Of a stretch of DNA of 64,000 nt, positions 1 through 64,000 are shown one piece after another (position 1 is the first letter of the stretch; every line of letters starts with the position of its first letter). Source of the DNA: Candidatus Portnoybacteria bacterium (GTDB taxonomy: Bacteria; Patescibacteriota; Minisyncoccia; Portnoybacterales; GWB1-42-6); assembly GCA_028688325.1 (NCBI GenBank), contig JAQTYI010000002.1, positions 161,284 through 225,283 of the forward strand, given 5' to 3'. Position numbers and translations under genes: made by a program. Below the pieces are notes generated by a model. It was not told where the DNA came from, ran no database searches, and was given only the letters and a program-made list of their open reading frames with translations.

Positions 1-447
1 CCATCTATTAATTGTTTCTTTAACCGCTGGCTGACCGCGCGGACCGCGTCGGCCCGCGGCAAAACATATTTAACGATAATTTTTCGCAAATCTCTGTATT
101 TTTCAAAACCGTGAACTTGGATTTCCAAGCCAACCCCGAATTCTTCAGCCAGCATTAAGCCAAGCAAAGATAGATAATACTGGTCTTGCGCCGTTATCGC
201 CTTGATTGCTCCTTTGTTAAGCAATATTTTGGCTGTTTTATAAATATTAAAAAACTGCGTTATTTTGTTGCCGCCGCCAGAGCCGTAAACCTTTACTTTT
301 TCCGATAATTCGATCTTTTCTTTTTTTACACTTGGCACTATGATCGTATATTCTTCAACTAAATTACCATAGTCAATAGCTCTCCGCGCTAAAGCGGAAT
401 TTTTGTCCAGAATCGAAGCGTCCAACCCCAAAGATAATATTTTCATA
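1..447 (-). CDS. Glycosyltransferase (GT4-like N-terminal domain), partial; C-terminus lies beyond the window edge
   Basis: Minus-strand reading frame begins at ATG (445-447) and runs to the window edge; translation MKILSLGLDASILDKNSALARRAIDYGNLVEEYTIIVPSVKKEKIELSEKVKVYGSGGG... resembles the N-terminal Rossmann half of GT4/GT1-family glycosyltransferases. Starts immediately after the stop of the radical SAM gene, so likely same operon. Not in the ORF track because it is truncated. Confidence 0.55.
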
Positions 448-1899
448 CTATTGACTGACAAATTTCTTGGCTAATTTATATTCTACGGGCCAAGCAAAAA
501 ATTTTAATTTCCAGCGCAGCTGGCAGATAAGAATAAATCCCAGCTTCAACAGCTTTTGCGCCTTGACGGAAGAACCCAGCGCCGATTTTATGCCGTGCGC
601 GCCAAAGCGCACGAAGGCCTCCGTCGATTCCACAAAATCCTTATCTTCTTTTTTCACCCAGGGAAAATTTTCCACGGACAAATAATTAATTTCGTTACGC
701 GACAATTCCGCCCATTCTTCCAGCGATTGCGGTTCTTTCCAGCCGCTGGCCACGCATTCATCATACAATTCCGAACCGGGATAAGGCCGGAACGCCTGCG
801 GGCCAAGTATCTGGATCTTGGGGCTCAATTTTATCAGTTTATCGATCAAATTCAAGGTCTCCATCATTTCCGAGCGCGCCTCGCCGGGCAACCCGATCAT
901 AAATGAGTATTGCGGAATTATGCCGTGACGCAAAGCGGCTTTGGCGGAAATTATCACATCTTCCGGATTTATGTCTTTTTTCATTTTTTTGAGCAGCCGC
1001 GGGCAGCCCGACTCGGCGCCGAAAGACAAAAGATAGCAGCCGCTTTTCTTCAGCTTGGCCATAAAATCATCGTCTATCATTCCCTCGCGAATATAGTTGG
1101 CGCGCACGGTCGTCTCCCAAGGAATTACCAAATCGTTTTTTATCATACCATCTATAATGGCTCTGGCGCGCGCCATATCCACAAAAAAATTTTCGTCCCA
1201 AAAACGCAGGGGCTTGCCGGCAAAATACGGCTTGCTTTTGATTATACGCAAGTCCTCCAGCACTTGCTGGGCGGTTCTTGGCCGCCAGGAATTTTTCAAA
1301 ATTGCGTTGATGCAAAAGGAACAGCGGTGCGGACAGCCCCGCGAGGTGAGTGAAGGGATCAAAGTCAGCCGCTCCAAAATTTCCCGCGGTACCAATTCCC
1401 AATCAAACAGCGGCATTTGGGCGGGGTCGTGAAGCGCGCGGGCCTTATTTGAAAATATCCGGCCCCTCTCTTTATAAACCGCGCCGGCCACTTCGCTGAT
1501 TTTTTTTCCGCTGGCAATTTCCAAGATCGTCTCTTCCCCCTCGCCCACCGCCACAATGTCTATCAGGCCGCTTTTTATGGTCTGTTCCGGAAAAAAAGTC
1601 GGATGCGGCCCACCCCAGATTATTTTGCACTCCGGATTAAGCTCCCTGATTATTTTGGATATCTCCAATGCCTGGCCGACCTGCATAGTCATCACCGAAA
1701 AAGCCGCCGCGCCGCTCTTGGGAACTTCCGTTTTTAAGCGCTCCAAAAAATTCGGCTGTCTGGCTCCGTCCAGTATTTCCATGGGCACGCCCTTGCTTTT
1801 CAAATACGAAGCCATGCTTAACAGTCCGACCGACAATGAAGTGTCGTAAACGGCTTTGGCGATATTGAAGGGCGGATTGATTAATAGAATCTTGTTCAT
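448..1899 (-). CDS. B12-binding domain radical SAM protein (class B radical SAM, probable methyltransferase-type)
   Basis: 483 aa; N-terminal cobalamin-binding-like Rossmann region followed by canonical CxxxCxxC radical SAM motif (SRGCPHRCSFCIN). Confidence 0.85.
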   Translation of the reverse strand: MNKILLINPPFNIAKAVYDTSLSVGLLSMASYLKSKGVPMEILDGARQPNFLERLKTEVPKSGAAAFSVMTMQVGQALEISKIIRELNPECKIIWGGPHPTFFPEQTIKSGLIDIVAVGEGEETILEIASGKKISEVAGAVYKERGRIFSNKARALHDPAQMPLFDWELVPREILERLTLIPSLTSRGCPHRCSFCINAILKNSWRPRTAQQVLEDLRIIKSKPYFAGKPLRFWDENFFVDMARARAIIDGMIKNDLVIPWETTVRANYIREGMIDDDFMAKLKKSGCYLLSFGAESGCPRLLKKMKKDINPEDVIISAKAALRHGIIPQYSFMIGLPGEARSEMMETLNLIDKLIKLSPKIQILGPQAFRPYPGSELYDECVASGWKEPQSLEEWAELSRNEINYLSVENFPWVKKEDKDFVESTEAFVRFGAHGIKSALGSSVKAQKLLKLGFILICQLRWKLKFFAWPVEYKLAKKFVSQ

Positions 1900-2009
1900 A
1901 ATTTCTAATTATTCTAATTTTTAATTGACCTAATCAAATTCCAATGTCTAATTTCTAACCTCCGCCATTGGGCATTGATTAGAAATTGGGTTAATTAGGA
2001 ATTAGAAAT
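1900..2009. repeat. AT-rich imperfect palindromic word-repeat intergenic element (ttctaatt/aattagaa words; copy 1 of a family, see also 19737-19850)
   Basis: Sequence ttctaattattctaatttttaattgacctaat...ccaatgtctaat...attagaaattgggttaattaggaattagaaatt; closely homologous to 19737-19850 over about 110 bp; arms are inverted repeats of each other. Confidence 0.7.
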
Positions 2010-3191
2010 TTAAATACTCTTTATCACCTCCACCGTTTCTGCCACCAACTTTTTCCATTTAAATTTTTCCAGCGTCTTTTTGCCATTTTGGATGAATTTT
2101 TCCCGCAAGGCCTCGTCGTTCAAAAGCGTTTTGACGGCCGTTATCCAAGCTTTTTGGTCGTTATATGGCACGAGCAACCCGTTTTCCCCGCTTTGAACGA
2201 CTTCCGCGTTGCCGCCGATGGATGTAGCGATAACCGGCAAACCGACGGCCATGGCGTTGAGCACAGAATGGGGCAAGCCCTCATAGTTGGTATTTAAAAC
2301 GAATATCGTGGAGCGGCTGAAAATCTTATGGCTCTCCGGCTCGCTCACCCGGCCGCGAAATTTAACATTTTGCTCGATGCTCAATTTCCGCGCCTGCTCT
2401 TTCAAGGATTCCATTTCGGGCCCGTCGCCCAGCACCTCAAAAATGATATCGGGAATCTCTTTTTTCAGCTCAGCGACGACATCAAGCATCACCCCTACGC
2501 CTTTCCAAGGCATGAGGCGCCCCGCAAAGACCAAAGTTGGCGCCATCGGCCTGGTCTTTTGCGGCAGCTCGCCGAAAAAATCCACCGCGTTATAGATAAC
2601 GCGGATATTTTTTTCCGCCGCGCCGATCGCTTTGGCGATACCGGCGATGAAATTGCTTACCGCAATGACCCTGTCGGCGCCGGCCAGTATCTTCGCCCGC
2701 CGTTTTTTCATTTTCTCTATCCGGCGGCCGTATTTTTTATTCTGGAAATCGACAATATAATCTTTGATCCAACCGCACGCCGAGGCCGTCTCCCAAGCGC
2801 TGTCGCCGGCAAAGCGGATGATGTATTTTTTGCCGGTAAGTTTTTTTATCAGATAAGCGAAATAACCCACACTGTAAGTATCGGTGGCATAAATAATATC
2901 GCACCGGCCGGACAGGCGCCACATCCGCCAAAAATACGAGATCTTGGAGCAAGGCGATTGCCTGCTTATCCGCCAAACCATGCCTTCACGCTTTTCCTGT
3001 TCGCTCAAAGCCGTGTCCGAATAAGTGATGACTTTAATGTCCATACCGGCCTTTTTCAGGGCTCCGGGCAATTCCGTCAGCAAAGTGGCCGGGCCACCCA
3101 GGTCCGGAGGATAAATGCCAGTGGCGATCAAAATTTTTACCTGTCCGTTATGTTTGCCGGTCATAAACCATTTCTTTCGGCTTGAAAACAA
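2010..3191 (-). CDS. Glycosyltransferase family 4 (GT1/GT4 superfamily)
   Basis: 393 aa; typical GT4 architecture with C-terminal EX7E-like region (NTNYEGLPHSVLNAMAVGLPVIATSIGGNAEVV). True start may be the internal Met (MTGKHNGQVKILIATG...). Confidence 0.85.
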   Translation of the reverse strand: MFSSRKKWFMTGKHNGQVKILIATGIYPPDLGGPATLLTELPGALKKAGMDIKVITYSDTALSEQEKREGMVWRISRQSPCSKISYFWRMWRLSGRCDIIYATDTYSVGYFAYLIKKLTGKKYIIRFAGDSAWETASACGWIKDYIVDFQNKKYGRRIEKMKKRRAKILAGADRVIAVSNFIAGIAKAIGAAEKNIRVIYNAVDFFGELPQKTRPMAPTLVFAGRLMPWKGVGVMLDVVAELKKEIPDIIFEVLGDGPEMESLKEQARKLSIEQNVKFRGRVSEPESHKIFSRSTIFVLNTNYEGLPHSVLNAMAVGLPVIATSIGGNAEVVQSGENGLLVPYNDQKAWITAVKTLLNDEALREKFIQNGKKTLEKFKWKKLVAETVEVIKSI

Positions 3192-3582
3192 AAGCCCCGT
3201 AGGCGATGAAATTCCATATCGCTATCAGCGCGGCCGCGAAAACTTGCGCCAACAGATACCAAATGCCGAAAATATCCACCAAAAGGTACATCAGGCCCGT
3301 ATTGGCCGTTAAGCTTATCAAAGCGACCAAGAGATAAACGGCCATCTGTTTTTTCATCATTCCCCGGCTCTTGTCCTGAAAGGTCCATAATTTCTGCAGA
3401 AAAAAACTGACGAAAAAGGCCACGACAAAAGACGCGGCGGCCGAAAACAGATACCAGACCCCCAACCAGTCGGTAAAAACAAAAAGCAGCGCCAAGTTAA
3501 CGCCGGTGGCGGTGCCGCCGGCGATCAGATATCTTAATATTTTTTTTCTTTTGGCCAGTTGTTCCTTCAAAAAATCCATCAT
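3148..3582 (-). CDS. GtrA-family membrane protein (polysaccharide synthesis/translocation accessory)
   Basis: 144 aa, 4 predicted TM helices; N-terminal motif LRYLIAGGTATGVNLALLFVFTDWLG characteristic of GtrA-like proteins. Overlaps the downstream GT by 44 nt. Confidence 0.7.
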   Translation of the reverse strand: MMDFLKEQLAKRKKILRYLIAGGTATGVNLALLFVFTDWLGVWYLFSAAASFVVAFFVSFFLQKLWTFQDKSRGMMKKQMAVYLLVALISLTANTGLMYLLVDIFGIWYLLAQVFAAALIAIWNFIAYGAFVFKPKEMVYDRQT

Positions 3583-4739
3583 AAAGTTAACTGTGTGAAT
3601 GTTTCTTTCATCTGCGCGGCGATTTTATTCCAGCTGTATTGTTCCTGAACCAGCACTCTGCCGTTGATGATGAGCTTGGAATGCAAGGCGTGGTCGGCCA
3701 GCAATAGATTTATTTTTTCCGCTATGCTTTGGGAGTCCGAAACCTCGCAAAAAAGACCGGTTGGCGCTTGCCCCGAGTTTACCGAGGGATCGCGTAAAAA
3801 ATCCGGTATGCCGCCGACTTTTGTGCCGATTATCGGCACGCCCGCGGCCATGGCTTCCAAAAAAACATTGCCCAGCCCCTCGGCCAGCGACGGCCGGACA
3901 AATACATCGGCAATCGCCAAAAATTGCGGCACTTTATCGTGGGGCACATCGCCTAAAAATAATACCCTGTCGTTTAATCCCGAATTTTTAACCCGCGCCT
4001 TTAATTCCCGTTCCAGCGAACCGCTTCCCAAAATCAACAATTTAACCTCGGCCGGCAAATGCGACATCGCTTTGATCAGGTCGGCAATGCCATTTTTTTC
4101 CACCAGGCGCGAAACCGTGACAATAACTTTTTCTTGAATGGTTATACCCAGGCGCGATCTTAATTCCTGCTTGTTGCCGCCCGGCGTCTGAAATTTATTT
4201 ATATCCACGCCGTTCGGTACGATGGCTATTTGGCTTTTGGCGCCGTGCGCCAGCGCGAATTCCTTGAGATACCGGCTGATAGCCGTGATGAGATCGGCGC
4301 TAACGAACATTTTTTTATAATACGGCCCGAGCCATAAAGCGCGGGAAGCGATATGTTCGGGAGTGTCTCCTTCCTGCAAGGTTAAAACATACGGCACGCT
4401 CTTTAACTTATTTTTAAAAAATAGCGCGGCCAAACCGCCAAAAGACGCCATGATGGCCCAAGCGATATCGTACGGCTCCTGCCGGTGCAATTTTTCGGCC
4501 AGCGCCGCTCCGCGCCAAGGCAATAAAAATTTATCCAGTTTTCCCCAACCCCAACCCGCGCGATAGACATTAATTTTGCCCACTTTCTCCTGCTTGGGCA
4601 AATTCCTTTTTATCCGCGCGCAGATGAGGTCAAAAACAAAATCGCCGCCGAGCCGATCGGTAATTTCTTTAACCGCTATCTCAGCGCCCCCTATTAAAGG
4701 CAGATAAGCAGTGGAAAATATTAAAATTCTCTTTATCAT
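3579..4739 (-). CDS. Glycosyltransferase family 4
   Basis: 386 aa; GT4 Rossmann folds, C-terminal EAMAAGVPIIGTKVGGIPDFL motif; 4-nt overlap with the GtrA gene. Confidence 0.85.
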   Translation of the reverse strand: MIKRILIFSTAYLPLIGGAEIAVKEITDRLGGDFVFDLICARIKRNLPKQEKVGKINVYRAGWGWGKLDKFLLPWRGAALAEKLHRQEPYDIAWAIMASFGGLAALFFKNKLKSVPYVLTLQEGDTPEHIASRALWLGPYYKKMFVSADLITAISRYLKEFALAHGAKSQIAIVPNGVDINKFQTPGGNKQELRSRLGITIQEKVIVTVSRLVEKNGIADLIKAMSHLPAEVKLLILGSGSLERELKARVKNSGLNDRVLFLGDVPHDKVPQFLAIADVFVRPSLAEGLGNVFLEAMAAGVPIIGTKVGGIPDFLRDPSVNSGQAPTGLFCEVSDSQSIAEKINLLLADHALHSKLIINGRVLVQEQYSWNKIAAQMKETFTQLTL

Positions 4740-4913
4740 AAAGATAATTATAATTTTGATTCTCGCCCGCCGATTAGCAAAAGACCGGCAACAGAAAACC
4801 CAGCACTCTCTCGTTGCCTTTTATTTATCTGATTATCGCACAAATAGGACAAAATATCAAATAAAAAACAGGCCTGTAAAGAGCCCATTTTTTGCCATTT
4901 TTTAATAAAATTT

Positions 4914-6728
4914 TTACTCCAAACCTATCTCTTTTTTGTATTCCGCGAGCCACTCCAGCAAATTTATCGTCGGCTCCCAGCCCAAAAGCTCTTTGGCCAA
5001 GGAATTATCCGCTAATGTTTCTTTGGGCTCGATCCTGGGTGAAATATTTATTCTTGGTCCGCCGATGATTCCGGCTATTTGATTGACGCTATGATTGCTT
5101 CCCCGGCCGATATTTATCACTTCGCCCTTGCCGACATTGGAGCTGTTGGCCGCCAAGATATTGGCGCGCACCACATCGGCAACGCCGGTAAAATCGCGCT
5201 TCTGCTCGCCGTCGCCCACTATGGTCATCGGCTTTCCCGCCAAGCGCTGCCTGACAAATATTCCCAATACCAAAGTATAAGCCCCTTCCAAGGGCTGGCG
5301 CCGGCCGTAAACATTGAAATAACGCAAGGCGACCGTCGGCAGGCCGTAGAGCTCGGAAAATAGCCGGCAATATTGTTCGCCCATATGCTTTTGCATGGCG
5401 TAAGGGCTCATGGGATTGGTCGGCATATCTTCGCGCAAAGGCATTTTTTCCTGGTCGCCGTAAGCGGAAGAAGAAGCGGAGTAGATGACTTTTTTCACTT
5501 TTGCGTCACGGCTGGCGACCAAAACATTCAAAGTGCCGTTTAAATTGACATCATTGGAGCCGACCGGATCCTGGATCGACGGCTGCACGCGGGGCCTCGC
5601 CGCCAAATGAAAAACATAATCCACGCCTTCAAACAGCGGCTTGATGGCATTTAGATTCCTGATGTCCTCTTGATAAAGCTTGGCTCCGGGATTCAGATAT
5701 TCGCGCTTGCCGGCTGAAAGATCATCTATCACAATAACCTCATTGCCCCGACTGACCAGTTCGTCAACCAGATGAGAGCCGATAAAACCCGCGCCGCCCG
5801 TCACCAGGCATTTGGCCGATCTCTTTTTTTGAGACGGAACGGGAAACAGCGAGCGATTCAAAGCGTCGTTAAATACCTCCTCTCCATAAACTCCGGACAG
5901 CAAGTCCAGGTCTTTTTTGCTCGAAATCAGCAAATCAATATTCTTATTTTTAACGCTTTCCAAAACATCTTTTCCCAGAGAGTCGCCGACCATCTCTTCG
6001 TAGAATTTATGAAAAGCCGCAAAATCCTTGATAAAACAGTGGCCGCCCGCCCCCCGGCCGCTTTTGTGGATCGGGTCCAGATGCGTCCGGCCGATGCGCC
6101 AATCAGCCGCCATCGCGTCCCTGACCACTTCCCAGCGAGCGCCGGATTTGGCGACAAGATCAAAAAACATATTTATAAAAACCACTTTAAAATAGAACCA
6201 GTTATTGCCGCCATATTTTATTAGCTCCGCTTCGCGTGAAGAACACACCAAAGAATACGGGGCATAAGGCAAAACTTTCATCGCTTCTTGAGCTGCCCGG
6301 CGAAAATCGGAATTATCTATCGGCAGACCGATAATGTTGCGTTGGGGATTGGCGGAGTCATGGGCAGCTGTGGCTTCAGTTAAAAATTCGGGCGAATGCA
6401 GAACAAAAATACCGGGATTTTCCTCCTGGATCTTTTCGGTAGCACCGGGCAGAACGGTCGACTTGATGACCGCGATCTTTCCCCGCCCGATCTTCTTTAT
6501 CACTTGCCGCAAAATAGCATCGTCAAAACCCCGAGGAGTGGTGGGCGTGGGCACGGCGATAAAAACAATATCGCACTCGCTTATGCCGTGACCATTCCGG
6601 ACATAAGGCTCTTCCAGAGCGTAACGGACAATATCAAAACCGCGCCGTTCGAAATCGTCGGCGTAGCTTTTACCTATCCATCCCTGGCCGATAAACCCTA
6701 TTTTTTTGTTCAAATTTTGCCCGTTCAT
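4914..6728 (-). CDS. Fusion protein: truncated UDP-glucose/GDP-mannose dehydrogenase-like N-terminal + central domain fused to NAD-dependent sugar epimerase/dehydratase (SDR)
   Basis: 604 aa. Residues 1-~290 carry GxGxxG (IGFIGQGWIGKS) and the catalytic-Cys motif GGHCFIKD of nucleotide-sugar dehydrogenases but lack the C-terminal UDP-binding domain. Residues ~300-604 are an extended SDR ([17 protein letters not shown]; YAMQK catalytic YxxxK) as in UDP-glucose/glucuronate 4-epimerases. Confidence 0.8.
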   Translation of the reverse strand: MNGQNLNKKIGFIGQGWIGKSYADDFERRGFDIVRYALEEPYVRNGHGISECDIVFIAVPTPTTPRGFDDAILRQVIKKIGRGKIAVIKSTVLPGATEKIQEENPGIFVLHSPEFLTEATAAHDSANPQRNIIGLPIDNSDFRRAAQEAMKVLPYAPYSLVCSSREAELIKYGGNNWFYFKVVFINMFFDLVAKSGARWEVVRDAMAADWRIGRTHLDPIHKSGRGAGGHCFIKDFAAFHKFYEEMVGDSLGKDVLESVKNKNIDLLISSKKDLDLLSGVYGEEVFNDALNRSLFPVPSQKKRSAKCLVTGGAGFIGSHLVDELVSRGNEVIVIDDLSAGKREYLNPGAKLYQEDIRNLNAIKPLFEGVDYVFHLAARPRVQPSIQDPVGSNDVNLNGTLNVLVASRDAKVKKVIYSASSSAYGDQEKMPLREDMPTNPMSPYAMQKHMGEQYCRLFSELYGLPTVALRYFNVYGRRQPLEGAYTLVLGIFVRQRLAGKPMTIVGDGEQKRDFTGVADVVRANILAANSSNVGKGEVINIGRGSNHSVNQIAGIIGGPRINISPRIEPKETLADNSLAKELLGWEPTINLLEWLAEYKKEIGLE

Positions 6729-6895
6729 CGCCGTAGAAATTATTATGCCGCAAAAAAGTTATTACTGATTTATTATCCTATATATAAATTGTCGAAAAGT
6801 CAATTAGGAAGACAAAAAAACCGCTGTTCTGCGCGGCTTACTATTTATCTTGCAAGAACTGGCTTTTTGACGCTTTTTACCCTAAAATATCGATA

Positions 6896-7100
6896 TGCGT
6901 AAAATCCTCTATATCATCACTCAATCGGAGCCGGGACGGCGCGTCGCCCCGCTAAAGCGGGACTCCCTAAAACCCCTCGGTTTTAGTATTTCCGCCAAGG
7001 GGGCGCTTCGCTCCCCCGCCACCCCCTCTGCGCGTCGCCAAAACAACTGATATCGCTTCACTCATATGAAAAAAATCATCTATATCATCACTCAATCGGA
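6896..7100 (+). other. Duplicated gene start (imperfect ~32-bp direct repeat) separated by a GC-rich ~130-bp insert; first copy gives a 25-codon truncated ORF
   Basis: atgcgtaaaatcctctatatcatcactcaatcggagc (6896-6932) vs atgaaaaaaatcatctatatcatcactcaatcggagc (7066-7102): MRKILYIITQSE / MKKIIYIITQSE. Intervening 6934-7065 is GC-rich (cgggacggcgcgtcgccccgctaaagcggg...gcgcgtcgccaaaac) unlike its surroundings. Confidence 0.6.
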
Positions 7101-8229
7101 GCTCGGCGGCGCGCAGGAAAATGTGCTTGATTTGGCCGCGGGACTGAGGGAAAAATACGATGTTTTGGTGGCGGCCGGGCCGGACGGCGGCGGCAAGCTT
7201 TTTAAGCAACTGGCCGACAATAAGATCAGCTTCCAGGAACTCAAGTGGCTCCGCCGCAGCGCGGCCAATCCATTTGCCGACATCGCGGGGCTGGTTGAAA
7301 TTTTCTCACTCTTGCTCAAGGAGCGCCCCGATGTTATCCATCTGCACAGCTCCAAAGCGGGCTTTTTGGGCTCGCTGGCCGGCAAGCTCGCCGGCGTCAA
7401 AGTTGTTTATACTGTCCATGGCGCGGTTTTTGAAGCGTCCTTTTCCGGGCTCGCCAGAAAATTTTTCCTGTATCTGGAAAAATTCAGCGCCCCGTTTAAA
7501 GATAAAATCATCTGCGTTTCTGCCAACGATAAAAAGCTTTGGCTAAAATACAATGCCGCTCCGGAAACCAAGTTGGCGATAGTTTACAACGGCATCGACC
7601 TTAAAACGGCTTTTTTACCCAAAGCAGAGGCGAAAGAATATCTGGCCAGCCAAAGCGCCAACTTTTTTGAAGCACTGCGCGGCTCAAACGAAAAATTAAG
7701 AATCGTCGGCACGGTTGCCAATTTCTTTCCGGAGAAGGGGTTGCCTTATCTTATCGAAGCAGCCGATGTCCTTATCAATAAAAAACAAATAAAAAATATT
7801 ATTTTTGCGATAATGGGCGAAGGGCCCCAGCGACTTCTGCTTAAAGAGATGCTGGAAGAGCGCGGATTAGCTGATAAGTTCATACTGCTTGGAACGGTTG
7901 CCAATCCTTTTAAATATTTAAAGGCCTTCGATGTTTTCACGCAACCGTCAACAAAAGAAGGATTGCCCTACGCCATTTTATGGGCCATGGCCGCGGAATT
8001 GCCGATTGTCGCCTCGCATGTCGGCGGCATTCCCGAAATGGTGAAAAACGGCGATAACGGCTTCTTGATTTTCCCGCGCGATACCGATACATTGGCCGAA
8101 AAGATCCTTGAGTTGCTGAGCAATCACGCGCTAAGCCAAAAATTCACCTTCAACTCCCGGCAAAAGATCAGGGAATTTTCCCTGGATAAAATGATAGCGG
8201 CCACGGAAAAGATATATCTGGAAAAATAA
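7066..8229 (+). CDS. Glycosyltransferase family 4
   Basis: 387 aa; GT4 motifs (EGLPYAILWAMAAELPIVASHVGGIPEMV). One of only three plus-strand genes in the window. Confidence 0.85.
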   Translation: MKKIIYIITQSELGGAQENVLDLAAGLREKYDVLVAAGPDGGGKLFKQLADNKISFQELKWLRRSAANPFADIAGLVEIFSLLLKERPDVIHLHSSKAGFLGSLAGKLAGVKVVYTVHGAVFEASFSGLARKFFLYLEKFSAPFKDKIICVSANDKKLWLKYNAAPETKLAIVYNGIDLKTAFLPKAEAKEYLASQSANFFEALRGSNEKLRIVGTVANFFPEKGLPYLIEAADVLINKKQIKNIIFAIMGEGPQRLLLKEMLEERGLADKFILLGTVANPFKYLKAFDVFTQPSTKEGLPYAILWAMAAELPIVASHVGGIPEMVKNGDNGFLIFPRDTDTLAEKILELLSNHALSQKFTFNSRQKIREFSLDKMIAATEKIYLEK

Positions 8230-8235
8230 CTGAAA

Positions 8236-8268
8236 CAAAAAACCACCTTACTCGAAGGTGTTTTTTTG
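8236..8268 (+). terminator. Rho-independent terminator after the plus-strand GT gene
   Basis: caccttactcgaaggtg hairpin followed by ttttttt, 7 nt after the stop codon. Confidence 0.65.
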
Positions 8269-8344
8269 TTTAATTCCCGAACCTCAATTTCAAATTTCCA
8301 ATAAAATCCCAAATCTCAATTATCAATTATCAATTATCAAAAAA
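8265..8344. repeat. AT-rich word-repeat intergenic element (caattatcaat words)
   Basis: ccaataaaatcccaaatctcaattatcaattatcaattatcaa; shares words with 10958-11118, 13189-13297 and 20380-20573. Confidence 0.55.
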
Positions 8345-8716
8345 TTATTTCGACTTATTGATAATCGAGGAAAAGATAAAAACAAGCTCTTGGCGTTCTT
8401 TCCATAGGGTCCGGCAATCTTGCTGATTTAATGGACAAGCTTTAGCTATCATTCTTAACCAATGCATTGTTTCTTTGGCCTCTTTCCGAGAAATCGCAAG
8501 CTTATGTTTGAAATCTTTTTTAGATTCGCCGGCATCCGCTTCCGTATAGTTTGCGCCGATACTCGTCCCCGATCTGACTATTTGGCCGATCAAAGGCCTC
8601 GTTACTTCGTCTTTTTTTATTAATCGGGCAAATTCAATAATATTTTCACCCAATAAAGCGGTTCTTTCCAAAAGGTCATATTTTTTGTTATTGGAAATTG
8701 GGATTTTATTTGACAT
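8345..8716 (-). CDS. Four-helix-bundle protein (23S rRNA intervening-sequence protein family)
   Basis: 123 aa; family motifs SGTSIGANYTEADAGESKKDFKHKLAISRKEAKETMHWLRM. Confidence 0.8.
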   Translation of the reverse strand: MSNKIPISNNKKYDLLERTALLGENIIEFARLIKKDEVTRPLIGQIVRSGTSIGANYTEADAGESKKDFKHKLAISRKEAKETMHWLRMIAKACPLNQQDCRTLWKERQELVFIFSSIINKSK

Positions 8717-8738
8717 TAAGATTTAGTCATTGGTCATT

Positions 8739-11057
8739 TCAGAGCCCCAGCCCCTTGATAAACTGCTCGCTTTGACTCTGATAGCTCGGATTAATTTGGA
8801 TCGCCTGCAGGGCCAGTTCCTTGGCTTTCTGCTTATCGCCCATTTGGGCGTAAACCGCCGCCAAACTGGCGTAAGGAGCCGCGTCGCCGGATGCCAATTT
8901 TATCCATTCCTGGTGAAGCGCGATGATGCGCGGCCAATCGCTGGTGCGCTTATAAGCACTGATCAGTTGCTTAATCTCCGTCAGCCCATATGCCCGGCCC
9001 AGCTCCTTGGCTTTTTTAATTTCCGCCTCGCCCAAATCTTTTTGACCGACGCCAATGGCAATCACGCCGTAATTCCAATGCGATAAAGACACTCTGTCGT
9101 TCAACTCCACCGCACGCTTGAATTGCGCCAAAGCATCGGCTGGCCGGCCCTGGTACATCTTTATTTGGCCGGTATAAAAATAAAGCTCTTGCCGAGTGGG
9201 ACTTAATTCCAAAGCTTTTTGCAACAGCGCATCGGCTTGCGCTAAATAATCGTTATCCGACGCGGCCGACGACAAATAAACGCTAGTCAGCATCATCATA
9301 AACCGCACATTCAGCGGTTCCTGCCCCAGGGCCCCGTTCATGCCGTCGATCGCCAATTTTGTAAACTTCTTCTTGACATCCGCCGGAATGTTGCTGTTCT
9401 GCGATAATTGCAAAGCCGCATCCTGGACGCGCATAGCGATTTCCGGCAAACCGTATGTGCCGATATCAAAAGACGCCTTAAATTGCGCCAGCGATTCATC
9501 CGCCTTGCCTTGCTGTAAAGTTTGCAAAGCGCCTATGCCTTCCATACTGGCCAGGCCCGGCTTTATGTTCACGAAATAAAGCGCGAACGCCAGAATCAGA
9601 ACCGTCGTAACTTTAAAAAAGAAATTCGGTCTTACCGGCTGAATATTAAGATTTTCCGCAGAAGGTTTCACGCTTAAAAAAACAATGAAAGCCATTATGG
9701 AATAAAACATCAGAAGCGTCACCTGCGTGTCGAACACAAAAACATTCTGAATGCCATAGGTCAACAAAACCACCGAAAAAATGGCCGCGGTAAAATAAGT
9801 TATTTTCCCTTGCCGCCAAGCCGACCATAAATACCAGAAAGCTAAAAAGATCACCGCCAAATAAGCCGCCATTCCCAGCAGGCCCGTGTTGACCAAAATA
9901 TCCAAATAAGCGTTATGCGAACGATCAAACCACGACTCCACCGGATAAAGATCGGGGTTATAAAATTGGTTAAAAACGACATAATAATTTTCCGGCCCCC
10001 AGCCAAAAAGCGGTTTTCCCAAAAAGCCCCGCCAACTCATTTGCCACGCCATTAAGCGCGTTTGGGCGGTTGTTTCGGCCAAGTTGATATGGGTAATCCG
10101 GCTCAAAGTCGGGCTATTTTGAACAAAAGCGGAATCACGGCTTAGAAAAATAAAACCGCCGACCAAGAACAGACCGATAAAAACCGCCAGAAGGTATCTT
10201 TTTAATCTTTCCGGCCGCGCAAAAGGCAGGATCGCCAGGTCTTTTTGGCGAGCAAAGATAAAAAATATAAACAGGCCCAGAACCCCGGCTCCAAAAGCCA
10301 CCAACGCGCCTCTGGTCTGGGTTTCATACATAACAAACAGATTTACCACTATCGCCAAACCGTAGAAAAGACGCCAGCCGGTTGATCTTTTTTCCAGCAT
10401 CAGCCAGAGGGCGAATAAAGCGTTAAAAAGCATATAGCCGGCCAAAAAAGAAGCGTTGCCGATGGTACCATCCAAACGCGCGCCGCCGCTGGAAGTAAAA
10501 ATGCCAGCCAGCTGTCCCAAGCCGTAAAACGCTTCTATAACGCTGGCTAAAATCGAAAAATCGAAAAATTTGTGCCAGTCCTTCTGGGTTTTGAAAATAT
10601 TAGCCGCCACGAATAAAAATCCCAGATAATGCAAGAGCGATATTACGCCGGCCATGCGCTCGTAGTTTGACCAGAAGCTGTGATATGTGTTCACTCCGAA
10701 AATCGAGCTCAATATCATCACCACAAAATATGCCGTCAGTGCTTTAAAAAGCCAGGATGAGCGGGGTCGGTAGTCGGGATTTTTTAATGCCAAAAACAGA
10801 TATAACGCGAGAATGATTTCCACAATTATTTGGAAAGACGCTTGTTTGGGGAAAATATACGGGAAAATAAAACTTCCGCCGATAAGCAAGGGCATAAAAA
10901 GACAAGCGAAAAGACCGGCTTTGATGGTTGAAACGAGCCAATTTGACTGATAGCTTTTAACCGATTTTGACATAATTTTATAAATTTCTAATTGATTACA
11001 CAAAATCCCAATGCCCAAAACCAAAACCCAAATAAAATCACGAATCTCAAATCTCAA
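8739..11057 (-). CDS. O-antigen ligase family (Wzy_C/PglL/WaaL-like) polytopic membrane protein with C-terminal TPR-repeat domain
   Basis: 772 aa; about 12 TM helices; Wzy_C signatures TQTRGALVAFGAG, FGWGPENY, DRSHNAYLDILVNTGLLG; C-terminal ~270 aa TPR-like repeats. Confidence 0.75.
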   Translation of the reverse strand: MRFEIRDFIWVLVLGIGILCNQLEIYKIMSKSVKSYQSNWLVSTIKAGLFACLFMPLLIGGSFIFPYIFPKQASFQIIVEIILALYLFLALKNPDYRPRSSWLFKALTAYFVVMILSSIFGVNTYHSFWSNYERMAGVISLLHYLGFLFVAANIFKTQKDWHKFFDFSILASVIEAFYGLGQLAGIFTSSGGARLDGTIGNASFLAGYMLFNALFALWLMLEKRSTGWRLFYGLAIVVNLFVMYETQTRGALVAFGAGVLGLFIFFIFARQKDLAILPFARPERLKRYLLAVFIGLFLVGGFIFLSRDSAFVQNSPTLSRITHINLAETTAQTRLMAWQMSWRGFLGKPLFGWGPENYYVVFNQFYNPDLYPVESWFDRSHNAYLDILVNTGLLGMAAYLAVIFLAFWYLWSAWRQGKITYFTAAIFSVVLLTYGIQNVFVFDTQVTLLMFYSIMAFIVFLSVKPSAENLNIQPVRPNFFFKVTTVLILAFALYFVNIKPGLASMEGIGALQTLQQGKADESLAQFKASFDIGTYGLPEIAMRVQDAALQLSQNSNIPADVKKKFTKLAIDGMNGALGQEPLNVRFMMMLTSVYLSSAASDNDYLAQADALLQKALELSPTRQELYFYTGQIKMYQGRPADALAQFKRAVELNDRVSLSHWNYGVIAIGVGQKDLGEAEIKKAKELGRAYGLTEIKQLISAYKRTSDWPRIIALHQEWIKLASGDAAPYASLAAVYAQMGDKQKAKELALQAIQINPSYQSQSEQFIKGLGL

Positions 11058-11118
11058 ATTATTAAAGATTTGGGGTTGGGATTTTATTGGAAATTTGTCA
11101 TTGGGATTTGCTTGAAAA
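10958..11118. repeat. AT-rich palindromic intergenic element (aaatcccaa / ttgggattt words)
   Basis: aaaatcccaatgcccaaaaccaaaacccaaataaaatc ... gatttggggttgggattttattggaaatttgtcattgggattt: inverted arms. Confidence 0.55.
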
Positions 11119-13188
11119 TTATTTTATCTGTTCCCAATACCGCCTAACTTCCTCACCCATTTTACCATCAATCTTTTGCGCTTGTGAAATGATTTCCTGC
11201 GCTTTGGCCTGTTGCCCCGATAAAGAATAGCCGGCCGCCAAGACCAGATAGGCGTCTTTTTTATTCGGCCTCAGCTCTTTAGCTCGGTTGCCCAAGTCAA
11301 TGGCCATGCTCATCCGGCCACGGTCTTGGGTCGAAAAATAAAGATCCAACCAGGCCAGCGCAAGATAATTCCCGGCTTGGTCGGGCGAGCGCTCAATCCC
11401 TTTTGCCAGCGCCGCGGCGGCGATATTATAAAAGTCCTCATTTTGCGCCAAAGCCGGGTTTTGATTGATTTTATCAATATAGTCCAAAGAGGCCTGATAT
11501 GCAATCTCGGCGGAACCGAATGCGCCCAGATCAAGCGCATCTTTCAGCAGAGGCGCCTCAAGGGCGGCATTTTCCGCGGGCAATGACAATATCTGGTTGG
11601 CCCGGTAGGCGGCCAGGAGAGGTTTGAAATTAAAAGAGTAAACGGCCGTTAGCAAATAGCCGACAACCAATAGCAAAATAATTTTTTTAAAAACACTCCA
11701 CTCGCCGCCGCGAGAAATCTCCCGCCGGCAAGGAAATATCACGCAGTCGGACTGCGTGATATTGACGATAAATGCCAGAACGAAAAACAGCATTAGATAA
11801 GAAACAAAGGAATCAAAAATAAAAAAATTCTGGACCAGATACGCGGCCAGGAGAGACAAAAAAATGACAGAAAATAAAAACGCCTTTTTTTTATTTTCTG
11901 TCATCCCGGACTCGATCCGGGATCCAGGAGCATGGATTCCGGCTTTCGCCGGAATGACAACCCTAATTAATTCATAGCTTACTATAATAAAAATACCCAA
12001 ATACGCCAACAATCCCAGCCAACCCGTTGCCACGCCGTAATCAAAAATAAAATTGTGTGCGCGGTCAGTTGCGTAGGCCTCAAATTCCGCCAGGCGCGGC
12101 GATAGATATCGGCCCGTGGCCGCCTCGAAATTTTCCGGACCAAAACCCAAAATCGGCTTGGTTTGCCAGGCCCGCCAAGCGCCTTGCCAAAGAAGCAAGC
12201 GGCTTTGGGTCGTGGCATCGCTCAGGGAAAAATGGGTTAAGCGATACAGAGTTGAATTATTTTTTACCAGGTCGTTGCCGCGGAAAAGAAACAAAGAAAT
12301 AATCAAAACAAAAATAATGGCCAAAAACACCCAGCTTGTTTTTTTTGTCATCCCGAATTTATTTTGGGATTTCCTGTCACTGGATCCTGAAACAAGTTTA
12401 GGACGACAAACTTCTTGATTAAATAAAAAAATAATTATCCCCGCCGCCAGCCCCAGCCACGCGCCGCGCGTGCCGGACAATAATAAGCTTATGGTTAATA
12501 GCAAAGAACTAATAGCAAAAAACCATTTTCGCCACCCGGCCGACGCAAAAAATAAATAACCGGCTAAAAAAAGATTAAGCAAGGCATAGCCGGCAAAAAA
12601 GCCCGCGTTGCCGATAAGACCAAAGACCCGGCCATTTGCCGGCAAAAGAATACCCCAGCCCCCCAGGCGCTGAATAAGGGCTGTGAGGGCGATAAATACG
12701 GCCACTGCCACTGAAATTCCCGCTAATTTAACCCAATCTTGCTGCCCCTTAAAAACGGCGGATAACATTAAAAACCAAGCAACAAAATGCGCTAAACCCC
12801 AAACTCCGCCTCCCCGCTCCAAACTACCCCAAAAACTATTGTAAAAATCTAAGCCAAAAATGGCAGAGAGAAGGTTGATGGCGAAAAAAACCAATACCGC
12901 GCCCGCAACGCTGGTAAACCAACTTGTGTAGCGGGCAGGCCTGGATTCCGGCTCTCCGCTCACGCTTCGGCCGAAATGACAAAATGTTTTGGGATATTTT
13001 AGCGCCAGATAAAGATAGAGCGCCGCGGCGATCTCCACCAAAATCCTGAACGCGAAAACTTTTGGCGCGGTATAAGGAAAAATAAAAGAAGCGCTGGCAA
13101 AAAGCGGCGCGGCCAGGCAAGCAGCCAGTAAAATTTTTATCAACCCGAAAATTTTATTATCTGTCTTAGAAAAATCTGAAATTTTCAA
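11119..13188 (-). CDS. O-antigen ligase family (Wzy_C/PglL-like) membrane protein with C-terminal TPR domain; paralog of 8739-11057 carrying three in-frame palindromic-element insertions
   Basis: 689 aa; SGTRGAWLGLAAG, GFGPENF, DRAHNFIFDYGVATGWLG motifs; TPR-like tail. Three extra peptide segments relative to the paralog coincide with palindromic-element copies at 11899-11960, 12346-12392 and 12938-12983. Confidence 0.75.
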   Translation of the reverse strand: MKISDFSKTDNKIFGLIKILLAACLAAPLFASASFIFPYTAPKVFAFRILVEIAAALYLYLALKYPKTFCHFGRSVSGEPESRPARYTSWFTSVAGAVLVFFAINLLSAIFGLDFYNSFWGSLERGGGVWGLAHFVAWFLMLSAVFKGQQDWVKLAGISVAVAVFIALTALIQRLGGWGILLPANGRVFGLIGNAGFFAGYALLNLFLAGYLFFASAGWRKWFFAISSLLLTISLLLSGTRGAWLGLAAGIIIFLFNQEVCRPKLVSGSSDRKSQNKFGMTKKTSWVFLAIIFVLIISLFLFRGNDLVKNNSTLYRLTHFSLSDATTQSRLLLWQGAWRAWQTKPILGFGPENFEAATGRYLSPRLAEFEAYATDRAHNFIFDYGVATGWLGLLAYLGIFIIVSYELIRVVIPAKAGIHAPGSRIESGMTENKKKAFLFSVIFLSLLAAYLVQNFFIFDSFVSYLMLFFVLAFIVNITQSDCVIFPCRREISRGGEWSVFKKIILLLVVGYLLTAVYSFNFKPLLAAYRANQILSLPAENAALEAPLLKDALDLGAFGSAEIAYQASLDYIDKINQNPALAQNEDFYNIAAAALAKGIERSPDQAGNYLALAWLDLYFSTQDRGRMSMAIDLGNRAKELRPNKKDAYLVLAAGYSLSGQQAKAQEIISQAQKIDGKMGEEVRRYWEQIK
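11899..11960. mobile_element. Miniature palindromic element (TGTCATCCCGG...CCGGAATGACAA family) inserted in-frame in a CDS
   Basis: tgtcatcccggactcgatccgggatccaggagcatggattccggctttcgccggaatgacaa; translated in the host ORF as VIPAKAGIHAPGSRIESGMTE; absent from the paralog. Confidence 0.7.
12346..12392. mobile_element. Degenerate copy of the TGTCATCCCG element, in-frame in the CDS
   Basis: ttgtcatcccgaatttattttgggatttcctgtcactggatcctga; host translation ...SGSSDRKSQNKFGMTKKT... Confidence 0.5.
12938..12983. mobile_element. Partial copy (right half) of the palindromic element, in-frame in the CDS
   Basis: ctggattccggctctccgctcacgcttcggccgaaatgacaaaa; host translation CHFGRSVSGEPESRP. Confidence 0.5.
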
Positions 13189-13297
13189 TTTTCAATGATC
13201 AATTATCAATGAATTTTCAATGATTAAATTTTCAATTGATAATTTGAAAATTGGTGATTGATTGAAAATTGTAAATTGATAATTGAAAATTACTTTA
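13189..13297. repeat. AT-rich ~110-bp imperfect palindrome built of ttttcaat / caattatcaat words, centred on caattg
   Basis: aattttcaatgatcaattatcaatgaattttcaatgattaaattttcaattgataatttgaaaattggtgattgattgaaaattgtaaattgataattgaaaatt; left and right arms are reverse complements with a few mismatches. Confidence 0.7.
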
Positions 13298-13990
13298 TTA
13301 CTGCTTCGCTTCCAACTCCGCCAAGTCCGCTTTGGCGGCCGCGTTATCGGGCAATAGACGCACCAACTCCTTGTACCACTGGATAGCTTTATTCGTTTGG
13401 TTCGTATCCCGGAAATAACCGGCCAGCGGACCGATCAGATTGGCATTATCGGGAAATTTTTGCAAGGCCTCCAGCATCGTGGTTTCATACATCGCTTCTT
13501 GCCCGGGCAAACGATAGCGGTAGATATCCGCCATCATTAAATAAAAATTAATATCGTTCGGTTCATTGGCAATAGCTATCTTTATCATTTCCAGCCCTTT
13601 TTGCGGCTGGTTCAAAAAATTAGCGTAGAGATCCGCCAAATTGACGAACGGCGGCGAACTTTTAGGCCGAAGCTGCGCCGCATATTGCCAAACATCCCGC
13701 GCGCCTTCATAATCGCCCACACCTTTTTTCAATATCCCCAAAAAAAGCCAACCGGTAAAATCCTCCTGATCGGCCCGCAAGCGGACCAAAGCTTTATTAA
13801 AATTTTCCTGATAGATTCGCGCTTCTCCAGCGGAGAGATTTTTATCTTTTATTTCAAAAATTAATAATTTTTCCGGAGTCAAAACAGCTTCTTTTTTAAA
13901 AATATATCCTTGTTGATAGGCGAAAAAAACGCCGGCAGATAAAACTAATGCGGTCATGACGCCACAAATAATATAATATTTTTTAGACAT
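13298..13990 (-). CDS. Membrane-anchored TPR-repeat protein
   Basis: ORF-track frame 13298-14125; the first 45 codons overlap a palindromic-element copy, so the likely start is the internal Met (MSKKYYIICGVMTALVLSAGVFFAY...) at 13990. One N-terminal TM helix, then TPR-like repeats. Confidence 0.55.
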   Translation of the reverse strand: MSKKYYIICGVMTALVLSAGVFFAYQQGYIFKKEAVLTPEKLLIFEIKDKNLSAGEARIYQENFNKALVRLRADQEDFTGWLFLGILKKGVGDYEGARDVWQYAAQLRPKSSPPFVNLADLYANFLNQPQKGLEMIKIAIANEPNDINFYLMMADIYRYRLPGQEAMYETTMLEALQKFPDNANLIGPLAGYFRDTNQTNKAIQWYKELVRLLPDNAAAKADLAELEAKQ

Positions 13991-14009
13991 AATAAAAATT
14001 ATGCCATAC

Positions 14010-14072
14010 CGGATTAAATCCGGCATCCAGGCCCTAAATTCTGGATCCCGCGGCAAGCCCGGGATGACAAAA
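14010..14072. mobile_element. Palindromic element copy (TGTCATCCCGGGCTTGCC... family), reverse orientation
   Basis: gccggattaaatccggcatccaggccctaaattctggatcccgcggcaagcccgggatgacaaaaa. Confidence 0.6.
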
Positions 14073-14209
14073 AATGAATAATTACTTAACGGTATTCTAT
14101 CAAATTTTTCCCAAAAAGAAAACACCCAAAGCCCGAAGGCAAAGGGTGTTCTCTTTTTTCCCGCGGCTAAGTCACAAGCAAAGCCGAAGGAATTTTCTCA
14201 TTTAAGAGA

Positions 14210-17200
14210 TTATTTGCTCAAGGTTTGAGCCGTCAGGTTGGAAGAAGGCAAACCTGAAACCAGGTAGCCGTTCGTCCAATCAGTTATAGACGAACCAACC
14301 GGCGTCGTATCATGGCTGGCGCTTGAAACATCAGACCAGATGAAGTCGTCGCTGGCGTCCAACTCAGCATTGTCAAAGGTCACCATACCAGCGCTCATAG
14401 ATGTCGGAGCTGCGGCATCACCCATCAAGTAGGTGGTAACCGAAGCGCCCGAACCGGCACCGGCAATAGTTCCTCGCAACGCAAAGGTGCGAGAAGTGCC
14501 GGCGGAAACGGTTCTGGTAGTGGTCGCTGTGCCCCAAGTCGCGGCCGCAGCATAGGTATAGATGTCAATGACACCGCCCATGTCCGCGTAGAACTGAGTG
14601 TTCGTGGTCGTCGCGTTTAGGGTGACTTGAGCCGACTCTGTTATATCCACCAAGGTAATATCCTTAATGGACAAATGTGCGCCGAGAACCGATTGGCTGG
14701 TAGTCGCGATCGTGAAGGTGAACTTGACCAAGTCAATGTCGCCCTTGGCATCAGCGGACACTTTGAATCTATACAAATCCATAGTGCCGTTAGTCAAAGT
14801 GTTGGTGTCCAACGCGACCGTGGAAACGGTCGGGACTGACTTGTAGATGTAAGCCGAGGTCTGCGCCGTGGTCGAGCTGTAGTTAGCAATTGACGCACCC
14901 GATGACTGGCCAGTACCCATGTTATATGTGGTGCTGGTTGAGCCATAGTAGTCAATCGCAATCTGATGGCCCGCATCCGCCACGGTGTTCGTGGTGAGGA
15001 TAGGCGCGATATCGGCCTTAATGGTAACGATCTTGTCAACATTCGGTGCAAGGACCAACGCCGGCGACAGAGTAAAGGTGGTTGACGCATTGTTGGTCAA
15101 GCCAACCGCATCGCCCGTGCCTAGCGTACCGCTAGCCAATAATGTCGCTCCGTCGTAGATATAAACTTTAGACAAATCGTTCGCTGAAGAGCTGGCATTT
15201 GTCAAAGCCAACATGACTTTAGTCACATTTATCTGTTCGGCGGTGGCCTTAAACTTCAACACGGTCATGGTATTGCCCGTGGTGTTACCCGCGATCAACT
15301 TGCCAGTCGGGGTTGAAGAATCCAGAACCACGCTGTATTGGCCGCCAGCCGCGATGGTCATCGCTTGGCCCGCCTGCGCCACGGTCACACCAGTGGCCGT
15401 AATGGTCAAAGTGGTGGAAACGCCGGTCGCTGTAATGGTCGGAGAGGCCTTCAAGCCCCAAGCATGGGTGCTGGTTGAGCCGGTCGTCGCGTTGCCCGCG
15501 ATATTGCCTTTCAGAGCGAGGGTCTTGGAAGTTCCCTTCGGAATTATCACGCCGGCGCTGTCCAAGGTAATAGTCGTCTGATTAGCCGCGTCGGCTGTGC
15601 CAGCCAAAGTGGTCACATTGCTACCGGTGTTTAGAGCGGTCGTGCCATCCCACAATTGCAAAGTGGAGATGTCGGTCGCTACGCCAGCCGCGCCGATGGT
15701 GTCTTGAACTTCAACCACAGTCACTTTGACATCTTCGCCGGAGGCGGTGGCGTCAAAGAGTAAATTGGCAAAAGTGTAGCCAACAATGCCGCGGATAACT
15801 TCTTGGGCCACCGGGGTGCCGGAAACCGAAACCACTAACGAGCCGCCCTTGACAGTCATGGTGTTGCCAGTAACTTGGGTGGCCGGAGTGGCGGTAATGG
15901 AATTGCCGGTCGTGCCGCCGGTGATGCTGGTAATCTTGTCACCCGGGGTATTGAAGCCCACCGCGATGGTGCCATCGTTGGTCAGCGTGGTCGCTAAATT
16001 ACCCTTGACAAGAACCTGGGTCGTGCCAACCGGGAAAGTAACAGTGCCGGTAAAGGTGGCTTTTGACTCGCCCGCGCTGGCATAAGCTGCATCAACCGGA
16101 CCAGCTAAAATAGTACCGTCGGCTTTAGTCAGGGTCATGTTGGTAATATTGCCAACACCCAAAGAAGAAGTGGCGATTTTCAAGATCATGCTCGCCACAT
16201 TGATTGGTTCGCCCGCGACAACAAAGTCGAAGGAGCCCAACAAAACGCCGGTCGCGCCTTTGGTAATGTTGGCGGCCGGAGCGCCGGTTGAACTCTTGTC
16301 AATGCGCAGAGAGCCGGTGCCGACGGTGATGTCATTGGCATTGAAGACCGGGTTGCCAGCCGTATTCCACGGGTATGTGGTGTTGGCATCCGGAGTCAAA
16401 TAATAACCATAGACATTACCCTTGATAACCACATCTGTCGTGCGATAAATATCGAACGAGATGGTTCTGGCTGAACCGCTCAAGATATTACCTTTGACGG
16501 TAAATTCTTTGGACAAACCCTTGGCAATAGTAATGCCAGCGGTGCCAAAAGAAGCGGTGAAATACTTACCGTCGGAAGAAACCGTTGTGGCATAGTTGGT
16601 CGTGCCATCAGAAACCACAACGCTCCCTAAGTCCGAAGACGCGGCCGAGCCGGACTGGTTAAACCGGATAGAGGTTATAGTCAGGTCTTCAATTGAACCA
16701 GCCGTGAATTTGACGCCGGAGAAATTGAAGTCGTTCGTGCCGACTTCCTTATTAGTGGAAGTGGCTGCATTCAACGAACCGGAAGCGACAGTGTAGCTGC
16801 CGATGCTCAAGGTTTCGTTGATGGTTTGGCTGTTGCCGGTTATCGGCAACACGCCGCTAACAGTAGCGGTGGTTTCCACCGAGACCAAAGCCAAATTAGC
16901 GGTCTGTCCGGCCGCGCTCTGCGAGGTGGACGGCATGTTGGCCGCTAAAGTGTAATACTTGGTAGTATTGGCCGGAATGGTAAAGGACTCCCGAACGGTG
17001 ATCTGGTGATCAGCATTCAAGGTTTGATTTAAGCCGATCTGAAGATTGGTCGTGTTATCAATCAAAGCGACTGAAGACAAGGCCGTATCAGCCGCTAAAC
17101 CGGTCCGCTGCGCTTTGATAGCCGTGACCGTAACATCGGTCGCGCCGGCCGTTAAAGCAAATTTTGTGAACGGAACGCGGGCCGCCTTCAAAGGCGCAAT

Positions 17201-17779
17201 ACCGGCCGCCGGAGTGTCAGAAGCCAAAGAAACCGTTACGGTTCCGGCCACACCCGGGGTGACAGTGGTTGAAGGAGAAGCAGAAGTTCCGCCAGTGATA
17301 TCAGCACCTGGGGTGTAGACATCGCGGTCAGTGGTATTTATCTGGTAAACAGAATCCCAATCATAACCGGCGGCGGTGAACGCTTCGGCGGTCATGTTGA
17401 CCCACTGTTTCGAACCGTTATCGCTGTTTGGAACCGGAACCAGGGAATAAACTTTAGGATCGCCGACGGCTCTCACTAAAGTAGAAGTCGTGAACTGGTC
17501 CATTTGCGCTTGAGTCACGGTCTTTATTCTGCTCCAGCTCAAGTGTTGATAACTGTTGAAAACGGACGGGCTCAAGACCAATCTTTTGAAGTTCTTGGCA
17601 CCCATGTATTTCACAATATAAACATCAAGAGTATTGGCAACTCTGATGGTGTCGCCTTCAAGAATGCCGGCAACAGCAGCGGAAGCAGCCAAAGGAGCCA
17701 AGGCCGCAACGCCAGACAACCACAAGATAGTGGTCACGCTGGTTGAAACGGAAATGACTTTTTTGAATGTTTTACTCAT
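14210..17779 (-). CDS. Large secreted Thr/Ser/Gly/Ala-rich repeat protein (candidate S-layer/surface adhesin-like protein)
   Basis: 1189 aa; N-terminal signal peptide (MSKTFKKVISVSTSVTTILWLSGVAALAPLAASAA); remainder low-complexity beta-rich repeated modules dominated by T, S, G, A, V; no enzymatic motifs. Confidence 0.7.
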   Translation of the reverse strand: MSKTFKKVISVSTSVTTILWLSGVAALAPLAASAAVAGILEGDTIRVANTLDVYIVKYMGAKNFKRLVLSPSVFNSYQHLSWSRIKTVTQAQMDQFTTSTLVRAVGDPKVYSLVPVPNSDNGSKQWVNMTAEAFTAAGYDWDSVYQINTTDRDVYTPGADITGGTSASPSTTVTPGVAGTVTVSLASDTPAAGIAPLKAARVPFTKFALTAGATDVTVTAIKAQRTGLAADTALSSVALIDNTTNLQIGLNQTLNADHQITVRESFTIPANTTKYYTLAANMPSTSQSAAGQTANLALVSVETTATVSGVLPITGNSQTINETLSIGSYTVASGSLNAATSTNKEVGTNDFNFSGVKFTAGSIEDLTITSIRFNQSGSAASSDLGSVVVSDGTTNYATTVSSDGKYFTASFGTAGITIAKGLSKEFTVKGNILSGSARTISFDIYRTTDVVIKGNVYGYYLTPDANTTYPWNTAGNPVFNANDITVGTGSLRIDKSSTGAPAANITKGATGVLLGSFDFVVAGEPINVASMILKIATSSLGVGNITNMTLTKADGTILAGPVDAAYASAGESKATFTGTVTFPVGTTQVLVKGNLATTLTNDGTIAVGFNTPGDKITSITGGTTGNSITATPATQVTGNTMTVKGGSLVVSVSGTPVAQEVIRGIVGYTFANLLFDATASGEDVKVTVVEVQDTIGAAGVATDISTLQLWDGTTALNTGSNVTTLAGTADAANQTTITLDSAGVIIPKGTSKTLALKGNIAGNATTGSTSTHAWGLKASPTITATGVSTTLTITATGVTVAQAGQAMTIAAGGQYSVVLDSSTPTGKLIAGNTTGNTMTVLKFKATAEQINVTKVMLALTNASSSANDLSKVYIYDGATLLASGTLGTGDAVGLTNNASTTFTLSPALVLAPNVDKIVTIKADIAPILTTNTVADAGHQIAIDYYGSTSTTYNMGTGQSSGASIANYSSTTAQTSAYIYKSVPTVSTVALDTNTLTNGTMDLYRFKVSADAKGDIDLVKFTFTIATTSQSVLGAHLSIKDITLVDITESAQVTLNATTTNTQFYADMGGVIDIYTYAAAATWGTATTTRTVSAGTSRTFALRGTIAGAGSGASVTTYLMGDAAAPTSMSAGMVTFDNAELDASDDFIWSDVSSASHDTTPVGSSITDWTNGYLVSGLPSSNLTAQTLSK

Positions 17780-18590
17780 TTTTAATTTCGTATTTGATCC
17801 GCCAATTAAATTTCTTTAATTGACAAGATCTATTTTCAATTCGTTCGGTTATTTTTTTCCTTGCGAGAATTCCGATGGCTTGCGCCTTGGAATTGCACCC
17901 CCGCGCTTTTTCTCGTATCACCGAATAAGCGATATGATTTTTCTGCTCCGCGTTAATATCCGCGTAGCAGATCCGCGTTTTAAGGCGCGGCATAAAGCGA
18001 GGTGTCCTCGAGGTTTAATCTGCCACCCCCCTTTTTATTCATTCCGCTACGTCCCGTAAACAAGACATTCGCGCAATGGGGGCCAAGTAATAAATAACCT
18101 CTGAATTGATTTTTTAATGATTTTTTGTTTTTTTTGTTTCAAAAAGCCACTCGGAAACGAAACTCAAAACATCTGAGGAATTTCAACCTCAAATGCTTGA
18201 CGACCTGCAGTTCCCTTCCGTGCCCCAAACCGGGCCTAATCCCGTTAGAAATTATTGAATAATCTTCTTAGCTCTTTAGCTTGCGCTTATTTATACGGAT
18301 AAGCCAGGTGCCGCCAAGCGATTACGCGATAATTTCTAACGGGACAAATCCCTTGTTTAAGACAAAAAATGGTCTTTTTTTCTATATAACGATTATATAA
18401 AATAACTACCCTTATAGTCAACCCCATTGGAAATTCATCCAAATATAGCTTTTATTCCGAATATAAGCCGGCGGCGGCTTCGCTTTTTCCGCTTATAATG
18501 CCGCAATTTTGGCTGAATTTCCAATGGAGCAGATCAGAACGACCTGCGGATAAACAATTCTTTTTTTTCTCTAAATAAGCCGATTTTTGT
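17780..18590 (-). promoter_or_regulatory. Long non-coding leader/promoter region upstream of the large surface-protein gene, with internal inverted and direct repeats
   Basis: 810 bp without ORFs >60 aa; a 17-bp inverted repeat cccgttagaaattattg / cgataatttctaacggg (18240-18350) encloses ~70 nt; three copies of TCCGCGT in 17925-17975; candidate structured 5' UTR. Confidence 0.4.
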
Positions 18591-19640
18591 CTATTTGGCC
18601 GATTCGGTCGTGGTTGCCGTCCCTTTAACCTCCGGAGTGGCCGCATCTTGCGTCATTTTATCGGTGCCAAAATCAATGGATTTGGCTGCCTTAAGCAAAT
18701 CCAGCGCCCCTGCCAAGTCACCCTTCCCCAGAAGGCCTTTCGCCCCATTTAGCAAATCCAAACTTTGCTCAAACTGGTTTATCAGCACGGCTCTTATCGG
18801 CAAGTTATCGGCAAGTTTATCGGCAAGTTTATCGGCAAGTTTTTGTTCTTTTGCCGATATTTGCTTTCTGGTGTACTCAATTTCGGATATTAACTTTTCG
18901 GCTATCTCCCGCGTGGTCGTAACATTCTTGTCTGAAATATTCAAAATCATCATCTCCAATGCCGCAATATTCGTTTCGTCGGCCGCCTTGGTCGCATCGG
19001 CCAGTTTGGCGGTCAATCCCGGCTTAATATCGCCCGCCAAGTTTTCTTTGGCCGCGGCCAGTGTTTTGCCAATCTGGGAGGATTTATCGCTAACCATCTT
19101 AGCGGCAGCCAGAGCTCTTTGCGGTTCGGCCCTGGTTCCTTCTTTTACTATAACCAATTGGTTTTGCATGCTCTCGGCCACCTGAGACATTTTTTCCGCT
19201 TTTTGATCAGCCGAGTCGTTGCTATTGGCCACATCGGTCAATTCCTGCAAGCGCGCATCGGCCAGCTGGGTCTGCAGTTTTAAACGGCTGTCGCCCGATA
19301 AAGATGCCGAGACCCTGGCTCTTTCCACGGCTAATTTAACCGGATACAGAGGGCTTCCGGGCATGGCCTGCCCGGCGGCCCAAACCGATAGCGTGCCCCC
19401 GCCGACAACCACCATTGCCGCCACCGCCAAACTATGAGCCCAATTGAAAGACGACTGCTGAATATTGCCCCAAAAAGCGAAAAGCTCTCTTAAAACAAAC
19501 GCATCCCTGTTCAAAAGGTTCTTTTTTCTGTCCATTTCCAAACGGAAAGCCAGGCGTGCGCGGCAAGACAAAACCCACTCCTCGGTGGGCTTGATTTCTT
19601 TGAGCGCTTGAATTTTAGAAATGAGTTGTTTTTCGTCCAT
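18591..19640 (-). CDS. DUF5667-like membrane protein (putative anti-sigma/sigma-associated partner) with internal (KLAD)x3 tandem repeat
   Basis: 349 aa; N-terminal domain and single TM (NWAHSLAVAAMVVVGGGTLSVWAAG) followed by PGSPLYPVKLAVERARV, as in DUF5667 proteins downstream of ECF-like sigma factors; 12-bp tandem repeat aaacttgccgat x3.9 at 18795-18845. Confidence 0.55.
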   Translation of the reverse strand: MDEKQLISKIQALKEIKPTEEWVLSCRARLAFRLEMDRKKNLLNRDAFVLRELFAFWGNIQQSSFNWAHSLAVAAMVVVGGGTLSVWAAGQAMPGSPLYPVKLAVERARVSASLSGDSRLKLQTQLADARLQELTDVANSNDSADQKAEKMSQVAESMQNQLVIVKEGTRAEPQRALAAAKMVSDKSSQIGKTLAAAKENLAGDIKPGLTAKLADATKAADETNIAALEMMILNISDKNVTTTREIAEKLISEIEYTRKQISAKEQKLADKLADKLADNLPIRAVLINQFEQSLDLLNGAKGLLGKGDLAGALDLLKAAKSIDFGTDKMTQDAATPEVKGTATTTESAK

Positions 19641-19848
19641 TACTAAATAAGACGAAAAAACAGCAAAAGTATTACAGCTATCTTAGAATTCCCGTGTTTA
19701 TACCATAAAATCAACCCGACCGAGATGTAAAATGCAAATTTCTAATTGTTCTAATTTCTAATTGACCTAATTAATGGCCAATGTCTAATGTTTAAATTTT
19801 AGAAATTGGGATTTGATTAGAAATTAGGTTAATTAGGTAATTAGAAAT
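19641..19848. repeat. AT-rich palindromic word-repeat element (copy 2 of the ttctaatt/aattagaa family)
   Basis: aaatttctaattgttctaatttctaattgacctaattaatggccaatgtctaatgtttaaattttagaaattgggatttgattagaaattaggttaattaggtaattagaaattt; about 85% identical to 1900-2009. Confidence 0.7.
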
Positions 19849-20379
19849 TTATTTTAAAACTTCCTTTAAGCTGCTCAACGCCCTAGACAACAAAGTCCTA
19901 ACCGTTCCCTCCCTTTTATCCAATATCTGGGCTATTTCCTTTATCTCCAGCTCGTCCAGATAGCGCCAAATGATGACTTCGCGATAATCGTCGCTCAACC
20001 GGCTTAAGGCCGTTTTCACCGCATCCATATCCAACGACACGGCCGCCGCCTCGCCGGGCCCGTCTTTTTTATCGGCAATCGTTTTATCGACAATCTCATC
20101 CAGCGACAATGGCGAGCGGTCTTTTTGCCGATAAAAATCAGTTATCAAATTACGCGCCACTTGATAAAAGAAGGCACGCGGATTTTTTAACTGCCGGTTG
20201 CCGGTTGCCGGTTGCCGATTGCCGATATATTGCCACGATTTCAAAAACACCTCCGAGGTCAAATCCTGCGCCTGTTCTTGCGAGCCGACGCGAAAATAAA
20301 TATAGCGGTAAATTTTCCCGACATGCGCGTCATAAAGCTCCAAAAATTGTTGTTCATTGATTTGACTCTGATTGTCCAT
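19849..20379 (-). CDS. RNA polymerase sigma factor, sigma-70 family (ECF-like), containing a tandem heptamer repeat in the coding sequence
   Basis: 176 aa; region 2 (YRYIYFRVGSQEQAQDLTSEVFLKSW) and region 4 (DYREVIIWRYLDELEIKEIAQILDKREGTVRTLLSRAL). 7-bp units (ccggcaa/tcggcaa) x5 at 20196-20230 encode GNRQPATGNRQ. Confidence 0.85.
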   Translation of the reverse strand: MDNQSQINEQQFLELYDAHVGKIYRYIYFRVGSQEQAQDLTSEVFLKSWQYIGNRQPATGNRQLKNPRAFFYQVARNLITDFYRQKDRSPLSLDEIVDKTIADKKDGPGEAAAVSLDMDAVKTALSRLSDDYREVIIWRYLDELEIKEIAQILDKREGTVRTLLSRALSSLKEVLK

Positions 20380-20573
20380 GTTTCCAAAATTTGCTGCAAA
20401 TTAGCTTAAATAAAGTTTTCAATTTTCAATGCTCAATTTTTCACCCTTCGGGTGACCACCCGTAGGGTGGCAATCAATTATCAAATTTTCATTGAACATT
20501 GGTAATTGAAAATTCATTGATAATTGGAAATTGATAATTTTTAATCTATATAGTTATGCAAAAATAGTGGTTG
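20380..20573. repeat. AT-rich word-repeat element containing two short GC hairpins
   Basis: ttttcaattttcaatgctcaatttttcacccttcgggtgaccacccgtagggtggcaatcaattatcaaattttcattgaacattggtaattgaaaattcattgataattggaaattgataattt; hairpins cacccttcgggtg and ccacccgtagggtgg; may also act as the GalU terminator. Confidence 0.6.
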
Positions 20574-21443
20574 TTATAGCCATAGTTTCTTCATAAACTT
20601 ACCCAAATCCTTTTTCAACTCCGGCCGGTCCATCGCGTAAATCAGATTGGCTTTCAAATAATTCAACGGGTCTCCGGTCGTCAACCATTGGCCGCCTTTG
20701 ACCGGCTTAGCCATAAAAACCCCGCCTTGTTTGACATAAGCCCTGATAGCGTCCACGATCCAAAGCTCGTTGTTTTTTCCCAAAGCGGTTTTCTTTAAAA
20801 TATTGACGATATCCTGATTCAAAATCATCCGCCCGAAATCCGCCAAACACGAAGGCGCCTGGCCCAGAGGCGGTTTTTCAACGATATCTTCTATTTGCAT
20901 CGTGCCCTTTTTCAGCTTTATTATACCGTATCGGGAGACCTCGCTGGCAGCCACTTTCTGGACGCCGATCATCAGATTGCCGTATTTGCCGTAATCGTCA
21001 ATCATTTGTTTTGTGAAAGAAACCTTTGATTTGACCAAGTCGTCGCCCCAGGCGAATATGAACGGCTCATTATCCACCAGGGTAGCGGCGGACAAAACCG
21101 GCGTGCCGTTGCCATAAGGCCCTTTTTGGCGCACATAGATAAAATTCGCCAATTCGGATATCTTTTTTACCCGCTCGCGCAAGGTTTCTTTACCTGCTTT
21201 TTTCAATTCATCCATTAACGCCCAGTTATGGTCAAAGTGGTCTTCTAACGGCTTTTTATCCCATTTTGTGACCAAAATTATATCTTCGATACCCGCGGCT
21301 ACCAGTTCTTCAATAACAAGCTGAATTATGGGCTTATCCACGATGGGCAGCATTTCCTTTGGCATGGCCTTGGTTGCCGGCAAAAGCCGGGTTCCGGAAC
21401 CCGCCACCGCCACGATCGCTTTTTTAATCAGCTTCTTTTTCAT
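20574..21443 (-). CDS. galU: UTP--glucose-1-phosphate uridylyltransferase
   Basis: 289 aa; nucleotidyltransferase N-terminus AIVAVAGSGTRLLPATKAMPKEMLPIVDKPIIQLVIEE typical of GalU. Confidence 0.9.
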   Translation of the reverse strand: MKKKLIKKAIVAVAGSGTRLLPATKAMPKEMLPIVDKPIIQLVIEELVAAGIEDIILVTKWDKKPLEDHFDHNWALMDELKKAGKETLRERVKKISELANFIYVRQKGPYGNGTPVLSAATLVDNEPFIFAWGDDLVKSKVSFTKQMIDDYGKYGNLMIGVQKVAASEVSRYGIIKLKKGTMQIEDIVEKPPLGQAPSCLADFGRMILNQDIVNILKKTALGKNNELWIVDAIRAYVKQGGVFMAKPVKGGQWLTTGDPLNYLKANLIYAMDRPELKKDLGKFMKKLWL

Positions 21444-21475
21444 ATTTTTTATCGGAAATCTTATTGCCGATAAGC

Positions 21476-22126
21476 TTATTTCACGGAATACTCAGTGGCC
21501 TTTTTTTCTCCGCTCTTTTTTATCAAGCCGGCTCTGGCCATACCAGCAAGCTCGTTGCGCAATGTGCGTTCGGATATGTCATTTTTAAAAAGGGGAGACA
21601 AATCAGATATTTTTAGAGGAGCGTTTTTGTCCAGCGCCGCGAGTATCTTTGACCGGCGGCCGCTTGAATTTACTTGAGCGGAAGCGGCTGGCTTTTGAGA
21701 AGAACGCCTTTCGGGCGCTTTAATATTGTGCGACACAATATTATTTCTTTTTCCCGGCTCCCCGGCGGCGCCCCGTTCGCCCGCTTTCAACCTAAAAACA
21801 ACCTCCTGCTGCAATTTATGGTATTCAAAATCGAGTATCGTCCAATTTATCGGCTTGACCCAGTTTTGCGCTTTGGCTATCTCAAAATATATTTTCAGGC
21901 GGTCGATGTTTTTCTCAATCGGGATGAAAATTCCTTGCGCCAAATCACCCGCTATCCGGTTGCCAAGCTCGCGCAACTGGCCGGACAGAACTTCTCTTTG
22001 AGGAAAACCGTCTGTTATCCGATAAATCGCTAAACTTAAATTCAGAGCCCTCCGTGAAAATTCACGGCTCTTCATAAGTATTATTTTATTATGTCTATGA
22101 TAACCCTCAAGGGCATCTCGGGTCAA
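21476..22126 (-). CDS. Divergent four-helix-bundle-like N-terminal domain fused to a C-terminal winged-helix-like domain; function unknown
   Basis: 216 aa; N-terminus ALNLSLAIYRITDGFPQREVLSGQLRELGNRIAGDLAQG follows the four-helix-bundle pattern (FP..E...L.sQlrRa..si..NIAEG) in diverged form; C-terminal 70 aa (ILAALDKNAPLKISDLSPLF...LIKKSGEKKATEYSV) look like a wHTH. Start may be the internal MKSREF. Confidence 0.45.
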   Translation of the reverse strand: MTRDALEGYHRHNKIILMKSREFSRRALNLSLAIYRITDGFPQREVLSGQLRELGNRIAGDLAQGIFIPIEKNIDRLKIYFEIAKAQNWVKPINWTILDFEYHKLQQEVVFRLKAGERGAAGEPGKRNNIVSHNIKAPERRSSQKPAASAQVNSSGRRSKILAALDKNAPLKISDLSPLFKNDISERTLRNELAGMARAGLIKKSGEKKATEYSVK

Positions 22127-22355
22127 TGAAAAACGAAAAAACGGCCCGCGGCGAGCAAGTCGTTTCTTCGTTTTGATGAAACAATTGATTCTTCGTATCG
22201 TTTTTTATAATATTCGGATATTCTCCCGATTTTAATCTTTTCCGCCAATCCCCGTTCTTTTTATTCCAAGATATTGTGCGACATTATATTTTATGCTTCG
22301 CCTTTATCGTTTGTGAAACAAAAAATAAAATTAACGGCATCGCCTGTCGTTAATT

Positions 22356-23306
22356 TTATTTTTTCAAACTTTTTCGCTTTACAATTTTACTGAAATATTC
22401 GATGGTCTTTGAAATCCCCTCTTCCAACTCAATCTTCGGTTGCCAACCGAGTTCTTGACGGGCCAAAGATATGTCGGGCTGGCGCTGCTTGGGATCGTCT
22501 TGCGGCAAGGGCTTGTAAGTAATCTTACTTTTGGAACCGGTTAGTTCAATGATTTTCTCCGCCAATTCTTTTATGGTGAATTCTTCGGGGTTACCTATAT
22601 TCACCGGCCCGGCAAACGCGTCCGGCGATTCCATCAGCAAAACCAACCCTCTTATCATATCTTCAATATAGCAAAAACTTCTGGTCTGGCCGCCATCGCC
22701 ATAGATTGTTATGTCTTGCTCCCGCAAGGCCTGCACGATGAAATTGGAAACCACCCGGCCGTCATCCGCTGCCATGCCCGGCCCGTAGGTATTAAAAATG
22801 CGCGCCACTTTTATTTTCACTCCTCGCTCCCGGCGATGGTCAAAAAACAGCGTTTCCGCGCACCGCTTCCCCTCATCATAGCAGCTGCGCGGACCGATGG
22901 GGTTTACATTGCCCCAATAGCTTTCCGGCTGCGGATGAATGACCGGGTCGCCGTAGACCTCGGAAGTTGACGCTTGCAAAATCCGGCAATCAAGTTTTTC
23001 AGCCAAATTCAAAGAGCTTAACGCGCCCAGGATATTGGTTTCAACGGTCTTGATGGGATTTTTCTGGTACCAGATCGGCGAAGCAGGACAGGCCAAATTG
23101 TAAATTCCGTTGACCTTAAAAAAATAGGGCTTCTCCACATCGCCCTTGACCAGCATGAATTTTTTATCGGCCGATAAATGCTTAATATTGCCTTTTGAGC
23201 CGCTGAAAAAATTATCAAAACAGATAACCTCGTCTCCTCTTTTCAGCAAATATTCGCACAAATTGGAACCGATAAATCCGGCCCCGCCAGTGACAAGTAT
23301 TTTCAT
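22356..23306 (-). CDS. uxs: UDP-glucuronate decarboxylase (UDP-xylose synthase), SDR family
   Basis: 316 aa; [39 protein letters not shown] (YxxxK), NTYGPGM: hallmark UXS/ArnA-decarboxylase-type motifs. Confidence 0.85.
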
Positions 23307-24052
23307 AAATTTATCATAATTTCCTTCATCAGCTCTTTTATTTTGTCCTCTCCCGCCAAACCGATGCCACCTTGTTTATCAACCAAAACCAATCCTAAAA
23401 CTTTGCCCTCTATATTGCCCAGCGCCGCGCCGTTGGCCAGAGACGAATCGGTAAAGGTAAATGATGTTCCGGGCGTCAATGTTTTGACAAAGCCAAGGTT
23501 TACGAATCTGGAAAAGTTGCCGCCGGCCTTAGATGCGCCCGCCAAAAAAACTTTCTCGCCGAGGCGCAAATTGCCGCTATCCCCGAAATCCACCACTGGT
23601 AAATTATTGGCGTCGATTTTAAGCAGGGCCAGGTTCTTGATTTTATCTTGCTTTATCAGCTGCGCTTCATATTGTTTGTCGCCGCGCACCACTAAAATCT
23701 TTGAGCCCTTGGGCGCGCTGAAATTGGCCGTGGCGATAAGCCCGTCGCCGGTCAGGATAAAACCGGAATTGGCTATGGGTTTGGCGCCTGCCAGCACCGC
23801 CACAGTGGCGTTGCCGACTTTATCAACGGCTTCCTGATAAGCGGTTCCCTGGGAAATATAAACTCTTTCGGTCTTGTTGATTATCGTTGTGGCGTCGCTC
23901 ACATTGTAAAGCCAAGCAACTTTGTTGAAAGGCGAAAAGTTTGTTACCCACGGCAAAAACGCCCGGCTGAAAAAAACGCCGCCGGTTCCGCCGACCAAGA
24001 ACACTAAAAGCCAGAAGCCGATTATTTTTTTATAGTTGATTTTCTTAGGCAT
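23303..24052 (-). CDS. Membrane-anchored HtrA/DegP-like trypsin-fold protein lacking the catalytic triad and PDZ domains (pseudo-protease)
   Basis: 249 aa; N-terminal TM; aligns to the S1C protease domain ([15 protein letters not shown] ~ GSGFIIS.DGYILTNNHVV; [15 protein letters not shown] ~ DLALLKI; [22 protein letters not shown] ~ TDAAINPGNSGGPLvN), but H, D and S positions read F/N/A. Confidence 0.55.
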
Positions 24053-24093
24053 TGTATCTTATGTTTTCAAGCTGCTCGGGCGCGGTCTTTTGG

Positions 24094-24119
24094 CTGCTTT
24101 TCTGCTGACAGAAAAGCAG
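24094..24119 (-). terminator. Hairpin immediately downstream of clpB (putative terminator; no clear U-tract)
   Basis: ctgcttttct gctgac agaaaagcag; 10-bp perfect stem 12 nt past the clpB stop. Confidence 0.4.
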
Positions 24120-24130
24120 CAGATAAATAT

Positions 24131-26740
24131 TTACTTAATAACTATTCCCTTCTCATCCGCGTCAATCGCGACAGGAGCTTCCTCGCCGATCTCCCCGGCC
24201 AGAATCTTTTTGGCAATAGCATCCAAGATCACCTGCTGTATCAAGCGCTTCAAGGGGCGGGCGCCGTAGTTGGGATCATAACCCTTATCGGCCAGGAATT
24301 TCCTGGCGCGCCCGGAAACCTTTATTTTTATTTTCTTGGCCGCCAATCGTTTTTGCACCAGACCCAACTGCAAATCCACTATCTGCGCCAAATTCTCTTT
24401 AGTCAAGCTGTCAAACACGATTTTCTCATCCACGCGGTTCAAAAATTCCGGCTTGAAATTCTGGCGCAGCGATTCCAGCACTTTATTTTTCATCGCCTGC
24501 TGCTCGCGCTTAACCGGTTCATCGCCCGAAAAGCCGAGGGTGAAGCTTTTCACTATCTCGTTGCCGATATTTGAAGTCATTATAATAATGGTGTTTTTAA
24601 AATTCACCACCCGCCCCTTGCTGTCGGTCAGGCGGCCGTCGTCCAGAATTTGCAACATCATATTGAAAACTTCCGGATGCGCTTTTTCTATCTCGTCAAA
24701 AAGCACCACGCTGTAGGGGCGGCGGCGTATGGCTTCGGTCAGCTGCCCACCTTCTTCAAAGCCAACATATCCGGGCGGAGAGCCCACCATGCGCGAAACG
24801 GAATGGCGTTCCATATATTCGGACATATCTAAACGCACGATGGCATTTTCATCGTTGAACATAAATTCGGCCAAGGCCTTGGCCAACTCTGTTTTTCCAA
24901 CACCGGTAGGTCCCAAAAAAATGAAAGAACCGATGGGCCGCTTTTCTTCCGAGACCCCGGCCCGGGCGCGGCGCACCGCGTTGGCAATGGCGGCAATCGC
25001 CTCTTCCTGATCCACTATGCGCTTGTGCAATTCATCTTCCATGCGTGTGAGCTTTTGCATTTCTCCTTCCAGCATCTTCTGCACAGGAATACCCGTCCAG
25101 CGAGCCACGACACGCGCAATTTCCGATTCGCCTATTTCTTCCTTAAGAAGGGGTTTATCTTTTTGAAAATCAACCAGCTTTTTTTGAGTGGCCTTCATAA
25201 GTTTTTCCTGATCGGGTATCTTGCCGTATCTTATTTCCGCCACTTTTTCCAGATTTCCTTCGCGCGAAGCGATATCCGCCTCTTGTTTCAGCGCATCTAT
25301 TTTTTTCTTGGCTTCGCTTATTTTCACTATCAGTTCGTGTTCGTTCTTCCAGCGAAGCTCGGCCTCTTTGGATTTTTCCTTGAGGTCGGCCAGTTGTTTT
25401 TCCACCTGGCGGAGCTTGGAGCGCGCATCTTTTGATTTTTCCTTTTTTAATGCCTGCTTTTCTATCTCCAATTGAATAATTTTTCTTTTTTGCTGATCCA
25501 GCTCGGTAGGCATGCTGTCTATCTCCAAGCGCAAAGCACTGGCCGCCTCGTCTATAAGGTCGACGGCTTTATCCGGCAAAAATCTGTCGGAAATATAACG
25601 CGAACTCAAATTGGCTGCCGCGATTATTGCCCCGTCGGTGATGCGCACGCCGTGGTGCACTTCGTATTTTTCTTTCAAACCGCGCAAAATGGCGATAGTG
25701 TCTTTAATATTGGGTTCGGACACGAACACCTGCTGGAACCGGCGAGCCAGAGCCGGATCGCGCTCGATATATTTTTGGTATTCCTTCAACGAAGTGGCTC
25801 CGATGGCCCGCAATTCGCCCCGCGCCAGCGCCGGCTTTAGTAAATTAGAAGCATCGATCGCGCCTTCAGCCGCGCCCGCTCCAACCAGTGTGTGCAGCTC
25901 GTCGATGAATAAAATATATTTGCCGGCCGAGCGGTCGACTTCCTTGAGCACCGCTTTTATCCTGTCTTCAAATTCTCCGCGAAATTTCGTGCCAGCCACC
26001 AAGGCCCCCAAATCCATAGAGATAAGTTCCTTATTTTTCAAGGACTCCGGCACATCGCCGCTCACGATGCGCTGCGCCAAGCCCTCAACGATGGCGGTTT
26101 TTCCAACACCCGCTTCGCCGATAAGCACGGGGTTGTTCTTAGTGCGGCGGCTCAACACCTGCATCACGCGCCTGATTTCTTCGTCGCGGCCAATGACCGG
26201 ATCCAATTTTTCCTTGCGCGCCAAGTCCGTTAAATTGCGCGCGTATTTTTCCAGCACCTGATATTTACTTTCCGGCTCCACATCCGTTACTTTCTGGCCG
26301 CCCCGCACCGTATCCAAAATGGCCAGCACATTGCTTTTTTCAACATTAAAACTTTTAAAAAGCTCCCTGGAGCGGCTGGGAATATCCAAAACGGCCAAAA
26401 GCAAGTGTTCAACCGAAACATATTCGTCGCCCAATCCATGGGCTTCGCGGCTGGCCTGGTTAACGAGCCGCCCCAGCTCCGGGCTCAACATCACCTGGCC
26501 GAAAGGCACCTCGCCCAATATCCTGGGCAATTTAGTAATTTCTTTTTCCAATTCCGTTTCCAAAAATGATAGGCCGACTTCCAGTTTTTCCAGCAAGGTT
26601 TTAACTATCCCGCCTTCCTGCAAAATCAAAGCCAGCGCCAGATGCAGGATGTCTATCTGGGTTTGTCCGCGCTCACTGGCAAAATTATGCGCCTCGCGCA
26701 AGGCCTCCTGGGCTTTAATTGTGAATTTGTCTATTTGCAT
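24131..26740 (-). CDS. clpB: ATP-dependent chaperone ClpB (Clp/Hsp100 disaggregase)
   Basis: 869 aa; Clp N-domain repeats, two AAA+ modules ([15 protein letters not shown]; [15 protein letters not shown]), long coiled-coil M-domain between NBD1 and NBD2. Confidence 0.95.
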
Positions 26741-26829
26741 AATACCCTACGAATTTACCAATTTTTACAAATATTACTAATAGGAACTAATATTCGTAAA
26801 CTTAGTAAAAAATTCGTAATTTAGTAGGG
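26741..26829 (-). promoter_or_regulatory. clpB upstream region with repeated ATTCGTAA-type motifs (candidate stress-regulator operator)
   Basis: ccctacgaatttacc ... ctaatattcgtaaacttagtaaaaaattcgtaatttagtaggg; three TTCGTAA cores, two as a direct repeat attcgtaa(a/t)(c/t)ttagta spaced ~20 bp; outer inverted repeat ccctacgaattt / aaattcgta...taggg. Confidence 0.35.
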
Positions 26830-27216
26830 TTAATTTTTATTTTTCCGATAGTTTTCAATCGCCGCTCTCAATCCCTCAACCGCCAAACCAGCGCAATGCG
26901 TTTTAATCGGCGGCAAAGAACCGAGCGATTTTGCCACATCGGTATACTCAATTTTCAGCGCCTGCTCCAGCACCTTGCCCTTGGCCAGCTCCGTTATCAT
27001 GGAAGAAGTCGCGATGGCCGCCACACAGCCCAATGTTTCAAACTTAATGTCTTTGATAATTTCTTGTTTTTTTGAATTTTTGCCGACCTTAATATAGATA
27101 TTCATCATATCGCCGCAAACGGGATTCCCAACTTCGCCCACGCCGTCGGGATTTGGCATCTTACCCATATTACTGGGTTTTTGAAAATGCTTGATTACTT
27201 CTTTGGAATATAACAT
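26830..27216 (-). CDS. iscU: Fe-S cluster assembly scaffold protein, NifU/IscU N-terminal type
   Basis: 128 aa; three conserved Cys in GNPVCGDMMNIYIKV, FETLGCVAAIATSSM, PPIKTHCAGLAVEGL. Confidence 0.85.
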   Translation of the reverse strand: MLYSKEVIKHFQKPSNMGKMPNPDGVGEVGNPVCGDMMNIYIKVGKNSKKQEIIKDIKFETLGCVAAIATSSMITELAKGKVLEQALKIEYTDVAKSLGSLPPIKTHCAGLAVEGLRAAIENYRKNKN

Positions 27217-27252
27217 AGATTTTAATTTAAAATGACAATGTAAAATTCAAAA

Positions 27253-27435
27253 TTATTTTTTTGGCCGATAAGCGCAAACAACTATATCCACGGGCTCTAT
27301 GCCTCTAAAATAATCGCAGATAGAAACATTTTTAACCGCGCATTTATGTTTTTTTGTATTTTCCTTTTTATTCCAAGGACATTCATTCTGGTTCCAGAAA
27401 ATTTTCTTCGGATCAGTCGTCAAATCAATATCCAT
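27253..27435 (-). CDS. Small Cys-containing protein (60 aa) between the cysteine desulfurase and scaffold genes; function unknown
   Basis: 4 Cys (C19, C32, C39, C54); strong SD (AAAGGGGG) 5 nt upstream of the ATG; packed between nifS-like and iscU-like genes, so probably co-transcribed. Confidence 0.4.
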   Translation of the reverse strand: MDIDLTTDPKKIFWNQNECPWNKKENTKKHKCAVKNVSICDYFRGIEPVDIVVCAYRPKK

Positions 27436-27550
27436 ATTCGCCCCCTTTAATTTAAAAATTTTACACTTTTAACTGTCATTTTGATATTTACATTTTTTAA
27501 ATTTTTAATTTGGAAAAACAATATTTTTGCAAAATTAACCAAGTCATAAA

Positions 27551-28807
27551 CTAGCAACCAATACTCTTTAACAACTTACTCTTCCTATCATTTACTCCGC
27601 CGGTAATGCCGCGCAATCGGCCGATGACACCGGGCAAAACTTCAAGCACGCGGTCAATATCTTTTTCTTCCGTAAACCGACCAAGGGAAAATCTGATGGA
27701 ACTATGCGCTTCCAAGTGCTCCAGGCCCAGTGCCAGCAAAACATGCGATGGCTCAAGCGCCCGCGAAGCGCAGGCCGAACCGGTGGAAACGGCAATACCT
27801 TCCAGATCCAGCGCGATTAAAATCGCTTCGCCTTCCGCTTTGGCAAATCTGAAGTTGGCATTGTTGGGCAAACGATTCTCGCGTGAACCGTTTAAAACCG
27901 CGCCTTCAATTTTTAATACGCCGCCAATCAACTTGTCGCGCAATTGTTTGATTTTTTCGTTATCTTTTTGCCGCTCGCCGATCAGTTCAATGGCCGCGCC
28001 AAGGCCCACAATTCCCGGAGTGTTATGGGTGCCTGAGCGCATCTTAAATTCCTGCTCTCCCCCATGTAAATATTTGGTAAAGACCGAGCCCTGTTTAACA
28101 AACATCGCGCCGATTCCTTTGGGTCCGTAAAATTTATGGGCCGACAATGTCAAAAAGTCCACGCCCAGTTTTTGTACATTGCAGTCCAAATAATTAACCG
28201 CCTGCACAGCGTCGGTATGAAAATATATTTTATTTGCCCGATCTTTATTTAACTTTTTTAATAATTCGCCGATGGCGGCAATTGGTTGCACAGAACCGAT
28301 TTCATTGTTGGCATACATTACAGAGACCAAAACAGTGTTTGGTTTAATGGCTTCGGCCAGCTCCGCCGGATCCACGATACCTTCCCGGCTGACCGTTAAA
28401 AACGACGCCTCGGCCAAGCCCTCTTTAACCAAAAACTCTATGGAATCCGAAACGCTTTCATGTTCAATTTTAGTGGAAATAATATGAATTTTGCTCGCCT
28501 CGTCTTTGCCTTGGCGAAGCGGGCCGCCAACCGCTTGCGCCAGTTTTTTATTCAAACCGAAGCCCTTGATAATGGCGTTATTGCCCTCGGTCGCGCCGCC
28601 CGTAAAAATGACTTCTTTTTCTTCGCAGCCCAAAAAATTGGCCACTTGGTTTCGCGCCAAAATCACTCCTTGTTGCGCGTCCTGGCCGAATTGATGAAGC
28701 GAGGAAGCATTGCCAAATTTAACGCTAAAATACGGCTCCATGGCCTCAAAAACATTGGGGTCAACCGGCGTTGTGGCGGCATAATCAAGATAGATTTTTT
28801 TACTCAT
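27551..28807 (-). CDS. iscS: Cysteine desulfurase (NifS/IscS, class V aminotransferase)
   Basis: 418 aa; PLP-lysine motif SAHKFYGPKGIGAMFV; C-terminal active-site Cys loop (STGSACAS). Confidence 0.9.
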   Translation of the reverse strand: MSKKIYLDYAATTPVDPNVFEAMEPYFSVKFGNASSLHQFGQDAQQGVILARNQVANFLGCEEKEVIFTGGATEGNNAIIKGFGLNKKLAQAVGGPLRQGKDEASKIHIISTKIEHESVSDSIEFLVKEGLAEASFLTVSREGIVDPAELAEAIKPNTVLVSVMYANNEIGSVQPIAAIGELLKKLNKDRANKIYFHTDAVQAVNYLDCNVQKLGVDFLTLSAHKFYGPKGIGAMFVKQGSVFTKYLHGGEQEFKMRSGTHNTPGIVGLGAAIELIGERQKDNEKIKQLRDKLIGGVLKIEGAVLNGSRENRLPNNANFRFAKAEGEAILIALDLEGIAVSTGSACASRALEPSHVLLALGLEHLEAHSSIRFSLGRFTEEKDIDRVLEVLPGVIGRLRGITGGVNDRKSKLLKSIGC

Positions 28808-28947
28808 AGTATAATTTTAACACCTTACATTTTAACGCAAAATCGCTTGTCAGTCAATTTAAATAATGTTAGAATGTCTTTATTAAACTTAAATTAAAAA
28901 TTTAAAGGTCGAGCTTAACAATAAAGTTAAATTATATCTATATATCT

Positions 28948-29466
28948 ATGAAAAAACTAATCATCAAATTTGTCTCTTTATTCGTTGCTTTGTCGTTTTT
29001 GGCCATGCCGGTCCTGGCAGCCGAAACAACAGGCGCCAACAAAACCCCAAAACCAACCACGGCTTCAACCGCAAAGGTAAGGGCCGAAAACGCCAAAATA
29101 GAAAGGGAGACAAAAAAAGCAGCCCTTAAGGCCTATAATAATGCCTTAAACGCCGCCCGCAAAACTTATACCGAGGCGATAAAAACAGCCAATCAAAATT
29201 ATAACAGCGCGGTAAGAACAATTAATGAGGCCTATAAAACAACGGTTAAAAGCGCGCAAACAACATTAAAAGACGCGACAAAAGCCGCTAAAGAAAAAAA
29301 TGATGCGGCAGCCAGAAAGACCGCTAACCAGGCCTACAAAGACGCGATCGGCGCGGCCCAACAAAAAAGAAAAGATGCCCTGAAATCAGCCATTGAAACA
29401 ATGAAGAACGCCAAAAAAACCGCCTTGGAGGCATTCAATAACGCCAAAAACAGCTTGAAAAAATAA
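28948..29466 (+). CDS. Secreted Ala/Lys-rich helical-repeat protein
   Basis: 172 aa; signal peptide MKKLIIKFVSLFVALSFLAMPVLAAE; body of ~11-residue amphipathic repeats (AxKxYNxAxxxA...). One of three plus-strand genes. Confidence 0.55.
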   Translation: MKKLIIKFVSLFVALSFLAMPVLAAETTGANKTPKPTTASTAKVRAENAKIERETKKAALKAYNNALNAARKTYTEAIKTANQNYNSAVRTINEAYKTTVKSAQTTLKDATKAAKEKNDAAARKTANQAYKDAIGAAQQKRKDALKSAIETMKNAKKTALEAFNNAKNSLKK

Positions 29467-29477
29467 ATTCCCTTTAT

Positions 29478-29546
29478 AAAAATCACCCCGCAAAATGCCC
29501 GCTTCGCTTTCGCGAAGGCGAGGCGAGCGGGGTGATTTTTATAAAG
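29478..29546. terminator. Long bidirectional hairpin between convergent genes
   Basis: tttataaaaatcaccccgc ... gcggggtgatttttataaa: 19-bp perfect stem flanking a GC-rich loop (gcttcgctttcgcgaaggcgagg); A/T runs on both sides. Confidence 0.65.
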
Positions 29547-29557
29547 CGGAAGATTGC

Positions 29558-31327
29558 TCAATTTTTCCGGCCTGACAGACGATAAATTTCCACCGGAATC
29601 TCTTTTCCCTTAACATTAACTTTGTCCAAATATGGGCAATTAAATTTATCCGCCACTTTATCGCGGGTAAACCGGCTCACAATAATGTTTGTACCATATT
29701 CTTTATTTAATCCCTCAAGGCGGGCCGCCAGATTAACATTATCGCCGATCACCGTATAGTTGAAACGGGTTGACGATCCCATATTTCCCACCAGCATCTG
29801 GCCGGAATTTATTCCAATGCCGATATTAAGATCCGGCAAACCGCGGCGCAGCCAATCGCCCTTTAAAACAGTTAACCGCTCAATCATTTTTAGCGCCGCG
29901 TCGCAGGCCAAAAAAGCGTGGTCGGGAATCTCGCGCGGCGCTCCCCAAAAAGCCATGATGGCGTCCCCGATGAATTTATCCAGCACGCCGCCCGACTTTA
30001 AAATTATTTCGGTCATGGCGGTAAAATATTCGTTCAACAAGGACACCATTATTTCCGGATCAGTTTTTTCCGACAAAGAAGTAAAGCCACGAATATCGGA
30101 AAAAAGAACCGTCATCTCCTTTTTTTGGCCGCCCAGCTTCAGTTTGGCCGGATCCTGAATAATTTGTTCTATAACGCCGGGTTCAAGATAAAACTGGAAG
30201 CTTTTACGCAAATAATCCTTTTCCCGGCTTTCGGCCAAATAGTTAAAAACCAAAACAACCATCAAAGAAGCGAAAAAAGCCAGCGTCGGATGCGTTAAAT
30301 TAAAAATTATTCCCCGCTCAAAAAATAATAAAGCCGCACCCAGATAAATCAGCCAAAAAAATAAACCGGCCGCCAGCGCCACCCAGATTTTTTTAAAAAA
30401 ATAAAAGCTTAACGCGTTAAAAAGACACAGCGCAAAAATAACCGGCCAAACCCCGGCCGCGCCAATTTCACGAAGATAGCGCCGGTTTAAAATCGTATCC
30501 AGGGCGTTGGCATGAATTTCAATGCCGGCCATGGCCCTGCCCAAAGAGAAAGGCGTCATTTGCGCGTCATGCAAATCCGCGCTGGTCGCGCCCACTAACA
30601 CAATTTTATCTTTCAAGGCCTCGGCCGGAGTTTGGCCGGAAAAAATATCAACGAAGGAAACTGTTTTAAAAGAACCAGGCAGGCCGACATAATTTATCCT
30701 CAAAGATTGGCCGGCCCCGGCAATAACTTCGGACGCCTTGGGTCCGCCGGCCAGCTCGCTCAAAGACAAAGACAGGGCCGGAATTTGCCTGCCGCTAAAA
30801 TTTATAAAAACAGGCAAACGCCGCACCAGGCCGTCATCATCGGACAAAACATTAACATGCGCTTGCTTGGCGGCATTGTCTAAAAAAACTTTTAACGGCT
30901 CAATTAAGTTGGCGGCCGCTGCCGGCTGATTTTTTTTAATTTCCAACGGCTGGCCCTCCAACGGTAAAACCACTTTAAGGCGCCTCAAAGCATTGCTGAA
31001 GCTCTGATCGTCCGGCGCGCCAAATTTTGACGGTTCGCTGAAAATGACATCGTAGCCGACCGCCTTGGGAGCGGCTAAAGCCAAATTATTTAAAAACTGG
31101 GCGTGCACCGCGCGCGGCCATGGCCACTGCCCGATAGCAGCCAAACTTTTATCATCAATAGCCGCCAGTAAAATTTCGCCGGATGGCTGGCGCTTCAAAA
31201 AAAGCTTATCATTGAGCTTAGCCTGCCAGGTGCCAAAAATTCCTAGCCAAAAAGCAACGCCAAAAAATAAAGCGACAAACAAGCTTAAAAAAACGCTGAT
31301 TAAAAATCTTTTGAGCCGAGGCGTCAT
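29558..31327 (-). CDS. CHASE2 sensor domain-containing class III adenylate/guanylate cyclase
   Basis: 589 aa; N-terminal TM + periplasmic CHASE2-like region + TM bundle; C-terminal cyclase homology domain (LFSDIRGFTSLSE...DKFIGDAIMAFWGAP...IGINSGQMLVGNMG). Confidence 0.85.
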   Translation of the reverse strand: MTPRLKRFLISVFLSLFVALFFGVAFWLGIFGTWQAKLNDKLFLKRQPSGEILLAAIDDKSLAAIGQWPWPRAVHAQFLNNLALAAPKAVGYDVIFSEPSKFGAPDDQSFSNALRRLKVVLPLEGQPLEIKKNQPAAAANLIEPLKVFLDNAAKQAHVNVLSDDDGLVRRLPVFINFSGRQIPALSLSLSELAGGPKASEVIAGAGQSLRINYVGLPGSFKTVSFVDIFSGQTPAEALKDKIVLVGATSADLHDAQMTPFSLGRAMAGIEIHANALDTILNRRYLREIGAAGVWPVIFALCLFNALSFYFFKKIWVALAAGLFFWLIYLGAALLFFERGIIFNLTHPTLAFFASLMVVLVFNYLAESREKDYLRKSFQFYLEPGVIEQIIQDPAKLKLGGQKKEMTVLFSDIRGFTSLSEKTDPEIMVSLLNEYFTAMTEIILKSGGVLDKFIGDAIMAFWGAPREIPDHAFLACDAALKMIERLTVLKGDWLRRGLPDLNIGIGINSGQMLVGNMGSSTRFNYTVIGDNVNLAARLEGLNKEYGTNIIVSRFTRDKVADKFNCPYLDKVNVKGKEIPVEIYRLSGRKN

Positions 31328-32553
31328 TTTGGCTTGTAAACATTAAAGGCCTTTGGCAAAACAACTTTTTGTCCTTCACAATCAACGGAGATATCATAGA
31401 CCTCCGGCGCGATATCCGCGCCCAATGTTCCCTCCAAAACAGCGACGCTGACTAATTTCATATTCTGCAAGGCGCGAGAACCTAAAAACGCCTGGCAACC
31501 TGAAGAAAAACCGGCGCCATTAATGGTTAAACGGGCATATTGATAACCATTACCCGGCGCGGCGACCGGCGACACGCCGATTATAGCTAATCTTTGTTTA
31601 ATGTCCAACGAAGAAACCGGAGCGGGTTTTGGCGCCCTGGTTGGCTTGTTTGAAACGACAGGACTAACGCTGGCTGACGGCGCGGCCGAAGTTGAAACAG
31701 ACGGCTGTGCGTCAGCCGATTTATTTTTTAACAGGTCTTTTTTTAAAGTTGTTTTAATATTCAGCAAAACAACCGCCGGCAGAATTTCTTTAAGCTGACT
31801 CCGGGAAATGCTGTTGCCAAAATTTGCCAGCGCTCCGTCAATTTTTTTATCATTCTTTAAATTTTCCTGATACCATGGTTGCTGCAAGTCCTGCGGAGCA
31901 ATGGTTTGCGGCGCCAATGGTTTTTGCGCGGAAGGCAAATCAGCGCTGTCTATCTGGACAAAATTGCCCGCCTCAATGTCCGTTTGGCCGCCGGGCAAGG
32001 CCTGGCCGGTCTGGCTATCGATCGCCGCCACCGAAATCTTGCTGTCTAAAACGCTCACTTTTGTCTGATTATTGAGCCGGGAGACATTAAACACCGTCCC
32101 CCTCACCACCGCCACCGTGTTTGAGGTCCTAACTTCATATTCATTGGCAACATCCAACAAACGCTGCACGCGCGACCATAAATTGCCGCTGTTTAAATAA
32201 AGCTTAATTTTAATATTTTGCTTCAAGGACTGGTAATCGTTCAGATCAACCGAAGTGGCGCCGTTCAAGCGCGCCACGCTGCCGCTGGAAAAAATAATAT
32301 TGGCCTGGCCGTCAGCCAAGGTCTCCACCTTGGCGCCTTTGGCGATTTCCTGGCTGGCCGGCGCGGTTAAAACCTTTTCTTGCCCCTCCATGGTTATTTT
32401 GGCCTGGCCTTGGATTACTTCCACCACCACGCTGTCGTTGGCCAAAACCTCCAATGCGCCAAACGACAAATTTTTATTGTTCAAAAAAAGGGCTGCTCCG
32501 GCTACCGATAAAATCAGAATCGCGATACCGGCTAATAAAATTATTTTTTTCAT
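31324..32553 (-). CDS. FecR-domain secreted protein (partner of the CHASE2 cyclase), C-terminal Ig-like domain
   Basis: 409 aa; signal/TM anchor; FecR-like beta-sandwich (NTVAVVRGTVFNVS); 4-nt overlap with the cyclase gene. Confidence 0.6.
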   Translation of the reverse strand: MKKIILLAGIAILILSVAGAALFLNNKNLSFGALEVLANDSVVVEVIQGQAKITMEGQEKVLTAPASQEIAKGAKVETLADGQANIIFSSGSVARLNGATSVDLNDYQSLKQNIKIKLYLNSGNLWSRVQRLLDVANEYEVRTSNTVAVVRGTVFNVSRLNNQTKVSVLDSKISVAAIDSQTGQALPGGQTDIEAGNFVQIDSADLPSAQKPLAPQTIAPQDLQQPWYQENLKNDKKIDGALANFGNSISRSQLKEILPAVVLLNIKTTLKKDLLKNKSADAQPSVSTSAAPSASVSPVVSNKPTRAPKPAPVSSLDIKQRLAIIGVSPVAAPGNGYQYARLTINGAGFSSGCQAFLGSRALQNMKLVSVAVLEGTLGADIAPEVYDISVDCEGQKVVLPKAFNVYKPK

Positions 32554-32588
32554 ATCAAAAATTTATTATTAAATTATAATCCAAATTA

Positions 32589-33311
32589 TTAAATAAACTT
32601 GCTTATCAACAAAATAAATCCCACGCCAAGCAGCATCATAAAACCGTTTTTCCAATTATGCTCTTTGTGGGTAAGGGGCACCAGGTCCGAAGCGCTGATA
32701 TAAATAAAAGCTCCGGCCGCGCCCGCCAGCAGCAGGCCCAGAGTTTGGCCGGCCAGCTGAGCTGTAAAAAAATACGCCAGCATAGCGCCAAGCGGCGTGG
32801 CCAACGCCACAAGCCAAGAAAAAAATAACGCCTTGCTTTGGGAAAAACGCCCGCCCAGCAATAGAACATAAAGGCAGCTGCCTTCGGAAATTTTATGGAA
32901 GACGATCGCCAAAGAAGCCAAAAGGCCGACATTAAAACCGGCCTGGAACGCGATGCCGATTGTTAGCCCGTCAATTAACGAATGGAAGCCGATGCCAAAA
33001 AGTCCCATGTGTCCAAGCGAGTGTGTTTCGCAACCCTCTTCGTAGCAGGCATGAATTATTATCACCTGTTCTATCAGATAGAAAAAAATTATCGCGCCCA
33101 GCGCCCCGTACGGCCAAAGCGCCGTTGTTTGCGCGGCTTCGGGCAGCAAATGCAAAAAAGCGTTGGCCATTAAAACTCCCACCGCAAAACTCACAAATAA
33201 AACCAAGCTTTTTTTAGCCCGAGCGCCAAAAAAATAAACCAGATAAACGCCGCCCATAGCCGCCAAACCGGCGACGAAACTGTAGATTAAAATACTTAAA
33301 AAAATATTCAT
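32589..33311 (-). CDS. ZIP-family metal cation transporter (ZupT-like)
   Basis: 240 aa, 8 TM; His-rich ZIP motifs (HSLIDGLTIGIAFQAG; HKISEG; HNWKNG). Confidence 0.8.
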   Translation of the reverse strand: MNIFLSILIYSFVAGLAAMGGVYLVYFFGARAKKSLVLFVSFAVGVLMANAFLHLLPEAAQTTALWPYGALGAIIFFYLIEQVIIIHACYEEGCETHSLGHMGLFGIGFHSLIDGLTIGIAFQAGFNVGLLASLAIVFHKISEGSCLYVLLLGGRFSQSKALFFSWLVALATPLGAMLAYFFTAQLAGQTLGLLLAGAAGAFIYISASDLVPLTHKEHNWKNGFMMLLGVGFILLISKFI

Positions 33312-34171
33312 AATCCTTGTTTTTCGACCAATATCGCCGCGCCGAGCGCCCCGCCGAATTGACCGAGTTCACTCAATAAAATTTGCGTTTTTTTGGCAGC
33401 CGGCGAAACAACGAATTTGTCAACGCCTTCTTCAATGCCCGGCCAAAGCATTCCGGCGGTCGCGCTTATTCCCCCATTTATGATTATGGCTTCGGGATCA
33501 AAAATATTGATGATATTGGCGATGCCTACCCCCAAATTTTTGCCCAGATGAGTAAAAGCCGCCTCCGCTTTTTTGTCGCCGCCGCGCCGCCTTTGTTCCG
33601 CTTCGGCCGAACCGACGCCCAAAATATTTTTAATGAATTTATTGGCGCCCAATTCCTCCCAGCCGGTATATTTTTCCATATCCATTATCATATGCCCCGC
33701 TTCGCCGGCCGCGCCGTGTGAACCGGCCACAATCTGCCCGTTTATCATAAAAGCTCCGCCGATACCCGAACCCAGCGTCAGATAAAAAACATTCTTCATA
33801 TTTTTAGCCAAACCGGCTTCTTTCTCCGCCAGTAAAAAACAATGCGCATCGTGCTCGATTTTTAGCCGATGACCGCGGAACCTTCCTTCCAGCAATTCCT
33901 TGACGGGCTGGCCGTTCAAATATTTGATATTGGGGCTGTTCAGCATTATTTTACGCTCCAAGTCCATAGCCCCGGCCAAACCAAAACCCACGCCGCCGAT
34001 TTCCTCGTGGCCGAGTCCGGCAATGAGCTCTGTATGCATTTTTATCAGCGCCAGCAATAAATTTTCCAGATCGCCCGGCAAGTCGCGAACGCCGCTTTTT
34101 ATTATCTGGCGATCCCTGGCCAGCACGGCTTTGATGCTGGACGCACCGATGTCGAAACCGATGTAATACAT
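33308..34171 (-). CDS. ROK-family sugar kinase (glucokinase-like)
   Basis: 287 aa; MYYIGFDIGASSIKAV (ATPase N-motif), GSGIGGAFMINGQIVAG..GEAGHM typical of ROK kinases. Confidence 0.8.
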   Translation of the reverse strand: MYYIGFDIGASSIKAVLARDRQIIKSGVRDLPGDLENLLLALIKMHTELIAGLGHEEIGGVGFGLAGAMDLERKIMLNSPNIKYLNGQPVKELLEGRFRGHRLKIEHDAHCFLLAEKEAGLAKNMKNVFYLTLGSGIGGAFMINGQIVAGSHGAAGEAGHMIMDMEKYTGWEELGANKFIKNILGVGSAEAEQRRRGGDKKAEAAFTHLGKNLGVGIANIINIFDPEAIIINGGISATAGMLWPGIEEGVDKFVVSPAAKKTQILLSELGQFGGALGAAILVEKQGL

Positions 34172-34300
34172 AAAAATGTCTAAATCCTAATGTCTAATGA
34201 CAAATGGAAATCTTAATGCCAAACGCAAAATTTAGAGGCATTGGTCATTTCATTAAACATTAGTCATTGGAGCTTTGGCATTAATAATAAAATTATTCGA
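34172..34300. repeat. AT-rich palindromic word-repeat element (aatgtctaatg / cattagtcatt words)
   Basis: atgtctaaatcctaatgtctaatgacaaatggaaatcttaatgccaaa ... tttagaggcattggtcatttcattaaacattagtcattggagctttggcattaa; arms inverted; shares the ccaatgtctaat word with the elements at 1900 and 19737. Confidence 0.6.
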
Positions 34301-35275
34301 TTAATAATTTATCAGCTCCTTAACTCTGTCCCAATATTCCGGGTGCCCCTGCTGCTTTAAATAATACCACCATTCCGCTCCCCAAAAATAGTACTCCGAA
34401 AATCCCGTCTGGCGAGCATAATCGATCGTCGCGTTAAATTCGGGCAAGGGCATAAGATTTAGCTGCTCGGAAACGGGAATTTCATAAATTTGCTTATGCG
34501 TCCATGGCTCGCCTTGCAATTCGATGACCATAAACGGCTTTTGCCGGCCCACGAACAAGCGCGCCAATCTTTCTTTGACACGGAAAAAGCTCGGTGGGAT
34601 CGGATATTTGTAAGAACCCAAATACTGATTCCAAACCCAGCGATACATTGTTGTGCCGAAAATATCGGCCCGGCCGGCGGCCGGCACCCAAATACTGAGT
34701 TCACCGCTATCCGTGATAACTATGGGCCGGGCGTCTAGTTTTTTGACTAACGCTATTTCCTTATCCAGAAATTGCGCATCCGATTTGGGGCATTCGCCAA
34801 AAGGCAAAAACGGCTCGTTTTCCACTTGCCAAGCAGCAATAGACGAATTACCTTTATACCGATTAACCGTGGCTTCAATATATTTTAAAAGCATATTTTG
34901 CCTGTTATTGGCGGCCCAATCGGGAATATGGCATTCGGGCCAGCGCGGCAGCTTAGATCCCACGGCCATAATTATCCGCACCTTGCGCTTTTGGGCCTCT
35001 GCGACCTGCCAATCAAGTTTGGAATAATCGAATTTTCCCTCTTGCGGCTCAACTTCGGTCCAATGCGCCACCAGCCGAATTTTTCTGACCTTTAGATCGT
35101 CCAAAATTTCCGTAAAGGCCTTTTGCCAATCAAGCCCGAGTTTTATCGCAAAATCGTCATCGAAAGTCGCGGCCCAAACGATTTTCCTGTTTGGGTCAGC
35201 GGTCTGCCGACCCAAAAATGCCAAGCCCGCGGTCGACAGCAGAACAATTATTAAAAATATGTAGCGTTTTTTCAT
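34301..35275 (-). CDS. Secreted glycoside hydrolase, clan GH-A-like (GH5/GH113-type TIM barrel)
   Basis: 324 aa; signal peptide; WQVENEP (acid/base NEP motif of clan GH-A) and later conserved E/W-rich strands. Family assignment uncertain. Confidence 0.45.
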   Translation of the reverse strand: MKKRYIFLIIVLLSTAGLAFLGRQTADPNRKIVWAATFDDDFAIKLGLDWQKAFTEILDDLKVRKIRLVAHWTEVEPQEGKFDYSKLDWQVAEAQKRKVRIIMAVGSKLPRWPECHIPDWAANNRQNMLLKYIEATVNRYKGNSSIAAWQVENEPFLPFGECPKSDAQFLDKEIALVKKLDARPIVITDSGELSIWVPAAGRADIFGTTMYRWVWNQYLGSYKYPIPPSFFRVKERLARLFVGRQKPFMVIELQGEPWTHKQIYEIPVSEQLNLMPLPEFNATIDYARQTGFSEYYFWGAEWWYYLKQQGHPEYWDRVKELINY

Positions 35276-35402
35276 ACCAGGCAGTGAAAATTCGATTGAA
35301 TAAATTTATTTTTTACCAAGCCAAGCAATAATTATTAAAAAGGATTACTCGTAAAAATGATACCATCGGACTGAAATACCCCATCGAATTTCTACTGCCT
35401 GG

Positions 35403-36302
35403 TTATAAAGCTATCAAAGCCAAGCCCAAACAGATGAAAAATATCGCTGCGATCTTTTGCGCGATAATCGCCCCGTTCAGCTTTTCGCGCAAAATATTGG
35501 GGAATTTACTGGAAAGCAAGATCGTCAGAAAAAATAAAAATGCGTATTCCGAACCCTGCAAAGCGTTAACCAGAGAAACATTGCCTTTGGCGATAGCCAA
35601 GCTGATGAAAAAAGAACCCAGCCCCGCCACAATCTTGCTGCCCAGCATCAGAAAATCAACGCCGGCCGAAGCCTCGCGCGCCGAGCCGAAAATCGTCTTG
35701 CGCCAAGCAGGATTGAGCAAAATGACCAGCGCCGCCAGAACCAGCCCCATACGCGACCAAACAAAACCAGTGATAAAATCCTGGTAAATAAAAAGATGTT
35801 TCAGCATCACGAAATACGCCGCGTGCAAAATTATGGTCAGAGCAAAAAACCACCAGCCCTTGAGGCGCTCCCGAAAACCATCTTTGCCCTTTTCAAGAGA
35901 GATCAAAAAACCGCCCAGCGTTAAGACAAGAAAAGCCGCTAACTGCATCTTTCCCAATTCTTCTCCCAAAAATAAATACGAAAAAAATAAAACGAATATC
36001 GGCGTGAGCCCGCCGAAAAATGACGCTGTGCGCGAGGCCTCGTTGATATCCAAAGCATGATAAAAAGACCATAACGAGCCGAAAAAGACCAGACCAGTCA
36101 ATAAATCAAAAGCTATCCAGCCCCAACCCGGCCAATGCAGGCCGAAAGGCGCCAATATAAAAGTTATAATACTGAAGAGGCACACCCAAAAAGTGAAGAC
36201 CAGGGGTTTGGTGGTAGCGCGCTGGCGCAGCAAGAATTTATTGCTGACGGTAGTCAGAGAGTACAGAAAATAACCGAGTACGGCAAAAATTATCCAAGTC
36301 AT
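35403..36302 (-). CDS. DMT-superfamily (EamA-like) permease
   Basis: 299 aa, ~10 TM helices in two EamA-like halves. Confidence 0.6.
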   Translation of the reverse strand: MTWIIFAVLGYFLYSLTTVSNKFLLRQRATTKPLVFTFWVCLFSIITFILAPFGLHWPGWGWIAFDLLTGLVFFGSLWSFYHALDINEASRTASFFGGLTPIFVLFFSYLFLGEELGKMQLAAFLVLTLGGFLISLEKGKDGFRERLKGWWFFALTIILHAAYFVMLKHLFIYQDFITGFVWSRMGLVLAALVILLNPAWRKTIFGSAREASAGVDFLMLGSKIVAGLGSFFISLAIAKGNVSLVNALQGSEYAFLFFLTILLSSKFPNILREKLNGAIIAQKIAAIFFICLGLALIAL

Positions 36303-37495
36303 ATGATCAATTTATTTTCTTTACATATTTTAGCATATTCCAGGGCGCTGGGCCGAACCTTGCGTTCCAGATTTTTATAATCTATCTCCACCAACCCAAA
36401 CCGCGGCCAAAAACCCTTGTCCCACTCGAAATTATCCAGCAGCGACCAATAAAAATATCCGCGCACATCCGCGCCGCCGTCCATCGCTTTTTTCATTGCT
36501 TTAATGTATTCTTTGATGAAATTACCCCGCCTGTCATCTTTGGCGTCGGCGATGCCATTTTCCAGAACATAAAGAGGTTTTTCGTAACGGCCGGCATCTT
36601 TTAAAACTTCACTAAATCCTTTCGCATCTATAGGCCAGCCCATATCCGAATATTCCTTGGCCTCCCCATCTGATTTATAGTAATTGATGCCGATAAAATC
36701 CTGGTGTTGCCTGATGGAATTTAAAAAGAAAAAATTGTAGACATAATTTTTGATACCCGCGCCAAAACCGGTAAAATGCATCATATTTTGCGCCACGCCG
36801 ATTTGCGCGGCCGGATGCATTTTTTTCATGGATCCGTAAACGGCGATATGCGCTCGCGACAAGTGATGGTTGGCGCACAAATATTTGATCAACGATTTTT
36901 TTCCCGGCGGCCAGATGCCTTTAAAATAACTATGGCCCGCGTAAACATTGGTTTCATTCAAGGTTATCCAAAACTTCACTTCGCCGCCCAGCGTTTCAGC
37001 CATTTTATCTGCGTAGCGCGCAAAATATCCGATGGTTTTTTTATTTTTCCAACCGCCAATATCGCGAATCCATAGCGGCAAGGTCCAATGCCACAGCGTC
37101 ACAAACGGCTCCATTCCCTTCTCGCGCAAGGATTTTATAACTTCTCGATAATGCTCAATTTCTTTTTCATCAAATTTCCCCTCTTCCGGCTCGATGCGGC
37201 TCCATTCAATGGAAAAACGGTGGGCGTTATGGCCCAGCGATTTGGCAATATCAAAATCTTCGTTGAAACGATTGTAATGATCGCAGGCCCCGCCCGAAAT
37301 ATAATTTTCTTCCTGCAAGGGATTGGGATAGCTTTTCAAAATAAAATCCGGCCAGGCCTTTTGACTGGCGTTTCGCGCGAGGCGCTCTGCGTTTTTCTTT
37401 TCCCACTCGCTCCAATCATTGATATTGCCGCCCTCAACCTGATGGGAGCTCGTCGCCGCACCCCATAAAAATCTTTTGGGAAATTTCAGTTCCAT
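36299..37495 (-). CDS. Glycoside hydrolase family 1 (beta-glucosidase/beta-galactosidase)
   Basis: 398 aa; GH1 acid/base TLNETN and nucleophile VLENGIA (I/TENG) motifs, plus FLWGAATSSHQVEG N-terminal signature. Confidence 0.85.
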   Translation of the reverse strand: MELKFPKRFLWGAATSSHQVEGGNINDWSEWEKKNAERLARNASQKAWPDFILKSYPNPLQEENYISGGACDHYNRFNEDFDIAKSLGHNAHRFSIEWSRIEPEEGKFDEKEIEHYREVIKSLREKGMEPFVTLWHWTLPLWIRDIGGWKNKKTIGYFARYADKMAETLGGEVKFWITLNETNVYAGHSYFKGIWPPGKKSLIKYLCANHHLSRAHIAVYGSMKKMHPAAQIGVAQNMMHFTGFGAGIKNYVYNFFFLNSIRQHQDFIGINYYKSDGEAKEYSDMGWPIDAKGFSEVLKDAGRYEKPLYVLENGIADAKDDRRGNFIKEYIKAMKKAMDGGADVRGYFYWSLLDNFEWDKGFWPRFGLVEIDYKNLERKVRPSALEYAKICKENKLII

Positions 37496-37512
37496 ATATT
37501 TACATTATACCA

Positions 37513-38559
37513 TTATTCCATTAAAGCCACCTGTCCGTCGGTTTGCAAATACACTTGCTTTTCTTCAAAATTAAATTGTTTCGTAGTGCCGTTAATTTTT
37601 AAGATAACGGCCAAGCCCCGCCTAACCGTTTCGCTGAAATACTGGTCAAAAACGAAATTGCCGAGCGAATAATATATTTTCTTGCTCTGATATTCTTCCG
37701 CGTTCTGAATTACATGAGGATGCGAACCAATGACCAAATCCGCGCCCGCGTCGATAAATTCATGCGCCAAGTTTTTTATGGCGCTATTGGCCTCACCGTC
37801 ATATTCTGTTCCCCAATGCGTGTATACTATAACGACATTCGCCCGTACTTTAATTTTTTTTATTTCTTCAACTGTTGCCGCCTGTTCGCTCGCCGTGTTG
37901 CCGATAAATTGATTATAATTTACAAAAGCAATTTTTACGCCTTTTATGTTTTTTACGACACTTTTTATATTTGGCAAAACCGAACTCGGTCCGGCGGGCT
38001 CGCCAAAATACTCCACGCCTGCGCCGCTTAGATATTGCTTGGTCGCGTCCAGTCCCGCTTGGTTAAAATTTAAAATATGGTTATTGCCCAAGCTAACCAG
38101 CCGGATGTTATTATTGAATAAAGCGATAGCTAAACTTCGGTCAAAAGTAAAAATATAATTGTTGGGGTTGCCCGGCAAGCTGCTAATGCTGACGGACCGG
38201 TTATCGGTTATTGGGCCTTCTAAATTTGCGACAACAAGGTCGTGGCCGGCCAGTAGATCGGTTATCTTGGCAAAAATAAAATCATTGCCGTTCTTTGCGG
38301 CCGCCTGCCGGATAGAACGGTCGAACATCAAATCTCCCAAAAATAGAAGCTTTATTTCTTCGGCCGAAGCCGCGGACGGCTCAGCCGACGGACCGGCCGG
38401 AGCCCCAATGGCCACCGGCTTGTCTTCTTTAAAATAAAAAAAAGCCGCGCCAAGCTGCGGCCTTAATATCAATATAGCGCCGGCTGCCGCGATAAACAGC
38501 CCGCAAATAAATATCCGTAAAAACTTTATATCGCCGAATAAAATTTTTATCCTATCCAT
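37513..38559 (-). CDS. CapA-family metallophosphoesterase (poly-gamma-glutamate synthesis/capsule-associated family)
   Basis: 348 aa; TM anchor; GDLMFDRSIRQ, VVANLEGPITD, VYTHWGTEY, VIGSHPHVIQ: calcineurin-like/CapA motifs. Confidence 0.8.
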   Translation of the reverse strand: MDRIKILFGDIKFLRIFICGLFIAAAGAILILRPQLGAAFFYFKEDKPVAIGAPAGPSAEPSAASAEEIKLLFLGDLMFDRSIRQAAAKNGNDFIFAKITDLLAGHDLVVANLEGPITDNRSVSISSLPGNPNNYIFTFDRSLAIALFNNNIRLVSLGNNHILNFNQAGLDATKQYLSGAGVEYFGEPAGPSSVLPNIKSVVKNIKGVKIAFVNYNQFIGNTASEQAATVEEIKKIKVRANVVIVYTHWGTEYDGEANSAIKNLAHEFIDAGADLVIGSHPHVIQNAEEYQSKKIYYSLGNFVFDQYFSETVRRGLAVILKINGTTKQFNFEEKQVYLQTDGQVALME

Positions 38560-38562
38560 TTT

Positions 38563-38961
38563 TTATTCGCTTGTCCGGCCGTCAAATTCCGGCGAGTCGG
38601 TTTCTGCCTTCGCCTTGGTGGCGCGGACAACGCCGTCTTTATGATGGGCCGGAGAATAGATAGTATAAAGTTTCAGGTCATCGGTCTCGGAAACATTGAT
38701 GACATTATGCTGGGCGCCCGCCGGAACAACAATGGCCGAGCCGTCCGCCAAGTCGTATTCGTTGCCGTCGATAATGCATTTGCCCTGACCCTTCTCAAAC
38801 CTAAAAAATTGGTCGTTATCAGTATGAACTTCCATGCCTATTTCCTCTTTGGGCTTTAGACACATCAGCACCAGCTGGCTGTGCTTGCCAGTATATAAGA
38901 CCTGGCGGAAATTGGCATTTCCCAAGGCCGCTTTTTCAATATTGTCAAAAAATCCGTGCAT
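38563..38961 (-). CDS. Cupin-domain protein
   Basis: 132 aa; cupin beta-barrel with metal-site His residues (MEVHTDNDQFFRFEKGQGK...PAGAQHNV). Confidence 0.55.
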   Translation of the reverse strand: MHGFFDNIEKAALGNANFRQVLYTGKHSQLVLMCLKPKEEIGMEVHTDNDQFFRFEKGQGKCIIDGNEYDLADGSAIVVPAGAQHNVINVSETDDLKLYTIYSPAHHKDGVVRATKAKAETDSPEFDGRTSE

Positions 38962-38989
38962 AGGTTTTTATTATTATATTATTAGTACT

Positions 38990-39027
38990 TTGTCATCCCG
39001 GGCTTGACCCGGGATCCAGGCCCTCCC
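38990..39027. mobile_element. Palindromic element copy (left half)
   Basis: ttgtcatcccgggcttgacccgggatccaggccctcc. Confidence 0.6.
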
Positions 39028-39136
39028 CGCATTTGTTGTATGCCTTCGTGGAAACAGCAAACAAGCATTATCATCTTAATGATAACACTCTCTCTAAAAA
39101 AGATAAATCTGCAATTAAACCGGTCAAAAATAAAAC

Positions 39137-40588
39137 CTATTTTCCCAGATCCAAAATTTCATCGATTTTAATCTGTTTAACAAAATCCGGCACATGGCTC
39201 ACCAATATCATCACGCCTTCGTATTTATCCAGCGCCTGGGCAATCATGGGTAAATGGCGGAAGTTAATATGGTTTGTCGGTTCGTCCAAAATTAACAAGC
39301 CCGGCTCTTGCAAAACAAGCTGGGCAAAAGCCACCAAACCCTTTTGCCCTTCAGATAAGCTTCCCACTTTTGATTTCATCAATTCGCTGTTTATCAAAAA
39401 ACCGGCGGCCGGTGAACGCAGATCGTGGTCGTTGTCGCCCTTCATAACGGAAGAAAGCGACTCATAAACCGTATGCTCGAAATTAAGCGTGGAAAAATCC
39501 TGGCGGTAGTAGCCGATGGAAGTACCGGGCGCGATCTCGATTCCCTTGGCCGTTCCCCGCGCCAGCGATTCCAAAAAAGTGCTTTTGCCGATGCCGTTTG
39601 GCCCGGCCAGCAGCAGATGCTCTTTTTTTCTCATCGAAACGGCGCAGGGGCGCGTCACGAGCTTGTGGTTTTTAAAAGCCGTATACGAAGATATTTTGAC
39701 TATCTCGCCCGACAAGTTCGGCTGGCTCGGAATGACAAAAGGCCGGATAGTTTTATCTTCCCGACGGACATCCACTTTTTCTTCCTCCAGTTCCTCGGCT
39801 TTGTCGCGCATGCGTTTGGCCAAAAGACGCATCCGGCCTCCCTTGTTGGCAAAAAAATTGGCCTTGTCCTTGTTTTCCTGGATTTCTTTGGCCAGTTGCG
39901 CGTTTTTCATCTCTTCTTTTTCTATCCGAACGGCGATCTGGCTCACCGCGTCAAAATAGTCGCCCACATATTGCTCTATCTTATGAGTGAAAACATCCAG
40001 ATACAAAACCCCGCCGGTGAAAGAATTCAAAAAATCGGCGTCATGGGAAATAACGATGCAGGTTTTTTTGTAATCTATCAAAAACCGCGTCAGATGCGCG
40101 ATGCCTTCTTTATCCAAATTGTTGGTCGGCTCATCCAGCAACAGCAGATCCGGGTCTTGGATAAGCGCCGAGGCCAAAAGCAACCGCGCTTGCTGGCCAC
40201 CTGAAAATGATTTGACCGCCTTATCCAGCGGCGCGTGGAGATTCACCACTTTCAAAATTTCCTCTATCCGCAGATCCAGATCATATTTTTTTTCCTTGAA
40301 ACATTCGGCAAAAAATTCCCGCACGGTCAGTTTCATCTGGTCGCGCGCGATAACTTGGCGCGCCAGAGCCACCGCCGGTTTCTGCTCCATATTTATCTGG
40401 CCGCCCTCCGGTTTCTCTTCACCGGTTATTAGATGGAAAAGCGTGCTTTTACCCGAGCCGTTTTGCCCCATCAAGGTAAGCTTCGCTCCGCGCCGCACCG
40501 AAAAAACGACTTCATCCAATATGGGTTTTTGCGGGCCGTAGCCGAAAGACACCTTGTCGAATCTTAATAGCATTCCGTTTTGCGCCAT
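39137..40588 (-). CDS. ABC-F family ATPase (two tandem ABC domains, no TMD)
   Basis: 483 aa; two Walker A (GQNGSGKST; GPNGIGKST), two signature/Walker B (LSGGQQARL...LLLDEPTN; LSEGQKGLV...LILDEPTN) sets with an inter-domain linker. Confidence 0.8.
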   Translation of the reverse strand: MAQNGMLLRFDKVSFGYGPQKPILDEVVFSVRRGAKLTLMGQNGSGKSTLFHLITGEEKPEGGQINMEQKPAVALARQVIARDQMKLTVREFFAECFKEKKYDLDLRIEEILKVVNLHAPLDKAVKSFSGGQQARLLLASALIQDPDLLLLDEPTNNLDKEGIAHLTRFLIDYKKTCIVISHDADFLNSFTGGVLYLDVFTHKIEQYVGDYFDAVSQIAVRIEKEEMKNAQLAKEIQENKDKANFFANKGGRMRLLAKRMRDKAEELEEEKVDVRREDKTIRPFVIPSQPNLSGEIVKISSYTAFKNHKLVTRPCAVSMRKKEHLLLAGPNGIGKSTFLESLARGTAKGIEIAPGTSIGYYRQDFSTLNFEHTVYESLSSVMKGDNDHDLRSPAAGFLINSELMKSKVGSLSEGQKGLVAFAQLVLQEPGLLILDEPTNHINFRHLPMIAQALDKYEGVMILVSHVPDFVKQIKIDEILDLGK

Positions 40589-40683
40589 AAATATAAAAAT
40601 AAGAGCCCTGGACGGACTCTGTAAACCGATAATTCACTCTACCCTATTTTACGGAAAATAGCTAATCCCGTGCTTATTCCCCG

Positions 40684-41235
40684 CTATTTTGCCTTATATA
40701 TTCCCGCGTGGCCAGGAATTATCCAGTCGGCCGACTCTAAAACAATCTTCCTGCTCTCTTTTAATTTTTCCTTATCCGAAGCATAAATATCTTCCTCGGG
40801 AAGATCCTTTTCCCAAAAAACATCCCCGCAAACAGCGACAACGCCGTCAGCCGTTTTGACTAAAAAAGTTAAGGCATCATAACTGTGCCCCGGCGTTTTT
40901 ATTATTCTGATATTCTCGCTGAATTGCTCCTGATAGTCCCGAACGGTATTTCTATCCCATAACCCATAATATTCCAAGGTTTTTGCTTCCGGAAACATCC
41001 CGATATTTCTGTAATGGTCAATGTGGGAATGGGTTAAAAAAACGGCGGTTATATCACTAATACTCAATCCCCCTTCTTTCAATTTATCAACCAGCATTTT
41101 TTGGTTTTCCAAAACACCCGGGTCAACGACAATCTTATTATCCCCGTCTTTTATCAACGAAATCGTCGCGCAGATTTTTTCTTCCCCCGAGTCCGCTGAT
41201 GTATAACCCTCTATTAAAACTTTGACCTCAACCAT
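40684..41235 (-). CDS. MBL-fold metallo-hydrolase
   Basis: 183 aa; HSHIDH (HxHxDH) and TPGHS motifs. Confidence 0.75.
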   Translation of the reverse strand: MVEVKVLIEGYTSADSGEEKICATISLIKDGDNKIVVDPGVLENQKMLVDKLKEGGLSISDITAVFLTHSHIDHYRNIGMFPEAKTLEYYGLWDRNTVRDYQEQFSENIRIIKTPGHSYDALTFLVKTADGVVAVCGDVFWEKDLPEEDIYASDKEKLKESRKIVLESADWIIPGHAGIYKAK

Positions 41236-41316
41236 AAAATTTAATTATACCTGATAACTTTTTTATTTTCCTCGAAATGAAGAGCTTTTTTAATACTCAA
41301 ATATTTTTTACTAAAA

Positions 41317-41955
41317 TTATCCTTTTACAAAGGGCACAAAAACGAAACCCGGATACTCAATTTTTTTAAATTCATTACCGTTGATTTTGGTTTCTTCAAT
41401 AAGCGAGTCCCGGCCGGGATAGATCATTTTTCCGCCCACTTTCAATTGCGCCCGCCACGCGGCCGGCACTTCATCCAGTGACGCGGCGGCAATGATTTTG
41501 TCTATGCTTTCCTGCTGGGCCAGGTCCGCCACGCCCAAAGAAGCATCGCCGCATTCGGAAACAATGCGCCCGGCCAGCGCCGGATATTTTTTTATGTTCT
41601 CCCCGCTGAATTCGCAAAGTTCCGGCAAAATTTCGGCGGTGTAAACCTTGCCGGCCGCTCCCGCAAGATGCGCCAGAAGCGTCGCCTGCCAACCAGAGCC
41701 GGAGCCCACATCAAAAATAATGTCCCCTTCCTGCGCGCCCAAATGCTCAAGCATAAATGCCACGGTTGAGGGCTGCGAGATGGTTTGGCCAAAACCGATG
41801 GGCAAGGGCTCGTCAAAATAGGCCGCATTTTTCATTTCTTCCGGCACAAAATCACGCCGGTCAACTGCTTCAAATGCGGCAATAACCCCGGCGGACTTTA
41901 AAGCTCCTTCGTTTTTTAAAAAATCCGTCAATTCTTTTTTTTGCTTCATTTTCAT
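41317..41955 (-). CDS. pcm: Protein-L-isoaspartate O-methyltransferase
   Basis: 212 aa; SAM-binding DVGSGSGWQATLLAHLAG; QTISQPSTVAFMLE upstream motif typical of PCMT. Confidence 0.85.
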   Translation of the reverse strand: MKMKQKKELTDFLKNEGALKSAGVIAAFEAVDRRDFVPEEMKNAAYFDEPLPIGFGQTISQPSTVAFMLEHLGAQEGDIIFDVGSGSGWQATLLAHLAGAAGKVYTAEILPELCEFSGENIKKYPALAGRIVSECGDASLGVADLAQQESIDKIIAAASLDEVPAAWRAQLKVGGKMIYPGRDSLIEETKINGNEFKKIEYPGFVFVPFVKG

Positions 41956-42024
41956 TTTTCTGCTCCCAAGCTCTGCGCCTTCGGCGTTTTTATTATTCTG
42001 ACATTAATTTTATTTTTTATTTTG

Positions 42025-42095
42025 TTCCGAGACAGGGATTCGAACCCCGATTAACGGCTTCAAAGGCCGCTGTCCTACCATTAGACGATCTCGGA
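42025..42095 (-). tRNA. tRNA-Gln (anticodon TTG), no encoded CCA
   Basis: Minus-strand cloverleaf: acceptor uuccgag/cucggaa, T-arm cggggTTCGAATccctg, anticodon stem gcggc/gccgt with loop cTTTGaa. Ends +/-1 nt uncertain. Confidence 0.6.
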
Positions 42096-42110
42096 ATGTT
42101 TCACCGAATA

Positions 42111-42138
42111 TCCCGCCGAAGAGGCGGGAATGACAAGT
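42111..42138. mobile_element. Fragment of the palindromic element (right end)
   Basis: cccgccgaagaggcgggaatgacaag. Confidence 0.4.
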
Positions 42139-42176
42139 TTGGCATTTCTGTTTTTTACTCGTCCGCTCTGCCGTTT

Positions 42177-43088
42177 TTACGCCTTCAAATATCTGCGAAT
42201 CGCGATTAAGCTGGAAACGCCGCCCAAAACGATGCCGATGCCGAAAAGCAACAAAATAAATTGCCAAAAATTGGTTTGGTAGAAAAACAGCAGGTCCACT
42301 TCGGGCAAGAAGTTGGTAATCTTGGGCGAAATAAAATAAAGGATGGGGAAAATAACGATAATCGTCGTCATGGCCGAAGCAATGCCATACAGCACCCCCT
42401 CAACCACGAACGGCCCGCGAATAAACCAGTTGTCCGCGCCTACAAAGCGCATCACGGAAATCTCTTCGCGCCAAGTGTACATCGTCAAGCGCACGGTGTT
42501 GAAAGTAACCAACAGCGCCAGCAGCCCCAAAAACAACGAAATGACAAACCCGCCCATCTGAATGTTTCCGGTCAGGCGCGTTAAGCGGCCGATTATGTCT
42601 TTATTTTGTTTATAATTTATCTTATCGATTATTCCTTGGAATCTGTCCTGCGACAAATAATCGGAAATCGCTTCATATTGAGAGGCCTGATTGGCTTTGA
42701 TGTTCAAGCTCGCCTCCAGTGGATTTTGATCCAGCTCCTGCAAGCTCCGCAGTAAAACCTGGTTATTTTTATGCAGTTCCTGGAACCTTTTCAACGCTTC
42801 GCCTTGCGAAACATAGTCCACGCTTTTGACCTCCGGCAAAGCGACCAGTTCCTGGCGCACCGACAAAACTTTCGCCTCTTCCGTATCTTTGTTGAAATAT
42901 ACGCTCACATCCACCCGGTTTTGCAAATTCGCCACCACCGCCTGCGTCATAACATTAAAAAGCGTGAGTCCGGCGATAACAAAAAGCGCCAGAATCATCA
43001 CGGCCACCGTGGCGGCGCTCAGCCAGTAGTTTCTAACGAAACTCTGCCAGCCGGATTTAACGATGCGGAACAGGGTTGTTTTGAACAT
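42177..43088 (-). CDS. ftsX: Cell-division ABC transporter permease FtsX
   Basis: 303 aa; N-terminal TM, large extracellular loop, three C-terminal TMs; immediately downstream of ftsE. Confidence 0.85.
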   Translation of the reverse strand: MFKTTLFRIVKSGWQSFVRNYWLSAATVAVMILALFVIAGLTLFNVMTQAVVANLQNRVDVSVYFNKDTEEAKVLSVRQELVALPEVKSVDYVSQGEALKRFQELHKNNQVLLRSLQELDQNPLEASLNIKANQASQYEAISDYLSQDRFQGIIDKINYKQNKDIIGRLTRLTGNIQMGGFVISLFLGLLALLVTFNTVRLTMYTWREEISVMRFVGADNWFIRGPFVVEGVLYGIASAMTTIIVIFPILYFISPKITNFLPEVDLLFFYQTNFWQFILLLFGIGIVLGGVSSLIAIRRYLKA

Positions 43089-43107
43089 AAAAATTAACTT
43101 TTGATTT

Positions 43108-43258
43108 CTCCGCCCATACGAAAAATTTTGTTATAAATTCGCGATGAGCCAAGCGTCTAAAATTGCCAGTGGGACGAGGGAGCGGAGCGAACCGAGTTGT
43201 CCGCGGCAATTTTAGCGAGGCGAATCCGAATTTATCAAAATTTTATCGTCGGGCGGCG
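43108..43258 (-). repeat. ~151-bp element, copy 1 (100% identical to 44050-44200), just upstream of ftsX; contains promoter-like hexamers and a 9-bp-stem hairpin
   Basis: tctccgcccatacgaaaaattttgttataaattcgcgatgagccaagcgtctaaaattgccagtgggacgagggagcggagcgaaccgagttgtccgcggcaattttagcgaggcgaatccgaatttatcaaaattttatcgtcgggcgg. In minus orientation it reads TTGATA-N18-TAAAAT then the aaaattgcc...ggcaatttt hairpin, ending ~20 nt before the ftsX ATG. Confidence 0.75.
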
Positions 43259-43270
43259 GTTTTTTCCGCC

Positions 43271-43298
43271 GCTTTTTTGCCGCCAAAAAAGCGGCAAA
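43271..43298. terminator. Perfect 12-bp-arm hairpin between ftsE and ftsX
   Basis: gccgcttttttg ccgc caaaaaagcggc. Confidence 0.5.
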
Positions 43299-43303
43299 TT
43301 TGA

Positions 43304-43335
43304 TTCTGGATCCCGGGTCAAGCCCGGGATGACAA
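43304..43335. mobile_element. Palindromic element copy (right half)
   Basis: tctggatcccgggtcaagcccgggatgacaattgg. Confidence 0.6.
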
Positions 43336-43349
43336 TTGGTGTTATTATT

Positions 43350-44027
43350 TTATAATATATACCGTCCATTCGCTTCATCCCTTATCACCCTTCCTTTATC
43401 CAAGGTTATCACGCGCCGGCCCAGGTTATTTATTATTTCGCGGTCGTGCGTGGCCAGAATTATCGTCGTGCCAAGCTCATTTATCTTTTGCAGCAAACGA
43501 ACGATATCCCAGGAATTGAGCAAATCCAGATTTCCCGTGGGCTCATCGGCTAAAATAACGGACGGACGATGAATGAGCGCGCGAGCAATGGCCACGCGTT
43601 GTTTTTCGCCGCCGGAAAGCTGATGCGGAAATTGATTTAATTTATCCACCAATCCCACCAGCTCCAAAAGCTGGGGCACATCCTGTTTTATCTCCTTGTC
43701 CGTGGCGCCAGCCACTTCCATGGCGAAAGCTACATTCTCATAAGCCGTCCTGTCCGAAAGCAAACGAAAATCCTGAAACACCATGCCGATCTTGCGGCGC
43801 AATTTCGGCATATCTTTTTCCTTCACCAAGTGGATATTCTGTTTATCTAAAAAAAGTTTGCCTTTGCTCGGCTTTTCTTCGCCGATAAGCAATTTAAGCA
43901 AGGTTGATTTACCCGCGCCAGACGGCCCGGCCAAAGAAACGAATTCTTTGGCTTTAATCGTCAAATCGATGTTATTTAACGCAGTGCAGCCGTCGTAAAT
44001 TTTGGAGATTTTTTGGAAAACTATCAT
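43350..44027 (-). CDS. ftsE: Cell-division ATP-binding protein FtsE
   Basis: 225 aa; Walker A GPSGAGKST, signature LSGGEKQRVAIARAL, Walker B ILADEPTGNLD. Confidence 0.9.
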   Translation of the reverse strand: MIVFQKISKIYDGCTALNNIDLTIKAKEFVSLAGPSGAGKSTLLKLLIGEEKPSKGKLFLDKQNIHLVKEKDMPKLRRKIGMVFQDFRLLSDRTAYENVAFAMEVAGATDKEIKQDVPQLLELVGLVDKLNQFPHQLSGGEKQRVAIARALIHRPSVILADEPTGNLDLLNSWDIVRLLQKINELGTTIILATHDREIINNLGRRVITLDKGRVIRDEANGRYIL

Positions 44028-44049
44028 GTATATCTAATTATACCTCATT

Positions 44050-44200
44050 TTCTCCGCCCATACGAAAAATTTTGTTATAAATTCGCGATGAGCCAAGCGT
44101 CTAAAATTGCCAGTGGGACGAGGGAGCGGAGCGAACCGAGTTGTCCGCGGCAATTTTAGCGAGGCGAATCCGAATTTATCAAAATTTTATCGTCGGGCGG
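44050..44200 (-). repeat. ~151-bp element, copy 2 (identical to 43108-43258), just upstream of ftsE
   Basis: Identical over the full length; ends ~22 nt before the ftsE ATG. Confidence 0.75.
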
Positions 44201-44210
44201 GAACTCTTTT

Positions 44211-44238
44211 GCTACTTTTCTGATTACAGAAAAGTAGA
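44211..44238 (-). terminator. Hairpin downstream of prfB sharing the core TTTTCTG-N6-CAGAAAAG with the clpB hairpin
   Basis: ctacttttctg attaca gaaaagtag. Confidence 0.4.
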
Positions 44239-44245
44239 TGAATAT

Positions 44246-45353
44246 TTATTTTAATCTAATCTCTGAATCTATAAATTCATCTAATTTCCCATCCAGCACT
44301 TCATCCGGCTCCTTTGATTCTACGCCCGTGCGCAGGTCTTTGACAAGTTTATAGGGATGCAAAACATAATTTCGTATCTGGCCGCCCCACTCCGCCGTGC
44401 CTTCCCCGCTTTGAATGCCCGAACGCAAGCCCGCAATTTCCTTCTCTTTCTTTTGGATTTCCAGCAGATACAGCTTACTCACCAGAATTTTCATCGCCTG
44501 CTCTTTGTTGGCGCTTTGCGAGCGCTCGCTTTGGGCCGCCACGGCAATGCCGGTGGGAATATGCGTTATGCGCACCGCGGTTTCCACCTTGTTCACATTC
44601 TGCCCACCCGGGCCCGAAGAGCGAAAAGTGTCTATTCGCAACTCTTCCGGTTTTATCTGCACATCGGCCGCGCCTTCCATTTCCGGCATCACCTCAACCA
44701 GCGCGAAAGAGGTATGGCGCAAATTGTTAGCGTTGAACGGCGATAAGCGCACCAGCCGGTGCACACCGCTCTCGTTTTTTAAAAATCCGTAGGCATACGG
44801 GGCGCGAAATTCCAGTGTGGCATTTTTTATGCCCGCTTCTTGGCCTTCGTGGATATGCAAAGTTTTGACATTGAACCCGGCGCGTTCGCCGTATCGCTGA
44901 TACATCCTTAGCAGCATCTGCGCCCAGTCCTGCGCTTCTGTTCCGCCCGCGCCACTATAAATAGACAATATCGCGTTGTTTCTGGCGTACGGAAAAGCGA
45001 AAAAAGTTTTTTTCTCTTCCTGCGCGACAATTTTTTCCAGATCCCCAAATTCTTTGGCCAGTTTTTTGGTTTTTGTTTCGTCTTCTTCGCCCTGATATTC
45101 CGCCACTTCCATTGCCAGCAATTGTGCGGCAGTTTCGATTTCTTCCCACTTGGCGTGATTTTCTTTAAGCTCCGCCAATTCCTGGCTTAACTTACCCGCC
45201 CGCTCGTGATCCTGCCAAAAATTGACATCTTCCATCTGCTTTTCTATTCCCGCAATCTTGTGTTTTTGCGCGACCAAGTCAAAGGCAGTCCTTGATCTTT
45301 TGGATCCGGTCGGTTAATGCCTCCAATTGTTTTTTGAAATTGATGGTTTCCAT
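44246..45353 (-). CDS. prfB: Peptide chain release factor 2, with programmed +1 ribosomal frameshift site
   Basis: Main frame 343 aa with the RF2-specific SPF motif and GGQ (SGPGGQNVNK). Upstream ORF0 METINFKKQLEALTDRIQKIKDCL ends in CTT TGA C (stop at 45279-45281), preceded by an AAGGA SD-like element; +1 shift joins it to ...DLVAQKHKIAGIEKQ... Confidence 0.85.
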
Positions 45354-45480
45354 AATTTTAAAAAATATGCCCTGAGCAAGTGAAGCGAGTCGAAGGGCTA
45401 TCTTCTGCTTCACCCCGTCAAATTTTACGCGGAGCCGATGGTCGGAATTGAACCGTGGCTGAAGTTTATCCCGCACCTTT

Positions 45481-45555
45481 TGGAGCCGAGGAGAGGATTT
45501 GAACCTCCAGCCTACGGTTTACGATACCGTTGCTCTACCGTTGAGCTACCTCGGC
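45481..45555 (-). tRNA. tRNA-Thr (anticodon CGT), CCA encoded
   Basis: GCCGAGGTAGCTCAACGGTAGAGCAACGGTATCGTAAACCGTAGGCTGGAGGTTCAAATCCTCTCCTCGGCTCCA on the minus strand; anticodon loop aTCGTaa. Confidence 0.85.
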
Positions 45556-45697
45556 ATCAAAAGGTGCGGGACGAGCGAAGCGTTTGCCTTATTACTGCTT
45601 GTCCCGTGGTCGCCGCAGGCGACTTTACGGGAAGCTACTCCGGCTCCGGCGGGGTAAAATATTGCCCATTTTTCTCCCTCACTTTATCATTTTTTAC

Positions 45698-45725
45698 AAA
45701 AAAAGAAAAGGGCCAAAGAGCCCCT
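45698..45725. terminator. Bidirectional terminator-like hairpin with flanking A/T runs
   Basis: aaaagggccaaagagcccctttttt. Confidence 0.5.
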
Positions 45726-45896
45726 TTTTTAACTATTCTTAAGCGGGCGAAGGGAGTCGACCTCGGCTCTCATCGCCCCGCAATTGCGGACTCCTCGGCC
45801 TGGCCACCGCCTCGCAATTTTATCTGTTGATAAAATTTCTCCGGCGTTCAATTCCCCGCGCGAGCCAAGCAGTTGGCTCGCGCCTATTTATATATC

Positions 45897-45970
45897 TGGA
45901 GCGGGTGAAGGGAATCGAACCCTCGTCTCAACCTTGGGAAGGTCGCGTTCTGCCATTGAACCACACCCGC
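45897..45970 (-). tRNA. tRNA-Gly (anticodon CCC), CCA encoded
   Basis: GCGGGTGTGGTTCAATGGCAGAACGCGACCTTCCCAAGGTTGAGACGAGGGTTCGATTCCCTTCACCCGCTCCA on the minus strand; near-identical in architecture to canonical bacterial tRNA-Gly(CCC). Confidence 0.85.
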
Positions 45971-46018
45971 AAAATTTAACAGGGTGAAAAACAAATATAA
46001 TGCAGGAAAAGACATCCT

Positions 46019-46060
46019 TTATAAATACTACAGTATACTAGTATACTGTAGTATTTATAA
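46019..46060. promoter_or_regulatory. 42-bp perfect AT-rich palindrome upstream of tRNA-Gly / downstream of ftsB
   Basis: ttataaatactacagtatactagtatactgtagtatttataa (centre actagt). Confidence 0.5.
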
Positions 46061-46075
46061 GCCCTGCGTGCATCT

Positions 46076-46486
46076 TCATCGTTTAAATAAAAATTTCCAC
46101 CATTTCACCGGATTATTGTTCTTGGCCGGTTCGCTGGGTTGCGGTGTTTGATTGGAATTATTTTGCTCAGCAGCACCCGGCTGGTCGGCTGAAACATCAG
46201 GCACAATGACTACACTCTCCCCTTCTTTTTTCAAATTCAGCTTGTCTTTGGCCTCTTTTTCCAAATACGCCTGGCTGTTAAAATAACTTAGCAATTGGTC
46301 CAGTTCCTGCCCCTTTTTATCCATCTTGTCTATCTCGGCTTTAAGCGCGCCAATTTCCTGGTCCATCTGGCGCCTTTTATAAAACGCTTTGACCAGAACT
46401 AAGCTCAGCCAAGTAAAAGCCAGCAGCAGCAAAAAAAGAAAGGCCCGGGAAGTGAGAAGTTTTTTTAGCTTGTTTTCTGGCATCAA
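46076..46486 (-). CDS. ftsB: Septum formation initiator family protein (FtsB/DivIC-like)
   Basis: 136 aa; N-terminal TM then coiled coil (MDQEIGALKAEIDKMDKKGQELDQLLSYFNSQAYLEKEAKDKLNLKKEGE), C-terminal Pro/Gln-rich tail. Confidence 0.65.
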   Translation of the reverse strand: MMPENKLKKLLTSRAFLFLLLLAFTWLSLVLVKAFYKRRQMDQEIGALKAEIDKMDKKGQELDQLLSYFNSQAYLEKEAKDKLNLKKEGESVVIVPDVSADQPGAAEQNNSNQTPQPSEPAKNNNPVKWWKFLFKR

Positions 46487-46695
46487 TTTGCTAAAATGAA
46501 TATATGGATTTCACGCGCCGCTCAAAAGGAGCCAAACTTTTCTTAATTATTGCCACGGCTATCGTGGTCTTCAGCATGCTCGCCTTCACCCTGGCGCCGC
46601 TGTTTTAAATAATAACAGAGCTGAACGATTTTTCAAATCCGCCATTGGGCGGTTTTTTTATTTCTCGCGCATACGAAAAATAACAATTAAATTTA

Positions 46696-46793
46696 TTGTC
46701 ATCCCGAACGCAGTGAGGGATCTCTCGCGTATGCGAGATTGTTGCGCGGGTCGCTTCGCTCCCGCGAGATCCCTCGTTTCACTCAGGATGACA
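46696..46793. mobile_element. Second palindromic element family (TTGTCATCC(C/T)GAACG.AGTGAGGGATC...GATCCCTCGTTTCACTCAGGATGACA), full copy
   Basis: ttgtcatcccgaacgcagtgagggatctctcgcgtatgcgagattgttgcgcgggtcgcttcgctcccgcgagatccctcgtttcactcaggatgacatt; perfect long terminal inverted repeats. Confidence 0.7.
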
Positions 46794-46808
46794 TTATTTT
46801 CAATAATG

Positions 46809-48605
46809 TCACTTTTTCAGCACCTTCAAAAACACTTCCTGCGGAATATTGACGCTTCCGCGGTCGCGCATTTTCTTTTTCCCTTTCTTCTGCTTATCCA
46901 ATAATTTATTTTTTCGCGTCACATCTCCGCCGTAAAGTTTGGCCGTAACATCTTTGCGCCGGGCGGCTAAGTCCTCGCGCGCCACGATCTTTCCGCCAAC
47001 CGCCGCCTGCAAGGCCACCGCAAACATCTGCGGCGGCAATATCTCTTTTAGCTTCTCAACGATAGCTCGGCCTTCGCCTGCGGCCTTGTGGCGCGGAATT
47101 ATGCGCGCGAACGCCTCAATGGGATCTTGCGCCACCAGAATATCCAAGCGCACCAAGTCATCCTTGCGCCAGCCCAAAAGCTCATAACCCATAGAAGCAT
47201 AGCCAGAAGTGGCGCTTTTTAATTTGTCATAAAAATCTACGATGATCTCCCGCAGCGGCGCCTCATAGGAAATCACCACGCGCTGCGCGCCAAGATACTG
47301 CGTGTCCAGATAAGCGCCACCGGTCGATTGCAACAACTTCATAATAACCCCCAGATATTCGCTGGGCCCGATTACTTCCAATTTGACCCAGGGCTCGCGA
47401 ATTTCGTCGATGACGCTGGGGTCGGGCAGCTTTTGCGGAGAATAAATAACAAGCTCCTCCCTGTTCTTTTTTTTCACCCGATAGACCACGCTGGGCGTTG
47501 TCACGATCAGATCCAGATTATATTCCCGGCGCAGGCGTTCGGAAACTATTTCCAAATGCAGCATGCCCAAAAATCCGCACTTAAATCCCCGTCCCAAAGC
47601 ATCGGAACTTTCTGGCTCAAAGACCAGTGCCGCGTCGCTCAGTTTCAGCTTGGACAGCGCGTCGCGAAGCTGGTTGTAATCCTGCGCCTCCTGCTTTTCC
47701 AGCACCGCCGGGTAAAAACTGGCAAAGACCATCGGCTTTGGTTCTTTGTATCCGGGCAGCTGTTCAACATCGAAAGAGCCGGTAACGGTCATTGTATCGC
47801 CAACGCGGCATAGCGCCACCTCTTTGAGGCCTGTGGCTATATATCCTATTTCGCCGGCGCGCAATTCCTCTGCCGCCTTTAACGCTGGCGTGAAAATGCC
47901 GACTTCTATCGCCTCAACTTTCGCACCGCTGGCCATAAACATTATTTTATCTCCGCGTTTGATCCGGCCGTCGACTATCCGGACATATGCTAAAACACCC
48001 TTATAAGCGTCGTAATTGGAATCAAAAACCAAGGCGCGAAAAGGCCTATCCGCATCGATCTTGGGCGGCGCCACTTTTTTTATCACCGTCTGCAGCAATT
48101 CTTCAACACCAACGCCTTCCTTGCCGGAAATTTTGTAAATTTGTGCGTTTTGGCCCAGCAGTTCTTTTATCTCGTCTTCCACCATCTCAACCCGCGCTCC
48201 CGGCAAATCAATTTTATTTATCGCCGGCACAATGGTTAAGCCCTGCTGCTGCGCCAGATACAGGTTTGCCAGGGTTTGCGCCTGCACACCCTTGGTCGCA
48301 TCCACCAGCAAAATAGCGCCTTCAACCGCGGCCAGAGAACGGGAAACCTCGTAAGAAAAATCCACATGCCCGGGAGTATCTATGAGATTGAGCATATAAT
48401 CCCGCCCTTCAAAGCGATAACTCATTCGCACCGGTTGGAGCTTGATGGTGATGCCGCGTTCCCGCTCCAGTTCCATGGTATCCAAAAATTGCTCCTTCAT
48501 CTTCCTTTTTTCGATGGTGCCGGTCAATTCCAAAAAACGGTCCGCCAAAGTGGATTTGCCATGGTCAATATGAGCTACGATGCAGAAGTTCCTGATGTTA
48601 TTCAT
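46809..48605 (-). CDS. lepA: Translation elongation factor 4 (LepA)
   Basis: 598 aa; N-terminus MNNIRNFCIVAHIDHGKSTLADRFLELTG, GTPase G-motifs, LepA-specific C-terminal domain. Confidence 0.95.
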   Translation of the reverse strand: MNNIRNFCIVAHIDHGKSTLADRFLELTGTIEKRKMKEQFLDTMELERERGITIKLQPVRMSYRFEGRDYMLNLIDTPGHVDFSYEVSRSLAAVEGAILLVDATKGVQAQTLANLYLAQQQGLTIVPAINKIDLPGARVEMVEDEIKELLGQNAQIYKISGKEGVGVEELLQTVIKKVAPPKIDADRPFRALVFDSNYDAYKGVLAYVRIVDGRIKRGDKIMFMASGAKVEAIEVGIFTPALKAAEELRAGEIGYIATGLKEVALCRVGDTMTVTGSFDVEQLPGYKEPKPMVFASFYPAVLEKQEAQDYNQLRDALSKLKLSDAALVFEPESSDALGRGFKCGFLGMLHLEIVSERLRREYNLDLIVTTPSVVYRVKKKNREELVIYSPQKLPDPSVIDEIREPWVKLEVIGPSEYLGVIMKLLQSTGGAYLDTQYLGAQRVVISYEAPLREIIVDFYDKLKSATSGYASMGYELLGWRKDDLVRLDILVAQDPIEAFARIIPRHKAAGEGRAIVEKLKEILPPQMFAVALQAAVGGKIVAREDLAARRKDVTAKLYGGDVTRKNKLLDKQKKGKKKMRDRGSVNIPQEVFLKVLKK

Positions 48606-48614
48606 TTTATTTCT

Positions 48615-48710
48615 TTACCCTGAGCTTGTCGAAGGGCTGATATTTTCCATTTTATCTTTACCCCGAGCGATTTATCCCGATAAGAATTGAGGGAAGTCGA
48701 GGGGCATAAA
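48615..48710. repeat. Third repeat family (CCCTGAGC..GTCGAAGGGC / GGGATAAATCGCTCGGG modules), intergenic copy
   Basis: ctttaccctgagcttgtcgaagggctg...cccgagcgatttatcccgataagaattgagggaagtcgagggg; reverse-complement match to 50790-50870 inside murJ; related module at 45340-45410. Confidence 0.55.
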
Positions 48711-48767
48711 CAAAAAATCGCCTTTTAGACGACTTTATTCTGGCACAGATCGGCTCTTTTTTCAACC

Positions 48768-49385
48768 TTAAATCAGGCCATCGAATTTATCATAAAAATC
48801 CCTGGCCGCTTGGACGATTTTTTCATCGCCCCGCATTTTCGCGACGAAAAGATTAACCTGGTCGATAAAATCAAAATCAAATCCGCCATCCACTAGAACC
48901 AGCGCGCGGGTCTTGTCGCTGGGCCTTTCAATAAAATATTTTTGCAAAAATCCGTGCCAGCGAACAATGTCTTTTTCGGGCAGGCCGAATTTCTTTTCTC
49001 CTTCCAAAACGCCGTCAAAAAATCCCGCCAATTCAGTCCAGCCACTGAACCGGTCATACAGCAATTCGTCCTGTAAAAATTTCAAAGAAACGCTCAAAAC
49101 ATGATGCGGCTCGATATAGAAAGGATGGTCTTTAAGCAAGCGATAAAAATTTCCCCACCTTTCATCCAGCAAAGAATGGAAATGCGCACCCGCGAAAAAA
49201 GAGTCCTCTTTGGCTATTTCTTCGATGCTCTTGCCGTCCTGATGGGTTTTCTCTCTGTCCAAGTTATCGTAATACCGGATATCGGGAAAACTTGTGCCGA
49301 CAAAAAATTCCTTCCGGTCTTTGCCGGAAAAATATTTGTCAAAAACTTTATTGGCCAAAACAATATGAGTGATGGGAGCGGCCAT
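48768..49385 (-). CDS. Hypothetical protein (possible metal-dependent hydrolase)
   Basis: 205 aa; no signal peptide; His-rich segments (ITHIVLANKVF; FFAGAHFHSLLDE) loosely resemble the N-terminal domain of the 1217-aa protein at 59476-63129; no confident family. Confidence 0.35.
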   Translation of the reverse strand: MAAPITHIVLANKVFDKYFSGKDRKEFFVGTSFPDIRYYDNLDREKTHQDGKSIEEIAKEDSFFAGAHFHSLLDERWGNFYRLLKDHPFYIEPHHVLSVSLKFLQDELLYDRFSGWTELAGFFDGVLEGEKKFGLPEKDIVRWHGFLQKYFIERPSDKTRALVLVDGGFDFDFIDQVNLFVAKMRGDEKIVQAARDFYDKFDGLI

Positions 49386-49388
49386 AAT

Positions 49389-51128
49389 TTAATCCTGGAT
49401 TATTTCTTTATCGGACGCCACTTGCTTGAACGGCAAGCGATTCTTCATGGCTTGCCAGAAAATCTGCATCTCGGGCGAGCGCAACAAGAGTCCCGCCAGA
49501 AAATAAATTATCAAGCCGGCTATCCCGGCAATGAACCCCTGCGCCAACAGCCCCAAAAGGGTGCGGGTATCAACAAATTTATCCATGAACAACAAAACCC
49601 GCCAGGCAACGACTCCCGTCAAAATAGACGCCGACAATATTTTTACTCCGCTGGCAAAAATTTCACCAAACAGCAAGCTGCTTACGCCGCTTTTTCCCGA
49701 ATCAGCGGGAAAGGCCCGGCCGGTTTTTCGCTCCAAAGACAGCCACAACAATACCATATTCAAAATGCCACCGAGCGCATAACCCAACGCTAACCCCGCC
49801 ACGCCCAACGAGAAAGAAAAATACCACGCCAAACCGATGCGCACGAAAGAGCTTAAAAATCCCAGCCAGAAAGGCGTCTTGGTGTCTTCCAGCGCAAAAA
49901 ATCCCCGCACCAGCAGCAAATTCAGCGCTTCGGCAAAAAGCCCGACGACTAAAAACTCCAGAGTGTTGATGGCCGAAATCGTGTTGGCCCAACTGAATCG
50001 GCCCGTACCTAAAATAACGCGGACAATTTGCGCGCGCAAAACGATGAATAACGCGCTGGCCGGAATTATCAAAAAAAGTATCTGCCGAAAAGTGCTGGAA
50101 AGTGTTTTGGCAAAAGCATTCTTATCCCCCGCCTTGGCGTCTCCGGCTAGCGCCGGAAAAGCCGCCATAGCGAGCGATCCAGCCAAGATTCCCAGGGGAA
50201 AGCTGTAAATATTGTAAGACAGGTCGAATATCGCCAAACTTCCGGCCGCCAGAGTTGAAGCCAAAATCGTTATCGCCAAAAAATTTATCTGCGCCACCGC
50301 CAAAGTCAAAATGCGCGGCACGGTCAATTTAGCCATACGCCTGGCCGCGCTGTCGGCCCAGTTGAATATCGGCCGGTATTTATAGCCCAAAGACAAAATT
50401 GACGGGATTTGAATCGCCATGTGCAAAAACGCTCCCAAAACAACGCCCCAAGCCAGGCCGTAGATGCCAAAACGCGGCACCAAAAATAGAATGCCGAAAA
50501 TTATGCCCAGATTATAAAATATGGGCGTCAAAGAAAATATCAGAAATTTTTTCACGCCCTGCAAGATTCCACCCCAAATGGAACTGGCGCCCAGCAATAT
50601 GGGGCTTAAAAACATTACTCGCGTCAGCGCAACCGTCAAATTCATTTTATCCGTGCCAAATCCCGGCGTGATAAGTTTTACAAAAAACGGCGCGAAGATA
50701 AAAAACACGGCGGCCACGACCATGAGGCCCAGGCCCAGAATATTCAAAACATTATTCACAAAATCCCAAACTTCCCGGCGGTTTTTAGACCCCTCGACTT
50801 CCCTCGCCTCAGCTCGGGATAAATCGCTCGGGGAATAATTATTATTGCCTAAGCTTGTCGAAGGCCTGTTCCACAACCCGATGAACACCGGAATAAACCC
50901 CGCCGAAAGCGCGCCCAGAACCAGCAAGTTATAAACCGTGTCGGGAATGCGGAAAGCCGCGTAATAAACATCCAGGGTATCGCCGGCGCCAAATTGCCCG
51001 GCCAGGAGCCGATCGCGCAACAAACCCAAAAAACGGCTGGCCAGAGAAGCCAGCGCCAAAACCAAAGCCGCGCTCGTTATGCTGCGCGATTGGCCGTTGA
51101 AAATTTTATCGGTCAAGAATTTAAACAT
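49389..51128 (-). CDS. murJ: Lipid II flippase MurJ (MviN family), carrying an in-frame repeat-element insertion
   Basis: 579 aa; MurJ N-terminus (SAALVLALASLASRFLGLLRDRLLAGQFGAGDTLDVYYAAFRIPD), ~14 TM. Segment ...RPSTSLGNNNYSPSDLSRAEAREVEGSKN... (50790-50870) is the translated third-family repeat. Confidence 0.85.
   Translation of the reverse strand: MFKFLTDKIFNGQSRSITSAALVLALASLASRFLGLLRDRLLAGQFGAGDTLDVYYAAFRIPDTVYNLLVLGALSAGFIPVFIGLWNRPSTSLGNNNYSPSDLSRAEAREVEGSKNRREVWDFVNNVLNILGLGLMVVAAVFFIFAPFFVKLITPGFGTDKMNLTVALTRVMFLSPILLGASSIWGGILQGVKKFLIFSLTPIFYNLGIIFGILFLVPRFGIYGLAWGVVLGAFLHMAIQIPSILSLGYKYRPIFNWADSAARRMAKLTVPRILTLAVAQINFLAITILASTLAAGSLAIFDLSYNIYSFPLGILAGSLAMAAFPALAGDAKAGDKNAFAKTLSSTFRQILFLIIPASALFIVLRAQIVRVILGTGRFSWANTISAINTLEFLVVGLFAEALNLLLVRGFFALEDTKTPFWLGFLSSFVRIGLAWYFSFSLGVAGLALGYALGGILNMVLLWLSLERKTGRAFPADSGKSGVSSLLFGEIFASGVKILSASILTGVVAWRVLLFMDKFVDTRTLLGLLAQGFIAGIAGLIIYFLAGLLLRSPEMQIFWQAMKNRLPFKQVASDKEIIQD
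50790..50870. mobile_element. Third-family repeat copy inserted in-frame in murJ
   Basis: cccctcgacttccctcgcctcagctcgggataaatcgctcggggaataattattattgcctaagcttgtcgaaggcctg; reverse complement of the 48615-48710 module. Confidence 0.6.
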
Positions 51129-51147
51129 CCTAATATTTTAACTCAAC

Positions 51148-51211
51148 TTGTCATCCTGAACGAAGTGAGGGATCTTTTATTTTTAGATTCTTCGCTTCGC
51201 TCAGAATGACA
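51148..51211. mobile_element. Second-family palindromic element, short copy
   Basis: ttgtcatcctgaacgaagtgagggatcttttatttttagattcttcgcttcgctcagaatgacaaa. Confidence 0.65.
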
Positions 51212-51275
51212 AACTATGTTCACTTACTCACACCTCAACCCTCTCATTTTATCACCAAATCCGCAAAAGATAAAA

Positions 51276-51306
51276 AAACGGGGCTTCGCATCGCGAAGCC
51301 CCAAAA
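51276..51306 (-). terminator. GC-rich rho-independent terminator downstream of the 51338-52057 gene
   Basis: Minus strand reads ggggcttcgcgatgcgaagcccc + ttttttt (10-bp stem). Confidence 0.65.
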
Positions 51307-51337
51307 GGGTACAAGAAAAAAGATACAAGAGTAAAAC

Positions 51338-52057
51338 TCAGGAAACCGCCTGGCGAGAACGCAAATTGTCGCTCGCATCGCCGGGACCGTTCCAACCGAC
51401 CCCGAACCCGGCGCCGCCCCAGTCGGCGCTCGGCACATGGCCATCGCCATAGCGCGAACCCGTGCACAGCGTCCAGTTGATGATATCCAGATGCTTGCCG
51501 GTTTCCTTGAAGAACTTGGGCTCATAGACAAGCCGCTCTTCCAGGGTGATGCCGGGGATGTTTTTTTGCTTAAGGTCGTTGGCGGAGAGATTTTTCAGCT
51601 CCTCGTCGGCTTCAACACGGTCGCGAACCCAAACGGCATAGGCGCCGTTTTTGGCCGAGCGGTCGGAGGTGACGATTTTATCCAGATCTTCGTCTGTATA
51701 TTTCCAACTCGGAAACAGCTGCGCGCACTTGTCGTAGAGACGCTGAGCGGTCATACCTGGGATCAGGATGAGCAGGCGGTCAAAGCCGGCTCGCTTGGCC
51801 GGAATGACCAAATCGGTGAAATCCGCCTCTATGCCGAAGACATCGCGGTAGAATGCTTGCCAGTCGGCGAGCAGGTCGAGGTACGGATTTGCGGCCGAAA
51901 ATATTTTCCGCACTTGCGCCGTTAGTTTTCCTTTGTTGCCGACCCAGCTTTCAGCCGTTTCAAAAGTCATGCCAGTTGGCACCCCCTGCACCAGAGCCGA
52001 AATGATATCCTTCATCTGGCCCGGTGTCATCGTTCGGACAGTCCGATTATTTTTCAT
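51338..52057 (-). CDS. Hypothetical protein encoded in a compositionally atypical (GC-rich) segment; probably horizontally acquired
   Basis: 239 aa; strong RBS (AAGGGAGG) before the ATG; GC visibly higher than neighbours (all six frames open: 51244-51531, 51216-51452 etc. are shadow ORFs); no recognisable domain. Confidence 0.5.
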   Translation of the reverse strand: MKNNRTVRTMTPGQMKDIISALVQGVPTGMTFETAESWVGNKGKLTAQVRKIFSAANPYLDLLADWQAFYRDVFGIEADFTDLVIPAKRAGFDRLLILIPGMTAQRLYDKCAQLFPSWKYTDEDLDKIVTSDRSAKNGAYAVWVRDRVEADEELKNLSANDLKQKNIPGITLEERLVYEPKFFKETGKHLDIINWTLCTGSRYGDGHVPSADWGGAGFGVGWNGPGDASDNLRSRQAVS

Positions 52058-52236
52058 CAGCAGTTCCTCCCTTTCTTGTTGTTAAGGAGCCATCTTTGGC
52101 TCTATTTGGCGCGTTATTGCGCCTTAAAAGCTGTATTATTAGTATACCACCACTCTCTTTATCTGTCAATAGTCAGCGGCAATGTCCACACACCGACATA
52201 AACCCAATAAACAAACAGGAATGTTAGTGGTATATA

Positions 52237-52902
52237 AGCGATAGCATAAATACCCACAACATTTGTATCATTCAAAATACCCGTGATTAACTGTTCTGCT
52301 TTATAAGATTGGTAAAATGCTTTTTCAAATGCAATTCATTGTCTATTTTTTCTATGATCCCGTATCTGACATAGGGCTTGATCTGAAAAAATTCCACCAA
52401 AAAATATATTTCGTCGATACAGTCAAACGGATGAATAAAAATACTTTTTTGAAATTCAAAAAATCCCAATTTTTTCAATTTGCTTCTCAAAGCATCCCTG
52501 GCCGGCTTTTGCCTCTCAGGGATATCAAAAAGGACTATTCGCCATTTTCCATCCCAACGCATAAATTTTATGCGCATTTTTTCCATATCATACCGTAAAA
52601 CTTTTTGCTTGCCCTTTTCCGTTAAAATCAAAGAGAATGTTCCGTCATTATTATTTTTTATGCTAACCAGCTTAGAATGATAAAGTTCTCTTATTTCTTC
52701 TTTGATTTTCTGATCATCGATATCCCTCCAGCCGCCTTTTAATTTTCCCAAAATTTTAAAATATCTTCCGGGACAACGATTCAATGCTAAAGCCGCTCCA
52801 GCCGTCAATAACAATAATATCTTTTTTTTATTTTGCGTTAAATTGCTCATAAAAACATTGGATCAAATGTCGCGGGTATTTGAGCGATAGCATAAATACC
52901 CA
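52237..52902. mobile_element. Putative small cassette bounded by 20-bp direct repeats (agcgatagcataaataccca) carrying one gene
   Basis: Direct repeats at 52238-52257 and 52883-52902 flank the 52287-52850 ORF exactly; interior is much more AT-rich than the adjacent GC-rich gene. Confidence 0.5.
52287..52850 (-). CDS. Small secreted/membrane-anchored protein with a PaaX-C/Cas2-like fold segment
   Basis: 187 aa; N-terminal hydrophobic segment; core DGKWRIVLFDIPERQKPARDALRSKLKKLGFFEFQKSIFIHPFD resembles the W.G.W..v.yDiPe..r..Rd.Lr..L...GF..lQ.Sv motif of the PaaX central (Cas2-like) domain family. No CRISPR array present. Confidence 0.4.
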   Translation of the reverse strand: MSNLTQNKKKILLLLTAGAALALNRCPGRYFKILGKLKGGWRDIDDQKIKEEIRELYHSKLVSIKNNNDGTFSLILTEKGKQKVLRYDMEKMRIKFMRWDGKWRIVLFDIPERQKPARDALRSKLKKLGFFEFQKSIFIHPFDCIDEIYFLVEFFQIKPYVRYGIIEKIDNELHLKKHFTNLIKQNS

Positions 52903-52935
52903 AATAATTATTAAAAAATTAAAATGAGTTGTTTA

Positions 52936-55740
52936 TTACTTTCCGAACGCCACGCCGTAGAATTTATCGGTCTTCAACTCCCCGCTAAATTTTATCTGCC
53001 GGCCGGAAATCTGCAAATCAGCCGGATATTGCCAATTGATTTTATAATCGGCCGGCAGATTCAGGATGCTTTCCAGACCGCTTGCTATGCTGCCGGACTG
53101 CTTTTGCGCCAGCAAGCTGTAAGTAAAATTCTGTTCCGCCAAGCTGAGTTTGAATGGCAGCAAATATTGATACGATATTTCCACGCTTTCGCCCGGGCTC
53201 ACATATGCCCAGTTGCCAAAAACGGTTTTGCCAGATTCTTCAAAAATTTGCGTGCCGGAATTTTGGTCAGTTTGCATATTGCCTTCCTCTTTGGCCACAT
53301 CCGGGTCGACGGCGAATTTTTGCGCGGCATAATCAATGGGTGCGCTATTTATTTCCAAGGTCTGACCCTGCGCTGAAATAAGCTTTGAGCCCAGCGGAAC
53401 ATAAACCCGCAAATAATCCGCGTTCACCTTGTTATACCAGTCATACTGGCTTTTGCCGCCGTTGTGCGCACGGACGATTTTTACGGTATCGATTATCGAG
53501 CCGTCCGTCTGAATATCCGCAGTATGATAAATTTTCTGGTCGATAACTCTGTCGGTCTTAAAGCCGTTGATATTGGTGTTGATGACGCTCAAATAATCTT
53601 TCTCGGTGGATAATATCTCTCCGGCCCAACCCTGGTCAACAAAAGTTTTTTCCAAAGAAGGATCGGTAAAATAAAACATCGTATGCTTTTGTGCCAGCGA
53701 ATCAACAAGCACTTGCATTATCTCCTGCCCTTTTTGCGGCCAGATTTGCCATAATTTTTCCAGAAACAGCGGCGCAAAATCCGCCAGGATCTTTTTGGGC
53801 TGATTTTGCTGCTTGTCATAATCGACTTCCACCTTGTATTGCGTCAGGTCCAAAAAGTTATTCTGATCCAGGATAATATTGTATTGCGGTAAATTTATAG
53901 GCCCTGTCAGCGCTAAGAGCCGTTCCACCACCGTCGGCGTCAAAGAAATCACGCCATCAACGGTCTGGCCGCCCGCTTTTTCATAAAAACCCATTATTTT
54001 CCTGGTCGAGGTCGGGAAATCCGCGAACCAGTTGGCGTCATGAGTCGACCAAGCCGTGGAAATTTTCTGGATGGGACCGGGCGGCACGACTTTATCATAA
54101 AGCTGGCCATCCAAATTGAATATCCCGTCGATGAACAGGTTCTTCATCCGGCCTTCATCCAAATCCACCACGCCATATGTGCCGATAAATCCCCCCGTGG
54201 GCCGGGCCTCGGAATTGTTCTGAAAGACCAGTAAATATTTTTTGGCGTGTTCATGGCCCAGCACCTCCAAAAATACATTACTCCAATTTTTCAGCTGGCC
54301 AGCAACCTCAAGCAAGGGATGCATTTTTTCTTTGAGCGACGCGATCTGCGGCGCCACATCGGCTGGCAAATCATTAATGTTGACCTTGGCCAAGCTGCTT
54401 CCGGCCGCAGCCAGGGCAATTTGCGCTTTTTCAATCTCACTTTGAGCTTCCGCTATCTTTTGCGTGAGCGAGGGACCGCTCGCGGAAAAATAATCTCCCA
54501 GATTTTGCACCAAAAATATATCGGCTATCTTGGCGAAGCTCCGACCGGCTTTGGCGAAATTTTCCCCTGTATCAACCAGCGCCGCGCCCGACCCGACAAC
54601 CGAACCGCCGGGCAGCTTTTCCAGAACATAAATTATCCCTCGCCCCATTTTATTCAGCTCTTGGTCTGCCGCCAAAAAATTCTGATAGGCGGTTTCAAAA
54701 TCAACGCCGGCAGCGGAGAAATTCAAACTGGAAGCGGAGTCCTTGGCCGCCAGCATGGATTTATAGGCCTGCAAAGCCGAACTCAGGATATTTTCCTTGG
54801 CCAAAAGCCCGCGGCCCGCCAACGACATGCCAAATATTACCAAATATATTATGAATCCCGCGCTCAAAAATCCGGCGCCGCGCCGCGCCGCGCCCCCGGC
54901 CCATTCTTGCGGCTCTTTTCTTTTACCGCTCCAAAATTTCCGGCTGCCGGAAATTAACGGCGCGATCTTTGCTTTATTTTGTTTTTGCCGCCACCTGGCC
55001 AGAAAATCAGATTGTTCAATTCCGTTATCGCTTAAAATAAATTCCGCGCCATCTTCAACCATGATCTCTTCTTTTCCTCCCTTTAAATTAAAAGGGGGCG
55101 GGACGGGATTATCTGCAATTTCGATATTTGATCCCGCTATCGCCATATCCGGTTCGGCCAACAATTCTTCCAGAATATCCGGCTCTTGTTTCGCCCACAG
55201 ATATTGCTCAATGTCGGCGATTTCCGGCAAATCGGCCACCGGCTCAAAAATATTTTCCGGCGCTTTAATATTTTCGACGCCGGCGCGCCAGATGTGATTT
55301 TTCAATAAATTATTTATGGCCTCTATTTCTTCCATTTTCGCCACGATGTCGGCGCGCTCGGGATGAGAAATTTCCAGCGGCTCAAAAATCGCGGTTTTTC
55401 CTTGTCGAAAACGCTTGAAAAGCTCCATTGTCCCGGTCGGATGCTCAACGACGCTTTTTATTTCCAAAGCAGATTTCTTTTTCCGCCCGCGTTTTTGCCT
55501 GATTATTTCTTTTTTAACCGCCAAAAAAACACCCGGCCTGGCCATTCTTAAGTCAACCACGCGACCAACGGAATTGCCTCCCACGATCATTTTCAGCGGC
55601 GCAAAACCGGCCAAGTCCTGTTCGGCTTTTTCCATACCAAAATCGCCATGATTGTTTATTCTTTTATGCCTCATGGAAATATCATATTGCGGTTTCATTA
55701 TACCACGCCGGCAATGTCTCTCAATCCACAAACAGCGCAA
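52936..55740 (-). CDS. DUF4012-like large membrane-anchored extracytoplasmic protein
   Basis: 934 aa (N-terminus probably over-extended; internal starts MEKAEQ / MELFKRF); TM segment (GFLSAGFIIYLVIFGMSLAG); core YLLVFQNNSEARPTGGFIGTYGVVDLDEGRM typical of DUF4012. Confidence 0.55.
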   Translation of the reverse strand: MRCLWIERHCRRGIMKPQYDISMRHKRINNHGDFGMEKAEQDLAGFAPLKMIVGGNSVGRVVDLRMARPGVFLAVKKEIIRQKRGRKKKSALEIKSVVEHPTGTMELFKRFRQGKTAIFEPLEISHPERADIVAKMEEIEAINNLLKNHIWRAGVENIKAPENIFEPVADLPEIADIEQYLWAKQEPDILEELLAEPDMAIAGSNIEIADNPVPPPFNLKGGKEEIMVEDGAEFILSDNGIEQSDFLARWRQKQNKAKIAPLISGSRKFWSGKRKEPQEWAGGAARRGAGFLSAGFIIYLVIFGMSLAGRGLLAKENILSSALQAYKSMLAAKDSASSLNFSAAGVDFETAYQNFLAADQELNKMGRGIIYVLEKLPGGSVVGSGAALVDTGENFAKAGRSFAKIADIFLVQNLGDYFSASGPSLTQKIAEAQSEIEKAQIALAAAGSSLAKVNINDLPADVAPQIASLKEKMHPLLEVAGQLKNWSNVFLEVLGHEHAKKYLLVFQNNSEARPTGGFIGTYGVVDLDEGRMKNLFIDGIFNLDGQLYDKVVPPGPIQKISTAWSTHDANWFADFPTSTRKIMGFYEKAGGQTVDGVISLTPTVVERLLALTGPINLPQYNIILDQNNFLDLTQYKVEVDYDKQQNQPKKILADFAPLFLEKLWQIWPQKGQEIMQVLVDSLAQKHTMFYFTDPSLEKTFVDQGWAGEILSTEKDYLSVINTNINGFKTDRVIDQKIYHTADIQTDGSIIDTVKIVRAHNGGKSQYDWYNKVNADYLRVYVPLGSKLISAQGQTLEINSAPIDYAAQKFAVDPDVAKEEGNMQTDQNSGTQIFEESGKTVFGNWAYVSPGESVEISYQYLLPFKLSLAEQNFTYSLLAQKQSGSIASGLESILNLPADYKINWQYPADLQISGRQIKFSGELKTDKFYGVAFGK

Positions 55741-55796
55741 TAAAAAAGACGGGCGGAGAATTTAAATTCCCGTCCGTCGCGTAAAGAACCGCTTGT

Positions 55797-55952
55797 CAAT
55801 ATGCCTTATCATTTTGCTTCTTATTCCGCCGCCTATTCAGCAAGAGAATAAGAATGGAGGCCAAAATGGCCGCCAAGATCATCGAAAGCGCCACGAACCA
55901 AACCGTGAAATCACCGATTGAAATGTAGGTGTGAAATTCATTGCCTGACATT
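55797..55952 (-). CDS. Small membrane protein (51 aa), not in the ORF track
   Basis: MSGNEFHTYISIGDFTVWFVALSMILAAILASILILLLNRRRNKKQNDKAY; strong SD GGAGGTG 5 nt upstream of the ATG; one TM helix + basic tail. Confidence 0.45.
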
Positions 55953-55965
55953 TTTCACCTCCCGC

Positions 55966-56334
55966 TTACGCCCATTGCAAGTGCGCCGGCCTTCCAATGG
56001 ATCTTATGAAGCTCAACGACCCGTTTTTCCGGCGCGCGTTGAATCGGATCTCGCCGTCGCTGCTCAATGATTCCTTGATCTCCTCGAATGTTTTCAGTTC
56101 GCGCTTTCCATCCTTATCTGAAACCCTTCCTGCCGCCAAGATCTTTCTCTCCCAGCCCCGGCGCAAATTATGTACGAACACGACTACCAGCTCCTCCGCC
56201 AATTCTTTGCCTATCCGGCGAAGCTCCTTTTGTTCTTTTGGGCTGAACATTTTCTTTGCGTCTTCGGCAGCATTCGGGCTGACATGGACCCGATAAACGC
56301 CCTTATCGCGATTGCTCCAAATCTTGATAATCAT
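55966..56334 (-). CDS. Hypothetical protein
   Basis: 122 aa, no recognised motif. Confidence 0.35.
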   Translation of the reverse strand: MIIKIWSNRDKGVYRVHVSPNAAEDAKKMFSPKEQKELRRIGKELAEELVVVFVHNLRRGWERKILAAGRVSDKDGKRELKTFEEIKESLSSDGEIRFNARRKNGSLSFIRSIGRPAHLQWA

Positions 56335-56386
56335 CGCTTCCTTCCTCCTATTTCAAGAACTTCTTGTCCGATTTTTGATGATACCG

Positions 56387-57541
56387 CTACAAAGCCCGGC
56401 CGTCAATGTTCGAATAGACCCCGGCAGTTTCTTCCGCCATCTTGCGCCAAGAGTATTTTTTGATTCGCTCAAAGCCCTGCGCGATGAGTTTTTGGCGTAA
56501 ATTTTCGTCGGTTAAAACTTCGTTGATCTTTTGCGCTATATCGCTGGGATTTTGCGCATCAAAATAATGCGTGGTTTCTCCCAGAATTTCAGGCAGACAA
56601 GTGGCGCTCGACGAGACTACCGGCGCGCCATAAGCCATGGCCTCAAGCGGCGGCAAGCCAAACCCTTCGCAAAGCGACGGAAAAACATACGCTTTGGCGT
56701 TTTGATACAAGGCTTCAAGCTCTTTATCGGGCACGAAGCCGGCAAAAACAACCCCGCCGCCAAAACATATTCCATCGCTGTCGCAATTTTCTTGTTTCAG
56801 TTTTTTATAAAAATAATCCTCGCCGCCGACCAGAACCAGTTCTAGCTCTACATAATTTTTATTCCGTAATATTTTAAAAGCTTCGGCCAGGCGCAGCAAG
56901 TTTTTATGCGGATAGGCATTGCCCACATAAAGCAAGTAAGGTTTTTTAATCTTATATTTTTCTAAAACTCCCCTGCTATCGGCCGTTGGTCCTTTGCTAT
57001 TATCTAAAATCGGCACTCCCTCATAAATTACTCTCACTTTTTCTTCGGGCGCGCCAAACGACCTGATAATGTCATCTTTCACAAATTGCGAAACCGCGAT
57101 GATCTTTTCAGCCCGCGCCAAAACCAAAGAAATCACGATTTTATAGCCGATGCTTTTAAAAAAATATTTAAACCGCCCGAATAACGAGTTCTTGGCGGTT
57201 GGGAATTTCTGCAATATCAAGTCGTGGATCGTCACGACATACGGCTTAAAATAGAGCACCGGCGCGTTAAAATGCGTAAAATGCATCAAGTCAATTTTTT
57301 GGGCATAAATTTTAAAAGGAAAAAATAGCTGCTCGACCAACGAATACCAGCGATAGTCAGCCAACACTTTTTTAAAACGCTGGTTTTTCGGCTGCCATGC
57401 CTTAAAATCAGCCCGCTGCAAAAAAACCGTGTAATCGTTTTGATCATCGTTTTTTTCCAGTTCTTCTATCAATTTTTGCGCATATCGGCCGAGCCCCTTG
57501 GCTTTGGGGCCGAAAAACCGCGCGTCGATGCCGATTCTCAT
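56387..57541 (-). CDS. Glycosyltransferase family 4
   Basis: 384 aa; GT4 motifs (EGFGLPPLEAMAYGAPVVSSSATCLPEILG). Confidence 0.85.
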   Translation of the reverse strand: MRIGIDARFFGPKAKGLGRYAQKLIEELEKNDDQNDYTVFLQRADFKAWQPKNQRFKKVLADYRWYSLVEQLFFPFKIYAQKIDLMHFTHFNAPVLYFKPYVVTIHDLILQKFPTAKNSLFGRFKYFFKSIGYKIVISLVLARAEKIIAVSQFVKDDIIRSFGAPEEKVRVIYEGVPILDNSKGPTADSRGVLEKYKIKKPYLLYVGNAYPHKNLLRLAEAFKILRNKNYVELELVLVGGEDYFYKKLKQENCDSDGICFGGGVVFAGFVPDKELEALYQNAKAYVFPSLCEGFGLPPLEAMAYGAPVVSSSATCLPEILGETTHYFDAQNPSDIAQKINEVLTDENLRQKLIAQGFERIKKYSWRKMAEETAGVYSNIDGRAL

Positions 57542-57553
57542 GGCTTTTAACTG

Positions 57554-58708
57554 TTAGCTTTTAGTTAAAAATTCCAGCGTCTCCTTTGCGCATTTATCCC
57601 AAGAAAAATTTTTCACGCGCTCCAAGCCATTGGCAATCAAATCGTTCTTTAAATTATCATCCCGTAAAACCTCTTTCATCGCCCAGGCGATTTCATCATA
57701 ATTATACGGATCAACCATCAAAGCGCTATCGCCCACCACTTCCGGAAAAGACGAGGTATGCGAAGTGATGGTTGGCACGCCACAAGCCATCGCTTCAAGC
57801 GGCGGAAAGCCGAATCCCTCAAAAAAACTCGGGTAAACAAAAAGCGACGCCAGGTTGAAAAGCCGGGGTTTATCCTGCGGTTCCACAAACCCTAAGAATT
57901 TTATGTCTTTGGCATAAGGCGATTTTTTGGCCGCCGCGAAGATCTCATCGCAAAGCCACCCTTTGCTGCCCGCCAGAACCAAAGTCGGCACCAAATTCAC
58001 GCAGTCCGACTGCGTGAATTTGGTGCGAAAAATATTATAGGCCTCAATAAGCCCAACCAGATTTTTTCTCGGCTCGATGGTGCCAAAATATAAGATGAAA
58101 CTTTCGGGCAGGCCGTATTTTTGCGCTACGCCTCGGCAGTTTTCGTTCGTTATTTTTTTAAATTCCCGACCGATGCCGGAATAAATAACTTTGATCTTTT
58201 CTTCCGGCGCGCCATATAGATCTATCAGGTCATTTTTGGTGGAGCCGGAAACGGCGATTATTTTTTGCGCTTCACGCGTTCGCGCCCGGGGCGCCAGCGA
58301 AGCGTGCCAAAATCGTTTGCGCCAAGAGAAAAATTCCGGGAAATATTCAAATGACAGATCGTGAAAAGTAATAACTTTTTTGCAATCCTTGCTCACTGGC
58401 GCCAATAAAAAATGCGGCGCGAAAAATACATCGCAGCCGCCCAGCAATTTGTCTATTTTGGGCAATCTAAAGAATTTCGCCGCCGGATCAAAAACAAAAC
58501 GGTTGGGAAGGTGAAATTTTTTTAACTCCACATTGGGCAACTTCAGCCAATCATTATTCAGCTCCGCCTGATTAAAGGCATTATAAAAAAGCTTGAATTT
58601 GATGCTTTCATCCAAAGATAAAAGACGGGACAGAAGATTTATGGTATATTCTTCTATCCCGCTGCGCGTTCCTTTTGCCAAAACTCTTAGGTCTATCCCG
58701 ATTGTCAT
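57554..58708 (-). CDS. Glycosyltransferase family 4 (paralog of 56387-57541)
   Basis: 384 aa; [30 protein letters not shown]. Confidence 0.85.
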
Positions 58709-58718
58709 AAAGTAAACT

Positions 58719-59309
58719 CTATTCGCTAAAATATTCCTTCCCCGTTTTTACAAAAAATCCGAAGATCAAACCGATGAAAAATCCGATCGCGACATTCTGC
58801 CAAATATCGCCGGAATTAGCAATGATAACCGGCTCCCCGCCGATAACAGAAAAAGGCACACCCCGGCCGGAGGTTGAGCTCAGCAGATTTGCCTTATCGC
58901 CCGCCACGCCGATTATGGCATAGCTTGCGGTTTTGGCCTCATCAATGCTGCCCGCCGAGAAACGCACCTCTACTGTCGCCGGTGAAATCTTCACGGCCTG
59001 GAATCTCCGGCTCAGGCCGGCCAGATTTTGGGAACCAGGATCCAAACCGGCGTTTTTATAGATCGCCTGCGCCATTTCCGGCGTCTTAAACCACCCCGCA
59101 ACCGCGCTGCCGAATTCGTCCGATGCCTTAAGCGCATAATAGCTGTCATATTTGTAATCAACGGCATTTTGCGTCCCCGCGCGGGAAATGGTCAAAGACA
59201 GCGACACGCTGAATTTATTCCCGCCTTGCCAGGTAAAAATCCCGGCAGCCAAGGCGACCAGCGCCGCAAACACCAAAATCCACTTATATTCTTCAAAATG
59301 TTTTTTCAT
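58719..59309 (-). CDS. Bitopic membrane protein with Wzz/PCP-like topology (N- and C-terminal TM, periplasmic middle); hypothetical
   Basis: Likely start MKKHFEEYKWILVFAALVALAAGIF (59309), not the upstream Met of the ORF-track frame; C-terminal TM IGFFIGLIFGFFV. Confidence 0.4.
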   Translation of the reverse strand: MKKHFEEYKWILVFAALVALAAGIFTWQGGNKFSVSLSLTISRAGTQNAVDYKYDSYYALKASDEFGSAVAGWFKTPEMAQAIYKNAGLDPGSQNLAGLSRRFQAVKISPATVEVRFSAGSIDEAKTASYAIIGVAGDKANLLSSTSGRGVPFSVIGGEPVIIANSGDIWQNVAIGFFIGLIFGFFVKTGKEYFSE

Positions 59310-59475
59310 GACTCTATTTATAATTATAATAATAGACCCGCCCCATACCTGAATTATACACAAAACCGGCAAAAATCAAAGCCCGCCGGCATCGCGCCAA
59401 ACGGGCCTTGGTAGCAGATAAATAAAACACAAACATCCTTACATACTTGAGAATGTAAGGATGTTTGTGTTTTAT

Positions 59476-62400
59476 TTATTCCACTGTCACATTTTCTTGC
59501 GTTACTGTCGCGCCGTCTTTAATGTCCAAAATTGGCCCATTATAATATAAATAGCTAGTCGTGTCGCGGCTGTATCCGCCATACTTGAATTTAATAAATT
59601 TCAAAGTTGCCTGGCTGCCGCCGGCAAATATAATATTTCTCCATTCGCCCCTTGCAAGATTCGGCTCGCTGACCAGACCGTCGTTGTTGGTGTCACCGCC
59701 TGAAGAATCATCCTTAAAAGATGTAAAAATAATTAAGGTGGAAGACGACTGGCCGTCAGCTACCAAATTTCCGTCAATTTTCAAGGATGGATAAAGCGGG
59801 CAGGCCGCCTTAATCACTGCACCCGGCTCAATGGTCAAAGTGGAACTGGCGGTTACTGTTGGATATTGTGTCCCGATATCAGACCGCAGAATGTAGACAA
59901 TTTCTCGCTGCCAAGTCGTATTTTTTGATAAAACCGTGCGCTCGCTGACATTAACGCCGTTGAAAGAGTTGTTAATCAAATTGTTGCCGGAAAAAACCGG
60001 ATAGGCGCTTTCCAGCCAAACAGCGAATTGAAAACCGGAAATATCATTTGACTCGATCGCCGGCCGGTTTTGATTTTCAATCCTTATCGCCGTGCCGGTA
60101 TTTGCCGAGTTTCTGAAGGTATTGTTTTTAACGATTGGTGCAGACGAGCCAGTAAGATATAAAGCGGTGTCGTTATCCAAAAATTGGGAATCGGACAAAG
60201 TCAAATCGGAGCCGGTTAGCTCCAGGCCGCGGCCTTGAATATTGCGGAAAATGCAGTTATTAATATCTACTTTGGCGCCGTTAACCGCAACCGCCGGAAA
60301 ATTATTGTTGAACGGCGATCGGTACCCGCCGTATTCAAAAGTTACAAAAGACAGCTCGGAATTCAAGGAATCAGGTGCAAAATACAATCCCGTTCCCCAG
60401 TCGCCCGCTTGCGGCGCGACGCTGTTTGAGGTGAATAAAATCGGATTACCGCTCGTGCCTACGGCTTTTACGGCCCCCTTAACATATAAGGAATAAAGGG
60501 TCGCGCTTAATGGCTTTATTGTCGCGCCGGGCTCAATGGTTAAAGTGGCGCCCGCCGACACCATGGGAGATGCCTCATTGGAAGAATATAAAACATAAGG
60601 AGAACCCGCCTTGCCCCAAACGGTATTTTTGGAAATAATCGTATTGTCTCTTACCATGCTGCCGGCGGAAACATTTAGAGCATCGTTTTGGGCATTCGGA
60701 GTGCCGCCGGCAGCCGAAGTGCCCCAGGCCAAAATAAAATCGGAATAAACGCTATTATAATTTATCCTTTCCAAGGAATTGCCATTATCATTGGTGCTCC
60801 TCCAGCTATTTGAATAATTAACTCTGTCAACTATGCTGCCGGCGGCGTTTTTTAGAATTAAATCGTTGCTTAAATTAGTCAAAGATAATGAAGCGGCGCC
60901 ATTTAGAGTTAAGCGAAGATGAGCTTGATCGGACGATGGGATTGCATAATAAGCACCGTCGTAAATTGATGGCGTGGAAGTGCTTTCTGTTCTGTCCGCC
61001 AATAACGCAAAACCGCCAGAAGCAATGACCGTTGAAGAACCGTTATGAATCGTATCGGCGATGACAACATGTTCGCGGCCGTCGGAAACAAATTTCCAGT
61101 TAGCCAAATCTATCGCTATCGGGGAACGATTGTACAGCTCGACATATTCGTAATAGCTGTCCGACCCGGGATTGGGGTCATACATTATCTCGTTAAAAAT
61201 TATCGGTTTTATCGAAACCGGCGCCTGAATTTCTTGCCAAACGCTCGCTTGGCCGGCTGAGTCAACCGCCCGGGCGCGGAAATAATAAACGATATTGTCG
61301 AGATTTGACTGAAAAGATTTTGAAGTGGTGATTGTGGCCATGGCCCAGCTCTGCCAGGCACCCTGTTCGCCTATTTTATATTGCACATCATAATAGCCGA
61401 TATCCGTTGATGAACTGCTCCAGTTTACAGTAAAATCTATATTCATCAGATCATAGCCGGAAAGATCAATGGTTGCTTCCGGCGCAAAATCAATTCTCCA
61501 AGAATATTCGGTTGAAGTGGCGTTGCGGTTGCCGGCCGCGTCCGCGGCTCCAACCTTAAAAGCATGGCTGCCTTCGGCCAAATTGATATATTCTTGCGGC
61601 GAGGAACAATCGGTTGAGCTCGCGTTATCCAACTGGCAGGAAAAAGTTGAATCGCTTTCCGAGGAATTGAATTCAAAAATCGCCGTTGTTGTAGATGCTA
61701 TGCTTTCCGGCTTAACCGTAATCATTGTTTCCGGCGCCGTAGTATCCGGCGTTGAAGTTGCGGTTGAAGTGGCTGTCGGCGACGAAGATAGTGTTGACGA
61801 AAAATTGGACCCGCCGCCGGAAACAGCAACGGAAGGACTCGGATCCGGCATTTGCGCCCGGCTTGGAACCATTTCTTCGATGATCGCAGACGGAATTTCG
61901 CTGTCCTGAGGCGTTGTTTCTTCAATTATCCCCCCTTCTGCTTTTTCCTGCGCCGCAACAGCGCTTGGCGGCAATTGCGCCGCAGCTTTTTCTTCGGCCA
62001 CAATCGTGTTTAACGGCAAAGACGCGGCCGGCGGCAACGATTCCGGCAATACCGGCAATACTGAATTTTTCGGCGCCTCGCCATCCCCGCCAACAGGCGG
62101 GGCCGCGCTCGGCGCCGCATCCACTATAACCCCAGCATACAGCGGCCCGACCTTTGTCAATGACTGATTGGCTTTGTCTTTTAATTTTTGCCACCAGCTT
62201 TTATTATCATATTCCCGCTTGGTCTTTTCCGCTTCATCAAAAAATAATTTCACCGCCCCCGCGCCATAAGATACGGCTTTGGGAGCAAGAAGAGAAAAAT
62301 AGTCGGAGTGGACAGATATTGTATTTGATAAATCCATTAAGTAATGGGTATCACCAAATTTAGATTTTTTATATATTACTAAACAAATTCTATTATCTCC

Positions 62401-63129
62401 AATCTCCTTCTCTATGCATTCATAATTTACACCGTCTTTTATCTTTTCGACTTTTTTTAAACCCAATAAGTAATTTTCCCTAATTGTGTCTCTACTCAAA
62501 AAATTATTACTTGAATAACTCGCCAAATCATCAAAAGCCATATTAATATCACTAATCACTACAGGTACCACATTAAAATTTATGGACGAGCTAATTTTGT
62601 CAACCGCCCATTTTTCATAAGGATCTCCCTCCGGATGCGCGTCCAATCGCGTATGTGCCGGCACAGTTGCATCTTCCAATAAATGTACCACATGTCCAAG
62701 CGCGAAAAATGCTTCTTGGTTATTGCCTTTTACATAGCTATCAATCGCCTTCTGCCAGGTCTGGTTTCCCCCGCTGAGTATAAAAGACGATAACGCTTGG
62801 TAATTAGGGCTTTTCGCCCAATTCTTGGAGTTCATCATACTGCCAAGGCCCATATCGCTTTCCGGATTATAAAAATGATTCAGCCAGCGCGGCGCTAAAT
62901 CTTCTTTTATGCTCCCTTGTTTTAACCATTCTATTTCTTCATTGCTCAATTTGCGGTCAAAATTGGCATTATAAATTTTAGCTACATTATCCGTTAAAGA
63001 CGGGTGCGTAATATCATCATTATACGAAAAAGCTCGGTTGCAAAACGCAACCGAGCCGGCAAATATTGTCGTTAAAATTAATAGAGCTAAAACTTCCTTT
63101 TTATTCGAGACCATCACCCTTGATGTCAT
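59476..63129 (-). CDS. Giant secreted multidomain protein: N-terminal zinc-dependent phospholipase C-like domain, Pro-rich linker, FN3/Ig-like region, lamin-tail domain (LTD) and C-terminal right-handed beta-helix repeats
   Basis: 1217 aa; signal peptide; HVVHLLEDATVPAHTR (PLC-like Zn-site); IIFNEIMYDPNPGSDSYYEYVELYN (LTD signature); repeated NNxF/N-rich parallel beta-helix turns (NNTFRNSANTGTAIRIENQ, SGNNLINNSFNGVNV). Confidence 0.7.
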   Translation of the reverse strand: MTSRVMVSNKKEVLALLILTTIFAGSVAFCNRAFSYNDDITHPSLTDNVAKIYNANFDRKLSNEEIEWLKQGSIKEDLAPRWLNHFYNPESDMGLGSMMNSKNWAKSPNYQALSSFILSGGNQTWQKAIDSYVKGNNQEAFFALGHVVHLLEDATVPAHTRLDAHPEGDPYEKWAVDKISSSINFNVVPVVISDINMAFDDLASYSSNNFLSRDTIRENYLLGLKKVEKIKDGVNYECIEKEIGDNRICLVIYKKSKFGDTHYLMDLSNTISVHSDYFSLLAPKAVSYGAGAVKLFFDEAEKTKREYDNKSWWQKLKDKANQSLTKVGPLYAGVIVDAAPSAAPPVGGDGEAPKNSVLPVLPESLPPAASLPLNTIVAEEKAAAQLPPSAVAAQEKAEGGIIEETTPQDSEIPSAIIEEMVPSRAQMPDPSPSVAVSGGGSNFSSTLSSSPTATSTATSTPDTTAPETMITVKPESIASTTTAIFEFNSSESDSTFSCQLDNASSTDCSSPQEYINLAEGSHAFKVGAADAAGNRNATSTEYSWRIDFAPEATIDLSGYDLMNIDFTVNWSSSSTDIGYYDVQYKIGEQGAWQSWAMATITTSKSFQSNLDNIVYYFRARAVDSAGQASVWQEIQAPVSIKPIIFNEIMYDPNPGSDSYYEYVELYNRSPIAIDLANWKFVSDGREHVVIADTIHNGSSTVIASGGFALLADRTESTSTPSIYDGAYYAIPSSDQAHLRLTLNGAASLSLTNLSNDLILKNAAGSIVDRVNYSNSWRSTNDNGNSLERINYNSVYSDFILAWGTSAAGGTPNAQNDALNVSAGSMVRDNTIISKNTVWGKAGSPYVLYSSNEASPMVSAGATLTIEPGATIKPLSATLYSLYVKGAVKAVGTSGNPILFTSNSVAPQAGDWGTGLYFAPDSLNSELSFVTFEYGGYRSPFNNNFPAVAVNGAKVDINNCIFRNIQGRGLELTGSDLTLSDSQFLDNDTALYLTGSSAPIVKNNTFRNSANTGTAIRIENQNRPAIESNDISGFQFAVWLESAYPVFSGNNLINNSFNGVNVSERTVLSKNTTWQREIVYILRSDIGTQYPTVTASSTLTIEPGAVIKAACPLYPSLKIDGNLVADGQSSSTLIIFTSFKDDSSGGDTNNDGLVSEPNLARGEWRNIIFAGGSQATLKFIKFKYGGYSRDTTSYLYYNGPILDIKDGATVTQENVTVE

Positions 63130-63214
63130 CCCGGGCTTGACCCGGGATCCATGCTCTGGATTCCCGCTTTCGCTCGCCTCGCTGGAGCTTCGGCGAAGCG
63201 GGCGGGAATGACAA
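63124..63214. mobile_element. Palindromic element, longest copy (first family)
   Basis: tgtcatcccgggcttgacccgggatccatgctctggattcccgctttcgctcgcctcgctggagcttcggcgaagcgggcgggaatgacaaa. Confidence 0.7.
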
Positions 63215-63241
63215 ATTTAGTTTTTTTGGTATTCCTCACTT

Positions 63242-63760
63242 TTACAAACTATCCATCTTCCAGTCACCATTGGCATCTTTAATAAAATTTATTGGATAGT
63301 TGGTATTTTTATTATTTTCTTTGTCTGCAAAATAATATTGTGCTATTGATTCATACATATAACTCTTATTTAGTTTATCTAAATATAATTCGGATAAACT
63401 AACAAATTTTTCTTCTTTATACGCTTTTTCTATAGATAATTTATTCTCATTATATTTTTCACCATCCTTCGCCAACTGCTCCAACGCCACCTCTAAATTA
63501 TTCGTCCTCAATGCCTCGCGGAATTTAGCATAGGTTTGTTCGGGTGTGATGCGCGTAGGCACATCTGCGTATCTGATCTGCGGATACAGCTTATTTAACT
63601 CCTCCTGCGAATAGTCCCGCCAAGGGAACTTATCACTGGACAAGCCCGCCTGGATTTTCAACTGCTTGGTCGGCCACCAGGCCTTATAAAAATAAAAACC
63701 GCCTAAAAAAGCGGCCAACATCACCAAAATTACCACTGCCCATATTATCTTTTTGTTCAT
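63242..63760 (-). CDS. Hypothetical membrane-anchored protein
   Basis: 172 aa; N-terminal TM (IIWAVVILVMLAAFLGGFYFY); no known motif. Confidence 0.45.
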   Translation of the reverse strand: MNKKIIWAVVILVMLAAFLGGFYFYKAWWPTKQLKIQAGLSSDKFPWRDYSQEELNKLYPQIRYADVPTRITPEQTYAKFREALRTNNLEVALEQLAKDGEKYNENKLSIEKAYKEEKFVSLSELYLDKLNKSYMYESIAQYYFADKENNKNTNYPINFIKDANGDWKMDSL

Positions 63761-63911
63761 ATTCTTATTTTTATTTTTGTTATTTTTTTAAAAAATAAAC
63801 CACCCCTTAAAAATAAGGGCTGGTTATGATTGGATTCTGTTTTTAGTATAAAAAACCCTGCCCAAACCGTCAAACCGCCTAATGTGGATAACTTTCCGGC
63901 CCCAACATAAA

Positions 63912-63943
63912 CTATTCTCAAATTCTTAAGAATTTGAGAATAG
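63912..63943. promoter_or_regulatory. 32-bp perfect palindrome
   Basis: ctattctcaaattcttaagaatttgagaatag. Confidence 0.45.
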
Positions 63944-64000
63944 ATATATAAATATTGGTTGCAAAAAAATAGAACGGCTATATGTTCTTATGCTTCCTTG

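Follow-up and report, generated by a model that had tools for sequence, protein, structure and literature searches.

Gene regulation in the CPR/Patescibacteria is nearly uncharted, and these bacteria have few recognisable transcription factors. The locus described here, from a Candidatus Portnoybacteria bacterium, raises the question of what two adjacent genes of strongly deviating base composition are, one of them GC-rich (orf239) and the other AT-rich and bracketed by exact repeats (orf187), and whether they reached their site as foreign DNA, as an earlier note on this sequence had proposed. Both genes were analysed within a stretch of 64,000 nucleotides (hereafter the window; 46.7% GC overall), where they lie between a DUF4012 gene and murJ. 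These flanking genes are both cell-envelope genes. The interval is best explained as a variable islet that holds two unrelated modules, orf239 and orf187. Taking the two together, we consider it likely that the variable-protein (VP) gene of a diversity-generating retroelement (DGR) here adjoins a PaaX-type autoregulatory module, in which orf187 is flanked by palindromes.

The slot between DUF4012 and murJ is variable, and its contents differ among relatives. The synteny of the window is that of the relative L098 (GT4, GT4, x, DUF4012, VP, Avd, RT, MurJ, LepA, DivIC), in which the slot is filled by VP-Avd-RT without orf187. The slot of L109 holds orf187 alone, that of L005 orf187 with a different 187-aa gene, and that of L116 orf187 with IS genes, while orf239 was found beside orf187 elsewhere only in near-identical strains. 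The islet boundary is formed by a MITE-like palindromic element (51134-51226, no strand assigned) that belongs to neither module; a second copy lies at 46686-46804, which bears out the observation in the earlier note that orf239 is bounded on one side by a copy of a palindromic element. The element occupies the position where relatives have TR-Avd-RT (template repeat, accessory protein, and reverse transcriptase), and homology to the VP 3' flank of L093, L095, and L098 stops near 51235. An Rfam scan gave only sub-threshold miRNA/sRNA noise on this element and the neighbouring terminator. Compared with the near-identical strains L001 and L120, 40 of the 49 differences fall in the VP gene, and the orf187 unit shows none in 564 nt. 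Of the proposal that two independently acquired modules lie side by side, the part that stands is the presence of two unrelated modules in a variable slot; their composition is no evidence of recent acquisition.

The compositional deviation itself is real. The gene orf239 (51338-52057, minus strand) has a GC content of 56.2%, which is the 99.5th percentile of 720-bp windows in the stretch, and its GC3 of 0.675 (z +2.1) is the highest of 47 genes, whereas orf187 (52287-52850, minus strand) has the lowest GC content in the window (33.2%) and a GC3 of 0.367 (z -2.8). Both deviations recur in homologues, however: the family gene is AT-richer than its own flanks in 78 of 80 orf187-family loci, and in each of the four loci checked the VP gene exceeds its host in GC content. 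Because these anomalies are shared with homologues in other hosts, they give no sign of recent transfer here. Judged from the homologous loci, the GC-richness of orf239 is a property of its gene family, strongest in the adenine-depleted variable region (VR). For the scanning of genomes, the lesson is that deviant GC content together with flanking repeats can mislead, since here both are intrinsic to gene families.

The earlier note had described orf239 as an orphan, possibly derived from a defence system or a phage. The gene is no orphan, since at least 859 homologues exist, in CPR bacteria, and there is no sign of a defence or phage origin; orf239 matches neither a Pfam model nor a PADLOC or PHROGs family. 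The AF2 model of the protein (pLDDT 70, low across the VR) is without a PDB match and did not confirm the C-type-lectin (or Ig-like) fold on which the VR of such proteins is displayed. Three homologues with 66-79% identity (P0003, P0004, and P0012) are each followed by a 113-nt TR, a bAvd gene (PF22296), and an RT gene (RVT_1), and the mismatches between TR and VR are on TR adenines in 15 of 15 cases in L093, 18 of 21 in L095, and 6 of 7 in L098. Since its homologues adjoin bAvd and RT, with a TR whose mismatches hit adenines, orf239 is, on these comparative grounds, a DGR variable-protein gene. In the relatives, an error-prone RT copies the 113-nt TR and rewrites the 3' VR at template-adenine positions. 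The VR of orf239 (51350-51462, minus strand; 68.5% GC) can be aligned with the L093 and L095 TRs, and 18 of its 27 mismatches to these heterologous TRs are on TR adenines. The same signature is seen at the level of the population, where 12 of the 15 VR differences from L001 and L120 are at TR-adenine positions (p = 8e-5). Recombination that replaces whole alleles contributes to the divergence as well, since a 4% difference between strains is found in the VP gene outside the VR.

L098 and L099 share with orf239 its promoter (TTGACA-17-TATACT with a TG, 11 of 12 consensus positions; 52141-52169, minus strand), which in these relatives comes straight after DUF4012, and its Shine-Dalgarno sequence GGAGG (52070-52066, minus strand). 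An intrinsic terminator hairpin, with a T-run behind its 11-bp stem (8 GC pairs), lies at 51303-51279 on the minus strand; its position is kept in L093, L095, and L098, and its stem co-varies. The strong ribosome-binding site and GC-stem terminator ascribed to the gene are thus both present, and promoter, 5' UTR, 3' flank, and terminator of the VP gene are all conserved among relatives. The 64-kb window itself has no TR, Avd, or RT, the RT having been looked for by tblastn (query: the L098 RT) and by Pfam scanning of the large ORFs; orf239 therefore has no such partner in cis, no Avd adjoins it, and the 120 closest homologues of the L093 RT include none from the 788,852-bp contig of this genome. 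A lone Avd-like gene (PF05635) is situated at 8345-8716, 43 kb from orf239. The locus here lacks the TR-Avd-RT part, with the MITE-like element in its place, while the promoter, ribosome-binding site, and terminator of the gene are retained. Since the VR has recently been diversified in the population, the retroelement has either been lost very recently or is at work from another place in the genome. The locus thereby adds a DGR target gene with population-level adenine mutagenesis, although the retroelement is absent from it.

PaaX is a GntR-like repressor of the phenylacetate catabolon in E. coli and Pseudomonas (PDB 8a39, 3l09, 3kfw). The product of orf187 is predicted to be a short PaaX-like protein, in which an N-terminal winged helix is followed by a Cas2-like (PaaX_M) ferredoxin fold. 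PF20803 (PaaX_M; E 3.4e-21, 75.6 bits; cut-off 24) is the sole Pfam family matched, with no separate PaaX N- or C-terminal domain, and in the AF2 model (pLDDT 76) a winged helix and a β-α-β-β-α-β unit are predicted, for which the best Foldseek matches are E. coli PaaX (8a39) at the top, then VapD and Cas2. This agrees with the PaaX/Cas2-like fold that had been suggested from a motif in the ORF. The score against the PaaX equivalog TIGR02277 is 30.5 bits (cut-off 264.55) and that against the Cas2 family TIGR01573, over residues 103-139 only, is 23.3 bits (cut-off 24.5); PADLOC gave only weak Cas2-model matches (~1e-5) and PHROGs no family. As the protein is without the ligand-binding PaaX_C domain, no effector is apparent. 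The family comprises 426 clusters at 50% identity (E ≤ 1e-30), is confined to CPR bacteria, and often has several copies in a genome of ~0.8 Mb. Its neighbours across 70 loci are diverse housekeeping genes, and no conserved operon partner was found, the 70 downstream neighbours representing 115 Pfam families of which none occurs more than three times. No paa catabolic genes are near orf187, whose neighbours in the window are DUF4012, the VP gene, and MurJ. Full-text searches of the literature gave no account of palindrome-flanked PaaX/Cas2-like genes in CPR bacteria.

The repeats around orf187 belong to a larger structure. The 20-nt repeat AGCGATAGCATAAATACCCA has exactly two exact copies in the window, at 52237-52256 and 52883-52902; the earlier note had recognised the pair, but the first copy begins at 52237 and not at 52238, and the spacing is 646. 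In 100 shuffles the repeat had zero matches, even with 3 mismatches allowed. The copies form the cores of two 44-nt imperfect repeats (80% identical to each other), each of which is itself an imperfect palindrome. The downstream (D) palindrome, with the centre GCTATCGC on the gene strand, spans 52220-52263, and the upstream (U) palindrome spans 52866-52909, 15 nt before the orf187 ATG and 26 nt past the DUF4012 stop codon; no strand is assigned to either. A weak promoter-like site (52935-52907) abuts the U palindrome, and the core 8-mer occurs in the window at chance frequency. Across the family, a two-sided U-D repeat with the core is present in 70 of the 75 loci that have both flanks available, with a median score of 51 against 26 for the highest control. 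The arms are locus-specific, the centre is RCGATCGY, and the median size of the palindromes is 38 bp; the composition of the half-sites is position-specific, with 98% A/T at position 9. Among 111 strong palindromes in 654 kb, 85 are at the ends of family genes, and a centre of the C[GT]AT[CA]G type is found in 83 of these 85 versus 4 of the 26 elsewhere. What had been taken for the scars of an insertion, or for att- or attC-type sites, are instead conserved palindrome centres that flank nearly all genes of the family and co-vary with a residue of the protein.

The palindromes also have a characteristic position relative to the gene. The D copy lies 0-70 nt past the stop codon in most loci, the U copy usually overlaps the −35 region, and −10-like hexamers peak 20-40 nt downstream of the U-palindrome centre (27 of 36 loci), with no such peak at D. 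In the window and its close relatives, the U palindrome is only 4-15 nt before the ATG, so near that the −35-overlap geometry of the other clades is not applicable here. One contig has, 60 kb from its orf187 homologue and 40 nt upstream of an UppP-like gene, a solo site with an identical left arm and core, which is a point in favour of a regulator. In L107 two palindromes of the window type enclose unrelated DNA. Differences between U and D copies are symmetric and compensatory in 57 of 76 cases. Intrinsic termination was considered as a role for the palindromes and rejected, the stems being AT-rich and the T-tracts weak.

Residue 115 of the protein and the base pair at ±4 of the palindrome co-vary across the family. 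Lysine at this residue is accompanied by G..C at ±4 in 41 of 47 palindromes, arginine by A..T in 31 of 36, and the combination of R115 and R119 by C..G in 4 of 4; the mutual information between residue and base is 0.71 bit (z = 20.8). A tree from which residues 112-120 were left out requires 13 changes of the residue and 15 of the base but only 17 of the combined character, and at least 10 residue-base co-switches are independent. An out-of-sample check found the rule obeyed by 20 of 20 genes with lysine and 8 of 8 with arginine, and orf187 itself, with lysine at 115 and G at ±4, fits it as well. Since residue 115 predicts the ±4 base pair and has switched together with it at least 10 times, the proteins of the family, including that of orf187, probably read their own flanking palindromes. 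Such co-variation is equally expected were the protein to read an RNA or DNA hairpin. The pairing of K115 with G and R115 with A constitutes a testable recognition code in uncultivated bacteria.

The best reading of orf187 that the sequence comparisons allow is a compact PaaX-type autoregulatory module. We infer that a dimer of the protein would physically bind both of the ~44-bp palindromes around its own gene and repress it. The Cas2-like domain would sit on the dyad and read RCGATCGY, in which the ±4 base pair would be recognised by residue 115, and the winged helices may reach the outer arms, by analogy with the 39-bp operator of E. coli PaaX. In most of the family the U site overlaps the promoter of the gene itself, which implies autoregulation, and the D site could be a second operator, which either loops to the U site or acts on the downstream neighbour. 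Several points count against a regulator: a classical autorepressor needs no second site past its own stop codon, dimer binding alone does not predict symmetric compensatory changes between U and D, no effector is apparent, and the −35 overlap of other clades does not hold in the window.

A different account would make the palindrome-orf187-palindrome unit a mobile or selfish cassette, with the palindromes as recombination or transposition ends, maybe in hairpin or cruciform form, and the Cas2-like protein as mover or specificity factor. This is close to the view of the earlier note. It would fit a unit that sits amid unrelated housekeeping genes without a conserved partner, that is present in 2-3 copies with differing arms in several genomes, and that is missing from the syntenic site of L098, with an 83%-identical copy in another context in L102 and L115 and a 71%-identical one in L007. 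Within the Portnoybacteria clade, however, the unit is kept at the same site (DUF4012-X) with 80-100% protein identity, and it is invariant between strains. The AT-richness of the gene relative to its flanks could likewise point to an intruder, but the GC content of family genes follows that of the host (r = 0.78), which suggests long residence. Solo palindromes, the L107 pair around unrelated DNA, and the 75% of U/D differences that are symmetric, as for DNA folding back on itself, are also in keeping with mobility; on the other hand, no recombinase or transposase is linked to the unit, neither the window nor the 80 loci showed an integrase, and a target-site duplication was not found: the sequence after D resembles the 3' ends of DUF4012 in the window, L098, L005, and L116 no more than shuffled sequence does, and an apparent match there belongs to the DUF4012 reading frame. 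A search of 2.9 million viral contigs gave one distant homologue, without a palindrome. We therefore regard a cassette of this kind as unlikely, though mobility of the unit and the regulator model are compatible and not mutually exclusive. Quite improbable, in our estimation, is an autonomous selfish element in which the winged-helix/Cas2-fold protein recognises and processes hairpin or cruciform palindromes at the ends of its own gene through its Cas2-like domain, the domain that co-varies with the base pair near the dyad. If true, it would be a Cas2-fold counterpart of RAYT/REP or telomere-resolvase systems, and a living case, outside CRISPR, of a functional link between a Cas2-like protein and palindromic repeats.

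The palindromes could also act as RNA hairpins, either as bidirectional terminators or insulators or as mRNA ends bound by an RRM-like Cas2 fold, with no role in binding double-stranded DNA. Both window copies fold as RNA (−12.6 and −13.5 kcal/mol), but the stems have only 38% GC, and although many palindromes have A-tracts at one outer end and T-tracts at the other, T enrichment after the stems is weak. The dominance of compensatory changes between U and D would be expected of paired RNA; G:U wobbles, however, are rare (~1% of pairs), a strand bias (18 vs 10) is not significant, and the position-specific base composition of the arms means that more than pairing is conserved. The usual location of D shortly after the stop codon suits an mRNA end, and the Cas2 and VapD relatives of the protein are ribonucleases, but the −10 element is mostly downstream of the U palindrome, which places the U copy outside the gene's own transcript. 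Overall, a function in RNA alone seems very improbable. Scarcely credible is the last account, in which orf239 was gained horizontally as an orphan gene from a defence system or phage, or the orf187 unit is a degenerate CRISPR-like or integron-like cassette. The extreme GC content of orf239 and its own promoter and terminator lend themselves to the former, as do the weak Cas2 matches of orf187 to the latter, but the many homologues of orf239, beside DGR components in relatives, already contradict the one, as does its lack of any PADLOC or PHROGs match. Against the other, the window has no CRISPR-type repeat array, no integrase, and, in the ORFs that were run against Pfam, no match to a Cas1 family, the Cas2 score of orf187 is under the family cut-off, and two-sided palindromes that co-vary with the gene product are unlike attC or CRISPR repeats.

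With the PaaX-type autoregulatory reading of orf187, a large family is identified in the CPR bacteria of which each member has its presumed site in duplicate. It also suggests an unexpected role for the Cas2-type fold, namely that it reads sequence at the dyad in an operator of the PaaX type.

Among known systems, orf239 is to be compared with the DGRs of CPR bacteria and their variable proteins, which have been surveyed (PMC8144416; PMC11661182). The likeness to these, and to variable proteins of the type of Mtd from Bordetella phage BPP-1, consists in a 3' VR, a downstream TR, Avd, RT, and adenine mismatches in the loci of the homologues, and the window VR bears the same adenine signature. 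The differences are that the target gene in the window is on its own, 64 kb of sequence containing neither TR nor Avd nor RT, and that its family is without a Pfam model and its predicted fold without a PDB match.

For the orf187 unit, several systems with paired sites or a related fold come into question. Integron cassettes have a single attC site at the 3' end and a linked IntI, whereas the sites of orf187 are two-sided with an RCGATCGY centre; from elements of the IS or MITE type the unit differs in having no transposase and flanks no more similar than shuffled controls. Cas2 and VapD share with the orf187 protein the ferredoxin-like β-α-β-β-α-β fold and a conserved Asp ending β1 (FDIPE), but the fold of orf187 is fused to a winged helix, has no CRISPR array or cas1 nearby, and scores below the Cas2 cut-off. 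As in the REP/RAYT systems (REPtrons), a gene is flanked by copies of a palindrome that its product, for orf187 by prediction, recognises. RAYTs, however, are HUH/Y1 transposases and REPs are dispersed in hundreds of copies, whereas orf187 encodes a winged helix with a Cas2-like (PaaX_M) domain and its palindromes are nearly confined to the flanks of their own gene, with only two in the 64 kb of the window. The immunity region of phage lambda, with cI between OL and OR, is similar in that a repressor gene is bracketed by operators and that looping or autoregulation is possible; the protein fold is another one, the operators are tripartite with divergent promoters, and looping for orf187 is purely hypothetical. 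PaaX, finally, is the best structural match. The orf187 protein is shorter (187 versus ~310 aa) and is without the PaaX_C effector domain, no paa genes are near it, and its site is a continuous palindrome with an RCGATCGY centre, which co-varies with one residue in the central domain of the protein; the gene moreover has a cognate site on either side, and the family has several copies per genome and occurs only in CPR bacteria. Common to both is the succession of an N-terminal winged helix and a Cas2-like central domain (PF20803). The size of the site is likewise shared: E. coli PaaX, which represses its own promoter, binds TGATTC(N27)GAATCA, 39 bp in total (PMC9493321), and the median in the orf187 family is 38 bp.

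The window comes from a genome of the CPR/Patescibacteria (Candidatus Portnoybacteria) and carries almost all of its genes on the minus strand, the order in the direction of transcription being GT4, GT4, a 122-aa ORF, DUF4012 (52936-55740), the PaaX/Cas2-like gene orf187 (52287-52850, minus strand), orf239 (51338-52057, minus strand), MurJ (49389-51128), a 205-aa ORF, LepA and DivIC. The NCBI protein PHT44_03190, encoded on a contig of 788,852 bp, is identical to the orf239 product. An earlier note had described here a GC-rich orphan gene with signals of its own, a palindromic element at one side and, next to it, an AT-rich segment bounded by direct repeats and encoding a protein with a PaaX-like central domain. 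The GC content of orf239 is indeed 56.2% (99.5th percentile among 720-bp windows; GC3 0.675, the highest of 47 genes) and that of orf187 33.2%, the lowest stretch of the window (GC3 0.367, the lowest of the 47), at 46.7% for the window as a whole. orf239 has an RBS, a near-perfect promoter (52169-52141, minus strand) and a GC-stem terminator (51303-51279, minus strand), the palindromic element lies at 51134-51226 and recurs at 46686-46804, the 20-mer AGCGATAGCATAAATACCCA has exactly two occurrences, at 52237 and 52883, where chance predicts none even with three mismatches, and the orf187 protein matches the central Cas2-like domain of PaaX (PF20803, E 3.4e-21). The sole inaccurate word of that description was orphan: orf239 has at least 859 homologues, exclusively in Patescibacteria, and no Pfam family matched it. 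Elsewhere in the window, the GC-richest stretch (about 58% near 15.3 kb) belongs to a 1189-aa ORF without Pfam match (14210-17779, minus strand) that has an unusually high second-codon-position GC of 0.53, and 25-nt AT-rich motifs (ATTGAAAATTGG-like) occur in short tandem or iterated form in several intergenic regions (11061-11120, 13187-13286, 20488-20539).

The nearest homologues of orf239 on long contigs are P0003 and P0004 (77-79% identical) and P0012 (66%), and each of their genes is followed by a gene for the accessory protein bAvd and then by an RVT_1 reverse transcriptase (RT) gene. About 300 nt downstream of these variable-protein (VP) genes lies a 113-nt copy of their 3' end, the template repeat (TR), and the mismatches between the two fall at TR adenines in 15 of 15, 18 of 21 and 6 of 7 cases. 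Mismatches confined to template adenines are the diagnostic signature of mutagenic retrohoming by diversity-generating retroelements (DGRs). The variable region (VR) of orf239 (51350-51462), aligned with the TR of the related locus L093, has 27 mismatches, 18 of them at TR adenines. On sequence grounds, orf239 is thus a DGR variable-protein gene; a C-type-lectin fold is expected from this role and is unconfirmed by the AF2 model (pLDDT 70, low over the VR), for which there was no match in the PDB. The GC-richness of orf239 is a trait of the gene family, because VPs are also GC-richer than their hosts elsewhere (47-52% in hosts of 40-43% GC), with 55-68% in the adenine-depleted VR.

Synteny in the related loci L098-L100 (DUF4012, VP, Avd, RT, MurJ, LepA) equals that of the window, and conservation extends over the VP promoter, the 5' UTR with its RBS and about 100 nt of the VP 3' flank, in which a terminator hairpin co-varies. 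The homology to this flank ends near 51235, and in the window a MITE-like element alone takes the place of the relatives' TR-Avd-RT. A search of the 64-kb window for TR, Avd and RT found none of them, and the contig of this genome is not represented among the best 120 relatives listed for the L093 RT, which is weak negative evidence. The MITE-like element (about 90-120 nt, two intergenic copies in the window, one exactly at the position of the DGR genes) has long imperfect inverted arms, GTCATCCTGAACGAAGTGAGGGATC ... GATTCTTCGCTTCGCTCAGAATGAC, and gave sub-threshold miRNA-type matches only in an Rfam scan. A lone, AT-rich 123-aa gene at 8345-8716 (minus strand, 38% GC), located between glycosyltransferase and O-antigen-ligase-like genes with no RT nearby, encodes an Avd-like four-helix-bundle protein (23S_rRNA_IVP, PF05635, E 1e-15) and has 28-nt inverted repeats on either side (8293-8320 and 8690-8717).

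Near-identical strains differ from the window over 3.3 kb by 49 (L001) and 41 (L120) nucleotides. In L001, the VP gene holds 40 of the 49 differences, 15 in 95 nt of the VR and 25 in 595 nt outside it, as against 3 in 1733 nt of DUF4012 and none in the 564 nt of orf187. TR-adenine positions account for 12 of the 15 VR differences (p = 8e-5), and from this bias DGR-type diversification appears to have operated very recently in this population, the retroelement of the window strain being either recently lost or acting from elsewhere. Outside the VR, the 4% divergence of the VP also points to allele exchange. In comparisons with L001, L002 and L120, only the VP gene with its 5' UTR diverges (51368-52095; 16% in the VR, 4% outside it, below 0.2% in the flanks), which suggests recombinational allele replacement in addition to DGR mutagenesis.

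Each 20-mer beside orf187 is the middle of a 44-nt imperfect palindrome, one upstream (52866-52909) and one downstream (52220-52263) of the gene. The same arrangement is found around homologues of 87% identity at the same site (L005) and of 71% identity between DUF763 and DUF8173, near FtsW and RpoB (L007), with the centre GCTATCGC kept and the arms partly different. In 80 orf187-family loci, taken from GTDB species representatives, comparison of the 250 nt before each gene with the 300 nt after it revealed a core-containing repeat shared by the two sides in 70 of the 75 genes with both flanks available (median alignment score 51 vs. 26 for the top control). An independent gapless-palindrome scan over 654 kb yielded 111 palindromes, 85 of them within 350 nt of family-gene ends; centres of the CGATCG, CTATCG or CGATAG type were found in 83 of these 85 and in 4 of the 26 elsewhere, the consensus being RCGATCGY. 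The half-length has a median of 19 bp, with Watson-Crick pairing at 95% of positions. The two copies around one gene have nearly the same arms, which differ from locus to locus and among the paralogues of a genome. Of the 76 differences that separate upstream from downstream copies, 57 come as symmetric double changes by which palindromy is preserved. Such changes are compatible with occasional fold-back of the DNA; template-switch correction of quasi-palindromes, an established mutational mechanism, could be an alternative origin. Because half-site composition is position-specific (98% A/T at position 9 from the dyad, 52% C at position 13, 55% T at position 16), the arms are not free to vary.

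When protein alignment columns were paired with half-site positions, a single combination stood out by mutual information, residue 115 and base ±4, the R of RCGATCGY (0.71 bit, z = 20.8). Within the Cas2-like domain, residue 115 belongs to the motif DIPExxK/R and sits at the N-terminal end of helix α1. K115 occurs with G..C in 41 of 47 palindromes, R115 with A..T in 31 of 36, and R115 together with R119 with C..G in 4 of 4. A neighbour-joining tree from which residues 112-120 were left out has 13 changes of the residue, 15 of the base and only 17 of the combined character, so that most switches occur together, also between paralogues in the same genome. The 28 genes outside rule discovery had G..C in 20 of 20 K genes and A..T in 8 of 8 R genes, and the window protein combines K115 with the centre GCTATCGC, in agreement with the rule. 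Judged by this co-variation, the orf187 protein probably reads its own flanking palindromes.

The orf187 unit might also be a mobile or selfish palindrome-bounded element, since its neighbours are diverse housekeeping genes with no constant partner, several genomes hold two or three copies, the syntenic site in L098 is empty, copies of 83% and 71% identity occur in other contexts, solo palindromes exist, and in L107 a pair of window-type palindromes surrounds unrelated DNA. We consider this improbable, however: in the Portnoybacteria clade the unit stands constantly behind DUF4012 across 80-100% protein identity, and it is the slot between unit and murJ that varies (empty, or occupied by the VP gene, a different 187-aa gene or IS genes). 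Moreover, a target-site duplication was looked for and not found, no recombinase is linked, the family is virtually absent from viral contigs, and the unit is unchanged between strains. Across the family, 78 of 80 loci have a gene richer in AT than the flanking DNA (mean −7 points), yet gene GC follows host GC (r = 0.78); the low GC of orf187 is therefore a family trait. In L107:286-706 (JGI contig Ga0180007_10043542), the two window-type palindromes (GGTATTTACGCTATCGCTTATATACC) are separated by 377 nt, and each follows one and the same ~30-nt sequence. Between them, GC-rich non-coding DNA stands in for the PaaX-like gene, and the arrangement could represent a cassette with its content replaced or lost. 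In the related locus L116:11645-14153, the slot downstream of the module holds an HTH transposase-like and an IS200/IS605 TnpA-like ORF, which adds to the evidence for an insertion hot spot between DUF4012 and murJ.

The AF2 model of orf187 (pLDDT 76) begins with three helices and a β-wing and continues with a β-α-β-β-α-β unit; E. coli PaaX is its top structural match, ahead of VapD and Cas2. Measured from the centre of the upstream palindrome, a −10-like hexamer is present 20-40 nt downstream in 27 of 36 loci, a spacing that places the dyad near −42, with the right arm covering the −35 region; no such peak accompanies the downstream palindrome. Promoter geometry is different in the clade of the window, where the upstream palindrome directly abuts the ATG. 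Because of fold, site size and promoter geometry, the orf187 unit is read as a minimal PaaX-type autoregulatory module, in which the downstream site might form a loop with the upstream one, stop read-through or regulate the next gene downstream. Targets in trans are hinted at by a solo palindrome (L105:8236-8279 and L111, both on the 560-kb contig Ga0247842_10000006) whose left arm and core recur in the palindrome beside an orf187 homologue 60 kb away on that contig. A UppP/BacA-like gene follows this solo palindrome after 40 nt; MurJ, FtsW and DUF4012, neighbours of the module in the same clade, are likewise cell-envelope genes. Three other long, perfect or near-perfect intergenic palindromes of the window, at 46019-46060 (42 bp, centre ACTAGT), 59418-59479 (62 bp) and 63912-63943 (32 bp, centre CTTAAG), may be sites of further palindrome-binding factors, and those centred on CTTAAG and ACTAGT recur among the CPR loci compared.

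DGRs are abundant in CPR (for example PMC8144416), and the DGR part of this locus is of a known kind, notable solely as a stand-alone target that is still diversifying. The orf187 family is large, comprising 426 clusters at 50% identity (E ≤ 1e-30). The window protein is no true PaaX (TIGR02277 30.5 bits vs. a cut-off of 264.55, no C-terminal domain, no paa genes nearby) and no Cas2 (23.3 vs. 24.5 bits, no array in the window and no cas1 among its ORFs scanned against Pfam), and its unit fits neither an attC cassette nor a REP/RAYT pair. No published account of the palindrome-flanked architecture was found in a full-text literature search. The site bound by E. coli PaaX, TGATTC(N27)GAATCA, spans 39 bp, and the protein is a repressor of its own promoter (PMC9493321); the orf187 palindromes fall in the same size class, and what is new here is rated as a variant on the theme of a PaaX-type repressor and its operator.
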